Part shown: piece after piece, positions 1 to 38,677 of the stretch
How the letters are laid out: each line of letters opens with the position of its first letter
Numbering within the stretch: the stretch's first letter is position 1
Assembly (NCBI GenBank): GCA_012523055.1
Contig: JAAYJG010000168.1
Coordinates: 1 to 38,677, forward strand
Direction: 5' to 3'
Source of the DNA: Ruminiclostridium sp.
Lineage (GTDB): Bacteria; Bacillota; Clostridia; DSM-8532
DNA: 38,677 nucleotides
Made by a program: the position numbers and the translations under genes
Notes under the pieces: model-generated
What the model was told of the DNA's origin: nothing
Databases searched by the model: none
The model's input: only the letters and a program-made list of their open reading frames with translations

Positions 1-164
1 AAATGAAGGATGCCATTGTGCGCGCCATAACCGTCTATCAGGATAAGGGTAAATGGGGCAATCTGGTGAAACAATGCATGGGGCAGGACTTCAGCTGGGT
101 TCACTCCGCCATGGATTATAAGAAACTGTATGGGCACATTTGCGGAATTACGGTAACCAAGTAA
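1..164 (+). CDS. glgA: glycogen/starch synthase, C-terminal fragment (5' end outside window)
   Basis: Frame 3 is open from the window edge to TAA at 162-164. The tail VYQDKGKWGNLVKQCMGQDFSWVHSAMDYKKLY matches the conserved C-terminal DFSW..SA..Y..LY block of GlgA-type glycosyltransferases. Confidence 0.55.
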   Translation, partial: MKDAIVRAITVYQDKGKWGNLVKQCMGQDFSWVHSAMDYKKLYGHICGITVTK

Positions 165-213
165 ACCTCGCCTGCATACTATATAACAGTTAAACCAATG
201 CGAGGTGATTGGA

Positions 214-351
214 ATGGGTGACTACGACAGAGGCTTTCTGGGCTTGGGCGGTTGGGAATGGATTATTATTATAGTTCTGTTGATTATTATATTCTGTCCT
301 GATATATTCAGCCCGAAAGGAAGATATATCGATAACAAATGCTGTGACTGA
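214..351 (+). CDS. small hypothetical membrane peptide (45 aa)
   Basis: ATG at 214 lies 5 nt after GAGGTGA. The product MGDYDRGFLGLGGWEWIIIIVLLIIIFCPDIFSPKGRYIDNKCCD has one hydrophobic helix. A terminator hairpin follows directly. The ORF is below the ORF-track size cutoff. Confidence 0.4.
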   Translation: MGDYDRGFLGLGGWEWIIIIVLLIIIFCPDIFSPKGRYIDNKCCD

Positions 352-363
352 CCAATGGAAGAT

Positions 364-394
364 TGCCCCGCCTAAAAGCGGGGCAGTGCATTTT
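364..394 (+). terminator. rho-independent terminator
   Basis: Perfect 8-bp stem TGCCCCGC / GCGGGGCA (364-371 / 378-385) with a 6-nt loop, followed by a TTTT run at 391-394. Confidence 0.6.
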
Positions 395-468
395 CGATTT
401 GATCAATCATTTCATTCACTTATGATTGCTCCGCATGGAGCAGTGTCATTTCCAGAAGTTTATTTCCG

Positions 469-837
469 CTATTTTTTCGGAATAATTTCAATCCAATAGC
501 CGTCGGGATCATTGATGAAGTAAATCCCCATGGCTTTGTTTTCATAACAGATAACCCCGTTTTTTTCATGAAGCTCATGAGCCTTTTGCATGTCCTCAGT
601 CTCCATGGCCAAGTGAAATTCATTGTCACCAAGGTTGTACGGTTGCTCCCAGTCGCGCATCCAGGTCAGCTCCAGCCGGTGCGCGGTTTGTCCGTCTCCA
701 AGAAAAACAATGATGAATTCTCCGTGTGGCGGAGCAATTCTACGCGTTTCCGAAAGCCCCAGGTTTTCCTGATAAAACAGAAGGCTCTTTTCAAGGTCCA
801 ATACGTTTATGTTATTGTGGCTGAATGTAAAATGCAT
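469..837 (-). CDS. VOC family protein / lactoylglutathione lyase-like (glyoxalase I)
   Basis: 122-aa ORF. AAAGGAGG lies 7 nt upstream of the ATG on the minus strand. The sequence pattern HNNINVLDLEKSLLFYQENLGL...HLELTW...FHLAMETEDM...NGV...YFINDPDGYWIEIIP is typical of the glyoxalase/bleomycin-resistance fold. Confidence 0.85.
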   Translation of the reverse strand: MHFTFSHNNINVLDLEKSLLFYQENLGLSETRRIAPPHGEFIIVFLGDGQTAHRLELTWMRDWEQPYNLGDNEFHLAMETEDMQKAHELHEKNGVICYENKAMGIYFINDPDGYWIEIIPKK

Positions 838-1007
838 TATGATTCCTCCTTTGAGAATACCATTTCGACAATATGTTTACATGTTAAATATAACCCGGGC
901 GATTGTGTAAATCAACCTTCTCATTTGTTTCCCAACAGTTCCTGCCCGCAGATTCAGGTCAAAGGGCATGCGGGTGTAGCCTGCTGAGTGAAGTGAAGGA
1001 TCTAACA

Positions 1008-1036
1008 TTGAAATTCAGCGATACCGATGGTATAAT
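1008..1036 (+). promoter_or_regulatory. sigma-A-type promoter with extended -10
   Basis: TTGAAA (1008-1013), a 17-nt spacer ending in TGg, then TATAAT (1031-1036). It lies 45 nt upstream of the CPBP gene start. Confidence 0.6.
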
Positions 1037-1081
1037 CTAGACATTGTCAATTTTGATAGTAAAAGAAGTGGGGGAAACACC

Positions 1082-2083
1082 ATGTTGAGTGTTTTTCAAA
1101 AAAAACCGCAGATCCTTGTTGAAGCTCAGAAAGCAAAGTTTAAGCCTTCTTTTGGCATTCAGATCCTGATTTTTATCGCGTTATTGATTGTAACCTCCAT
1201 TGCCCAGTCTATTCCACTGGCTATTGTCATATTTTTTCAAACATTTACGGCAGTGATGAATCAGGGAATCAACCCATATGATCCCCAATCGGTGATGGAG
1301 TTCACCAGGGGTATGCAAGGCAACAGCACTCTGATTACCTTGTTTGTCACTGTTTTAACCACCATTATCGTTATTCTGTACTGCCGGTTCATCGAAAAAA
1401 GAAGCCTGTACTCCATGGGCTTTACCAGAAAGAATGCTGTTCGACAGTATTTGATCGGCCTGCTGGTGGGCTTTGTGATGTTTGGCGCTTGCGTGCTCAT
1501 CGCGTGGGCCAGCGGAAGCCTCCAATATAACGGTTTTACCCTGAGCAATGGCTTTGGGCTGCTGGTGTGCTACCTCATTGGCTTCGTGCTGCAGGGAATG
1601 AGCGAGGAAGTTTTCCTCAGAGGCTATTTCATGATGTCGGTTGCCAGTAAAAACTCCATTCTGCTGGCAGTGATCTCGAATTCAGTGATCTTTGCTGTTT
1701 TACATTTGCTAAACCCCGGCGTAACGCTTCTGCCCATCATAAACCTAATCCTTTTCGGTTTGTTTGCCTCGGTATACACCCTGAAAACCAACAATATCTG
1801 GGGTATCTGCGCCATACATACCATTTGGAATTTCGCCCAGGGAAATTTGTTCGGTATCCTTGTCAGTGGGATAGACACAGAAGTCTCTGTTCTGTCGTTT
1901 CTGCCGGCAGCAGGCAGCACCCTGATCAACGGTGGGGCCTTTGGGATGGAAGGCGGCCTTGCTGTAACGATTGTCTTAATTATATCTACTCTTGTTGTGC
2001 TAAAACTTCCCGGAAAGGGAATTGCGGCACCGGCCGTGGTCAATGAAGATACACAGTCGCCGCCGCTGTCATCGGCCATGTGA
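1082..2083 (+). CDS. CPBP family intramembrane glutamic endopeptidase (CAAX protease-like)
   Basis: Polytopic membrane ORF with the CPBP signature motifs EEVFLRGY, FAVLHL and IHTIWN. GGGGGAAAC lies upstream of the ATG. Confidence 0.85.
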   Translation: MLSVFQKKPQILVEAQKAKFKPSFGIQILIFIALLIVTSIAQSIPLAIVIFFQTFTAVMNQGINPYDPQSVMEFTRGMQGNSTLITLFVTVLTTIIVILYCRFIEKRSLYSMGFTRKNAVRQYLIGLLVGFVMFGACVLIAWASGSLQYNGFTLSNGFGLLVCYLIGFVLQGMSEEVFLRGYFMMSVASKNSILLAVISNSVIFAVLHLLNPGVTLLPIINLILFGLFASVYTLKTNNIWGICAIHTIWNFAQGNLFGILVSGIDTEVSVLSFLPAAGSTLINGGAFGMEGGLAVTIVLIISTLVVLKLPGKGIAAPAVVNEDTQSPPLSSAM

Positions 2084-2234
2084 TACCCTATTGGAATGTT
2101 TTTTACCTTAAAAACTCATGCTAATCAACAAGCATTATCTTCGCCATGTTATGGCGAATACATCCTAAAAGTCACTACGCCAGATATACGCAAGCGCCGA
2201 TACATGAAATTGTTTCGCTGAAAGGAAAGAATTT

Positions 2235-3128
2235 ATGCCTGAATTGAAAGAAATACTCACTGAAAGCTACAGAAAAGCCGTAACCGATTACTTTGACAAA
2301 AACAAAATGGCTCCGGACAAGGATATAAGCAAGTTATCCCATGCCCAGCAGGAAGAGGCTATCTATCAGATGATCGTCCGCTACACCTCTGAAAAGATCG
2401 GGATGATCGAGAAATGGAGCAGTACACCTCTGGACGAGCTGCAGGGTTCAACCCCGGCGATGGTTATCGAAGACTTGCGTGAGCTCAATGAGGTTTTTGA
2501 TGTATTCACCCATATGGCCAGCTTTGCCGACGAAGAGCTTCCCATTCTTCTGGTTTATAAACTTCAGCAATTTGGTTCAGAGGCTGTTACCAGGATGTAT
2601 CAGCTGGCTTTGGATAACAAAGAAGGGCAGCCCCCATCCGATTATTTGTTTTCAGCGGCTGTTTCAGCACTGGGGGTTATGCAGCTGGAGGAATGTGTTG
2701 TCCGGCTAATTGAGCTGGCGGATCAAACCACCAAAGAACCCCAGCTTGAGCAGATCGAAGATGCACTGAAGCGACACAGGGAACGTGCTGTAGAGCCGCT
2801 GCTAAAGCGGCTGCAGGATGCGAAGTGGAGTAAAACCGATCAGATGCTGCTATATGCATTGGCTTATGGCGCAGCCGAAGCGAAGGACGACAGGGTTTAC
2901 CAGATGCTTCGCGGCGTATTCAGGGCATTGGAGGATAAAACAACACCAATCCTGTGCTTTGGGGTATATGGCGATGGCAGAGCGGTGCCCATGCTCCGCA
3001 GCTTTTTAGAGAAGAACGCCCATAACATTCCAGACAGGCTTTTCCATGAAATAATCGGAACGATTCGAAGTCTCGGCGGTGAAACCGAGGCATTGGAACA
3101 GCACCACCATCATCACCATCACGAATAA
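2235..3128 (+). CDS. hypothetical helical protein with native C-terminal His7 tract
   Basis: 297-aa ORF with an AAAGGAAAG RBS. No family was recognised. It ends ...ALEQHHHHHHHE, encoded by mixed CAC/CAT codons. Confidence 0.65.
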   Translation: MPELKEILTESYRKAVTDYFDKNKMAPDKDISKLSHAQQEEAIYQMIVRYTSEKIGMIEKWSSTPLDELQGSTPAMVIEDLRELNEVFDVFTHMASFADEELPILLVYKLQQFGSEAVTRMYQLALDNKEGQPPSDYLFSAAVSALGVMQLEECVVRLIELADQTTKEPQLEQIEDALKRHRERAVEPLLKRLQDAKWSKTDQMLLYALAYGAAEAKDDRVYQMLRGVFRALEDKTTPILCFGVYGDGRAVPMLRSFLEKNAHNIPDRLFHEIIGTIRSLGGETEALEQHHHHHHHE

Positions 3129-3213
3129 GGTTTTAGCCCGGGAACAAGCACCTTCGTCAACACCACAGAAATGATTGTTGGCGGAGGTTCTGGTCATTTT
3201 TGGAGGTTTACCG

Positions 3214-5472
3214 ATGCTGGAGCAGGATAGAATCCATGAAGAAAACAGGCTTCAAAGAACACTGGAAGAAATAGAAGGGCAATTAAAGGAAAAGCAGTCC
3301 GACAAGGAGTTCTTCACCAAAAACATGCGAACCACCATGAAAAACATGTGGGAAGAGGTGGAAGCCACTCCGAATAATGTGTGGGATCCGGAACAATATA
3401 TTCAGGCAAAGTTCTATCTTGATGAGATGCGCAATATCAAAAGCGCGTATCAGAGTACAGCCGGTAAGCTGGTAAGGCTGGAAAAAATGAAGGTGAATCC
3501 GTATTTTGCCCGGATTGACTTTCTGGAAGACGGTGAAAACACAACAGATCAGATCTACATTGGTATCACCATGGTGCAGAATGAGCAGAGCCTTGAAATT
3601 CTGGTGTATGACTGGCGAGCACCCATATCCGGCATGTTTTATGATTATGACGTTGGCCCTGCGAAATTTGATTCACCCGCCGGAACCATCCAGGGCGAGT
3701 TGACCTTGAAAAGACAGTTCAGGATTAAGAATGGCCGCATTGAGGTCATGTTTGATTCCGATGTGAAAATCGATGATGAGATTTTGCAGGAACTGCTGGG
3801 GCAAAGCAAGGACGAGAGAATGAAGAACATTGTGACCAGCATTCAGCGCGAGCAAAACCTTGCCATCCGGGATGAAGGCCATAAACTGCTGATCGTCGAG
3901 GGGCCTGCCGGAAGCGGTAAGACATCCATTGCGCTGCATCGCATTGCGTTTTTGCTGTATCGTTACCGCAACAGTATCACCAATGCCAACGTGGTTATCT
4001 TCTCTCCGAATGAAATGTTCAATGATTATATTTCCGAGGTTTTACCCGAGCTTGGCGAAGAGAATGTTCGACAAACCACTTTTATGGAATATGCCAGAAG
4101 CTTTTTGAAAACAGACATGAAAATGTACGACATGAACCAGCAGATGGAATTTATCCTCACCACCCGCAGTAAGGAAACTTATGCCGATCGCATCCGGGCC
4201 ATTCGCTGCAAGTCCTCCGTTGAATTTCTGATCGCATTGAAACAATATATCGAAAACCTGATTCAAAACCCCTGGGTGTTTGAAGATTTTGTACAGGATC
4301 AGGAGCTGATCATCTCCGGCGAAGAGCAGCGGACGCTGTTCCACAGTGAGTACACCTATCTGCCACTGGTTCCACGCTTAAAAAAGGTAAGAAACAGGGT
4401 TCTTTACCTGATCAAACAAAGAGAAATTGAAAAAATACAACAGCTTGACCAAAAGATGAGCAAAGACCCGCAATGGATGGACACAAAGCCGAAGGACAGG
4501 AGAAGCATTGCGGTCAGGATTGTGCTGAAACAGTTCGAACCCCACCGGAAAAGGGCACGATGCATGGCAACGGCAACCATCAAGGATTATTATGTTCGTT
4601 TGTACCAGGAAGACCACCTTTCAGGCGGAATTGCCGATGATTCTCTTGTCAGCACTGCCGCCCTGACCCTGAAAAGGATGGGGCAGAATGTCATCCTGTA
4701 TGAGGATCTGGCACCGATGCTCTATTTAAAAGGAAAGCTGTATGGTATTCCGCGGAAGGAATCCATCCGTCAGGTCATCATCGATGAGGTTCAGGACTAT
4801 ACTTCTTTGCAGATGGAAATCATCAAGGAGCTTTTTCCATCCAGCCAGTTTACGGTTGTCGGTGATCTGAACCAAAGCATCAACCCCTATGCCAATATCG
4901 GGCAGATAAACGTACTGAGGGATATTTTTAAGGGGGAGAAGCCCGCACATATCCGTCTGGGGAAAAGCTACCGCTCAACCCTTGAAATCACGAGGTTCTG
5001 CAGAGCCATTCTGGGACTGAGTGAGGAATTTGAATTTGTGAACCGAAGTGGAGTCAAGCCCAGTGTGCGCATAATGACCAATATTATGGAGTGTGCCTCC
5101 TCTGTGGTTGAAAGCCTGCATGAAATGCTCGATATTGGGTACAAATCAGCGGCCGTGATTTGCAGAACCTGTGCTGAGGCGGAAGACTTTTACGGGTACC
5201 TGAAGCAACAGATTCCATGCCATCTTGTTGCCAAAGCGGACACCGCGTTCCCGAAGGGCGTATCGATCCTTCCTTCATACCTGGCCAAGGGCCTTGAATT
5301 CGATGCGGCTTATATTTTAAATCTGGATCAACCCTACACAGGCGCGGAAGAAAAAAACCTTTTTTATACCGTCTGTACCCGCGCGCTGCACCGGCTTTTT
5401 ATCTACTGTACCGCAGAGCTTCCGGAATATTTCAGCGAAATACCCGAAATACTATATGAAATTGACCGATAA
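3214..5472 (+). CDS. helD: HelD-like UvrD/Rep superfamily 1 helicase (helicase IV family)
   Basis: The start is moved to ATG 3214, with GGAGG 8 nt upstream. The motifs are YDWRAPISGMFYD (HelD N-terminal hallmark), Walker A GPAGSGKTSIALHR, IIDEVQDYT, and YRST and TRALH near the C-terminus. Confidence 0.85.
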   Translation: MLEQDRIHEENRLQRTLEEIEGQLKEKQSDKEFFTKNMRTTMKNMWEEVEATPNNVWDPEQYIQAKFYLDEMRNIKSAYQSTAGKLVRLEKMKVNPYFARIDFLEDGENTTDQIYIGITMVQNEQSLEILVYDWRAPISGMFYDYDVGPAKFDSPAGTIQGELTLKRQFRIKNGRIEVMFDSDVKIDDEILQELLGQSKDERMKNIVTSIQREQNLAIRDEGHKLLIVEGPAGSGKTSIALHRIAFLLYRYRNSITNANVVIFSPNEMFNDYISEVLPELGEENVRQTTFMEYARSFLKTDMKMYDMNQQMEFILTTRSKETYADRIRAIRCKSSVEFLIALKQYIENLIQNPWVFEDFVQDQELIISGEEQRTLFHSEYTYLPLVPRLKKVRNRVLYLIKQREIEKIQQLDQKMSKDPQWMDTKPKDRRSIAVRIVLKQFEPHRKRARCMATATIKDYYVRLYQEDHLSGGIADDSLVSTAALTLKRMGQNVILYEDLAPMLYLKGKLYGIPRKESIRQVIIDEVQDYTSLQMEIIKELFPSSQFTVVGDLNQSINPYANIGQINVLRDIFKGEKPAHIRLGKSYRSTLEITRFCRAILGLSEEFEFVNRSGVKPSVRIMTNIMECASSVVESLHEMLDIGYKSAAVICRTCAEAEDFYGYLKQQIPCHLVAKADTAFPKGVSILPSYLAKGLEFDAAYILNLDQPYTGAEEKNLFYTVCTRALHRLFIYCTAELPEYFSEIPEILYEIDR

Positions 5473-5486
5473 GAGGGGGCAATACA

Positions 5487-6353
5487 ATGCTGGTTGCGGA
5501 CAATTGGAAGGATTATGCCATATTGGATACCGGTGAAGGTGAAAAGGTGGAGCAATGGGGTGCTTATGTGCTGCGCAGGCCAGATCCCCAGGTTATCTGG
5601 CCCTGGCAAAAATCTGAAGCGGTACGTGATAATGTACATGCCCGATATCACCGCAGCACCCGGGGAGGCGGCGAGTGGGAAGAGATGAAAAAGCTTCCCG
5701 CATCCTGGGTGATCGGTTATAAAAGCCTGCAATTCAAGGTAGAGCCCACAAGCTTCAAGCATACCGGAATCTTTCCGGAACAGGCTGTGAACTGGGACTG
5801 GATGATGGAAAAAATCGGCCGGGCCGGCCGGGAGGTACGGGTGCTGAACCTCTTTGGCTACACGGGGGGAGCAACGATTGCCTGTGCTTCCGCTGGTGCG
5901 CAGGTGTGTCATGTGGATGCTTCAAAGGGCATTGTGTCATGGTGCCGTGAGAACGCTGCCCTTTCCGGCCTTGCGGAAAAACCCATCCGATATATTGTGG
6001 ATGACTGCATGAAGTTTATCGAGCGAGAAGCCCGCAGAGGGAAAACCTATGAGGGAATCATCATGGATCCGCCGTCTTATGGCAGGGGCCCGAACGGAGA
6101 GCTTTGGAAAATAGAGGACGAGTTGTTCCGACTGCTGCAAAACTGCACGCCTCTTCTGTCAGACAACCCGCTTTTTGTTCTGGTAAACTCCTATACCACA
6201 GGGTTTTCCCCATATGTGCCGGCAAACATGATGGAGATGACCATTCAAAAGAAGGTCAGGGGCAGAATTACTGCCGGGGAGGTTGGCCTTCCGGTGAAGG
6301 ATACCGCTATCGTATTGCCCTGCGGGATTTATGCCCGCTGGGAGAGTTCATGA
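5487..6353 (+). CDS. class I SAM-dependent methyltransferase (RlmI/RlmK-like rRNA MTase fold)
   Basis: 288-aa ORF with SAM-binding LNLFGYTGGATIACASAGA..VDAS and the catalytic-region motif IIMDPPSYG. Confidence 0.75.
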   Translation: MLVADNWKDYAILDTGEGEKVEQWGAYVLRRPDPQVIWPWQKSEAVRDNVHARYHRSTRGGGEWEEMKKLPASWVIGYKSLQFKVEPTSFKHTGIFPEQAVNWDWMMEKIGRAGREVRVLNLFGYTGGATIACASAGAQVCHVDASKGIVSWCRENAALSGLAEKPIRYIVDDCMKFIEREARRGKTYEGIIMDPPSYGRGPNGELWKIEDELFRLLQNCTPLLSDNPLFVLVNSYTTGFSPYVPANMMEMTIQKKVRGRITAGEVGLPVKDTAIVLPCGIYARWESS

Positions 6354-6634
6354 GCAAGACTGCTGGCGGGTTTGTCCCCGCTGGGAAAGTGCATGAAGCA
6401 AAGCACTAACGGGCTACCCCCGGCAAAGCGTGCCTACTGGTACACCAGCTCAGAATCGGCTTGCGCAGACAACAGTTCACACAATAAAGCCATATTTCAG
6501 GGAAAAATCCCCTTGATACCTAGCATTGAAAGGGTTATGATAGTAACATATAAAAATTGGGAAGCGTACATAGGGCATAAATACCGGTTAGAAACCGTAG
6601 GACGATTAACCCATGAAGTTTTGAAACAAGCTTT

Positions 6635-6818
6635 AAAGAGATAATGATGATCTCTTTCAACCTTATTAAAATAACGAGGCCCAGATGTCCCCCACCTCTT
6701 AACGTATTTTCAGCCAAGGGCTGAAAAACGTGTGATGGCGGGTACCGATTACCTTAATCAGGCGGCGAGCATATCTCCCGCCTCGATATAACGGTGTCTT
6801 GCGATTGCAAGCAATCGC
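6635..6818 (+). promoter_or_regulatory. structured leader: four consecutive hairpins upstream of rsfS-leuS
   Basis: Four hairpins: 6635-6642/6650-6657 (8 bp), 6707-6715/6719-6727 (9 bp), 6761-6769/6775-6782 (bulged GC stem) and 6801-6818 (GCGATTGC AA GCAATCGC). They sit in a 507-nt gap with no convincing ORF. Confidence 0.3.
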
Positions 6819-6860
6819 TTCCGTTGTTATAAAATCATATTGAGGAGGTAGATATTCTTA

Positions 6861-7205
6861 ATGGAAATGGAAGAAATGTATCACTGTATTGTCAACGCAT
6901 TGGAAGACAAAAAAGCCAAGGATCTGAAAACCATCGACATCCACGAGCTCACCACCATCGCCGATTATTTTGTCATCTGCAGCGGCACATCCACCACCCA
7001 TATCAAATCGCTTGCCGACGAGGTTGAGTTCAAACTAAAAGAGAGAGATATAACGCCCTTGCGCCGTGAGGGCTATAACAGTGCCAGATGGATTCTGATG
7101 GATTACGGCGATATTATTGTTCATGTTTTCCACGAGGAGGATCGCTCGTTCTACAACCTGGAACGGTTATGGCAGGACGGCAGAGCCATCCCCCCAAGGG
7201 AATAA
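6861..7205 (+). CDS. rsfS: ribosome silencing factor RsfS (iojap family)
   Basis: 114-aa ORF with a GAGGAGG RBS. The sequence IADYFVICSGTSTTHIKSLADEV...ARWILMDYGDIIVHVFHEEDRSFYNLERLW is the canonical RsfS pattern. Confidence 0.9.
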   Translation: MEMEEMYHCIVNALEDKKAKDLKTIDIHELTTIADYFVICSGTSTTHIKSLADEVEFKLKERDITPLRREGYNSARWILMDYGDIIVHVFHEEDRSFYNLERLWQDGRAIPPRE

Positions 7206-7295
7206 TCATATAGAAGCTGTTCGGGCGGCCCAGCCTGAATGATGTGAATGAGTGAACCCGTCATCACAGCGGGTTTTAATGTAGGAGGAGTTTAT

Positions 7296-9740
7296 ATGGC
7301 GTATTCAACAAAGGTGGACAAAAAGTGGCAAAAAATATGGGAGGATACTAAGCTTTATCAATTCGATAAAGACAAGCTGGAAAACAAGCTTTATTGTATG
7401 GAAATGTTTTCCTATCCGTCCGCTGCAAACCTGCATCTGGGGCACTGGTACAATTTCGGCCTCACCGATTCATGGGCCAGAATGAAGCGCCTGCAGGGCT
7501 TTAATGTGTTCCATCCCATGGGGTTTGACGCTTTCGGCCTGCCGGCTGAAAACTACGCGATCAAGACGGGTATCCATCCGAAAGATTCCACCTATGCCAA
7601 CATTTATACCATGGAGCGTCAGCTCAAGGAAATGGGTGCCACTTATGACTGGGATTATGAGGTCATCACCTGTGCACCCGAATATTACAAATGGACTCAA
7701 TGGATTTTCCTGAAGCTTTTTGAGCGTGGTCTGGCCTATCGCAAAAAGGCTCCTGTAAACTGGTGCCCCAGTTGTAAAACCGTTCTGGCCAACGAGCAGG
7801 TGGTGGATGGCGAATGTGAAAGATGCCACCAGGAGGTCACCAAACGAGATTTAACCCAGTGGTTTTACAAGATCACCGCATATGCCCAGGAGCTTCTGGA
7901 CTACATTCCGAAGTTGGACTGGCCTGAAAAGACCAAAAAAATTCAAATAAACTGGATTGGACGTTCCGAGGGCGCAGAAATCGAATTCGGTGTTGCCGAC
8001 AGTGATAAGGCCTTCAAGGTGTTCACCACCCGGGCCGATACCCTGTATGGTGCAACGTATGTGGTGCTGGCTCCTGAAAGCGACCTGACTGATCAGGTTA
8101 CTACAGATGAATGCAGAAATCAGGTTGAAGCATATAAAGAGTTTGCTAAAAAGCAGACGGATGTAGAAAGAATGTCCACCGTCAAAGAGAAAACCGGCGT
8201 GTTTACCGGTGCTTTCGCAATCAACCCGGTGAATGGCGAAAAAATCCCCATCTGGATTTCAGACTATGTGTTGGCCAATTACGGCACAGGCTGTGTCATG
8301 GCCGTACCGGCTCATGATGAAAGGGATTTCGAATTTGCCACCAAGTTCGATCTGCCCATCAAACGGGTGATCAAGGGAAGAGAAGGCGCCGATGACGCGC
8401 TTCCTTTCGTGGAGTATGGTATCCTCACCGACAGCCAGGAATTTTCCGGGGTGCTCTCTGAAGACGCCAGGGTGGCCATTGTCAAAAAGCTTCAAAAGCA
8501 AGGAAAAGGCGAGTTGAAAGTTAATTTCCGGCTCAGGGACTGGCTTGTTTCAAGGCAGCGCTTCTGGGGCACGCCCATTCCCATTGTGCATTGCGACTAC
8601 TGCGGTGTCGTGCCCGTTCCCGAAGAACAGCTGCCGGTAGAGCTTCCCTACGATGTGGAATTCACACCCGATGGGGAATCACCGCTTGCCAAATGCCAAG
8701 AGTATATCAACACCACCTGCCCGAAGTGTGGAGGGCCTGCAAAGCGTGATCCCGATACACTGGATACATTTCTTTGTTCCTCCTGGTATTATTTAAGATA
8801 TCCGGATAGTAAAAACGACAAGGAGCCATTCAACCGAGAGTGGGTGAACAAAATTCTGCCTGTGGACAAATATGTGGGAGGCGCAGAACATGCCGTACTG
8901 CATCTGCTATATTCCCGCTTCTTTACAAAAGCGCTTCGTGACATGGGCTATCTGGACTTTGACGAACCGTTCACATCTTTGGTGCACCAGGGCACCATTT
9001 TGGGCACTGACGGCACCCGTATGAGTAAATCCAAGGGGAATACCATTTCTCCCGATGAATATATCAATGAATACGGCTCCGATGTTTTCAGGCTTTACCT
9101 TGCGTTTGGTTTTGCCTATACCGAAGGCGGGCCATGGAGCGATGAAGGGATTAAAGCGATCTTCCGTTTTGTCAACAGGGTTGAACGGTTAGTAGAGAAA
9201 TTCGCTGAAGAAAAATCTGCGCTCGCCGGCGAGAAAAATGGCGCCGAAGAAAGGGAACTAGCCTTTGTACTTCATACCGCCATCAAGGGGGTTACCGAAG
9301 ATGCCGAGAAATTCCAGTTCAATACCTCCGTTGCAAGGCTGATGGAGCTGATCAATGCGCTGTATAGATACGATGCATTACCAGAAAGAAATGGAAAGGT
9401 TCTGGAAGATACCCTTCGCAATTTGTTAATTCTGCTCTCACCCTTCGCGCCGCATTTTACGGAAGAAATGTGGGAGAGGATGGGATACGCATACTCCATC
9501 TTCCATCAGAAGTGGCCGGACTGGAACCCCGCCGCGTTGGTCAGAGATACCGTGGAAATTGCCGTCCAGATCAACGGACAGGTAAAATACCGAATCGATG
9601 TTCCGTCCGATGCCGATATGCAAGCAATGGAACAGCAGGTGCTGAAGGATGAAAAGGCTGCGGTCTTCCTGAAAGATAAAGAAATAGTAAAGGTCATTGC
9701 CATACCCGGTCGTCTGGTGAATATAGTCGTAAAGAAATAA
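7296..9740 (+). CDS. leuS: leucine--tRNA ligase
   Basis: The start is set at ATG 7296, with AGGAGG 7 nt upstream. It has a class I HIGH-type motif ([10 protein letters not shown]), a KMSKS motif (RMSKSKGN), the CP1 editing domain and a Zn-ribbon CPSC...CERC. Confidence 0.95.
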
Positions 9741-9751
9741 CGGCATAGAAG

Positions 9752-9780
9752 GAAGCGGGGTATTCAGCCTCGCTTCTTGT
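9752..9780 (+). terminator. weak terminator hairpin after leuS
   Basis: 9-bp stem GAAGCGGGG / CCTCGCTTC (one G-U pair) with a 7-nt loop. Only a short TT tract follows. Confidence 0.4.
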
Positions 9781-9880
9781 CTGCCATACAGTATTTGCCT
9801 GATAATGAACTTGTCGTTCTTAACCCGGCGATGAATCATTTCAAATTTATCAATTCAGTCTGTAAGGGGGTAACCTGAAA

Positions 9881-10975
9881 ATGAAGTATCTGTTGGATTA
9901 CAAAAAGTTTTGGGAGGAAAATGCGGATTGTTTCCAACCGTTCACAACCCAAAAAAAACGCGTTCCTGTGAAGCTGTCCTTTGATGACCATTTTCTTCTC
10001 GAAGACATGCAGGTGGAATCCACTTTGCGTTATTTCAAAGATAGGGATTATCGGCTGGAAATGAATCGGCTGTGCAATGACAAGATGGAGAAAGCCATTG
10101 GAATTCGGCATTTTCACGAGAAAGAAGACATGGTGCTCCAACCCAACCGTTTTGAGGTGATCATGGGGGCTCACTGGGAATATAGTGAAGGCGGAACCCC
10201 CTGGCTGGAATCCAACGTTACGGATATCGAAGATGTGAAAAAGATCATCTCCCGGGCTGAAAAACTGGATATGGATCAGGAAACTTTCCCGGAAGGCTGG
10301 TTTGAAGAAAAAGAAAAGGTGGAAAAGGAAACCGGAAAGAAGCTGGATTTCGGAAGCAGGGGGCACAGAGGCCCGGCGACAATGGCCACCAGTATCCTCG
10401 GGACAGAGAACACCTGTATTTTCATCATGGATGAGCCCGAGATCATGAAAGCATTTTTTGATGTGTTAACTGAAAAAATGATCGAATACCACAAAGCATT
10501 GCTGAAGGCAACCCATTCAAAACTGTGCAACGGCTACTGGATCACCGACGACAATTGCTATCTGATCCCGCCTGCACAATATGAAGAGCTTTGTGCACCA
10601 TTCCTGAAAAGGGTTTTTGAAGAATTTTCACCAAACCCGGAGGATTCCCGTTATCAACATTCCGACAGCGCCATGGGTCATTTAATGGGAATTCTGAACG
10701 ATGTCGGGGTCAACGGTGTAAACCTGGGGCCAACGATACATCCGCTGGAGATCCGCAAAGCCATGCCCAAAGCGGTAATCCACGGGCAAATGCCTCCCTT
10801 TACCCTTAGAAACGGTACCCCTGAAGAAATTATTGAGCTTGTAAAAAGAGACATTGATGCGGTGGGCGGAGACGGCGGACTGGTAGAAACCACTGCCGGA
10901 AGCCTTGCCGCCGGAACCCCGTATATCAATGTCCAGGCATACCTGTGGGCTGTCAACGAATACGGCCGCTACTAA
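9881..10975 (+). CDS. uroporphyrinogen decarboxylase (URO-D/MtaA-like) family protein
   Basis: 364-aa ORF. The C-terminal block HGQMPPFTLRNGTPEEIIELVKRDIDAVGGDGGLVETTAGSLAAGTPYINVQAYLWAVNEYG resembles URO-D/methylcobamide methyltransferase family tails. Confidence 0.6.
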   Translation: MKYLLDYKKFWEENADCFQPFTTQKKRVPVKLSFDDHFLLEDMQVESTLRYFKDRDYRLEMNRLCNDKMEKAIGIRHFHEKEDMVLQPNRFEVIMGAHWEYSEGGTPWLESNVTDIEDVKKIISRAEKLDMDQETFPEGWFEEKEKVEKETGKKLDFGSRGHRGPATMATSILGTENTCIFIMDEPEIMKAFFDVLTEKMIEYHKALLKATHSKLCNGYWITDDNCYLIPPAQYEELCAPFLKRVFEEFSPNPEDSRYQHSDSAMGHLMGILNDVGVNGVNLGPTIHPLEIRKAMPKAVIHGQMPPFTLRNGTPEEIIELVKRDIDAVGGDGGLVETTAGSLAAGTPYINVQAYLWAVNEYGRY

Positions 10976-11266
10976 ATTTACACCGGGCGGGGCCCAGGTT
11001 CCTGTGTAAATAGCCAGAGGGCGGGGCCCAGGTCTCTTGGTCAAATTTAATCACTGGGGACAGGTTCCTTGATCAAATTTACCCACGAGAGCCAGCAGGA
11101 AAGACAACAGGGACAAAGCCAGCAGGGGCAGGCACTTTTGTAAAAGTTGTGCACGTAACCACGGAACTTAGGCACGTTGGTAGAAATTGCACATGCAACC
11201 ACAGAATCAAGGTACCTTGGTAAAAATTCATACAGGCGGGACCCAGAACCCTTCGCTTAATAAAAC
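10976..11266 (+). repeat. degenerate tandem hairpin-repeat array (about 35-40 nt units, core GGGnCAGGTnCCttGGT..AAATT), copy 1
   Basis: It starts at the first base after the TAA of the URO-D-family gene. About 7 units are visible. The first 68 nt (10976-11043) are near-identical to the reverse complement of 36356-36426 (2 mismatches and one 4-nt indel). Confidence 0.85.
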
Positions 11267-11340
11267 ATGAGTATATACAACGATCAAAGATAGAGTCCAC
11301 TTTAAACTTAACTAAAAGGGAGGCCCTTAGACGCATATCC

Positions 11341-11368
11341 ATAGGGACATTTTATGAACCGTGGGTAT
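11341..11368. repeat. candidate attL (outer arm ATAGGGACATTTTATGAACC plus GGGTAT core)
   Basis: The 20-nt arm 11341-11360 matches the reverse complement of 35096-35115 at 16 of 20 positions. GGGTAT (11363-11368) recurs in direct orientation at 35090-35095, immediately inside the right arm. Confidence 0.45.
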
Positions 11369-11388
11369 TGGGTGAGGCAGACAGCAGA

Positions 11389-13053
11389 TTAAGCTGTCTG
11401 CCTTTGCCGTTGTTCGGCTATTTTCTCGGCTTCTTCTGCGAAAGCGCCGACGACGCCGATGTCGCGGTAGTGGATAACAATTTCCTGCTCCGCCGTCCTG
11501 GAGTATCGTTCTGCTCTCTCACCGACTTCAATCTTCTCGATGAATACGTTAAGCAGTTCACCGTTTAGCTCATTAATTTCGGTGTACCTTTTCGCCTTAT
11601 CGATAAATCGGGTTACGTTGGAGATTGAGATCTGCAGTTCTTCAATCCGTTCCGCAGTCTGAGGGATTCGTTCCTTCAGGCTTTTTTGTTCTGTGTTGTA
11701 GTCGCCGGACAGCATTCGGAACTGCTCGTTGGTTACCTTGCCGAGCACATTATCCTCATATAAGCGTTTGAATAAGGTACTGAGCTCTTTGTCCCTCCGG
11801 CGCATCAATTCCAGCTCTCTTTGAAGACGCTCAATCTCGCGGCGGGTTTCGGCGTTATTTTTCCGATTTATGTACTGGATGAAAAACGCTTCCTGCTGCC
11901 GTGCGAAGTGGGTCACTCTCAGTAAATCATCCAGCACGATTGCTGCCAGATGGATTTCCCGAAGGTAGTGAGAGCTGCATTTTCCCTTACCGCGTTTCCG
12001 GTAGGTGGAGCACATGAAATTGTTTTTTACAGCGGCTATGGTGTGCGCCCGATGCAGTGTCATGACCTCTCCGCAGTCGATGCACCTTACCAGACCAGAG
12101 AACATATCCTGTTCTTCCATGTTTGTCCTGCGCTTCTTGTGCTCACGGATGTCCTGAACGATATCCCAGATTTCTTTCGTAACCAGCGGCTCATGTGTGT
12201 TTTCAAAGCGCAGATGCTCTGACTTGGGGCGCTCAATACGCTTCTTATTTTTGTAGGACAGCGTTGTGTACTGCAGATTGATGGTATGTCCGAGATAGAC
12301 CTCATTTTCCAGAATGTCGGCAATGCATGCGCTGCTCCATGCGTATGGTCTGGTTACATCCACATTGGTCAGAATGATGCCGGTCTTGATGTAGTAATAG
12401 TAACCGGGCGAGTACACCTGCTCTTTGTTAAGCTGATTAGCAATTTGTGTAGGACATTTCCCTTCGACACAGAGGCTGAAAATCCGTTGAACAATCGGTG
12501 TAACATCCTCATCGGGAACAATTTTGCTTTTGGGATTATTTTCGTCCTTCTTGTAGCCGTAAGGCGCTCTGGTTGCCACACGCTCACCTCGTTCCGCTTT
12601 CGCTTTAACGACCGATCGGATTTTCCGGCTGGTATCTTTGGCGTAGAAATCGTTAAAAAGGTTCACGAATGGAGTGAAGTCGTTGTCACCGTAAAGGCTG
12701 TCTACGTTGTTGTTGACGGCGATGAAGCGGACTCCGCAGCTTGGAAATATCATCTCGGTGTACTGTCCGACCAGTAAATAATCTCTGCCGAGCCGGGACA
12801 TGTCCTTGACGATTATCGTCGCCACTTCGTCGTTTTCCACCAGCTTCATCAGTTCTTTCCATGCAGGTCTATTAAAGTTTGTGCCGCTGTAGCCATCGTC
12901 AGAGAGGAAGAGAATATTCTCAAATCCGTTGTCGGTGGCATACTTCTCCAGCATCAGCCTCTGGTTCTGTATGCTGTTGGACTCGCCGTCACGCTCGTCC
13001 TCCTGACTAAGTCTGCCATAGAGTATTGTATATTTTAGGTTTGCCTGTATCAT
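11389..13053 (-). CDS. large serine recombinase (resolvase/invertase N-domain + recombinase domain + zinc ribbon + coiled coil)
   Basis: The start is set at ATG 13053, with AAGGAGG 7 nt upstream. It has the catalytic-Ser region YGRLSQEDERDGESNSIQNQ, then DMSRLGRDY, a Cys cluster CIDCG...C...C and a long C-terminal coiled coil. Confidence 0.9.
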   Translation of the reverse strand: MIQANLKYTILYGRLSQEDERDGESNSIQNQRLMLEKYATDNGFENILFLSDDGYSGTNFNRPAWKELMKLVENDEVATIIVKDMSRLGRDYLLVGQYTEMIFPSCGVRFIAVNNNVDSLYGDNDFTPFVNLFNDFYAKDTSRKIRSVVKAKAERGERVATRAPYGYKKDENNPKSKIVPDEDVTPIVQRIFSLCVEGKCPTQIANQLNKEQVYSPGYYYYIKTGIILTNVDVTRPYAWSSACIADILENEVYLGHTINLQYTTLSYKNKKRIERPKSEHLRFENTHEPLVTKEIWDIVQDIREHKKRRTNMEEQDMFSGLVRCIDCGEVMTLHRAHTIAAVKNNFMCSTYRKRGKGKCSSHYLREIHLAAIVLDDLLRVTHFARQQEAFFIQYINRKNNAETRREIERLQRELELMRRRDKELSTLFKRLYEDNVLGKVTNEQFRMLSGDYNTEQKSLKERIPQTAERIEELQISISNVTRFIDKAKRYTEINELNGELLNVFIEKIEVGERAERYSRTAEQEIVIHYRDIGVVGAFAEEAEKIAEQRQRQTA

Positions 13054-13168
13054 AATTACCTCCTTTTCATTTGGCAAACCGATACGGAATGCTGGGGTTG
13101 CGGATTGCTCCGCAATTCCAAGCATACCGAAGAGTTTGCCGGAAGTCTACTGAATTCCAGAAAGTATT

Positions 13169-13582
13169 TCATTTGTTTTCCTGCTCCTTATCGATCAGGG
13201 TGAGAAGCTTGTCCGTGGGTAATGAGGCGGCGGTTTTGGGAAACACTGACTTGATGGCGAACTTCTTTCCGGCTATCTCCATATGCCGTTCAAGGCAGAT
13301 GCTGTCTGGCCACTCGATTAATTCTGTATCCTCAAACAGCGGAATCAGCTTATCTTCAAGCGCGGTATCGATAATTCCGGCTGTTTCATAGCTGCCGCCG
13401 ATGCCGGTTTGTAAGTAGTGCTTGTACTCGTCCTCAACCTTTCGGCGCCATACCCGCACCTTTTCTCCGCCGAATTCTTTTGCAACTATATCGAATTCCG
13501 GCGTATACGGATGTCCCTTGGGAACGAGAATAATCTTCTCAGAAAACAAATATGCATCAAAACATTCCTGCTGCGGTTTCAT
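13169..13582 (-). CDS. hypothetical protein (137 aa), upstream of and co-oriented with the recombinase
   Basis: ATG at 13582 has AGGAGG 8 nt upstream. The track start at 13591 is a GTG. No family was recognised. Confidence 0.65.
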   Translation of the reverse strand: MKPQQECFDAYLFSEKIILVPKGHPYTPEFDIVAKEFGGEKVRVWRRKVEDEYKHYLQTGIGGSYETAGIIDTALEDKLIPLFEDTELIEWPDSICLERHMEIAGKKFAIKSVFPKTAASLPTDKLLTLIDKEQENK

Positions 13583-13605
13583 GGTTAACACCTCCTGTCA
13601 ATTGT

Positions 13606-14040
13606 TTAATCTTCATCATCCCTGTCCTCCATATAGCGAATCTCCGTCCTGTTTTTAATTGCCTCTCTTAAAGGAACATAGCCTCTGCTGTTGTTGACCA
13701 TCTGCACGGCTTTGCCCCTGAGCTTTTGTGTATCGAGGTACGGAACCTCCATAATTGACGCCAGAAAAAGATTCATCTGAGCAATCTCAACGGCAATTTT
13801 GTATGACAGCTTCGAGAGATGTTCCTCCAAATTTCTTATTTCGCTGTGCTGAATTTTTGAATACACCTCGGCGATCTCGCTGCCGAACTGGCGCAGCATA
13901 TCCCGGCTGATGTACTCGCGAATGGCTGCGTTTATGAATTCTGAACGATTTTCAAAACCGAAATGCCGGTGATTTTCATCCGCCAGTCTGAGTGTTTCGG
14001 TCGGCAGCGATACTGTAATTTTCTCGATCTCCCGGCTCAT
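13606..14040 (-). CDS. ribbon-helix-helix (CopG/Arc/MetJ-like) protein, paralog 2
   Basis: ATG at 14040 follows GGAGGGAGG. The N-terminus KITVSLPTETLRLADE...RSEFINAAIREYI shows the RHH beta-strand plus helix pattern, followed by a helical C-terminal domain. Confidence 0.65.
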   Translation of the reverse strand: MSREIEKITVSLPTETLRLADENHRHFGFENRSEFINAAIREYISRDMLRQFGSEIAEVYSKIQHSEIRNLEEHLSKLSYKIAVEIAQMNLFLASIMEVPYLDTQKLRGKAVQMVNNSRGYVPLREAIKNRTEIRYMEDRDDED

Positions 14041-14470
14041 GAAGCTCTTCCTCCCTCCACAGAATGCCTTGCTGAAAAGCATATATTCTGTCGTAGCGGA
14101 TGTTCCCGATGGTATGCTTTACGTCAGCAACACATTTTTTTCTGAGCTGTTCCATAAGTCCATCGGTCATGCCTTTTACCTGACTGGCGGTTACATTTGC
14201 CATTAGGGAATACTCCACGCACATCCGAAATAGCTGGCGGCAGATTCGACCTTCGAGCTTGCCAAGCTGATTTTCAAGGAAGGATAGTGTCGTCTTATTA
14301 ATGTATTCTTCATTCGATTTTGACTGCAAAAAGCCGAGATAGAACTCTACCGCCTTGCAGACAAACTCGCTCCGGCTTGATATCTCATGCAGCGGATAGG
14401 CTGCATCAATTTGTTTTATCATGTCGGGCCTCATCCAGATTGCTACCTTTTCTTTCTTGTTCTCTTTCAT
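13976..14470 (-). CDS. ribbon-helix-helix (CopG-like) protein, paralog 1
   Basis: ATG at 14470 has GGAGG 7 nt upstream. It has the RHH pattern KVAIWMRPDMIKQIDAA...RSEFVCKAVEFYL and the same architecture as the downstream paralog. Its 3' end overlaps the next gene by 65 nt. Confidence 0.6.
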   Translation of the reverse strand: MKENKKEKVAIWMRPDMIKQIDAAYPLHEISSRSEFVCKAVEFYLGFLQSKSNEEYINKTTLSFLENQLGKLEGRICRQLFRMCVEYSLMANVTASQVKGMTDGLMEQLRKKCVADVKHTIGNIRYDRIYAFQQGILWREEELHEPGDRENYSIAADRNTQTGG

Positions 14471-14876
14471 GTAATGACCTCCGTTTTCTCATATAATTCC
14501 GTATGGGACTTCTGTAATAATGCCTGAACAGCGGCGATTCCTCGGTGAACGGATGTTTTATACGTCGCCTCATCTGTTTTTATGTGCACCTTTTGCACTA
14601 TTCCAAAAATCCTTGCTACGCCCCGCATTGCGGGGCGTTGTGGTATGCGCCGGTGCGGCTTGCAGCACCGCGCTTTAACCTGCATGGTTTTCGACCGTAT
14701 GGTTCACCCTCTGAAATGAGCTGAATACTGGTAGCTGTTCATTGCCCGCCGCAACTCTCGTACAAAGCCTCAGTAAGGGCATTGTTCTGCCTGCGGGTAT
14801 ATGGTTACCATCCTGCAGGGAAAAGGCGGTACAGAGGCTAACTGTCGGTGAATACGGGCTGTTCTTTGGCGATGTT

Positions 14877-15060
14877 CAAAGTGAGCCTAGTTGGTTTATG
14901 TTTCATTTGTCCGGATTTTGAAAGTGCCAAAGATGAGCCATGTTGGTGCAAGTTCCGTCTGTTTTTCCGCAGACTGCGTGAAAGTTAGCCATCATGGTAT
15001 ACTTTCCGCCAATGCCAGACCTCGCCATCCGCATAATTAACCCACTTGGTTACACTTCGA
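14877..15060. repeat. four iteron-like direct repeats at 51-52 bp spacing
   Basis: cAAAGtgAGCCtagtTGGTttatgTTtC (14877), cAAAGatAGCCatgtTGGTgcaagTTcC (14928), gAAAGttAGCCatcaTGGTatacTTtC (14980) and a degenerate fourth copy, ttAACCcactTGGTtacaCTTC (about 15037). They lie in a 430-nt non-coding gap next to the RepA-like ATPase gene. Confidence 0.55.
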
Positions 15061-15115
15061 TCCTCAAAGCTTCGGGAAGATTGCAAGGATGCAAAGTACA
15101 TAGGACATTGCACCC

Positions 15116-16084
15116 TTACATCCTTGAATCAGGAAGTTGCCAGTACCATTGGCTCCCCAGCTTCACAGACTGAGCGCCGATATTTTTCTTTGCAATGTTG
15201 ACGGTTCGCTCCGAAATATTCAATTCTGTTGCCCTTCGGAATACTTCTTCAACAGGAGCAGGACAGGTCAGCAGCTTTTTCAGTTCATCCTCCATGAGCA
15301 TCGTCTTGGTCTGCACAGAGCCTGTGCCGGAGAGCACTTCGTCTACCGTTGCATCACAATATCCCTTCCACTGAAAACCGTTCTCCGCATCCAAGGAAAA
15401 CGCGATAGACTTTCCTTCCGGAGCGAGGCTGCTTTTGTCATGAGCGACAATCCGTATGCCTGGGTTATCTTTCAATCTTCCGACCAGAAGCACACTTCTT
15501 GCCGCAGCTCTGAAGTCAATGGAACCCAAACCGCGGTAGGAAGATTTTAGTCCCTGCGCCTTGTTCATGTGGCCAATTAGGATCACAGCACAGCCGGTGC
15601 GATCCGCCATGGCACACAGGCGCTTGATCACAGGACGCACCTCATTGGCGCGGTACATGTCCACATCACAGCCGAGATAGGCTTGCAGCGGATCAAGTAC
15701 AATCAGACGGGCTCCGGTTTCATGAACAGACTGCTCCAGCCGCTCATCGCACAATGTCAGCTCTTGGTCAGACTCATCGATAACAAGTACCCGCGAACAG
15801 TCCGCGCCCGATTGTTCCAGCCGAGGCTTAATAGTATCCGCCAGCCCGTCCTCCGCCGATTGGTAGATGACATTGATGGGTGGACCTGCCGCTTCTTCCT
15901 CCGGCAGCGGTTCGCCGTTGGTCAGCAGTGCGATCATCGCCAGAACAAAAGAGGTTTTTCCTTCTCCGGGATCGCCCTGAATGATAGTGACCTTGCCATA
16001 GGGAATGTACGGATACCACAACCACTGTACTTCTTCGGTTGTGATGTCGCTCATCCGAATAAGCCTGTTTTTCTTTTTCTGCAT
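15116..16084 (-). CDS. AAA_25 / RepA-like RecA-fold ATPase (replicative-helicase-like)
   Basis: The start is set at ATG 16084, with GGAGGTGA 5 nt upstream. Motifs are Walker A GDPGEGKTSFVL, Walker B LIVLDPLQ and ILIGHMNK. The C-terminal tail looks HTH-like. Confidence 0.8.
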   Translation of the reverse strand: MQKKKNRLIRMSDITTEEVQWLWYPYIPYGKVTIIQGDPGEGKTSFVLAMIALLTNGEPLPEEEAAGPPINVIYQSAEDGLADTIKPRLEQSGADCSRVLVIDESDQELTLCDERLEQSVHETGARLIVLDPLQAYLGCDVDMYRANEVRPVIKRLCAMADRTGCAVILIGHMNKAQGLKSSYRGLGSIDFRAAARSVLLVGRLKDNPGIRIVAHDKSSLAPEGKSIAFSLDAENGFQWKGYCDATVDEVLSGTGSVQTKTMLMEDELKKLLTCPAPVEEVFRRATELNISERTVNIAKKNIGAQSVKLGSQWYWQLPDSRM

Positions 16085-16381
16085 ATTCTCACCTCCGTCT
16101 ATAGGGTATTTTTGTTTTATTGTTGCACCGCGCTCCCGGTCAGGTTCCTGCCCTGCGGCCTTGCGTGACCAGCACAGCGTTTTCATCCCATTGGCACGCT
16201 CGCTTACATTTGCAAGGTCTTGGCATGCTTCTCCTGAGAGTATTCACTCCAGGTGCAGCTATTCAATTTTCAAATCTTTCTTTTGTCCTGATTTCATTTT
16301 CACAAATGCTGTGTTAAAATAATACAGATAATACAAATAATTTATTTTTGATAAAATCCATTATTTGCAGAGGAGGGCATA

Positions 16382-17467
16382 ATGTTTCCGTATTTCAAAG
16401 TTTTCATCGATAATCAATCTTTCATGAACATTCTCTGGTATGTGGATGAGCAAAAGCACGGCTTCCGTCGCAACGAGCAGATCGGCGAAGGGCTGGTGAG
16501 CTTCTGTGAGCTTGATATGATTGCCCTTGAAGGCAAATTAAAAGAGCTTGCCGGCATACCGCTGACAAACCCGAATTATGATACTGTCCGGAATGGAATA
16601 TTTGATGCGGCGGAGCTGCTGAAGGACAAGCACGACTATGTTTTTTTCTTTCTGGTAGGTGCGCTGAACAATATCCTGACCACCCCGATCTATTTTCAGG
16701 ATGATATTGAAGCACGGAGACTGGAGCATCTGCAAAGCTGTTTTGCCATTCTTGAGGATGTATCTACTCTGCATGAGATATTTCAGTATGCCCTGCATTT
16801 CTGTTTTGATAAGGATAATCTGTCTGACCGCTCCGCAGCCGAAAGGCTGGTCGGCTTCTATTTTCAGTTTCCGGATTTGAGTAAGTTTACTGTGCAGACA
16901 GGCTTCGCGGTGGCTCCGGTAAAAAAAGGCGCTTTGGATTACGAAAAGGTCGCGGAAATAAACAAAAATAATAATACAGATACCAAAAAAACACTAGATG
17001 CCATTCACGGGGACCATTCCAAGGTCAGCCTGCTGCCGTATTATCACATTCAGGCGCTAGACGAAATGCTGTTCTTTGAGTTTATGGAAATGCTCAAACG
17101 CGGTATTCAGGTAAAACGGTGCAAGCTGTGCGGCCGGTATTTCGTACTGATTGACAAACGCAAACGGGAGTATTGCGGGAGAGAATATGCCGACGGGAAG
17201 ACTTGTCAGAAAGTCGGGCCGCTGCTCCGCTACGAACAGCTGCTTGAAGCGGATTCCTATCTGCAAAAATTTGAGACGGAGTACAACAAAATCTACTCCC
17301 GATTTTACCGTGCCGATGGTAAGCTTGATTCCGAGCGATTCGGCAAAGATATGACGCGAGAGGAATTTGGGGCATGGTCAAAGGCTGCGTCCAAAGCAAA
17401 AGCCGATTACCAAAAAAGACTGATAACCGGCGAAGAGATGTTGAGCATAGTACGGGCGAAGACTTAA
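16382..17467 (+). CDS. hypothetical protein with C-terminal Cys4 zinc-ribbon-like motif
   Basis: 361-aa ORF with GAGGAGG 6 nt upstream. It contains CKLCGRYFVLIDKRKREYCGREYADGKTC. It is divergent from the RepA-like ATPase gene. The family was not confidently recognised. Confidence 0.7.
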   Translation: MFPYFKVFIDNQSFMNILWYVDEQKHGFRRNEQIGEGLVSFCELDMIALEGKLKELAGIPLTNPNYDTVRNGIFDAAELLKDKHDYVFFFLVGALNNILTTPIYFQDDIEARRLEHLQSCFAILEDVSTLHEIFQYALHFCFDKDNLSDRSAAERLVGFYFQFPDLSKFTVQTGFAVAPVKKGALDYEKVAEINKNNNTDTKKTLDAIHGDHSKVSLLPYYHIQALDEMLFFEFMEMLKRGIQVKRCKLCGRYFVLIDKRKREYCGREYADGKTCQKVGPLLRYEQLLEADSYLQKFETEYNKIYSRFYRADGKLDSERFGKDMTREEFGAWSKAASKAKADYQKRLITGEEMLSIVRAKT

Positions 17468-17786
17468 TCTCAATATTCACTTGACTTTTTCCCCAATCAG
17501 AGCTGTATTAGTACTACGGGAGTTTCCTGGACGAAAAAACGTCATAGCAGACTGGTGTGCTTACGACACACCAGCCCTGCGAAAGGTGAAGAGACCACCC
17601 CGCGCAACCGTAAACGGCACTATGACGTGATTATTTTATCATTCTTCATGGTGTTCCACAATCTAAAGTTTCGGCGTATGCAAGGGGTATTGGCGGTGAT
17701 GCTGCCCGCCTTTGCGTACGCTTTTTTTGCAAGGGCATACCTTGCCCTTGGGAACCTTCCGACTAAATTTGAAAGGTCGGGAGAAC

Positions 17787-18458
17787 ATGAACATTTTTGA
17801 AAACGAATCCGGTATTCTTGGCAGTGCATCCGTGGATAACTTAAAGCGATCATTTAAGGAGTTTCTTCGGCAGGCAACCGAAATCCGTATAAGGCTTGGA
17901 GAGCAGGGATATCTGCTGGACAAATACCTCTCGTATTTATTTGAAGCAACAAACGGGATACTGGCATATGAAGCTGCATCCGAAGGCTTCGAAACTGAAA
18001 GTACCTTGAACAGCCTATGCGCAGAAATACTCAGAGGTGATGCGAAAAGCAACGATCATCCGTTTTACGAACAGGTCAAGTCATTTATTGATACCCATCC
18101 CTTAAAGTATCAAGAGAGTTTTACCAAGCTGTCTCTATATGATGTGATGCTTTCGTGCAGTTATCTGGAGTCTGTATACGAGCAGTATTATACAGATCTT
18201 GTTGCCGATATCAGAGCTTTTCTTGATATCGTAGACCTGAATAGCCTCTACAATAAAATATGTGAAGCTCTCGGCGGAGAAAAGGAAATGGAGCATTTAA
18301 ACCTGCTGTTTTGTAAGCGAATCCTGATTGTTAAAGCAATGGATATTTTTCTTCAGGGGATGACCAACCAATTGCTGTACTCGCTGACCTACCGGGACAG
18401 AGAAACATCAAAGCAAGTGTTTCAGTTGTTGCTGGATGAAGCTTTTTACAATAATTGA
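17787..18458 (+). CDS. hypothetical all-helical protein (223 aa)
   Basis: ATG at 17787 follows GGGAGA. The upstream part of the track ORF has no RBS. No motifs were recognised. The gene ends at a strong terminator. Confidence 0.65.
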   Translation: MNIFENESGILGSASVDNLKRSFKEFLRQATEIRIRLGEQGYLLDKYLSYLFEATNGILAYEAASEGFETESTLNSLCAEILRGDAKSNDHPFYEQVKSFIDTHPLKYQESFTKLSLYDVMLSCSYLESVYEQYYTDLVADIRAFLDIVDLNSLYNKICEALGGEKEMEHLNLLFCKRILIVKAMDIFLQGMTNQLLYSLTYRDRETSKQVFQLLLDEAFYNN

Positions 18459-18487
18459 AAATGGTATAACAGGGTGATAAATGTGAA

Positions 18488-18535
18488 CACAGCGGCCTGC
18501 AGAAGATTCCGGCAGGCCGCTGTGTTTTTTCTTTT
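18488..18535. terminator. strong terminator hairpin between convergent genes
   Basis: Perfect 13-bp stem CACAGCGGCCTGC / GCAGGCCGCTGTG (18488-18500 / 18512-18524), followed by TTTTTTCTTTT on the plus strand. Confidence 0.85.
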
Positions 18536-18540
18536 CTGTG

Positions 18541-19251
18541 TTAATCCATGATTCCGATCTTGTTGCCATTTTCGTACATATCTTCAGCGACGATGCCGAC
18601 GTTTCCTCCACCGTTGTCCTCTATCCATCCGAACCCGGGAATCCATATGCTTGGCTTACCATCGATGACGGCTTTCGAACCAGGTGCGGGATTATGTTTA
18701 TCGGATGGCTGCGTATTGTCCGCACCCATTATGCCTACTTGCTTATTAATATCGCCTTTGCCGTCTACGATAGTTCCACCGCCCATTTGTCCAACCTTTT
18801 TGCCTGTGAGCTCATCACCGGGACTGCCGACCATCGTACCTTGTGCACCGCCGCCCTCATCCTTGACCCAGCCAAAGCCGGGAATCCACATGCACCGATT
18901 GCCGTCGATAACAGCTATTGTCCCCGGCTTGGGGTCGGTGGAGGCTGGAGTGGATTTTGATATGGCACGAGATGTTGGTTCTGTTGACGGTGCTAGGTCT
19001 GCTTTTTCTTCTGCCGTTACTCCAGTTTTCAGTGGTTCCCTTTCTGCGACAGTATCTACTTCAGGAGCAAGAGAATCATCAGATAGAAGAATTCTAGGCG
19101 TTTCCTCAGACCGAGCCTCAATTTCGACGGTTACGGCGGTTTTTACCGTCTCGATGGGTAAATTTCCGACCTCTACACTCCGAGGCAACACAGCGGCACA
19201 CAACGCGATACAGGCGATAACAGCTATTCCGGCAGGTATTTGCTTTTTCAT
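18541..19251 (-). CDS. secreted or membrane-anchored protein with internal duplicated domain
   Basis: ATG at 19251 has AAGGAG 9 nt upstream. It has an N-terminal signal/anchor MKKQIPAGIAVIACIALCAAVL. Two roughly 50-aa repeats share AVIDG....WIPGFGW..D.GGG...VG...G.K.G.M. Confidence 0.7.
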   Translation of the reverse strand: MKKQIPAGIAVIACIALCAAVLPRSVEVGNLPIETVKTAVTVEIEARSEETPRILLSDDSLAPEVDTVAEREPLKTGVTAEEKADLAPSTEPTSRAISKSTPASTDPKPGTIAVIDGNRCMWIPGFGWVKDEGGGAQGTMVGSPGDELTGKKVGQMGGGTIVDGKGDINKQVGIMGADNTQPSDKHNPAPGSKAVIDGKPSIWIPGFGWIEDNGGGNVGIVAEDMYENGNKIGIMD

Positions 19252-19303
19252 AAAGACCATCTCCTTTCAGCAACAGACAATATCACAGCTTTTCGGAGAT
19301 AGC

Positions 19304-19404
19304 TATACATATTTCGATAAACGCACTTATAATTTGCAGTAATACGGATTTAAACTTTACAAATGCGTAAAATATGTTGTATAACGCACTTAAAATGATA
19401 TAAT
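19304..19404 (+). promoter_or_regulatory. two candidate promoters plus repeated operator-like boxes upstream of the HTH-hsd operon
   Basis: TATAAT lies at 19328-19333, and TGaTATAAT (extended -10) at 19396-19404. The box AACGCACTTA is repeated at 19320-19329 and 19383-19392, each overlapping or abutting a -10. A partial inverted copy, AAATGCGTA, lies at about 19360. Confidence 0.45.
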
Positions 19405-19434
19405 AAAGTGAAACTTGGGAAATAGGTGGCGAAT

Positions 19435-19662
19435 ATGCGGGTAAGTTATAAAAAGCTTTGGAAGCTTCTTATCGACAGAGACATGAAAAAGAAAGATTTG
19501 CAATTGGCAGCAGGGCTGAGTTCAACAACCATTGCCAAACTGTCAAACCATGAAAATGTTAGCATGGATGTTTTAATTAAGGTGTGTACCCTTCTTGGCG
19601 TAGACTTCTGTGATATTATGGAGTTAGTGCCGGATCAGACAATTGAAAGAGATAAATCTTAA
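19435..19662 (+). CDS. XRE/Cro-type helix-turn-helix transcriptional regulator
   Basis: ATG at 19435 has AGGTGG 6 nt upstream. The HTH core is KKKDLQLAAGLSSTTIAKLSNHENVSMDVLIKVCTLLGVDFCDIMEL. It lies 21 nt upstream of hsdM. Confidence 0.85.
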   Translation: MRVSYKKLWKLLIDRDMKKKDLQLAAGLSSTTIAKLSNHENVSMDVLIKVCTLLGVDFCDIMELVPDQTIERDKS

Positions 19663-19683
19663 GCGTAAAGAGTGGAGATACAG

Positions 19684-21264
19684 ATGGCTAAGACAACAAA
19701 AGCACAAGAGCAATCGCTTGAATCAATAATGTGGAACTGCCGCAATGCCCTACGCGGGACTGTCGGAGGCAACGAAACAAACCGTGATGTCGTCATGGGT
19801 TTGGTGTTCTTGAAGTTCGCCGGCGACAAATTTGAAAAGCGCAGAGCAGAAATACAGGAAGAATACGGCGATGTCCCCGCTTTCCTGGAGAAGGCATCCT
19901 TCTACCTTTCCAAGAACGTATTTTACCTGAGCGAAACTTCACGCTGGTCTTATATTGTCAAAAACGCCAGCGCAAACGATATAGCGGTCATTATCGATAC
20001 CGCTATGAAAGACATAGAGGACGGCAACCCGACGCTCAAAGGAGCATTGCCGCAGAACCGATATACCACGCTGAGCGCAATTCGTCCGGAGCAGCTTAAA
20101 TCGCTGATTGACGAGGTCAACAAGATTGACGAGAAACGGTTTCATGAGAAAGATCTTATCGGGCGTGTGTACGAATACTTCCTGCAAGTGTTCGCCATTG
20201 ATTCCGGTACCGGCAATGAAAAGGGCGAATTCTACACGCCTGCGAGCATCGTTCAGCTTATCGCCGAAATCATAGAACCGTATTCAGGCGTTGTATATGA
20301 CCCGTGCTGCGGTTCAGCCGGTATGTTTGTTTCCTCGATTAAGTTTGTGGAGCGGCACAACGGCGACCGCTTGAAAGTTTCGGTAGTCGGGCAGGAGCGC
20401 ACACCCGAAACGTGGCGACTTGCAAAAATGAACCTCGCTATTCGCGGTATTTCGCATAACCTCGGAGACCGACCTGAATCAACATTCGCGGAAGATTTAC
20501 ATAGGGATAAAAAGGTTGACTTCATTATGGCTAATCCGCCATTCAATTTAAAGCTGAATGCGCAGGGTGTAACGCAGGACAAGTTAAACGGCGACCCGCG
20601 TTGGGATGGATATCCTGCCCCTCCAGTATCGAACGCCAATTATGCGTGGATTTTGCATATGCTCTCGAAACTGGATGTGACTAACGGCATTGCTGGTTTC
20701 CTGCTCGCTAACGGTGCATTGAATGCCGGAGGCGTAGAGGGCGATATCCGTAAGGAGCTTGTTGAAAATGATAAGGTGGAAGCGATTATCGTTCTGCCTC
20801 GCGAAATGTTTTATTCCACGGATATTTCCGTAACGCTCTGGATAATTAACAACAACAAGAAAGCCCGCAGCTTGAATGGGCGCCAGCTACGCGACCGACA
20901 GGGCGAAGTCCTCTTTATAGACCTGCGCCGTTGGAACGAGAATATCTATGAGAAAAAGTACGTCCAATTTTCAGACAAGCAGATAGCCGACGTTAAGAAG
21001 ATCTATGCCGATTGGCAGACAGGCAAAGGCTATACCAATATACCGGAACTATGCAAGTCTGCAACGAAGGCCGAAATCACCGCACAGAAGTATTCGCTTG
21101 CGCCGAGCAAGTACATTGAGTTTATCGACCATGACTTAGAAATTGACTACGCATCAGAGATGAAGCGGATTCAAGGCGAGCTGCGCGAGGTGCTTAAAGC
21201 TGAGAAGCAGTCACAGGCCATGCTCGAAGAAGCGTTCAGGGGGATTGGGTATGGGATTGAATAA
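19684..21264 (+). CDS. hsdM: type I restriction-modification system methyltransferase subunit
   Basis: It has an HsdM N-terminal domain (LWNCRNALRG-like, LVFLKF), the SAM motif VYDPCCGSAGMF and the catalytic N6-adenine motif IMANPPFN. Confidence 0.95.
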   Translation: MAKTTKAQEQSLESIMWNCRNALRGTVGGNETNRDVVMGLVFLKFAGDKFEKRRAEIQEEYGDVPAFLEKASFYLSKNVFYLSETSRWSYIVKNASANDIAVIIDTAMKDIEDGNPTLKGALPQNRYTTLSAIRPEQLKSLIDEVNKIDEKRFHEKDLIGRVYEYFLQVFAIDSGTGNEKGEFYTPASIVQLIAEIIEPYSGVVYDPCCGSAGMFVSSIKFVERHNGDRLKVSVVGQERTPETWRLAKMNLAIRGISHNLGDRPESTFAEDLHRDKKVDFIMANPPFNLKLNAQGVTQDKLNGDPRWDGYPAPPVSNANYAWILHMLSKLDVTNGIAGFLLANGALNAGGVEGDIRKELVENDKVEAIIVLPREMFYSTDISVTLWIINNNKKARSLNGRQLRDRQGEVLFIDLRRWNENIYEKKYVQFSDKQIADVKKIYADWQTGKGYTNIPELCKSATKAEITAQKYSLAPSKYIEFIDHDLEIDYASEMKRIQGELREVLKAEKQSQAMLEEAFRGIGYGIE

Positions 21265-22375
21265 GCAAAAACTTGGCAAATATATCGAACGTGTTGAACG
21301 CCGCAATTTAGATTTACTGTTTGGAATAGACGACGTTCGAGGCATCTCCAACGCAAAAGAAATACAATCCACCAAAGCGGATATCACTGACCGCTCGTTT
21401 AGTCGTTTCCAAATCGTTGAACCGCATGAGTTTGTGTTTAATAGGCGCACAACACGCATGGGTGAGAAACTTGGTCTTGGGTATAACAATATCGGTGAAA
21501 CATTTATTGTTACCGAAGATTACGTCGTCTTCCGAGTAATCGACGAATGTGTTTTACTGCCTGACTATCTGAATGTCTTTTTCCGTCGTCCGGAATTTGA
21601 CCGCTATGCCCGATGGGATTCATGGGGTAGTGCTACTGAGTTCTTTAACTGGGAAGAGATGTGTGATGTGCCAATTACCCTCCCGCCGCTCCCCGTTCAG
21701 CAAAAGTATGTGAACGTATACAATGCCATGCTCTCCAATCAGCGAGCTTATGAGAGTGGGCTGGAGGATTTGAACACAGCGATTGCTGCAAGTATTGAGG
21801 AGTTTAAACATACAGCACCCCGCGTGGCAGTTGGTCGGCTTCTTGAGGAAACCGATACCCGCAACCGAAACGGTGCAATTACCAACGTGCAAGGCATCAA
21901 CATCAATAAGGAGTTTATGCCGTCTGTGGCTAACCTCAGCACGACGGATTTAACGAAGTATAAGGTTATTTGTAAAGATCAGTTTGCAGCAAACTTTATG
22001 CACGTTATGCGTGATGAGAAGGTCCCATTGGGGCTTTATCATCACGATGAACCGTGTATTATATCCCCTGCATATCCTGTGTTTCGGATTATATCGGATG
22101 ATGTCTTACCTGAATACCTTATGCTATGGCTTAATCGTGCAGAAAGTGACCGTTATGCTTGGTTCATCAGCGATAGTAGCGTTCGCGGTGGGTTAGAAAT
22201 GAGTCGGTTCTATGAAATTTATGTTCCGTTGCCTTCCGTTGAGCAGCAACAAGCGGTTGTAAATTTTTACAACGCACGTCATTTGATCTTAAAAAACATA
22301 ACAATGCTGGGCAATATGCTAAAAGACATCTGCCCGATATTGATAAAAGGTTCGCTTGAGGAAGCGAGCGCATAA
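21251..22375 (+). CDS. hsdS: type I restriction-modification system specificity subunit
   Basis: The ATG at 21251 overlaps the hsdM stop by 14 nt. The two-TRD layout has conserved spacer helices (PLPPLPVQQKYVNVYNAM... and PLPSVEQQQAVVNFYNA...). Confidence 0.9.
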   Translation: MGLNKQKLGKYIERVERRNLDLLFGIDDVRGISNAKEIQSTKADITDRSFSRFQIVEPHEFVFNRRTTRMGEKLGLGYNNIGETFIVTEDYVVFRVIDECVLLPDYLNVFFRRPEFDRYARWDSWGSATEFFNWEEMCDVPITLPPLPVQQKYVNVYNAMLSNQRAYESGLEDLNTAIAASIEEFKHTAPRVAVGRLLEETDTRNRNGAITNVQGININKEFMPSVANLSTTDLTKYKVICKDQFAANFMHVMRDEKVPLGLYHHDEPCIISPAYPVFRIISDDVLPEYLMLWLNRAESDRYAWFISDSSVRGGLEMSRFYEIYVPLPSVEQQQAVVNFYNARHLILKNITMLGNMLKDICPILIKGSLEEASA

Positions 22376-22444
22376 AACTCGCAACACGTTGCGAGAAATT
22401 GAAAAATGCAGACTATGTCTGCACAATTTGAGGAGGTGCTGAGG

Positions 22445-23350
22445 ATGGCACTTTTTACCGAAAGCCACGGGATGAGAACTCCGGTTGAACGCACTTCGAC
22501 TATAACGGTCGAGATGTATTATTTACTTTTGGATTGTTGCAAAAAATATTATAAACACTTAACACATCTTTTTCCGCAACAATGTCATGATGATTTTACG
22601 GCAAAGGACTATTTGGCTTTTGGCGAAAAGCAGTTCCAAAATCGTCTTAAAGTGAAAATACCAACACTATTTCGTGATGAATATGGCAGAATCAGTTCAC
22701 CAGCGGATGGCGATGAATACGACCAATATGCATTGTTGGATTTAATAGAGTTTATAGCTCAAAATATGAAAGATATTTCAGAAGGCTGGAATAATCAGCG
22801 TTATCAAAATTACTGGAATATTGAATGTTTGAATACAGCAAACGTGTTTGACGATTACCAGCACGAAATTAATGAAATTTTTGTGGAGTCCGGATTATTG
22901 TTTACGTTAACATCTGCAAAAGTAGTTGAGCGGGTTCTTGAACATAGCACCCTAACGCCCGGAGTGGAAACTGCCGTTCAGTCCGTTAAGGAAAAAGGGC
23001 TAAAAGACTTACTGGAAGAAGCGGTTGCTCTCTTTAAGCAGCCCGACCCAGCGTTTCGAAATGATGCAGTTGAAAAGCTTTGGGATGCATTCGAGCGTTT
23101 GAAGACCTACTATACCACACTGGATAAGAAAGGGTCGGCGGCGAAAATCGTTACAGATATGAGCGGCGGACAGACGGAGTTCTCCAAACTGTTTGACGAT
23201 GAGTTCAAGGCGTTGACAACTATAGGCAATGGCTTCAGGATTCGCCATCATGAAACCGATAAAATCGATATAACAGACAGCAGACACTTCGACTATATAT
23301 TCAACCGCTGTATGTCGTTGATTGCCTCTGCACTTCAATATCTTAACTGA
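22445..23350 (+). CDS. hypothetical protein, AbiJ-NTD4/HEPN-like (tentative), nested in the hsd operon
   Basis: ATG 22445 follows GAGGAGG, whereas the track start 22406 has no RBS. The C-terminal third, DAVEKLWDAFERLKT...ALTTIGNGFRIRHHETDK...HFDYIFNRC, recalls AbiJ-type abortive-infection proteins. This is recognition by eye only. Confidence 0.45.
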   Translation: MALFTESHGMRTPVERTSTITVEMYYLLLDCCKKYYKHLTHLFPQQCHDDFTAKDYLAFGEKQFQNRLKVKIPTLFRDEYGRISSPADGDEYDQYALLDLIEFIAQNMKDISEGWNNQRYQNYWNIECLNTANVFDDYQHEINEIFVESGLLFTLTSAKVVERVLEHSTLTPGVETAVQSVKEKGLKDLLEEAVALFKQPDPAFRNDAVEKLWDAFERLKTYYTTLDKKGSAAKIVTDMSGGQTEFSKLFDDEFKALTTIGNGFRIRHHETDKIDITDSRHFDYIFNRCMSLIASALQYLN

Positions 23351-23363
23351 GGGAGGAACACTT

Positions 23364-24377
23364 ATGGGGGACAGCTTAATCCCGAACAACGCAAGTACTT
23401 TTGATGAGGTCATTGCCATCATTGACAATGCCCGCGAGAGTGCATTCCGTGCCGTTAATCGGGAACTTATCAATATGTACTGGGACATCGGTGAGTATGT
23501 GAGCCACCGTGTTACCAATGGCGGTTGGGGCAAGTCTGTTGTCAAGGAGTTTTCTGACTTTATACAGAGCCGCTATGTCGGTATAAAAGGCTTTTCCTCG
23601 TCAAACATTTGGCGAATGAAACAGTTTTATGAAACGTATCGCGGCAACGAAAAACTCGCAACACTGTTGCGAGAATTGACGTGGTCGCACAATCTTCAAA
23701 TAATGTCGTGCAAAACGGATGAGGAGCGGGAGTTTTATCTCACCCTATCGGTCAGGAACCGCTACTCTTTCCGTGAGTTGAAGCGGCAGATGGATAGCGG
23801 GTTGTATGAGCGAACTATGATGTCGGAAATCACCAACAAGCTGATAACCGAACGCAGCGAGGGTCTGACCGCTTTGCGTGACAGCTATATCCTTGAATTT
23901 TTGGACTTACCCGAAAGCCATAAGGAAAAAGACCTACGGAAAGCCATCGTTTTTAATCTGAAGGACTTCATCCTGGAGTTCGGCAAGGACTTCACTTTTG
24001 TCGGCGAGGAATACCGTGTTCAGGTAGGTAACCGCGACTTTTTTATTGATCTTCTGTTCTATAATCGCGAGCTTCACTGCCTTGTGGCGATAGAACTGAA
24101 AATCGGAGAGTTCGAGCCAGAACACCTCGGCAAGATGGAGTTCTACCTCGAGGCTCTTGACCGCGACATCAAAAAATCCGATGAAAATCCTAGCGTAGGG
24201 CTTATCCTCTGTACCAAGAAGGATGCAACGGTGGTCGAGTATGCACTCAGCCGCAGTATGTCGCCCGCCATGATTGCGGATTATAAACTGCACTTGCCGG
24301 ATAGGCACATTTTGGAAAATAAACTGCGTGAGTTGACGGAGCTTGCCGAAAGCACTGCTGATGAAGACGATGAATAA
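23364..24377 (+). CDS. PD-(D/E)xK nuclease family protein (DUF1016 / YhcG-like)
   Basis: ATG 23364 follows GAGGGAGG. It has the N-terminal pattern ARESAFRAVNRELINMYWDIGEYV, then LSWSHN-like TWSHNLQI, and the PD-(D/E)xK core FIDLLFYN...CLVAIELKIGEF. Confidence 0.85.
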   Translation: MGDSLIPNNASTFDEVIAIIDNARESAFRAVNRELINMYWDIGEYVSHRVTNGGWGKSVVKEFSDFIQSRYVGIKGFSSSNIWRMKQFYETYRGNEKLATLLRELTWSHNLQIMSCKTDEEREFYLTLSVRNRYSFRELKRQMDSGLYERTMMSEITNKLITERSEGLTALRDSYILEFLDLPESHKEKDLRKAIVFNLKDFILEFGKDFTFVGEEYRVQVGNRDFFIDLLFYNRELHCLVAIELKIGEFEPEHLGKMEFYLEALDRDIKKSDENPSVGLILCTKKDATVVEYALSRSMSPAMIADYKLHLPDRHILENKLRELTELAESTADEDDE

Positions 24378-24389
24378 AGGGGGATCGCC

Positions 24390-27300
24390 GTGGAATTGAA
24401 TTTTACAAGAGGAATGTTTACCGAAGCCGAACTTGAGGCGGCTATCATCGATTTATACCAAAAGCAGGACTACGATTATGTCCTCGGCGAGACAATTCAT
24501 CGTGGGTTTGAGGAGATACTGCTTAAGGAAGACCTGCGTTCCTATCTCTATGCCCATTATCCCGATCTTACGGTGGCTGAAACAGAAAAGGTCATAAGCC
24601 GTATCGAGAATATTCCCTCTGCGCCGCTGTATCAAGGCAATCGCGAGACCTTCCTTCTGACAAACGAAGGCTTTGATTTACAGCGCGACGATACCGCAAA
24701 ACTTGCCGTGCACATCAATTACATAGACTTTGACGAGCCTAAAAAGAACATTTTTAAGGTGGTCAACCAGTATTCGGTGCAGGGCGAGCGTCTGCGCAGA
24801 CCGGACTTGATTCTGTTCATCAACGGCATTCCCGTAGCGATTTTCGAGTTTAAGTCCGCCGTCAAGGAGAACACAACTATTCACGACGCCTGGGAGCAGA
24901 TAACCATCCGTTACTGTCGCGATATTCCCAAGCTGATGAAATATTGTTTTCTTTCTGTTATCAGCGATGGAGCCAACACCCGAATGGGCAGTATCTTTAC
25001 GCCATATGAATATTACTACGCATGGAACAAGATTAATGACGAAAAAAAAGTCAGCAACGGCATCACCGCCCTTCTCACTTTGATTAAGGGCGCATTTGAC
25101 AAAGACCGCGTTGTCGAAATCCTTCGTGACTTTGTCTACTACCCGGATGACAGCACTAAAGAAACGGCTATCGTCGCCCGCTATCCGCAGTTCTTTGCAG
25201 CACGGAAGATGTTTGAGAATATTAAAAAGCACATGAGACCCGAGGGTGACGGCAAGGGCGGTACATACTTCGGCGCAACCGGCTGTGGCAAAACCTATAC
25301 GATGCTGTTTCTCTCTCGTTTGCTCGCCTTACGCGACAGGGACGCCTTTGAAAACCCGACGATGGTCATCATCACCGACCGCGAGGATTTAGACAGGCAG
25401 ACCTCGGAACTGTTTGTATCTTCCAAACGCTATCTGCACGACAACAATGTGCGGAGCATTGAGAGTCGACACGACTTGCAGAAGGTATTAGGTGTCGAAA
25501 CATCTGACCTCCCGAAAGTGGCCGAGGAGCCCACATATTACAGCGTGACCGGTGCAGAAAGCGGGGGCGTGTTCCTGACAACAATTCAGAAGTTCTGCGA
25601 ATCGACGGGCTTGCTATCTAACCGCTCCAACATTATCTGTATTTCTGATGAAGCACATCGGACACAAACAGGCGTTGGCTCGAAGCTGAAAAAGACTGAC
25701 AAGGGCGTGTTCACTACATACGGCTTTGCCAAGTATCTCCGTGACAGCTTCCCGCGAGCGATCTACTGCGGGTTCACCGGGACGCCAATTGACGAAACAA
25801 TTGCCGTGTTCGGTGATATCGTGGACAGCTACACAATGATAGAATCAAGCGATGACGGCATCACCGTCCGCATAGCTTACGAGCCGCGCCTGGCGAGGGT
25901 TATCCTCTCAGATGAACAGGCACGGGAAATACAGAAATATTACGATAAATGCACCGAGGAAGGCTCCAATCCTGAACAGGTTGAGGAGAGCAAGCGCGCA
26001 ATGAGTGAGATGAAGCGCGTTCTCGGTCATCCTGAGCGCATGAAGAAATTGGCTATGGACATTGTTACCCATTATGAGGCGTTGACCGCGCAGAAGCCTG
26101 AAATTGTACAGAAGGCGATGATTGTATGCGCCGACAGGACGCTTGCTTATCGTTTGCTGAAAGAAATAATAGCGCTACGCCCTGATTGGAACAAACCGCG
26201 CAGATCCGAAAACGATGCCGCTCTATCAAAGTCGCAGTTGGAGAAACTTATGCCGCTTGAGAAAATCAAGCTCGTGGCGACTCAAGGTGACAACGACGAA
26301 AAGGAGCTTTACGACCTCTGCGGCACAAAGGACTACCGGCAGATGCTCGACAGGCAGTTTAAGAATAACAACTCTAACTTCAAGATTGCCATCGTAGTCG
26401 ATATGTGGATTACGGGTTTTGACGTACCGTCCCTGGCGGTTATGTACATAGACAAGCCATTGCAGAAACATACGTTGATTCAGACAATTTCCCGTGTTAA
26501 CCGTGTTTTTGATGGCAAAGATATGGGCTTGGTGGTGGACTACATAGGCATCAAGCAGGATATGCTCGAAGCCCTAAAGAAATACAGCAGCCCGCAGGAA
26601 AGTCCTGTTGATGAAATTTCGGTTGCACTGGCAGTTTTCCGCAATCATCTGGCTCTGCTTGATGAACTGCTTCACGACTTCGACGCTACAAAATTCTACT
26701 CCGGTGAACCGTTGGAGCGTCTACTCTGCTTGGACGCCGCCGCAGAATATGTGCAGATTAGCAAAGAGATGGAAAGCCGCTTTATGAGCCTCTCCCGCAA
26801 AATGAAAGCGGCGTATGACATTTGCTTCCCGTCTGGAGAATTGACTGAAACGGAAACAGCAAAGGCTCAGTTCTACCTTGCCATCCGATCTATCATTTAT
26901 AAGCAGACAAAAGGCGATGCACCCGACGCCGAAGTGATGAACCGCGTTGTCGAGAAGATGGTACAGGACGCTATCACTTGCACGGGCATTGAAAACATCG
27001 TCAACGCAGGCAAGCCGGAAGACCTGTTCAGTGAAGAGTTTATGAAACAGCTGGACGAAGTCAATCTGCCGATTTCTAAGTTTAACGCCCTCTTGAAGCT
27101 GCTCCGCAAAGCGGTATCCGGTTACGGCAATGTCAATAAGGTTAAAGCGATTGAGTTTGACAAGCGGCTGAAGGCCGTTGTTGACAACTATAACAACCGC
27201 GACAAGCTGGTATTCACGAGTGAAGTCGTTGCCGATTTTATCAACGGGCTATCGGAGGAGTTGATAAAAATTTTCTCCGACCTCCAGACTGACAGGACCT

Positions 27301-27605
27301 CTTTCGAAGCACTGGGCATTACCTATGAAGAAAAGGCGTTTTATGACATTCTCGTCAAAGTACGAGACGATCACGGTTTCCCATATGCCGATGAGAAGTG
27401 CCTTATGCTTGCGAAAGAAATAAAAATACTGGTGGACGACAAAGCGCAGTTCGCCGACTGGTCTACCCGCGCTGACATTAAAAACCAGTTAAATATGGAT
27501 TTGACCGTGCTGCTCTATAAAAACGGTTACCCGCCCGAATGGGACGAGGAAGTGTTTGAGAAGGTTCTGGAACAGGCGGAGAATTTTAAGAAGTACGCTG
27601 ATTAA
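24390..27605 (+). CDS. hsdR: type I restriction endonuclease subunit R
   Basis: A GTG start follows AAGGGGG. It has an N-terminal PD-(D/E)xK (RPDLILFINGIPVAIFEFKS), SF2 motor motif I GATGCGKTYTM, DEAH (ISDEAHRTQ) and the C-terminal helical domain typical of HsdR. Confidence 0.95.
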   Translation: MELNFTRGMFTEAELEAAIIDLYQKQDYDYVLGETIHRGFEEILLKEDLRSYLYAHYPDLTVAETEKVISRIENIPSAPLYQGNRETFLLTNEGFDLQRDDTAKLAVHINYIDFDEPKKNIFKVVNQYSVQGERLRRPDLILFINGIPVAIFEFKSAVKENTTIHDAWEQITIRYCRDIPKLMKYCFLSVISDGANTRMGSIFTPYEYYYAWNKINDEKKVSNGITALLTLIKGAFDKDRVVEILRDFVYYPDDSTKETAIVARYPQFFAARKMFENIKKHMRPEGDGKGGTYFGATGCGKTYTMLFLSRLLALRDRDAFENPTMVIITDREDLDRQTSELFVSSKRYLHDNNVRSIESRHDLQKVLGVETSDLPKVAEEPTYYSVTGAESGGVFLTTIQKFCESTGLLSNRSNIICISDEAHRTQTGVGSKLKKTDKGVFTTYGFAKYLRDSFPRAIYCGFTGTPIDETIAVFGDIVDSYTMIESSDDGITVRIAYEPRLARVILSDEQAREIQKYYDKCTEEGSNPEQVEESKRAMSEMKRVLGHPERMKKLAMDIVTHYEALTAQKPEIVQKAMIVCADRTLAYRLLKEIIALRPDWNKPRRSENDAALSKSQLEKLMPLEKIKLVATQGDNDEKELYDLCGTKDYRQMLDRQFKNNNSNFKIAIVVDMWITGFDVPSLAVMYIDKPLQKHTLIQTISRVNRVFDGKDMGLVVDYIGIKQDMLEALKKYSSPQESPVDEISVALAVFRNHLALLDELLHDFDATKFYSGEPLERLLCLDAAAEYVQISKEMESRFMSLSRKMKAAYDICFPSGELTETETAKAQFYLAIRSIIYKQTKGDAPDAEVMNRVVEKMVQDAITCTGIENIVNAGKPEDLFSEEFMKQLDEVNLPISKFNALLKLLRKAVSGYGNVNKVKAIEFDKRLKAVVDNYNNRDKLVFTSEVVADFINGLSEELIKIFSDLQTDRTSFEALGITYEEKAFYDILVKVRDDHGFPYADEKCLMLAKEIKILVDDKAQFADWSTRADIKNQLNMDLTVLLYKNGYPPEWDEEVFEKVLEQAENFKKYAD

Positions 27606-27620
27606 TTTTGAGATTGGTAT

Positions 27621-27647
27621 ACTTTTTAGGGGTGATGATGAGATATG
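27621..27647 (+). repeat. direct repeat copy 1 (ACTTTTTAGGGGTGATGATGAGATATG)
   Basis: It is identical, apart from one extra T, to 30291-30316. It contains an RBS-like AGGGGTGA and an ATG. Here that ATG opens only a 15-codon uORF (27645-27692). Confidence 0.9.
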
Positions 27648-27678
27648 AGTTGTAACAGGAACGATAGGGGGTGTGTGC

Positions 27679-30279
27679 ATGGCGAAGTTTGATTTTGGCT
27701 CCGAGATTCTGTGTGTAGACTTTCATCTACATACACGGCGTGATAAGGAATTTGCGTACGCTGGTGAAGAAAACAGCTTCGTCGGAGACTTTGTCGATGC
27801 GTTAAAGCAAAAAGGAGTCAGCGTCGGCGTGATTACGAATCACAACAAGTTCGATTCCGGCGAATACAAAGCCCTTCGTAAAAAGGCAAAGCAGGGTGAT
27901 ATATTCCTCTTGCCCGGCGTGGAGCTTTCCATCAAGGAAGGAAGTAATGGGCTGCATACGCTCATCGTGTTCAATCCCGATGAATGGATCAACAACGGTG
28001 ATGACTCTATCAACAGCTTTATCACTGCCGCCTTTCAAGGTATCCCGAATCATGAAAACGCCAACACCCGTTGCTTATACGACGTTCGCACAGCGCTTGA
28101 AACACTGGAGCGTTATGGCAAGGACTACTTCGTTGTATTCGCCCATGTAGAACAGGACAATGGGCTTATCAAAGAATGCGGCGGCGGCTTAATTCAATCA
28201 CTCGCTCAAATTGAGTTATTCCAGGAGCGCGTGCTAGGCGTTCAAAAACTCCGCACACTCGACAATATCCCGAAGTTGCAACAGTGGCTTGGTTACGACA
28301 TAGCTCGTGTCGAAGGATCTGACCCTAAGCGGATTGAGGATATCGGCAAGGACTGCTGCCAGACATACATAAAACTGGGCGAATATTCGTTTGATGCATT
28401 GAAGTACGCCCTTATCGACCATGAAAATAGGGTGTTTGACAACTGCGAGCACCTACGGCACAGCTACATAGAGTCCATCAGCTTCACGGGCGGCAAGCTC
28501 AATGACGTCGTGCTGAACTTGTCGCCCCAGCTTAATACTCTGATCGGGATTCGGGGAAGTGGAAAATCTTCAATTCTTGAAGTTTTGCGCTGGGTACTGG
28601 GTATAGACGCTTCGGCAGACAAACAGTACAAAAACAGACTTGTCGAATTTGTTTTGGGATCGGGCGGCAAAGCTGCTGTGCGCGCCGTTGACCAGCACGG
28701 TCGAAAATATGATATTTCAAAGATTAACGGTGACCGCGCATATATTACCGACGCGGCTGCTGGCGGCGATGTTACCGCTTCAGTTGGCTCACTGATCAAA
28801 AATCCCCTATATTTCGGCCAGAAAGATTTGGCGCGTTCAGACACGGAAGAAAACTACGAGAAGAAGTTGCTGGACAAGCTACTCGGCGGTAGAATCCCTG
28901 CCGCCGACTTGGGACAAGTGGAAACCCAGCTTACGGAAGCCATAAAGAACCTACTGGATGTCACGCAGATTCCTGAAAAAATCAAGGAGCTTGAGCTACA
29001 GAACGCTGACCTTGACCACAAGCTCAAAATTTTCGTGGATAAGGGCATCACTCAGAAGTTAGAGAAACAGACTGAATTCGGCGCAGATAAAGCCAAGCTC
29101 GAAGGCGCAATCGGAATTATCCAAGCTATCCATACAAGGTTGGTTGCATTTACACAATCAGCCGCACTCGAGGATGCCTTACTTGCCTCGTATACCTCGA
29201 AATATAACCCAGAATTGTTCACAAGGGCGCAAGCTGTCATCGAACGCATTGCCGAAATTCTCCAGAAGATTTCCGACCTCTCAACAGCGTTGAGTACTGA
29301 AAAAGACGCGCTCATTGGGATACAAACAGAGCTGACACAGCTTATCGAAGGGCTAAAAGACGAGTTTTCCCAAATCCAGCGTGAAATCAATGACGACACC
29401 CTTGACCTCAAGGGTTATCTGAAATACACGCAAGATAGAGCAAAAAATGTTGTGGAAATCGAACGGTTCAAACGCGAAGCGACGTCGACAGATGCAATCA
29501 AAACACGAATCCTCGGTCTCGCCCGCCAGCGCAACGAAGCTCTGATGGCAGTTTTCCGCGCATACGAAGCGGAAATCAACAGGTTGAACGAAAGGCAAGA
29601 TGCCTTGGCAATAAGTATCACTTTCAAAGGCAATACCGAAGCCCTATTACAGTTGGTTAGGAGAACATTCCAAGGGACAGCTATCCGTAGCGCAGAAACC
29701 AAGTCTGAGCAGATATGTGCTGCGCTGCCAGATGGCGTTGCCGTCCTGATGGATATTCTCCTTGATAACGGTAATAAGTTAACAAAAATCCTTGTGGATG
29801 CAGAGTACACGAAGTTCATAGAAAAAGTGCTGAGTGACTACGCATCATTCATCAGATGTTGGAGTGGAGACCGTATCGATATTCTTTACCATAGCAAGCC
29901 TCTGCGCGAGCATTCTCTTGGACAGCGAGCGTCCGCTTTGGCACTGACCATCCTCACTCAAGACGACAGTGACATCATTATCATAGATCAGCCGGAAGAC
30001 GATCTGGACAATCAGGTGGTTTACCGAGAATTCATCAAGACAGTGAAAGCCAAGAAGCCGAGCGTCCAGTTTATCTTTGCCACGCACAACCCTAACATTC
30101 CTGTTCTCGGTGATGCGGAGCGAGTAATTGCGACGTTATATACCGAACAATCAATTACGCCAACCGTGGGCAACATCGACAATGCCGAATCTCACAAACT
30201 CATTGTTGACATTATGGAGGGCGGACAGGAAGCATTCAAACGTAGGAATGATATCTATAAAGCTTGGCACAAACAGTAG
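27679..30279 (+). CDS. PHP-phosphoesterase domain fused to SMC/RecF-class ABC ATPase with coiled-coil insertion (candidate single-gene defence protein)
   Basis: ATG 27679 follows AGGGGG. The PHP ligand pattern is DFHLHT, ITNHN, GVELS, GLHTL and FAHVE. Walker A is GIRGSGKSS. A heptad-rich segment of about 250 aa follows. Then come LGQRASALAL, Walker B IIIIDQPEDDLD and ATHNPNIP. Confidence 0.8.
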   Translation: MAKFDFGSEILCVDFHLHTRRDKEFAYAGEENSFVGDFVDALKQKGVSVGVITNHNKFDSGEYKALRKKAKQGDIFLLPGVELSIKEGSNGLHTLIVFNPDEWINNGDDSINSFITAAFQGIPNHENANTRCLYDVRTALETLERYGKDYFVVFAHVEQDNGLIKECGGGLIQSLAQIELFQERVLGVQKLRTLDNIPKLQQWLGYDIARVEGSDPKRIEDIGKDCCQTYIKLGEYSFDALKYALIDHENRVFDNCEHLRHSYIESISFTGGKLNDVVLNLSPQLNTLIGIRGSGKSSILEVLRWVLGIDASADKQYKNRLVEFVLGSGGKAAVRAVDQHGRKYDISKINGDRAYITDAAAGGDVTASVGSLIKNPLYFGQKDLARSDTEENYEKKLLDKLLGGRIPAADLGQVETQLTEAIKNLLDVTQIPEKIKELELQNADLDHKLKIFVDKGITQKLEKQTEFGADKAKLEGAIGIIQAIHTRLVAFTQSAALEDALLASYTSKYNPELFTRAQAVIERIAEILQKISDLSTALSTEKDALIGIQTELTQLIEGLKDEFSQIQREINDDTLDLKGYLKYTQDRAKNVVEIERFKREATSTDAIKTRILGLARQRNEALMAVFRAYEAEINRLNERQDALAISITFKGNTEALLQLVRRTFQGTAIRSAETKSEQICAALPDGVAVLMDILLDNGNKLTKILVDAEYTKFIEKVLSDYASFIRCWSGDRIDILYHSKPLREHSLGQRASALALTILTQDDSDIIIIDQPEDDLDNQVVYREFIKTVKAKKPSVQFIFATHNPNIPVLGDAERVIATLYTEQSITPTVGNIDNAESHKLIVDIMEGGQEAFKRRNDIYKAWHKQ

Positions 30280-30290
30280 AAAATGACATA

Positions 30291-30316
30291 ACTTTTAGGG
30301 GTGATGATGAGATATG
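30291..30316 (+). repeat. direct repeat copy 2 (ACTTTTAGGGGTGATGATGAGATATG)
   Basis: See copy 1. Here the terminal ATG is the start codon of the KAP NTPase gene. Confidence 0.9.
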
Positions 30317-32212
30317 TGGAACGACGTAGAAACAACGCAAGATTTTCTTAACTTTTCCGTAATTGCAAAAACAGTTGCTGAGTTGATTTCTGAATCAGGT
30401 GGACAACCTATCTCCATAGGCGTTTCAGGCAGTTGGGGAGCAGGAAAATCGTCTATGGTAAAAATGATTGGTGAAGCGCTTAAGCTCAAAGACGATGGTA
30501 AGGAAGACAAAGAAAAAAACTATGTTTTCTTAGAGTTTAATGCTTGGCTTTATCAAGGCTATGATGATGCTAGAGCAGCCTTATTACAGGCTGTTTCAGA
30601 TAAGCTCCTTGAAGAAAGTAAAAAGCGTTGTAATCCAGCAAATGATCTCACCAATAAGGTGAAGGGCTTTATTAAGCGGATCAACTGGCTTCAAGTGGCA
30701 AAGCTTGTTGTTCCATTATCGTTGGGACTGATTCCGGGTGGTGTTGCCGTCGGAGGACTAGCTTCCCTGATAGGTGCTGTTTCCAACCTTGCTCAAAATA
30801 AAGACACAGAAGCGCAGACCGAAAAAAGCGAAGCGGTTAGTGAGGCATTTGATGCCCTCGGACCTGAAATGAAGGAACTGCTGAAAGATAATGCGTCAAA
30901 ATCTACCCCTCAGCAGATAGAGAAACTCAGAGCCGATTTTGCTGATCTTCTTAAAGAATTGAACATCACATTGGTCATCTTGGTGGATGATTTAGACCGT
31001 TGTTTACCTTCAACGGCCATCTCCACCCTTGAAGCAATGCGACTTCTCCTTTTTGTTGAGAGGACAGCGTTCATTATCGCCGCAGATGAGCAAATGATTC
31101 GCAACAGTGTAAGAGCGCATTTTGCAAATGTTGAGTTGTCAGAAGGACTTGTGACAAGCTATTTTGACAAGTTAATTCAAATTCCCCTGTCTGTTCCACA
31201 TTTAGGCGTTGCAGAAGTCAAGATATACTTGGTGATGTTGTTTGCAGAACTATCACAAAGAAAAGGTGAGATAAATAAAGATATTTGGGAGAAGGCCAAG
31301 GCGGATTTATTATCCCTGTTATCCAGTGCTTGGCAGGGCGGCATACCCAAAGCGAAGATTGAAAAGGTTTTCGATGATTCTTCCGCGGAAAAGGTACGGA
31401 AATACATAGATTTAGCAGAGCAGCTTGCCGGGATTATGGTTACCGCAGACCATATAAATGGGAATCCTCGCCTCATCAAGCGGTTCTTGAATAATTTGAT
31501 AATAAGAGAAAAAGTAGCTCGCCTAAATGGTATGACAATTGACTTCGGAGGACTTGTCAAGATGCAACTGTTTGAGCGCTGTGCTTCTCCTGCGGCGTTT
31601 GAAGACCTCGTGAAAAAATCGGTCGAATCACAAGACGGAAAATTAATTTTTCTTCAGGAAATAGAAGCGAAAGTAGCCAGCGGAGAGGATTATGACACGG
31701 AAGATTCAAACTGGAAGTCACCATTTATTAAAGAATGGCTAAAACTTGAACCGAAGCTTGGCGATGCTGATATCAGACCTTTGCTGTATTTGAGTCGAGA
31801 CAGGTCTTTATCACTGGCTGCATATGATGAGCTCTCAAAAGAAGCGATTGAAATTTTATCTGCCTTGGCTGCTGTAGATAAAGACATAATCAAAGCTCTT
31901 GTGGATAAAATCAAAGAAATTGGTGAAATGGAAGCCGAAAGGTTGTTAGTCAGACTCGGGCGAATAGGTAGCGGCAGTCAATGGGAAAAGAAAACTCTTA
32001 TTGCTACATTGCATATCACCGAAGCTTATCCCAACTTAGGTAGTAGGCTTGTTAATTTACTAGATACTATCCCGGCGAAGACACGGAAAGTAGCTTTTAT
32101 TCCGCTACTGCTTGATAAACCGTGGGCATCGGAAATGTTGACCAGATGGAACAACGATATTAATACACCTCAGGTAGTAAAAAACGCCATAAATGCGAAA
32201 GGAGGAAAATAA
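30314..32212 (+). CDS. KAP family P-loop NTPase (QatA-like)
   Basis: Walker A is GVSGSWGAGKSS. It has the KAP hallmark FLEFNAWLYQGYDD, a hydrophobic insertion inside the NTPase domain (VAKLVVPLSLGLIPGGVAVGGLASLIGAV) and Walker B LVILVDDLDRCLP. Confidence 0.85.
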   Translation: MWNDVETTQDFLNFSVIAKTVAELISESGGQPISIGVSGSWGAGKSSMVKMIGEALKLKDDGKEDKEKNYVFLEFNAWLYQGYDDARAALLQAVSDKLLEESKKRCNPANDLTNKVKGFIKRINWLQVAKLVVPLSLGLIPGGVAVGGLASLIGAVSNLAQNKDTEAQTEKSEAVSEAFDALGPEMKELLKDNASKSTPQQIEKLRADFADLLKELNITLVILVDDLDRCLPSTAISTLEAMRLLLFVERTAFIIAADEQMIRNSVRAHFANVELSEGLVTSYFDKLIQIPLSVPHLGVAEVKIYLVMLFAELSQRKGEINKDIWEKAKADLLSLLSSAWQGGIPKAKIEKVFDDSSAEKVRKYIDLAEQLAGIMVTADHINGNPRLIKRFLNNLIIREKVARLNGMTIDFGGLVKMQLFERCASPAAFEDLVKKSVESQDGKLIFLQEIEAKVASGEDYDTEDSNWKSPFIKEWLKLEPKLGDADIRPLLYLSRDRSLSLAAYDELSKEAIEILSALAAVDKDIIKALVDKIKEIGEMEAERLLVRLGRIGSGSQWEKKTLIATLHITEAYPNLGSRLVNLLDTIPAKTRKVAFIPLLLDKPWASEMLTRWNNDINTPQVVKNAINAKGGK

Positions 32213-32216
32213 ATCT

Positions 32217-33029
32217 ATGGGAACATCTGCATCACATAACGGGCCAAAGTCTGGCGTTTCATTTGACCCCCCGTGGTTAGATGATATTGATAATCCAGAT
32301 GTACCTGCAGACCCTACGCAAAATCCTCAGCCAGCACCTGTATTGCCGCCACTTGCACCCCCTGCACGATTTAAGAGTGCACGCCGCAGCATGGGCGATT
32401 ACATAAGGAGCGGTAGCCGAGAGTCTTTGGCAAAATCCCTTGGACATTATTCGCGTACTGGTATGGGAGGCGCACGAAATGTAGCGAACCATATGCGCCA
32501 TTCCGCGAGTATTGCATCAAAACTGTATTCCTCATTTAGCTCACTTCGAGAGGGTAATGAACCTACAATAAGCAGTATTATCAGTAATTACAGGGCAGCA
32601 AATGCTGATATATATGGGCTGATTGACGCAATTGCAGAGTATATTTGCGCAGACGGAGGAAGTTTAGATGAAACATCTCCAAAAGATTCTGTTTCTTCGG
32701 CATTAAGCGACCTGTTTGACAAAAGTCCTGATGTTGATATTACTAATCTTTCAGATGATAGTGTCTGGTCATTAGTTTCATCGTTCCTCGGTTACGAAGC
32801 TTTCAGCAGAGTTCAACTTTACATCGGTCAAGGGTTTGAAACAAATGATGTTTCTCTTACCGACCGCATAACGAGACTTAACGATATGCGCGAGTATTTG
32901 GAGTCTGAGATTAGTTCTCAGATAGGAGTTATCCGTAATGAAATAGGAGACAAGCCGCCGTCAGACCTGCAAAAAGTTATGATGACTGCAATAGAAAGGA
33001 CTTTCAAAGTATTCGAGGTGACAGTATGA
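32217..33029 (+). CDS. hypothetical protein (QatB-position), Gly2 N-terminus and Pro-rich linker
   Basis: ATG 32217 has AAAGGAGG 8 nt upstream and lies 4 nt after the KAP gene stop. The product starts MGTSASHNGPKSG..., then a Pro-rich tract NPQPAPVLPPLAPPARF and a helical C-terminal domain. Its stop overlaps the next start (ATGA). Confidence 0.7.
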   Translation: MGTSASHNGPKSGVSFDPPWLDDIDNPDVPADPTQNPQPAPVLPPLAPPARFKSARRSMGDYIRSGSRESLAKSLGHYSRTGMGGARNVANHMRHSASIASKLYSSFSSLREGNEPTISSIISNYRAANADIYGLIDAIAEYICADGGSLDETSPKDSVSSALSDLFDKSPDVDITNLSDDSVWSLVSSFLGYEAFSRVQLYIGQGFETNDVSLTDRITRLNDMREYLESEISSQIGVIRNEIGDKPPSDLQKVMMTAIERTFKVFEVTV

Positions 33030-34291
33030 AAAAAATAATATGTTATCCGCACTCCTCGGTTCCAACTCATTTTGACGATGATATTGACTACTTTGAACTA
33101 TTTTCGCACTCAAATGTCTCTCGTTCGAATATCAGCTCATTAGGGCTTTCACTACCTCGCGAGCTAAGAAGGTATCGTATTGTACCTCCCATTTCGGCGA
33201 TTGATTTTGCTGCATTTGCAATTTCCATCGTCGCTGCTGACAAGTTAGTTTCGAGATCTGACAGCCCAGATGGATGGACAAGAATGATAGACTTAACTAT
33301 ATTTCTGTCCGAACCAGAAAAATGGAAGCCAATAAAAATAACAATTGAGAAAATGCTTAAATTTCTCACAGGGGATTTTTGGACGCTGTCTTTCCAATTA
33401 GCAGAAGCACCAGCGATTCAGCCCAGATATGAACCGCTTAAACGCGAGAATGATTGTGTTTGCCTTCTTTCAGGGGGCGTGGACAGCTTGGCTGGCGCAA
33501 TAGACTTGTTATCTGAAAAGCGAAGTCCTTTGTTTGTGTCACAGATTATCACAGGGGATGGAGAACGACAGCGTAATTTTGCTAACCGTTTTGGTGAGCA
33601 TAACCACTGCCAATGGAGTATTGGAAAACTCAGAGGAACAGAGGGATCAACTCGTGCTCGTTCCATTGCATTTTTCGCTTTTGCTCTCTTGGCGTCTTCC
33701 GCAATTTCGACATCAGGCAATATTGCAGAAATTGTTGTGCCAGAAAACGGGTTTATCAGCTTGAATGTGCCATTAGATTCTAATCGAATTGGGAGCTTAA
33801 GCACAAAGACTACACATCCTGTTTATATGACATTGCTTCAAGAAATTTGGGATGCACTTGGGATAAATGCAAAACTTATTTTGCCTTATAAATTTAAGAC
33901 TAAGGGTGAGGTTCTTAAGGAATGTAAAGATAGGCAACTGTTAGAAGAATTGGTTTTTGCATCGAATAGTTGTGGTAAATTTAGGCGTCATGGACTGAGG
34001 CATTGCGGAGTATGCGTGCCTTGTCTTGTGAGAAGAGCGGCCTTTTTAGAAGCAGGACTTCAAGACACCACGGAAAAGGGCTATCGATATGAGGACATCA
34101 GTAAGTCCAACTCAAAGGATTTGGCTGCCGTTGCATTAGCCGCTAAACAGGTTGAGCTTTCAGGTATAAATAGATTTATTAAGGGGAACTTGTCTTTTGC
34201 CAATCCTGATGACAGAAATTCTTATTTAGAAGTGGTTTTGCGCGGTATCAATGAACTTGAAAATCTAATGAGAGGCTATAAAATATTATGA
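33026..34291 (+). CDS. QueC-like PP-loop ATPase with about 145-aa N-terminal extension (QatC-like)
   Basis: The PP-loop CLLSGGVDSLAG lies at about aa 147-158. A C-terminal Cys cluster, SCGKFRRHGLRHCGVCVPCLVRRAAF, resembles the QueC zinc site. ATGA overlaps link it to both neighbours. Confidence 0.8.
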   Translation: MKKIICYPHSSVPTHFDDDIDYFELFSHSNVSRSNISSLGLSLPRELRRYRIVPPISAIDFAAFAISIVAADKLVSRSDSPDGWTRMIDLTIFLSEPEKWKPIKITIEKMLKFLTGDFWTLSFQLAEAPAIQPRYEPLKRENDCVCLLSGGVDSLAGAIDLLSEKRSPLFVSQIITGDGERQRNFANRFGEHNHCQWSIGKLRGTEGSTRARSIAFFAFALLASSAISTSGNIAEIVVPENGFISLNVPLDSNRIGSLSTKTTHPVYMTLLQEIWDALGINAKLILPYKFKTKGEVLKECKDRQLLEELVFASNSCGKFRRHGLRHCGVCVPCLVRRAAFLEAGLQDTTEKGYRYEDISKSNSKDLAAVALAAKQVELSGINRFIKGNLSFANPDDRNSYLEVVLRGINELENLMRGYKIL

Positions 34292-35019
34292 TAGACCTGC
34301 ACTGCCACCTTGATTTATATAAAGACCCGCTTTCATTACTCCCCGAAGTCAAAAGACGTTGTAAATATGTGCTTGCAGTTACCACCAGTCCACGCGCTTG
34401 GCAAAAGACAAAGCAAGTATTTGCAGGAATTGACTGCGTTCAGGTAGCACTTGGTCTGCACCCAGAAGTCCTTTTATCAAAAATGAATGAAATTGATATG
34501 TTGTTGTCAAACATCAGCCACTGCAAATATATTGGCGAGGTTGGAATAGATGGGTCGGATCAATACAAGTCGTCTTATCATGCACAAAAGGATTTTTTCA
34601 GGGAAGTTGCTCGAGCTACTGAAAATAACGGTGGTAAAATAATAAGCATACATTCAAGAAATGCAGTGAAAGATGTTCTGGATATTATCGAAAGTGATAT
34701 CGTGACCAGCAAACCAGTTTTGCACTGGTTCTCCGGAACTATCGAAGAACTTGAACGAGCAGTTTCTTTGGGTTGCTGGTTTAGCGTTAATCCTGCAATG
34801 CTCACTGGGAAAAAGGGTAGAAGTCTCGTTTCAAAAATGCCGCTTTCAAAAATACTGCCCGAGACTGATGCTCCATTTACAGAAAAACGGGGAATTCCTT
34901 ATAAGCCTTGGGAAGCCATTGAAATAGTCGATACACTTAAAGTTATTTTCGGTGTCGAAACTGAGACATTAAGGAATAAAATGTTTTCAAACCTTGAAGC
35001 GCTAATAGGTCAAAGTTAA
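34288..35019 (+). CDS. TatD family metal-dependent hydrolase/DNase (QatD-like)
   Basis: TatD metal-ligand pattern: MIDLHCHLD, GEVGIDG, ISIHSR, LHWFSG and PETDAPF. Confidence 0.85.
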   Translation: MIDLHCHLDLYKDPLSLLPEVKRRCKYVLAVTTSPRAWQKTKQVFAGIDCVQVALGLHPEVLLSKMNEIDMLLSNISHCKYIGEVGIDGSDQYKSSYHAQKDFFREVARATENNGGKIISIHSRNAVKDVLDIIESDIVTSKPVLHWFSGTIEELERAVSLGCWFSVNPAMLTGKKGRSLVSKMPLSKILPETDAPFTEKRGIPYKPWEAIEIVDTLKVIFGVETETLRNKMFSNLEALIGQS

Positions 35020-35038
35020 CTTTAGACAATTACAAAAG

Positions 35039-35075
35039 CGGCAACTATCGAATGATAGTGCCGCTCTTGCATTTC
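35039..35075. terminator. terminator hairpin after the TatD-like gene
   Basis: 12-bp stem with one bulged A (35039-35051 / 35056-35067) and loop GAAT. CTTGCATTT follows on the plus strand. On the minus strand TTTTGTAATT follows, so it may act in both directions. Confidence 0.5.
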
Positions 35076-35089
35076 CGTATCGGTTTGGG

Positions 35090-35115
35090 GTATGGTTCAA
35101 TAAGTTTCCCTATTA
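35090..35115. repeat. candidate attR (GGGTAT core plus outer arm GGTTCAATAAGTTTCCCTAT)
   Basis: This is the inverted partner of 11341-11360 (16 of 20 positions). It lies 89 nt from the stop of the HisJ-type gene. Confidence 0.45.
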
Positions 35116-35203
35116 AACCGCGCCTTTTGGCTTCCCTTTTTGATTAATGGGCGTTCCATTTATTTCTATAACCGCTCTGCCAGTATACAGTAAGTTCGCT
35201 GAC

Positions 35204-36031
35204 TTACAATGGCACATCCTGCCATATATTGTCTAAGAGAATTCTTTGATGGGTGTAGCCAAGGGATTTCAACTTTTCGACAGCCTGGAGATAATATGCG
35301 TCGATCTTATCGGGGTGGTGCGCATCAGAATTTAGTACCAGGGGAATGTTTCGTTCCCGCATACAGGCTAAAATCCAATCAGACGGGTACATTTCAGAGG
35401 TATACCCCCGGGCAATCCCTCCGGTGTTTACCTCGACAATAACTTGTTGCTCCGTAATCGCGTCCAGGACTCCTTCAACAGCCTTTCGGTACCAGCTTTC
35501 GCTTTCGTTAAAGAAACGATTGCCACTATTGTTTTTTTTCAGAATGTCCAGGTGTCCCAGAATAGAGGGGGCCTGCTGATAGAGCATATCAGTCAGAAGC
35601 TGATAATACTTCTCAACCAGTTCCCGTGCCTCACCGTGAAAAACTACATCTCTGGTTTCCTGGAACTCCTCCGGGGTGCCATCCAAAGCCATATACCTTT
35701 GCCCTGCGGCGTGATAAATGAAATGCACAGAACCTATGGTGTAATCAAGGCCTGGATAACCGCGGTAATCCACTACGCCGGGGTAAAAGTCGGTTTCAAG
35801 GCCAACATAGACCTGTATCTGACCACGGTACTTTTCTTTCAGACCAAGAACCGTCTGCATGTATTGCTTAAGTTTGCCAGGTTTCATTGTCCAGCAGGTT
35901 TCAAAATGAACAGGCGCATGGCTTGAAATCCCGATAGCGGGAAATTTTTTGCGGATGGCGGAAAGAATATAGTCCTCCGGTGCCATACTCCCATCACAAA
36001 AATGGCTGTGGGTATGATATGTTGTAAACAT
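35204..36031 (-). CDS. hisJ: histidinol-phosphatase, PHP family (HisJ/HisK type)
   Basis: 275-aa ORF with GGAGA upstream. It has the N-terminal motif YHTHSHFCDGS, plus SSHAP, GLETD, GSVH and NSDAHHP, typical of HisJ-family PHP phosphatases. Confidence 0.8.
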   Translation of the reverse strand: MFTTYHTHSHFCDGSMAPEDYILSAIRKKFPAIGISSHAPVHFETCWTMKPGKLKQYMQTVLGLKEKYRGQIQVYVGLETDFYPGVVDYRGYPGLDYTIGSVHFIYHAAGQRYMALDGTPEEFQETRDVVFHGEARELVEKYYQLLTDMLYQQAPSILGHLDILKKNNSGNRFFNESESWYRKAVEGVLDAITEQQVIVEVNTGGIARGYTSEMYPSDWILACMRERNIPLVLNSDAHHPDKIDAYYLQAVEKLKSLGYTHQRILLDNIWQDVPL

Positions 36032-36099
36032 GATTTCTCCTGATAAAGTTATTTTTGGGTGATGTTTGTTTCTGCGTGTTTGTTAGATGTTGGGTTCTT

Positions 36100-36426
36100 T
36101 CACGGGGCTCACCAGAGAACCTGTCTGTGGCGGTTATGAAAGTAGGATCCTTATGGTCAATTCTATACCAGTGAACCCAGAGCCGTCTGTTGACTACCGG
36201 TCGTCGGATGAACTTACCGAGGAATCTGTCCCTAGTGACTAATTACACCAGGGGACTCGTCCACAGTGGTTAGGTCGTTTGGATGAACTTACCGAGGAAC
36301 CTGTCCCTGCTGCTCATGTCCCTGCTGCTCAAAGAAATCTGTCCATACTATCTCATGACCAAGGGACCTGGGCCCCGCCCCCTGGCTCATAATTTACACA
36401 GGAACCTGGGCCCCGCCCGGTGTAAA
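36100..36426 (-). repeat. degenerate tandem hairpin-repeat array, copy 2 (inverted relative to copy 1)
   Basis: On the minus strand it starts at, and overlaps, the TAA of the acyl-CoA synthetase gene. It has the same unit core (GGGACAGGTTCCTCGGT). It contains a 28-nt internal repeat GGATGAACTTACCGAGGAA(T/C)CTGTCCCT at 36206-36233 and 36281-36308. Confidence 0.85.
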
Positions 36427-38181
36427 TTACTTGATTTTCAGCTTGCTGGCAAGGTTTGAGATATTCAGCGACAGCAGCTCCACATACCGTTTAATTTTTT
36501 TCGTGGTTGTTTTTTCAAACTCTTCCTCGCGGATATCAAAATGTTTGATTTTTTTATAGCCGGAAAGCTTCTTATTGGCTTTCTTTACTTCGGCAGAGAT
36601 AATCTTCTCAAGCTCATCCTTTAATGGGAACTTGCCAAGCTCTTCAACAATCACTTCCATGTTCGGAACGATCTGCGCGCAGACCTTGGTTTCCTCGTCT
36701 TCTTCGCTGTCCACGCCATAAACCAGCGATTCCTTGATATACTCGCTGCGGTTCAGGTACAGCTCGATATCCTCGGGGTAAATATTTTTTCCGTTTTTCG
36801 TGACGATAACATTCTTTTTCCTGCCGGTGATATAAAGGAAGCCATGCTTGTCAATACGGCCATAATCGCCGGTATACAGCCAACCGTCCTTCAGGATTTC
36901 TGCGGTTGCTTCCGGATTGTTGTAATATCCAAGCATCACATTGTCTCCCTGGACGAGCACTTCCCCAATGCCATCATTCCCCGGTTTTTCAATTTTCACT
37001 GAAACCCCCGCCAGAGGCAGCCCTACAGCGGCATCATTGTATATCTCCATTCGGTTTACGGTTACAATAGGAGCGCATTCGGTAAGGCCATAACCCTGAA
37101 GCAGGTTAAAGCCCATGGCACGCAATGCTTTTGAGATCTTCGGATTTAATGCCGCGGCTCCGGAAATAATAAACCGTATATTGCCACCAAGATTTTCATG
37201 GACGTCCCTGAATAATTTCCTGCGAATATCAATACCAAGCTTCGCCAGGACGGGGGCAATAAACAGACCGAAACGCAGTTTCATGTATTTATGATCCTTC
37301 CTGGCCTTTTTAACAACCTTGGAATAAACCGATTCCAAAATTAACGGAACGGACATCATGATGCTGGGCTTGTATTCCTGCAGGTTTTTGGTGATATAGC
37401 GAAGCCCTTCGCAAAAGCCAATGGAGATCCCCAAATACATCATGGTTAAAAAGCCGGCGGTACACTCATAGGTATGATGCAGGGGCAGAATGGACAGAAT
37501 GCTGTCGTGGGGATCGGCATAGATCAGCTGCGAAACAGCCATGATATCATGGCACAGGTTTTTGTGGGAAAGCATAACCCCTTTGGATTTATCGGTGGTT
37601 CCCGAGGTAAAGATCAGCATGTTCATGGTGTCCGGATCAATTTCCGCATCGATATATCCGTGGTTTCCGTTGTCAATAAGAGCTTGTCCCTTCTTGATCA
37701 ATGTCTGCAACGACACAACGGCAGTTTCATCTTTGGCATGATCCATGCAAATGATAAATTTTAGCTCGGGAAGATTTTTTTGAACCTTTGAGACGGACTC
37801 CAGATGGTTTGCCGAGGTGATAATCGCCTGGGCATGGGAGCGGGATAACAACGACTGAATTTCGTTTCCCGGAAGCTCTTTATCCAATGGAACAATGACA
37901 CCAACACCATTGGCAACAGCCAGGTAGCTTAAGCACCACTCATAACGGTTTTCAGACAGAACTGCGATCATGGCGTTTTTCAGGCCCAGATCCGTAAGGG
38001 CGGTTCCCAGAGCATTCATCTGTTCCTGAAACTGCCTGAAGGTGATTCCATATAAGCTGCCCTGATTGTTTTTCAGCGTAAAAGCGTCATAGTTTGAGAA
38101 CTTATCGGCGCTTTGCTTTACCATATCCTTCAAGCTTGTGATTTTTCGTACATCATAATACCCGATTGTTTTTCGACCCAT
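36427..38181 (-). CDS. long-chain fatty acid--CoA ligase (AMP-binding enzyme family)
   Basis: The start is set at ATG 38181, with GAGGTGA 6 nt upstream. It has the AMP-binding motif FTSGTTDKSKGVMLSHKNL, then QGYGLTE, YTGDYG and GRKKNVIVTKNGKNIYPEDIE. Confidence 0.85.
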   Translation of the reverse strand: MGRKTIGYYDVRKITSLKDMVKQSADKFSNYDAFTLKNNQGSLYGITFRQFQEQMNALGTALTDLGLKNAMIAVLSENRYEWCLSYLAVANGVGVIVPLDKELPGNEIQSLLSRSHAQAIITSANHLESVSKVQKNLPELKFIICMDHAKDETAVVSLQTLIKKGQALIDNGNHGYIDAEIDPDTMNMLIFTSGTTDKSKGVMLSHKNLCHDIMAVSQLIYADPHDSILSILPLHHTYECTAGFLTMMYLGISIGFCEGLRYITKNLQEYKPSIMMSVPLILESVYSKVVKKARKDHKYMKLRFGLFIAPVLAKLGIDIRRKLFRDVHENLGGNIRFIISGAAALNPKISKALRAMGFNLLQGYGLTECAPIVTVNRMEIYNDAAVGLPLAGVSVKIEKPGNDGIGEVLVQGDNVMLGYYNNPEATAEILKDGWLYTGDYGRIDKHGFLYITGRKKNVIVTKNGKNIYPEDIELYLNRSEYIKESLVYGVDSEEDEETKVCAQIVPNMEVIVEELGKFPLKDELEKIISAEVKKANKKLSGYKKIKHFDIREEEFEKTTTKKIKRYVELLSLNISNLASKLKIK

Positions 38182-38540
38182 CTCATTCACCTCATTTTCC
38201 ATTTCAAGCTTTCACCAGATGTAGTCCTCGAAGGAATTCATGTTGTTCACGATACCCATAATATCAAGAAATCAGTTTCTCACGGTACACTTATTTCATT
38301 ATAGCAACAGAAATCATTCCACGCAATTCTAAATCCGAATGTGATCACTGGGTGTAACAGGCACACGGAACATGGAAAAATGGTTATCATTGAACCTTTC
38401 AACTCTACTATTTATTTCAGGAAAAAATTCCGTTAAGTACTATCACGCGTGTTTCTAAAGCCCGTGAACCCATAAATGATTTCATCTGTTTTTGTAATGA
38501 ACCTGTAACGCAAACCTGTGCTGAAACAGGTTGATTTGTG

Positions 38541-38569
38541 TTGAAACCGCAAAATTCATATGATATGAT
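38541..38569 (+). promoter_or_regulatory. sigma-A-type promoter
   Basis: TTGAAA (38541-38546), a 17-nt spacer, then TATGAT (38564-38569). It lies 48 nt upstream of the next ATG. Confidence 0.45.
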
Positions 38570-38616
38570 GATAAAAAAGGAATATCCAATACTTGTCGAA
38601 AGAAGGAGAATTCCAA

Positions 38617-38677
38617 ATGAGCGATATCATTAAGGTAAATGCGTGCGTTTATTCACGCAAAGGAAACGAAAGAGAAA
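38617..38677 (+). CDS. 5' end of unidentified CDS (runs off window)
   Basis: ATG 38617 has AAGGAGA 7 nt upstream. MSDIIKVNACVYSRKGNERE... is too short to assign. Confidence 0.5.
   Translation, partial: MSDIIKVNACVYSRKGNERE

Follow-up and report, generated by a model that had tools for sequence, protein, structure and literature searches.

The best-studied relative of the gene described here is Ppl of E. coli (Gao et al. 2020, NF042955), an experimentally validated single-gene anti-phage defence (PMC12904381, PMC11482910). One of these sources, a 2026 review, further describes an NTP-inhibited single-stranded DNA 3′-5′ exonuclease that requires 3′-OH ends, the ends being made by another nuclease (PMC12904381), and contradicts in this the statement in an earlier note on this DNA that the Ppl mechanism is essentially uncharacterised. 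The sole genetics on a TrlF locus comes from the trlR-trlF-trlG operon of Photorhabdus laumondii, where the mutations linked to temperature restriction (no growth at 36°C) fall in trlG and none in trlF (PMC7554251). In Gammaproteobacteria a link between TrlF and restriction-modification (R-M) has already been reported, with the function of the pair called unknown (Zhang et al., NAR 2025, PMC12255303); these RptR-linked loci hold a pair described as 'RNA-binding protein + AAA-like ATPase', and the supplementary tables of the same paper call the ATPase a 'TrlF family AAA-like ATPase'.

Two further groups share the general design. In SbcCD/Mre11-Rad50 an SMC-like ABC ATPase with an antiparallel coiled coil has as its partner a phosphoesterase nuclease, metal-dependent and active on DNA ends, while OLD/Gabija GajA, PARIS AriA-AriB, Septu PtuA and Lamassu LmuB pair a defence ABC ATPase of the AAA_15/AAA_21/SMC_N class with a nuclease effector. 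In these last systems the effector is TOPRIM, HNH or Cap4, whereas in the protein examined here, encoded in a window of 38,677 nt (the whole stretch of DNA that was analysed), it is a PHP domain. The order of parts is that of Ppl, with a PHP domain followed by a Walker A half-head, a coiled coil and a signature/Walker B half-head, in 866 aa compared with 895 aa for Ppl.

A two-domain protein between a type I R-M module and QatABCD

The features of the locus are collected in Table 1. The reading frame opens at ATG 27679 and closes with the stop codon at 30277-30279. The longest version of the ORF starts at GTG 27673, but the N-termini of homologues align to the MAKFDFGSE position of the product, which favours the ATG, and a Shine-Dalgarno sequence (AGGGGGTG) lies 8 nt 5′ of it. 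The AF2 model of the full-length protein has a pLDDT of 86.5.

The earlier note had read this ORF as one chain joining a PHP phosphoesterase to an ATPase of the ABC/SMC class that is interrupted by a coiled coil; Pfam, AF2 and Foldseek uphold that reading. All of the motifs that it listed were found, both for the PHP domain (DFHLHT at residues 14-19, ITNHN at 52-56, GVELS at 80-84, GLHTL at 91-95 and FAHVE at 154-158) and for the ATPase (GIRGSGKSS at 290-298, LGQRASALAL at 747-756, IIIIDQPEDDLD at 766-777 and ATHNPNIP at 801-808). The spacings given there, 73 nt from hsdR to trlF and 34 nt from trlF to the KAP NTPase gene qatA, are correct, and Pfam, NCBIfam and PADLOC confirmed the neighbours, with the type I hsdM/S/R genes before trlF and QatABCD after it, which bears out the proposed defence context.

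Table 1. Features of the trlF locus, in coordinates of the window.
Feature	Position	Strand	Evidence
Cro/C1-type HTH_26 regulator, 78 aa, first gene of co-directional array	19426..19662	+	ORF, PDB 3tyr_A E=2e-21
Type I R-M module	19672..27605	+	Pfam, NCBIfam
hsdM	19672-21264	+	Pfam, NCBIfam
hsdS	21245-22375	+	Pfam, NCBIfam
AbiJ_NTD4/PDC-S32, defence candidate embedded in R-M module	22406-23350	+	PADLOC PDC-S32 E=6e-139
DUF1016-YhcG PDDEXK/PDC-S02, defence candidate embedded in R-M module	23322-24377	+	PADLOC PDC-S02 E=4e-126
hsdR	24390-27605	+	Pfam, NCBIfam
24-nt exact direct repeat TTTTAGGGGTGATGATGAGATATG, copy 1, 31 nt upstream of trlF start	27624..27647	+	
trlF-family gene, 866 aa (PHP nuclease domain + SMC/Rad50-like ABC NTPase)	27679..30279	+	ORF/translation, NCBIfam NF045780, AF2
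PHP metallo-phosphoesterase domain, aa 1-264	27679..28470	+	Domain model, Foldseek PDB, conservation
ABC head N-terminal half, aa 265-410; Walker A GIRGSGKSS 28546-28572; Q-loop Q381	28471..28908	+	Pfam, conservation
Antiparallel coiled-coil insertion, aa 411-640	28909..29598	+	AF2 helices 412-494 and 511-639, Foldseek
Alpha/beta insert + ABC head C-terminal half, aa 641-866	29599..30279	+	Pfam AAA_21 724-807
24-nt repeat copy 2, spans qatA ribosome-binding site + start codon	30293..30316	+	

Family membership and relation to Ppl

The window protein is a member of the TrlF family and has all three of the TrlF traits tested, namely the HMM match, the PHP ligands and the split head. NCBIfam model NF045780 (TrlF family AAA-like ATPase) scored 484.7 bits against a cutoff of 350, with residues 13-861 matching positions 8-944 of the 944-position profile; on this model Gammaproteobacterial TrlF scores 594.7 bits and E. 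coli Ppl 474.5. The Ppl equivalog model NF042955 gave 164.3 bits with a cutoff of 1000, compared with 1326.7 for genuine Ppl, and the PADLOC Ppl model (PDLC02208; E=4.2e-33, 112.5 bits) aligned in two partial stretches, a result that speaks for homology and not for orthology. Because Ppl passes the TrlF model and the window protein fails the Ppl equivalog, we place the latter within a single TrlF/Ppl family, on a branch other than that of Ppl. The link to Ppl drawn in the earlier note therefore holds as relatedness but not as orthology.

The two proteins align collinearly but share only 24-32% identity in their alignable parts (24% over residues 7-333, E=5e-16; 32% over residues 725-856, E=2e-15), and the window protein is about 38% identical to the Gammaproteobacterial type of TrlF. 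They also differ in setting, since pEC14III carries Ppl as a solitary gene beside pifA/pifC-like genes whereas the window trlF ends an R-M operon. A PDB sequence search returned no solved structure of Ppl or TrlF. The family comprises hundreds of representative sequence clusters and occurs in mobile DNA and defence islands, adjoining Gabija, BREX and R-M genes; we found it in 370 plasmid records, 278 of them conjugative, and in 2 of 50,697 phage records, each an unannotated Listeria entry about 19-20 kb long. On present evidence nothing sets the window trlF apart within a family that has a name and whose best-studied relative already has a published mechanism, and it should be annotated as TrlF-family, not as Ppl or as 'DNA repair ATPase'.

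The N-terminal PHP domain

PHP domains elsewhere serve as an endonuclease (EndoQ), a 5′-3′ exoribonuclease (RNase AM) and phosphatases, and with activities so varied the fold does not fix the substrate of TrlF. The Pfam PHP model found no match in TrlF at E<1, and nothing meaningful came from a sequence-profile search of the PDB with this domain, so the evidence for the fold was taken from structure prediction and Foldseek. The model of residues 1-265 (pLDDT 91.4) had exclusively PHP-fold proteins among its 31 best PDB matches (E≤1e-4), headed by 3e38, PsfC, EndoQ, RNase AM and the PHP domains of Pol III alpha/PolC; SMC heads dominated the search with the full-length model, which was uninformative on this domain. 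The predicted structure thus confirms the N-terminal domain as a PHP barrel, which spans residues 1-260, and the PHP assignment of the earlier note stands on the predicted structure and Foldseek, having failed the profile search.

Eight of the nine canonical ligand positions are filled in the predicted site (H16, H18, D22, H55, E82, H93, H156 and D215). Across 82 diverse homologues six of them (H16, H18, D22, H55, E82 and H156) never vary, and H93 and D215 are each present in 81, so that every one of the eight is retained in at least 81 of 82, a degree of conservation that, like that of the ATPase motifs below, is to be read in the light of the use of two of the motifs (DQPEDDLD among them) as search patterns in gathering the homologue loci. 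Motif V reads D-x-K in TrlF, not D-x-H, and is GSDAH in Ppl. Given the Lys in place of the last PHP His and the low overall identity, the metal stoichiometry and the substrate of TrlF could differ from those of Ppl.

An SMC-like head with a Walker B Asp-Gln

Within the ATPase, Pfam models SMC_N, AAA_21 and AAA_15 pass their cutoffs and AAA_23 falls slightly short (26.5 versus 27), with SMC_N, AAA_15 and AAA_23 matching the N-terminal half-head. The N-lobe of the head aligns with that of SMC3/Smc/Rad50, and the C-terminal half-head carries the signature S746-x-G-Q, the Walker B motif (nucleotides 29974-30009) and the H-loop H803. Foldseek matches are the heads of SMC (coiled coil included), MukB, JetC, Rad50, RecF, RecN and LmuB, and Rad50 heads rank high in both the sequence and the structure searches. 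PADLOC gave weak matches to AriA, PtuA, GajA and LmuB, confined to the P-loop (Walker A) and signature segments.

The Walker A K296, the Q-loop Q381, the signature motif, D-Q-P-E and the H-loop are invariant in the homologues (n=82), and the Walker B DQPEDDLD is identical in TrlF and Ppl. D770-Q771 of TrlF aligns with the 'DQ' of an engineered, hydrolysis-dead Smc3 EQ mutant, in which the wild type has 'DE'. As judged from this alignment, the invariant Asp-Gln common to TrlF and Ppl is a natural "EQ" form. E773 could act as an alternative catalytic base, and for that reason we infer, rather than assert, that the head is hydrolysis-poor.

The coiled coil totals about 230 residues, or about 110 per arm. 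Its apex lacks a CxxC zinc hook, there is no Cys near residues 495-510, and neither the AF2 model nor the sequence shows an SMC-type hinge domain. The NCBIfam SMC model reached 22.8 bits, far below its cutoff of 567. TrlF accordingly lies outside Rad50/SMC proper, with short arms, neither CxxC nor hinge, and D-Q in place of D-E in Walker B. It differs from SbcCD/Mre11-Rad50 also in being a single chain and in carrying a PHP domain, not a calcineurin-like nuclease.

The layout of a Rad50-like coiled-coil ATPase with a metallo-nuclease, the Foldseek matches to Rad50, RecN and RecF, and the old annotation 'DNA repair ATPase' on a D. hafniense homologue would all fit a housekeeping repair enzyme, a single-chain analogue of SbcCD/Mre11-Rad50. 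The distribution of the family argues otherwise, being patchy and mobile (plasmids, integrative elements and defence islands, with relaxases or recombinases alongside). In the window, a serine recombinase bounds the element that carries trlF, and none of the loci examined shows synteny with core genes. We rejected a housekeeping role on co-occurrence and composition and regard it as highly improbable.

The HTH-R-M-trlF array and the downstream Qat genes

The regulator that heads the co-directional array lies about 8 kb 5′ of trlF, with the R-M system between them. A small regulator gene, to which the window gene may or may not correspond, also stands first in the Photorhabdus operon, whose TrlF belongs to the same NCBIfam family; the window differs in having no trlG and in placing a whole type I R-M system between regulator and trlF. 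RptR loci likewise combine a small repressor, type I R-M and TrlF (PMC12255303), but there the pair follows rptR directly or sits between hsdS and hsdR, whereas in the window TrlF stands alone after hsdR. RptR adopts a new fold of four helices (PDB 9R2Z), whereas the window regulator is a classical Cro/C1 HTH_26 protein that matches 3tyr, and its identification as RptR was rejected; small upstream proteins at two Gammaproteobacterial loci also gave no match to RptR.

The gene directly downstream of trlF is qatA, on the same strand and at the short distance given above, and neither the hsdR-trlF nor the trlF-qatA interval contains a terminator-like site. The 24-nt repeat of Table 1 also links the 5′ flank of trlF with that of qatA. 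These observations are compatible with an option raised in the earlier note, that trlF is a fifth component of QatABCD, but QatABCD is already complete with four genes, and the option did not survive the comparison of loci. Qat genes adjoin trlF only in contigs of the source organism itself, whose community is that of an anaerobic digester, and are absent from beside trlF at every homologue locus examined in other organisms. GC3 is 0.54 in trlF, a match to the R-M genes hsdM and hsdR, and breaks at the trlF/qatA junction to 0.34-0.39 in the Qat genes, indicating that the Qat genes were acquired separately from trlF. A fifth Qat gene was thus rejected on co-occurrence and composition, and we give the idea almost no credence.

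A trlG-less clade associated with R-M and BREX modules

At 54 of 80 genome loci trlG (Schlafen AlbA_2 + HATPase_c_4, about 390 aa) lies directly 3′ of trlF, with gaps of -28 to +9 nt. In the TrlF phylogeny the window protein sits in a monophyletic clade without trlG, and that the trlG-less proteins form a single clade points to stable loss of trlG and not to assembly gaps. BLASTP found no TrlG-like ORF in the trlF locus of the window, and SLFN_AlbA_2 and HATPase_c_4 had no match among the subset of window ORFs whose proteins were scanned. TrlF might instead be one half of a toxic or abortive TrlF-TrlG module and depend here on a TrlG-like protein from another locus of the genome. The frequency of the pair across the family is in keeping with such a module, as are the Photorhabdus phenotype, which maps to trlG (PMC7554251), and two loci of the window's own clade (L018 and L024) that keep a TrlG-like gene elsewhere in the operon. 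The single-clade pattern of loss and the result of the domain scan count against it, Ppl likewise works without a TrlG partner, and we think this reading improbable.

Within the trlG-less clade, an R-M or BREX module lies directly upstream on the same strand, with TrlF as the last gene of the operon, at 15 of 21 distinct loci, and the modules concerned are of eight different kinds. At one further locus a type I R-M system lies directly downstream of trlF. The gap from R-M to trlF in these relatives is mostly below 30 nt or an overlap, a small HTH gene often opens the R-M-trlF operons, and homologous HTH genes head the operons of several relatives. The recurrent partners of trlF are an upstream R-M or BREX module and often a small HTH gene, to which most members of the wider family add a trlG downstream. 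The earlier note had proposed to examine the neighbourhoods of homologues for defence genes and for Qat genes; trlF occurs beside Gabija, BREX and R-M genes, and adjacency to Qat genes proved confined to the source organism. The partnership of the family with R-M/BREX, HTH genes and trlG had escaped that note. We regard as our contribution a testable genomic pattern, in which a TrlF branch without TrlG is tied to R-M/BREX modules of eight kinds in about three quarters of its loci, TrlF standing almost always at the 3′ end of the module and often behind a small HTH regulator.

A rival reading is that TrlF has no defence activity of its own and serves the upstream R-M system as an obligate accessory, which would load on restriction ends and destroy the fragments or block their repair. 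Besides the arrangement and tight spacing just described, the matching GC3 of trlF and hsdM/hsdR is in line with an accessory role, as are the placement of Gammaproteobacterial TrlF/TrlG pairs inside RptR-controlled type I R-M loci (PMC12255303) and, by the account of the review, the dependence of Ppl on 3′-OH ends supplied by another nuclease (PMC12904381). An obligate dependence agrees less well with the E. coli IncF plasmids, the Listeria plasmids and loci L023 and L103, where trlF has no recognisable adjacent R-M system (the plasmid gene tables being incomplete), or with Ppl, which functions as a single gene. A BREX neighbour, not known to cleave DNA, is likewise a misfit for a strict model of restriction-made ends. 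We judge a purely accessory role to be rather unlikely.

Proposed mechanism

Two folds, active-site conservation, family membership, operon position and phylogenetic pattern were established directly for TrlF. We hypothesize, with a probability of roughly 0.6, that this TrlF/Ppl-family enzyme is an effector against phages or mobile DNA and works in the manner of Ppl, as an NTP-gated PHP exonuclease, and independently of Qat. The NTPase head would bind nucleotide and hydrolyse it slowly or not at all, since the catalytic Glu after the Walker B Asp is naturally replaced by Gln, and the nucleotide-bound head would hold the PHP 3′-5′ exonuclease off. On infection, the depletion of nucleotide and the presence of free DNA 3′ ends would jointly turn TrlF on, and the activated enzyme would degrade DNA. 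Expression appears to take place within the co-directional array headed by the HTH gene, right after the type I R-M genes, and as a member of the trlG-less branch the window TrlF would act without a Schlafen-like TrlG partner. From homology to Ppl or from sequence alone we infer a role in defence, the polarity of the exonuclease, gating by NTP and the co-transcription of trlF.

More tentatively, and as a possibility that we would not put above the speculative, the trlG-less clade may form a dedicated second stage of restriction, in which an HTH gene 5′ and TrlF 3′ frame interchangeable R-M/BREX cassettes. TrlF would then be licensed by DNA ends or stalled complexes that the co-expressed R-M system makes on unmodified DNA, so that one restriction cut could lead to irreversible destruction of the invader and provide a backup when phages inhibit RecBCD/AddAB. 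If TrlF were indeed a restriction-coupled end-processing nuclease, this would account for the occurrence of TrlF/TrlG together with type I R-M under RptR control, and it would make TrlF a first example of an SMC-like natural 'EQ' NTPase that, through its nucleotide state, gates a nuclease acting after restriction.

For the 24-nt exact repeat that brackets trlF, 0 matches are expected by chance. In metagenomes, a 30-mer search found neither a trlF-less hsdR-qatA junction nor other copies of the repeat, and its 20-mer core occurred in only two unrelated contigs, as part of a generic ribosome-binding site and ATG. The repeat could be a scar of cassette shuffling.

TrlF combines a PHP nuclease and an SMC-like NTPase

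The trlF product, a protein of the TrlF/Ppl family, joins a PHP nuclease and an SMC-like NTPase in one chain and is a further member of this known and partly characterized kind. It matched NCBIfam model NF045780 ("TrlF family AAA-like ATPase") over its full length at 484.7 bits (cutoff, 350); on the Ppl equivalog it reached 164 bits against a cutoff of 1000, and its match to the PADLOC Ppl model (E=4e-33) was partial. The genuine E. coli Ppl, from plasmid pEC14III, reached 474.5 bits with the TrlF model and 1326.7 with its own. Ppl therefore falls under the umbrella of the TrlF model, and the window protein belongs to a non-Ppl branch there. The two proteins are collinear, with 24% identity over residues 7-333, 32% over 725-856, and an identical DQPEDDLD. 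The possible membership in the Ppl family raised in the earlier note thus stands as kinship but not at the level of the equivalog.

Relatives formed 459 representative clusters (50% identity) at E<=1e-30 among 1.84 billion representatives, and at least 587 stretches in a collection of species-representative genomes, spread over many phyla, encode one. The family is also carried by 370 plasmid records, for the most part conjugative plasmids, and by nearly no phage genomes. This mobile and patchy distribution makes a housekeeping role in DNA repair unlikely.

The sequence motifs from which the earlier note had read an N-terminal PHP domain and an ABC/SMC-class ATPase head were all found in the translation, in the order and spacing described. 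The Pfam PHP model gave no match at E<1, and it was structure prediction that bore the domain out: the best 31 PDB matches (E<=1e-4) of a separate model of residues 1-265 (pLDDT 91.4) were all PHP-fold proteins, including BVU_3505, PsfC, endonuclease Q (TM 0.63), RNase AM, and the PHP domains of Pol III alpha and PolC, which confirms the fold at the level of the predicted structure. Among 82 homologues (36-100% identity), H16, H18, D22, H55, E82, and H156 were invariant, H93 and D215 were conserved in 81, and a lysine replaced the usual last histidine of motif V (GSDPK) in 76, with the caveat that two of the scored motifs doubled as search patterns for fetching genome loci. Since PHP enzymes include exo- and endonucleases as well as RNases and phosphatases, and since motif V has the D-x-K form here, the substrate of TrlF may be one of several kinds.

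For the ATPase head, Pfam placed AAA_21, SMC_N (275-824), and AAA_15 above cutoff and AAA_23 slightly under it, and the top PDB matches of a full-length AlphaFold2 model (44 homologues in the input; mean pLDDT 86.5) were the heads of Smc, MukB, JetC, condensin/cohesin, Rad50, RecF, RecN, and Lamassu LmuB, in agreement with the proposed class. The predicted heptad-rich insertion of ~250 aa corresponds in the model to a two-armed coiled coil at residues 412-639; a CxxC hook was absent from it in both translation and model. Walker A K296, Q-loop Q381, signature S746/G748/Q749, D770-Q771-P772-E773, and H803 were invariant in the 82 homologues, under the same caveat on search patterns. In a HMMER alignment to PDB chains, D770-Q771 fell on the "DQ" of 6zz6_B, an Smc3(EQ) engineered to be hydrolysis-dead; the wild type (4ux3) reads "DE" there. 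TrlF therefore has glutamine by nature where the catalytic glutamate would stand, the same E-to-Q swap that was made experimentally in hydrolysis-dead SMC/Rad50 "EQ" mutants. The D-Q-P-E Walker B, invariant in TrlF homologues, is common to E. coli Ppl (locus L098).

A proposed mechanism derived from Ppl

Ppl is a single-gene defense countered by phage Bas63 gp130 (PMC11482910). Its mechanism had been noted earlier as essentially uncharacterized; a 2026 review does describe one, in which Ppl is an ssDNA 3'-5' exonuclease, held inactive by NTPs on its PHP and NTPase domains and switched on by nucleotide depletion and 3'-OH ends from phage homing endonucleases (PMC12904381). By homology at 24-32% identity, the best-supported mechanism for TrlF would be similar: a nucleotide-bound SMC-like head, probably hydrolysis-poor because its Walker B is D-Q, would hold the PHP exonuclease back, and nucleotide depletion and DNA 3' ends would free it.

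A trlG-less clade behind restriction-modification modules

The name TrlF comes from the Photorhabdus laumondii temperature-restriction locus trlR-trlF-trlG, where strains that had lost trlG or the entire operon could grow at 36 C, and none of the mutations recovered lay in trlF (PMC7554251). ORF calling covered 80 genome loci together with the contigs bearing close homologues. Directly behind trlF in 54 of these 80 loci (homologues of 36-41% identity), at gaps of -28 to +9 nt, lies trlG, whose ~385-396-aa product has SLFN_AlbA_2 and HATPase_c_4 domains. The partner is missing for the window protein and every homologue of ~42% identity or more, and a neighbour-joining tree groups these trlG-less proteins in a single clade.

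Of the 21 distinct loci in this clade, 15 carry an R-M or BREX module immediately 5' of trlF on the same strand, largely at gaps of <30 nt or overlapping; one has a type I R-M directly downstream, and in 5 no recognizable R-M was found. The upstream modules are of eight kinds: type I R-M (the window); type ISP with two C5 methylases and Vsr (Desulfitobacterium hafniense, 76% identity); MmeI-type IIG with an Eco57I-like methylase (78-79% relatives); an EcoRI-methylase/C5-methylase cassette with two genes without known function, of 290 and 167 aa (Campylobacter ureolyticus, Streptococcus suis, Veillonella, and others); Eco47II; XhoI; a C5 methylase with a gene without known function; and BREX PglZ-BrxL. 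Several of these operons open with an HTH gene of 70-80 aa, a homologue of window 19426-19662. In trlG-containing loci, too, the families seen most often 5' of trlF are methyltransferase, HsdR, MmeI, and type III genes.

In the window, Pfam, NCBIfam, and PADLOC upheld the proposed defense context, a type I R-M 5' of trlF and a complete QatABCD 3', and the distances given in the earlier note, 73 nt from hsdR and 34 nt to the KAP-NTPase gene, were exact. The longest mechanical ORF of trlF begins at GTG 27673, two codons ahead of the ATG; the ATG is backed by homologues starting at MAKFDFGSE, and a ribosome-binding site (AGGGGGTG) lies 8 nt 5' of it. No terminator-like site was found between hsdR, trlF, and qatA, and trlF looks co-expressed with the R-M genes. 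The way these operons are built suggests a tie beyond mere clustering in islands, and TrlF could use restriction-generated ends; we regard this stronger, restriction-coupled reading as doubtful, if worth entertaining. That the protein can work alone is argued by the trlF genes that stand by themselves on plasmids and by Ppl, which is autonomous. The trlG-less, R-M-terminal clade yields a testable hypothesis.

Zhang et al. (2025) described a small repressor, RptR, upstream of type I R-M systems, and their supplementary tables label an ATPase "TrlF family AAA-like ATPase" (PMC12255303). The TrlF/R-M association had therefore already been noticed, in Gammaproteobacteria only and without interpretation. 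The product of 19426-19662 was considered as RptR and rejected, being a classical HTH_26 protein of differing fold. The AbiJ_NTD4 and DUF1016/YhcG genes occupy the "hotspot inside type I R-M" that holds DarTG2 or TrlFG in Gammaproteobacteria.

Other neighbours were seen at individual loci. The conserved ~290- and 167-aa pair, without a match in Pfam or PADLOC, is invariably placed between the EcoRI-methylase/C5-methylase gene and trlF (Campylobacter, Streptococcus, Veillonella, and related contigs) and may encode restriction subunit(s) of the cassette or TrlF partners. Two loci of the trlG-less clade (L018, L024) have a longer TrlG-like gene 5' of BREX pglZ-brxL-trlF, not behind trlF. In the closest genome-collection relative (L014; 74% identity, Eubacteriales MAG), trlF and a 147-aa ORF overlap by 4 nt at the trlF stop codon, and an ORF of 155 aa comes next; neither has a counterpart in the window.

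Features of the window and of related loci.
Feature	Location	Coordinates	Strand	Remarks
Serine recombinase	window	11389-13125	-	large; DUF4368; left part of island
AAA_25 gene	window	15116-16186	-	left part of island
DUF6076 gene	window	16382-17467		left part of island
DUF6550 gene	window	18541-19260	-	left part of island
HTH_26 gene	window	19426-19662		matches 3tyr_A, E=2e-21
hsdM	window	19672-21264		type I R-M
hsdS	window	21245-22375		type I R-M
AbiJ_NTD4 gene	window	22406-23350		between hsdS and hsdR; PADLOC candidate PDC-S32, E=6e-139
DUF1016/YhcG gene	window	23322-24377		PDDEXK nuclease; between hsdS and hsdR; PADLOC candidate PDC-S02, E=4e-126
hsdR	window	24390-27605		type I R-M
24-nt repeat, copy 1	window	27624-27647		
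trlF	window	27679-30279	+	ATG to stop; single long ORF, 866 aa
Walker B of trlF	window	29974-30009		aa 766-777
24-nt repeat, copy 2	window	30293-30316		
qatA	window	30314-32212		
hisJ	window	35204-36031	-	185 nt past qatD, opposite strand
290/167-aa pair	L003	8598-9963		
290/167-aa pair	L007	6436-7804		
290/167-aa pair	L008	6594-7971		
290/167-aa pair	L017	8592-9960		
290/167-aa pair	L104	7603-8968		
TrlG-like gene	L018	3653-5188		490-512 aa (with L024); SLFN_AlbA_2 + HATPase_c_4; 26-27% identical to TrlG
TrlG-like gene	L024	3719-5188		as L018
147-aa ORF	L014	4523-4966		

The Qat operon and the island

That trlF might be a fifth component of the downstream Qat operon, as the earlier note had suggested, is essentially excluded: among the loci examined, Qat genes adjoin trlF solely in contigs from the organism that the window comes from, and GC3 is 0.34-0.39 in qatA and qatC versus 0.54-0.60 in hsdM, hsdR, and trlF, with trlF also resembling hsdM and hsdR in GC. 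Given this sharp drop at the trlF/qatA junction within 27679-35019, the Qat operon is a separate acquisition behind the R-M-trlF unit. QatA matched PADLOC QatA models strongly (E=2e-124) and reached 438 bits with the QatA equivalog of NCBIfam, under the cutoff of 600, so the Qat system is a divergent variant.

An exact 24-nt direct repeat (TTTTAGGGGTGATGATGAGATATG) flanks trlF on both sides, where none would be expected by chance. Copy 2 constitutes the qatA ribosome-binding site and ATG start codon, and the last three nucleotides of copy 1 are an ATG (27645) from which only a 15-codon out-of-frame ORF starts. The repeat may be a scar left when modules were joined or inserted, or it may have arisen by duplication of a translation-initiation region. 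If the two copies recombined, trlF would be removed precisely; no trlF-less junction was found in public metagenomes.

The array sits in an integrated element, and the left part of the island (11389-19342) looks like an integrated mobile element, with the housekeeping leuS and URO-D genes further left and hisJ and an acyl-CoA ligase gene to the right. HisJ (TIGR01856, 155.8 bits; cutoff, 90) is the second PHP protein of the window, an ordinary housekeeping histidinol phosphatase unrelated to trlF.

What the first reader, a model, noticed from the sequence alone, without database searches (positions are those of the whole stretch)
30314..35019. KAP NTPase / small Gly2 protein / QueC-like / TatD operon (Qat-type architecture) with ATGA-coupled genes
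Four co-oriented genes are separated by a 4-nt gap and then two ATGA start/stop overlaps (33026-33029 and 34288-34291). The first is a KAP NTPase with a hydrophobic insertion in its P-loop domain. The second is a 270-aa protein of unknown fold that begins MGTSAS and carries a Pro-rich linker. The third is a QueC-like PP-loop enzyme (SGGVDS, QueC-type Cys cluster) with an extra N-terminal domain of about 145 aa. The fourth is a TatD-type hydrolase. This matches the QatABCD defence architecture described by Gao et al. 2020, whose mechanism remains poorly understood. A 7-deazaguanine biosynthesis-type enzyme sits here with no other queuosine or archaeosine pathway genes, so it probably has a non-canonical chemistry. 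One hypothesis is nucleobase-type modification of a partner protein. The Gly2 N-terminus of the small protein makes it a plausible acceptor, but this is inference only. This block also looks clearly more AT-rich by eye than the neighbouring R-M genes, which suggests separate acquisition.
Basis: partly seen in the sequence, partly recalled or inferred. Interest (0 to 1): 0.7.

Follow-up and report, generated by a model that had tools for sequence, protein, structure and literature searches.

The report
Ordinary QatABCD anti-phage defence operon

Summary
The four genes are qatA (30314-32212), qatB (32217-33029), qatC (33026-34291) and qatD (34288-35019). They hit the PADLOC Qat models at E = 2e-124, 1e-25, 4e-98 and 2e-81. 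QatB, QatC and QatD pass NCBIfam's curated equivalog cut-offs. QatB, QatC and QatD also match solved Qat structures, and all published functional residues are conserved.

Three 2026 Nature Communications papers propose exactly this, and one reports an NDG-modified QatB N-terminal peptide.

The lower G+C content is real: 0.419, against at least 0.448 for every other window of the same length. Homology to relatives in unrelated contexts stops at the operon borders, so qat behaves as a mobile cassette.

The only unexpected item is next door. The trlF ATPase gene sits between two copies of the qatA leader, about 27 nt each. A close relative has hsdR directly followed by qatA.

Novelty: already known. 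Interest: low.

The parts
30314..32212 (+). qatA: KAP-family P-loop NTPase, 632 aa
   Evidence: PADLOC QatA 2.2e-124. Pfam KAP_NTPase 2.3e-57. NCBIfam QatA 438 bits, below the curated 600-bit cut-off. AlphaFold2 model has mean pLDDT 76.6.
30428..30451 (+). QatA Walker A, GSWGAGKS, residues 39-46
   Evidence: Motif search. G39, G42, G44, K45 and S46 are invariant in 40 homologues.
30695..30793 (+). QatA Gly-rich hydrophobic insertion between Walker A and Walker B, residues about 128-160
   Evidence: Maximum 19-residue Kyte-Doolittle hydropathy 1.90. A comparable stretch is present in 7 of 8 orthologues. P134, G142 and G147 are invariant. pLDDT is below 50 in the model.
30974..30991 (+). QatA Walker B, VILVDD, residues 221-226
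   Evidence: Motif search. L223, V224, D225 and D226 are invariant.
32200..32205 (+). Shine-Dalgarno AGGAGG for qatB, inside the 3' end of qatA
   Evidence: Read directly from the sequence.
32217..33029 (+). qatB: 270-aa substrate/partner protein of QatC
   Evidence: PADLOC QatB 1.3e-25. NCBIfam QatB 109 bits, above the 100-bit cut-off. PDB 9vll_A 5.6e-16 and 9zee_A 2e-11, both aligned from residue 1.
32217..32426 (+). QatB N-terminal MGTS motif and Pro-rich, presumably disordered tail (residues 1-70), including P18 and W20
   Evidence: 111 of 115 full-length homologues start MGTS, and G2, T3, G9, P18, W20 and L21 are invariant. P18 and W20 align to P. aeruginosa P16 and W18. Deleting residues 16-22, which include those two positions, abolished defence.
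33026..34291 (+). qatC: QueC-family PP-loop enzyme with N- and C-terminal extensions, 421 aa
   Evidence: PADLOC QatC 4.4e-98. NCBIfam QatC 332.9 bits, above the 280-bit cut-off. PDB 9zee_B 3.8e-58 and 9vlk_A 1.8e-55.
33470..33487 (+). QatC PP-loop SGGVDS, residues 149-154
   Evidence: Motif search. Aligns to P. aeruginosa S156-S161.
33803..33811 (+). QatC T260-K261-T262. These are the QatC-specific threonines that replace the Tyr/Asp CDG-recognition pair of QueC and Cap9.
   Evidence: STKTTH at 259-264 aligns to P. aeruginosa S277-H282, which contains T278 and T280.
33971..34024 (+). QatC Zn-binding cysteines C316, C327, C330 and C333
   Evidence: They align to P. aeruginosa C334, C354, C357 and C360.
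34288..35019 (+). qatD: TatD-family metal-dependent nuclease, 243 aa
   Evidence: PADLOC QatD 1.9e-81. NCBIfam QatD 284 bits, above the 230-bit cut-off. PDB 3gg7_A 1.4e-57 and A. baumannii QatD 9xsn_A 1.4e-55. H5, H7, H58, E84, D88, H122, H146, E192 and D194 align to AbQatD H8, H10, H60, E86, D90, H124, H148, E194 and D196.
35033..35069 (+). Stable hairpin just after qatD, a probable operon terminator with a weak U tract
   Evidence: RNA fold of 35020-35090: -22.3 kcal/mol, z = -3.46 against shuffles.

Best explanation
This is an intact QatABCD anti-phage defence operon. It is carried as a discrete four-gene cassette in a defence island. The island also holds a type I R-M system, the candidate defence genes PDC-S32 and PDC-S02, and a TrlF/Ppl-like ATPase. 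It probably belongs to an integrated element in a bacterium from an anaerobic digester, whose closest Qat relatives are mostly Clostridia-class.

The most likely mechanism is taken from characterised homologues.
(1) QatB is translated from the ATG at 32217 and loses Met1, which exposes the alpha-amine of Gly2.
(2) QatC binds QatB 1:1, and the Pro-rich disordered QatB tail threads Gly2 into the QatC PP-loop active site.
(3) QatC uses ATP to adenylate a carboxylate. This is most probably 7-carboxy-7-deazaguanine (CDG) supplied by the host's own queuosine pathway. [quoted passage not shown]
(4) The modified QatBC core is the immune unit. QatD, a TatD-type 3'-5' exonuclease and AP endonuclease tethered through the QatB N-terminal region, and QatA, an oligomeric DNA-binding KAP ATPase, broaden or execute restriction of phage DNA.

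What is shown here: family membership and conservation of every published functional residue. What is shown in homologues: the QatBC complex, Gly2 in the active site, the requirement for G2, the PP-loop and the T/T pair, and QatD nuclease activity. What is inferred: the identity of the adduct in vivo, the trigger, and what modified QatB does.
For: Profile hits to all four Qat families. Matches to solved QatB, QatC and QatD structures. Conserved SGGVDS, T260/T262 and the four Zn cysteines in QatC. MGTS, P18 and W20 in QatB, invariant in 112 homologues that start with MG. All nine AbQatD active-site residues in QatD. A-B-C-D order and tight coupling conserved from Firmicutes to Ralstonia and Acidovorax. 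Published biochemistry and genetics of homologues.
Against: No experiment exists on this locus. QatA scores below NCBIfam's curated cut-off (438 against 600 bits). The QatC reaction could not be reconstituted in vitro by two groups. Intact-mass analysis did not show NDG on QatB, and only one LC-MS/MS peptide supports it. The T/T replacement of the CDG-binding Tyr/Asp pair may mean a different substrate. Whether QatA and QatD are required differs between the E. coli and P. aeruginosa systems. Whether the host makes CDG cannot be seen in a 38.7-kb window.
Confidence: 0.95

Rival explanations
1. The system is Qat, but QatC attaches something other than 7-carboxy-7-deazaguanine to Gly2 of QatB. 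This would be a different ATP-activated carboxylate and therefore a distinct protein modification.
For: QatC here keeps the family-specific T260/T262 in place of the Tyr/Asp pair that reads the 7-deazaguanine base in QueC and Cap9. CDG, ATP and QatB did not react in vitro in two laboratories, and CDG did not bind in crystals. Canonical QueC motifs are absent from the QatC cluster.
Against: An NDG-modified GTSKAY N-terminal peptide of QatB was identified by LC-MS/MS with fragmentation. Nothing in this window speaks to the question either way.
Confidence: 0.2
2. The QueC-like gene is a metabolic or nucleic-acid 7-deazaguanine enzyme (preQ0 synthesis for queuosine, or Dpd-type DNA modification), and its neighbours are unrelated.
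For: Weak Pfam QueC hit (17.9 bits) over the Zn-finger region, plus a PP-loop motif.
Against: The hit is below Pfam's cut-off, whereas the protein is above NCBIfam's QatC equivalog cut-off. The CDG-recognition pair is replaced. No queD, queE, folE, tgt or dpdA gene and no preQ1 riboswitch is in the window. The four genes move together as one unit into unrelated contexts. E. coli QatC does not restore Q in a queC deletion strain.
Confidence: 0.01
3. It is a type IV CBASS-like module in which the QueC-like protein acts as Cap9.
For: It shares the QueC-family fold and an N-terminal Gly acceptor motif: MGTS here, MGGS in CD-NTases.
Against: No CD-NTase and no TGT-like Cap10 is present in the window. 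No CBASS model hit any of the four proteins. [quoted passage not shown]
Confidence: 0.01
4. It is an inactive remnant: the genes are intact as ORFs but the system no longer functions.
For: A relative (L005) shows that Qat loci can decay by internal deletion. There is no convincing promoter of its own in the 34-nt gap after trlF.
Against: All four ORFs are full length, with every catalytic and interface motif checked intact. An identical cassette was recovered from two independent sequencing runs. Translational coupling is preserved.
Confidence: 0.04

Closest known systems
QatABCD of Pseudomonas aeruginosa (QatBC structures 9zee/9zef; Gao, Wassarman and Kranzusch 2026, PMC13279940)
   Same: Same four genes in the same order. 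QatC matches 9zee_B at 3.8e-58 and QatB matches 9zee_A at 2e-11. SGGxDS, the T-x-T pair, the four Zn cysteines, the roughly 145-aa N-terminal extension, and the MGTS, Pro and Trp tail motifs are all conserved.
   Different: The sequence is diverged: the phmmer alignment to the P. aeruginosa QatC stops at query residue 350, so the C-terminal extension that binds QatB was not aligned. The QatB tail is Pro-rich and of similar length. The nearest relatives of this cassette are in Firmicute-type bacteria rather than Proteobacteria.
QatABCD of E. coli NCTC9009 (QatBC structures 9vlk/9vll; PMC13376578, PMC13639016; original system of Gao et al. 2020)
   Same: QatC matches 9vlk_A at 1.8e-55 over residues 51-417. 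QatB matches 9vll_A at 5.6e-16 from residue 1. The N-terminal sequence MGTS(A/K) is the one on which NDG was detected.
   Different: The interface residues named for E. coli QatC (R412, K414, F415) fall in a gapped, poorly aligned stretch and are not conserved as such. This is expected if QatB and QatC co-evolve, and it was not tested.
Acinetobacter baumannii QatD (9xsn; PMC13434339)
   Same: Matches at 1.4e-55. All nine mutated or metal-binding residues are conserved, including the HxH motif that marks it as a type II TatD.
   Different: None detected at the sequence level.
Type IV CBASS Cap9-CdnD deazaguanylation (bioRxiv 10.1101/2025.04.06.647259)
   Same: Works like it: a QueC-family enzyme acts on the Met-cleaved Gly2 amine of a partner protein held in a complex.
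   Different: Not a member. There is no CD-NTase and no Cap10. QatC is about 20 kDa larger. The CDG-reading Tyr/Asp pair is replaced by Thr/Thr. The substrate protein QatB has an unrelated all-helical fold.
RADAR RdrA ring ATPase (8hra, 8hr8, 8fnu)
   Same: These are the best Foldseek PDB matches of the QatA model (E 4e-3 to 3e-2, probability 0.94-1.00). RdrA forms heptameric rings, and P. aeruginosa QatA was reported as a heptamer or octamer by mass photometry.
   Different: The match is weak (TM-score normalised to the query 0.23-0.28, none at E <= 0.001). There is no sequence match to any PDB chain. This is a lead only.

Membership tests
QatABCD anti-phage system | QatA: KAP-family P-loop NTPase encoded first in the operon | tested here: met
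   PADLOC QatA 2.2e-124 over 1-560. Pfam KAP_NTPase 2.3e-57. Walker A and Walker B intact. Caveat: NCBIfam QatA equivalog 438 bits, below the 600-bit cut-off.
QatABCD anti-phage system | QatB: helical protein of about 270 aa with a disordered N-terminal tail starting MGTS | tested here: met
   PADLOC QatB 1.3e-25. NCBIfam 109 bits, above 100. PDB QatB chains matched from residue 1. MGTS in 111 of 115 full-length homologues.
QatABCD anti-phage system | QatC: QueC-family PP-loop enzyme with SGGxDS, a Zn cysteine cluster, Thr/Thr in place of Tyr/Asp, and N- and C-terminal extensions | tested here: met
   NCBIfam QatC 332.9 bits, above 280. PDB QatC 3.8e-58. S149-S154, T260/T262 and C316/C327/C330/C333. 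The PP-loop starts at residue 149, and about 70 residues follow the Zn cluster.
QatABCD anti-phage system | QatD: TatD-family nuclease with an HxH motif | tested here: met
   NCBIfam QatD 284 bits, above 230. 9xsn_A 1.4e-55 with all nine active-site residues conserved.
QatABCD anti-phage system | Four genes co-oriented and contiguous in the order A-B-C-D | tested here: met
   The same order and coupling are found in L004, L006-L010, L014 and L016.
QatABCD anti-phage system | QatB and QatC form a 1:1 complex with Gly2 in the QatC active site | not testable with these tools
   Only single-chain structure prediction is available. Inferred from homologues.
QatABCD anti-phage system | Protects against phage infection | not testable with these tools
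   Needs plaque assays. Shown for the E. coli, P. aeruginosa and A. baumannii systems.
Canonical QueC (preQ0 synthase, PF06508) | Scores above the Pfam gathering threshold over the whole domain | tested here: not met
   17.9 bits against a 22-bit cut-off, covering only profile positions 153-209.
Canonical QueC (preQ0 synthase, PF06508) | Tyr/Asp CDG-recognition pair and the other QueC catalytic motifs | tested here: not met
   The pair is replaced by T260/T262 according to the alignment to P. aeruginosa QatC. The QatC cluster lacks the YxQxHxxE, VPxRN and YPDC motifs according to PMC13329287.
Canonical QueC (preQ0 synthase, PF06508) | Genomic association with queD, queE, folE or tgt, or with a preQ1 riboswitch | tested here: not met
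   None in the 38.7-kb window.
Type IV CBASS (Cap9/Cap10) | Adjacent CD-NTase and TGT-like Cap10 | tested here: not met
   No such domains in any ORF scanned. No CBASS model hit the four proteins.

The most novel reading that the evidence does not exclude
The physiological adduct that QatC places on Gly2 of QatB may not be 7-deazaguanine. It could be another ATP-activated carboxylate, which would fit the invariant Thr/Thr pair (T260/T262 here) replacing the nucleobase-reading Tyr/Asp pair. That would make Qat a second, chemically distinct N-terminal protein modification system. This is an open question for the whole family. This locus neither favours nor excludes it and offers no special handle on it.
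Probability: 0.2. Interest if true: 0.55.

Novelty: already known. Interest (0 to 1): 0.12.

Why it matters
The finding matters little beyond annotation. It adds one more intact Qat operon, from an anaerobic-digester bacterium, to a family with thousands of members; 4486 QatA-like proteins scored E <= 1e-10.

It is a useful positive control for the scan. A reader working from raw sequence recovered a real defence system and independently reached the mechanism that structural work has since proposed.

The Firmicute-type clade has about 120 close QatB relatives with an invariant tail bearing MGTS, G9, P18, W20 and L21. [quoted passage not shown]

Tried and rejected
- A PDB sequence search with QatA gave no hit.
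- A Foldseek search of the QatA model gave only weak RdrA matches, none at E <= 0.001. I keep this as a lead, not a finding.
- The promoter and terminator consensus scan of 27400-36400 was not informative. Promoter-like sites numbered 20 against 13.9 +/- 3.4 expected, and none lay in the 34-nt gap before qatA. The scan missed the hairpin after qatD, which folding did find.
- ARAGORN found no tRNA genes and Rfam found no family above gathering score in the window.
- A repeat search of 10900-35300 for att-like repeats bounding the putative integrated element found nothing convincing at the element ends. It did find the trlF-flanking duplication.
- A viral-contig scan with QatC found no relative.
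- A literature search for TrlF returned nothing relevant to defence.
- I considered and rejected the 32193 ATG as the qatB start, canonical QueC, and CBASS Cap9 (see rival explanations).
- Complex prediction for QatB and QatC could not be run, because the tool handles single chains only.

Full report
**Observation**

The window carries four co-oriented ORFs at 30314-32212 (632 aa), 32217-33029 (270 aa), 33026-34291 (421 aa) and 34288-35019 (243 aa). The first two are separated by 4 nt. The next two junctions are ATGA stop/start overlaps at 33026-33029 and 34288-34291.

- Gene 1 is a KAP P-loop NTPase (Pfam 2.3e-57). Walker A is at residues 39-46 and Walker B at 221-226. A Gly-rich hydrophobic stretch lies between them at about 128-160.
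- Gene 2 begins MGTSAS and has a tail with 18.6% proline.
- Gene 3 has SGGVDS at 149-154 and a cysteine cluster at C316, C327, C330 and C333. About 145 residues lie ahead of the PP-loop core.
- Gene 4 is a TatD hydrolase (Pfam 1.6e-45) with HCH at residues 5-7.
- The block is more AT-rich than its surroundings. G+C is 0.419, against at least 0.448 for all 513 other windows of equal length. GC3 is 0.34-0.385, against 0.54-0.60 for hsdM, hsdR and trlF.

**Start of gene 2**

A longer ORF opens at the ATG at 32193, but the MGTS start at 32217 is the real one, for three reasons.

- AGGAGG lies at 32200-32205.
- 111 of 115 full-length homologues begin MGTS, and the three annotated with extensions contain MGTS internally.
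- In the relative L006 an in-frame stop sits immediately upstream of the MGTS start. An independent gene call on the source contig also gives 270 aa.

**Identity**

All four products hit the Qat models of PADLOC: QatA 2.2e-124, QatB 1.3e-25, QatC 4.4e-98 and QatD 1.9e-81. In NCBIfam, QatB, QatC and QatD pass the curated equivalog cut-offs at 109/100, 332.9/280 and 284/230 bits. QatA scores 438 bits against a cut-off of 600, so it is a diverged QatA.

Against solved structures the matches are as follows.

- QatC matches the P. aeruginosa QatC (9zee_B) at 3.8e-58 and the E. coli QatC (9vlk_A) at 1.8e-55.
- QatB matches 9vll_A at 5.6e-16 and 9zee_A at 2e-11, both from residue 1.
- QatD matches 3gg7_A at 1.4e-57 and the A. 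baumannii QatD (9xsn_A) at 1.4e-55.
- QatA has no solved relative by sequence.

**Functional residues**

The alignments let me place the published residues on the window proteins.

- QatC S149, D153 and S154 correspond to P. aeruginosa S156, D160 and S161.
- QatC T260 and T262 correspond to P. aeruginosa T278 and T280. This is the invariant QatC-specific pair that replaces the Tyr/Asp pair reading 7-carboxy-7-deazaguanine in QueC and Cap9.
- QatC C316, C327, C330 and C333 correspond to the four Zn ligands.
- QatB G2, P18 and W20 correspond to P. aeruginosa G2, P16 and W18. All three are invariant in the 112 homologues that start with MG.
- QatD H5, H7, H58, E84, D88, H122, H146, E192 and D194 correspond to all nine residues examined in AbQatD.

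**What is already known**

The Qat literature has moved well beyond Gao et al. 2020.

- The type IV CBASS study established deazaguanylation. The QueC-like Cap9 conjugates 7-amido-7-deazaguanine (NDG) to Gly2 of a CD-NTase.
- Three 2026 papers solved QatBC structures. QatB and QatC form a 1:1 complex. The Met-cleaved Gly2 of QatB lies in the QatC active site. G2D, PP-loop and T/T mutants lose defence. MGTS is highly conserved.
- One group found an NDG-modified GTSKAY peptide by LC-MS/MS, although intact-mass analysis was negative. Neither that group nor the Kranzusch group could reconstitute the reaction in vitro.
- E. coli QatC does not complement a queC deletion.
- QatD is a Mg-dependent 3'-5' exonuclease and a Ca-dependent AP endonuclease, and it is inhibited by NTPs.
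- P. aeruginosa QatA binds DNA and forms a heptamer or octamer.

Its proposed refutation tests have been run on homologues, with the outcome it predicted.

**Mechanism for this locus**

I take it to work as its homologues do.

- QatB loses Met1. Removal of Met before Gly by methionine aminopeptidase is established knowledge.
- The Pro-rich tail delivers the Gly2 amine into QatC.
- QatC adenylates a carboxylate, probably host-made CDG, and forms an amide on Gly2.
- The modified QatBC core acts together with QatD and QatA against phage DNA.

Membership and residue conservation are shown here. Complex formation, the essential residues and the nuclease activity are shown only in homologues. The adduct in vivo, the trigger and the downstream step are inferred, and they remain open in the field.

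**QatA**

I built a 40-sequence alignment and an AlphaFold2 model with mean pLDDT 76.6 and pTM 0.60. The hydrophobic insertion at 130-158 is modelled with pLDDT below 50. It contains the invariant residues P134, G142 and G147, and a comparable stretch is present in 7 of 8 orthologues.

Transmembrane segments inserted in the NTPase domain are a known trait of the KAP family. That statement rests on my own knowledge of the original family description by Aravind and colleagues (2004), not on a tool result.

The best PDB fold matches are the heptameric RdrA rings of the RADAR system. They are weak: E 4e-3 and TM-score 0.28 normalised to the query. I record this only as a lead. It is consistent with the reported QatA oligomer.

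**Context and the separate-acquisition claim**

The left part of the window holds core genes: rsfS, leuS and a URO-D family gene. A large serine recombinase follows at 11389-13125 on the minus strand, then element-type genes (AAA_25, DUF6076, DUF6550).

The defence genes come next.

- Type I hsdM and hsdS at 19672-22375.
- PDC-S32 (AbiJ_NTD4) at 22406-23350 and PDC-S02 (YhcG nuclease) at 23322-24377, both inserted ahead of hsdR.
- hsdR at 24390-27605.
- A TrlF-family PHP plus ABC ATPase at 27673-30279, with NCBIfam 485 bits against a 350-bit cut-off and a Ppl-like PADLOC hit.
- The qat operon.

Beyond a hairpin at 35033-35069 lie convergent genes that look like core genome. The identical cassette occurs in anaerobic-digester metagenome assemblies.

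Nucleotide homology to qat loci in unrelated contexts is confined to window positions from 30290 or 30313 to about 34992. This holds for L004 (a Negativicutes MAG, 83%), L006 (Hungatella, 76%) and L016 (a different element carrying ArdA and serine recombinases, 86%). Together with the composition, this supports qat as a mobile four-gene cassette.

The acquisition is not recent in this lineage, however. L014 (GCA_023435305.1) shares the DUF6550-hsdM region at 82% identity and both the hsdR and qat segments at 87.6%.

**Unexpected neighbour feature**

The qatA leader with its ATG, AACTTTTAGGGGTGATGATGAGATATG at 30290-30316, is duplicated at 27621-27647, just after hsdR. 24 nt are identical, and identity ends exactly after the ATG.

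In L014, hsdR is followed after 39 nt by qatA, with a single copy of this leader. That copy aligns to both window copies. So trlF with its own leader (27648-30289) is an insertion relative to L014, flanked by a direct duplication of about 27 nt. Integration of a circular trlF cassette by recombination at the leader sequence is one possibility. Loss of trlF from L014 by recombination between the repeats cannot be excluded.

**Verdict**

Novelty is 'already known' and interest is low. The most novel reading still open is that the QatC adduct is not a 7-deazaguanine. That is a question for the whole family, and this window gives no particular leverage on it.

Noticed in passing
window 27621-27647 and 30290-30316 (flanking trlF, 27673-30279): The qatA leader plus its ATG is duplicated right after hsdR, with 24 nt identical (TTTTAGGGGTGATGATGAGATATG). 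The close relative L014 has hsdR followed by 39 nt and then qatA, with one copy that aligns to both window copies. So trlF with its own leader (27648-30289) looks like a cassette insertion flanked by a direct repeat of about 27 nt. The duplicated ATG at 27645 opens a 15-codon ORF that overlaps the trlF start.
   Followed up: partly
window 27673-30279: A TrlF-family PHP-domain plus ABC/SMC-like ATPase. NCBIfam NF045780 scores 485 bits against a 350-bit cut-off, and PADLOC Ppl scores 4.4e-33. It is probably a separate single-gene defence module. It is not linked to qat in any other locus examined.
   Followed up: partly
window 19672-27605: A type I R-M operon with two extra genes between hsdS and hsdR. 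One is PDC-S32 (AbiJ_NTD4, 22406-23350, 6e-139). The other is PDC-S02 (YhcG/DUF1016 PDDEXK nuclease, 23322-24377, 3.5e-126). In relative L014 the same slot holds a RhuM-family gene instead, so this is a cargo-exchange hotspot inside an R-M operon.
   Followed up: partly
window 11389-19260: A large serine recombinase with DUF4368 (11389-13125, minus strand) lies next to the core genes leuS and URO-D. It is followed by AAA_25, DUF6076 and DUF6550 genes. The defence island probably rides on an integrated element running from about 11.2 to 35.1 kb. No bounding att repeats were found.
   Followed up: partly
L005 4442-5019 (Bacillota UBA8346, DNPP01000199.1): This looks like a decayed Qat locus. QatA codons 1-104 abut QatB codons 182-270 in a different frame, which amounts to a deletion of about 2.1 kb relative to the window (30625-32759). 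qatC and qatD are intact. It could also be an assembly artefact.
   Followed up: no
L014 12760-17298: In the relative element a 1512-aa NOV_C-domain protein is inserted between qatD and the shared downstream sequence (window 35064-35127 matches L014 17348-17411). This is another cargo difference on the same backbone.
   Followed up: no
window 3175-5472: A 765-aa UvrD-like helicase with weak GajB-like and DRT-helicase-like PADLOC hits (1e-18 to 1e-14). It lies in the apparently core left part of the window, beside a SAM-dependent methyltransferase gene at 5487-6353.
   Followed up: no
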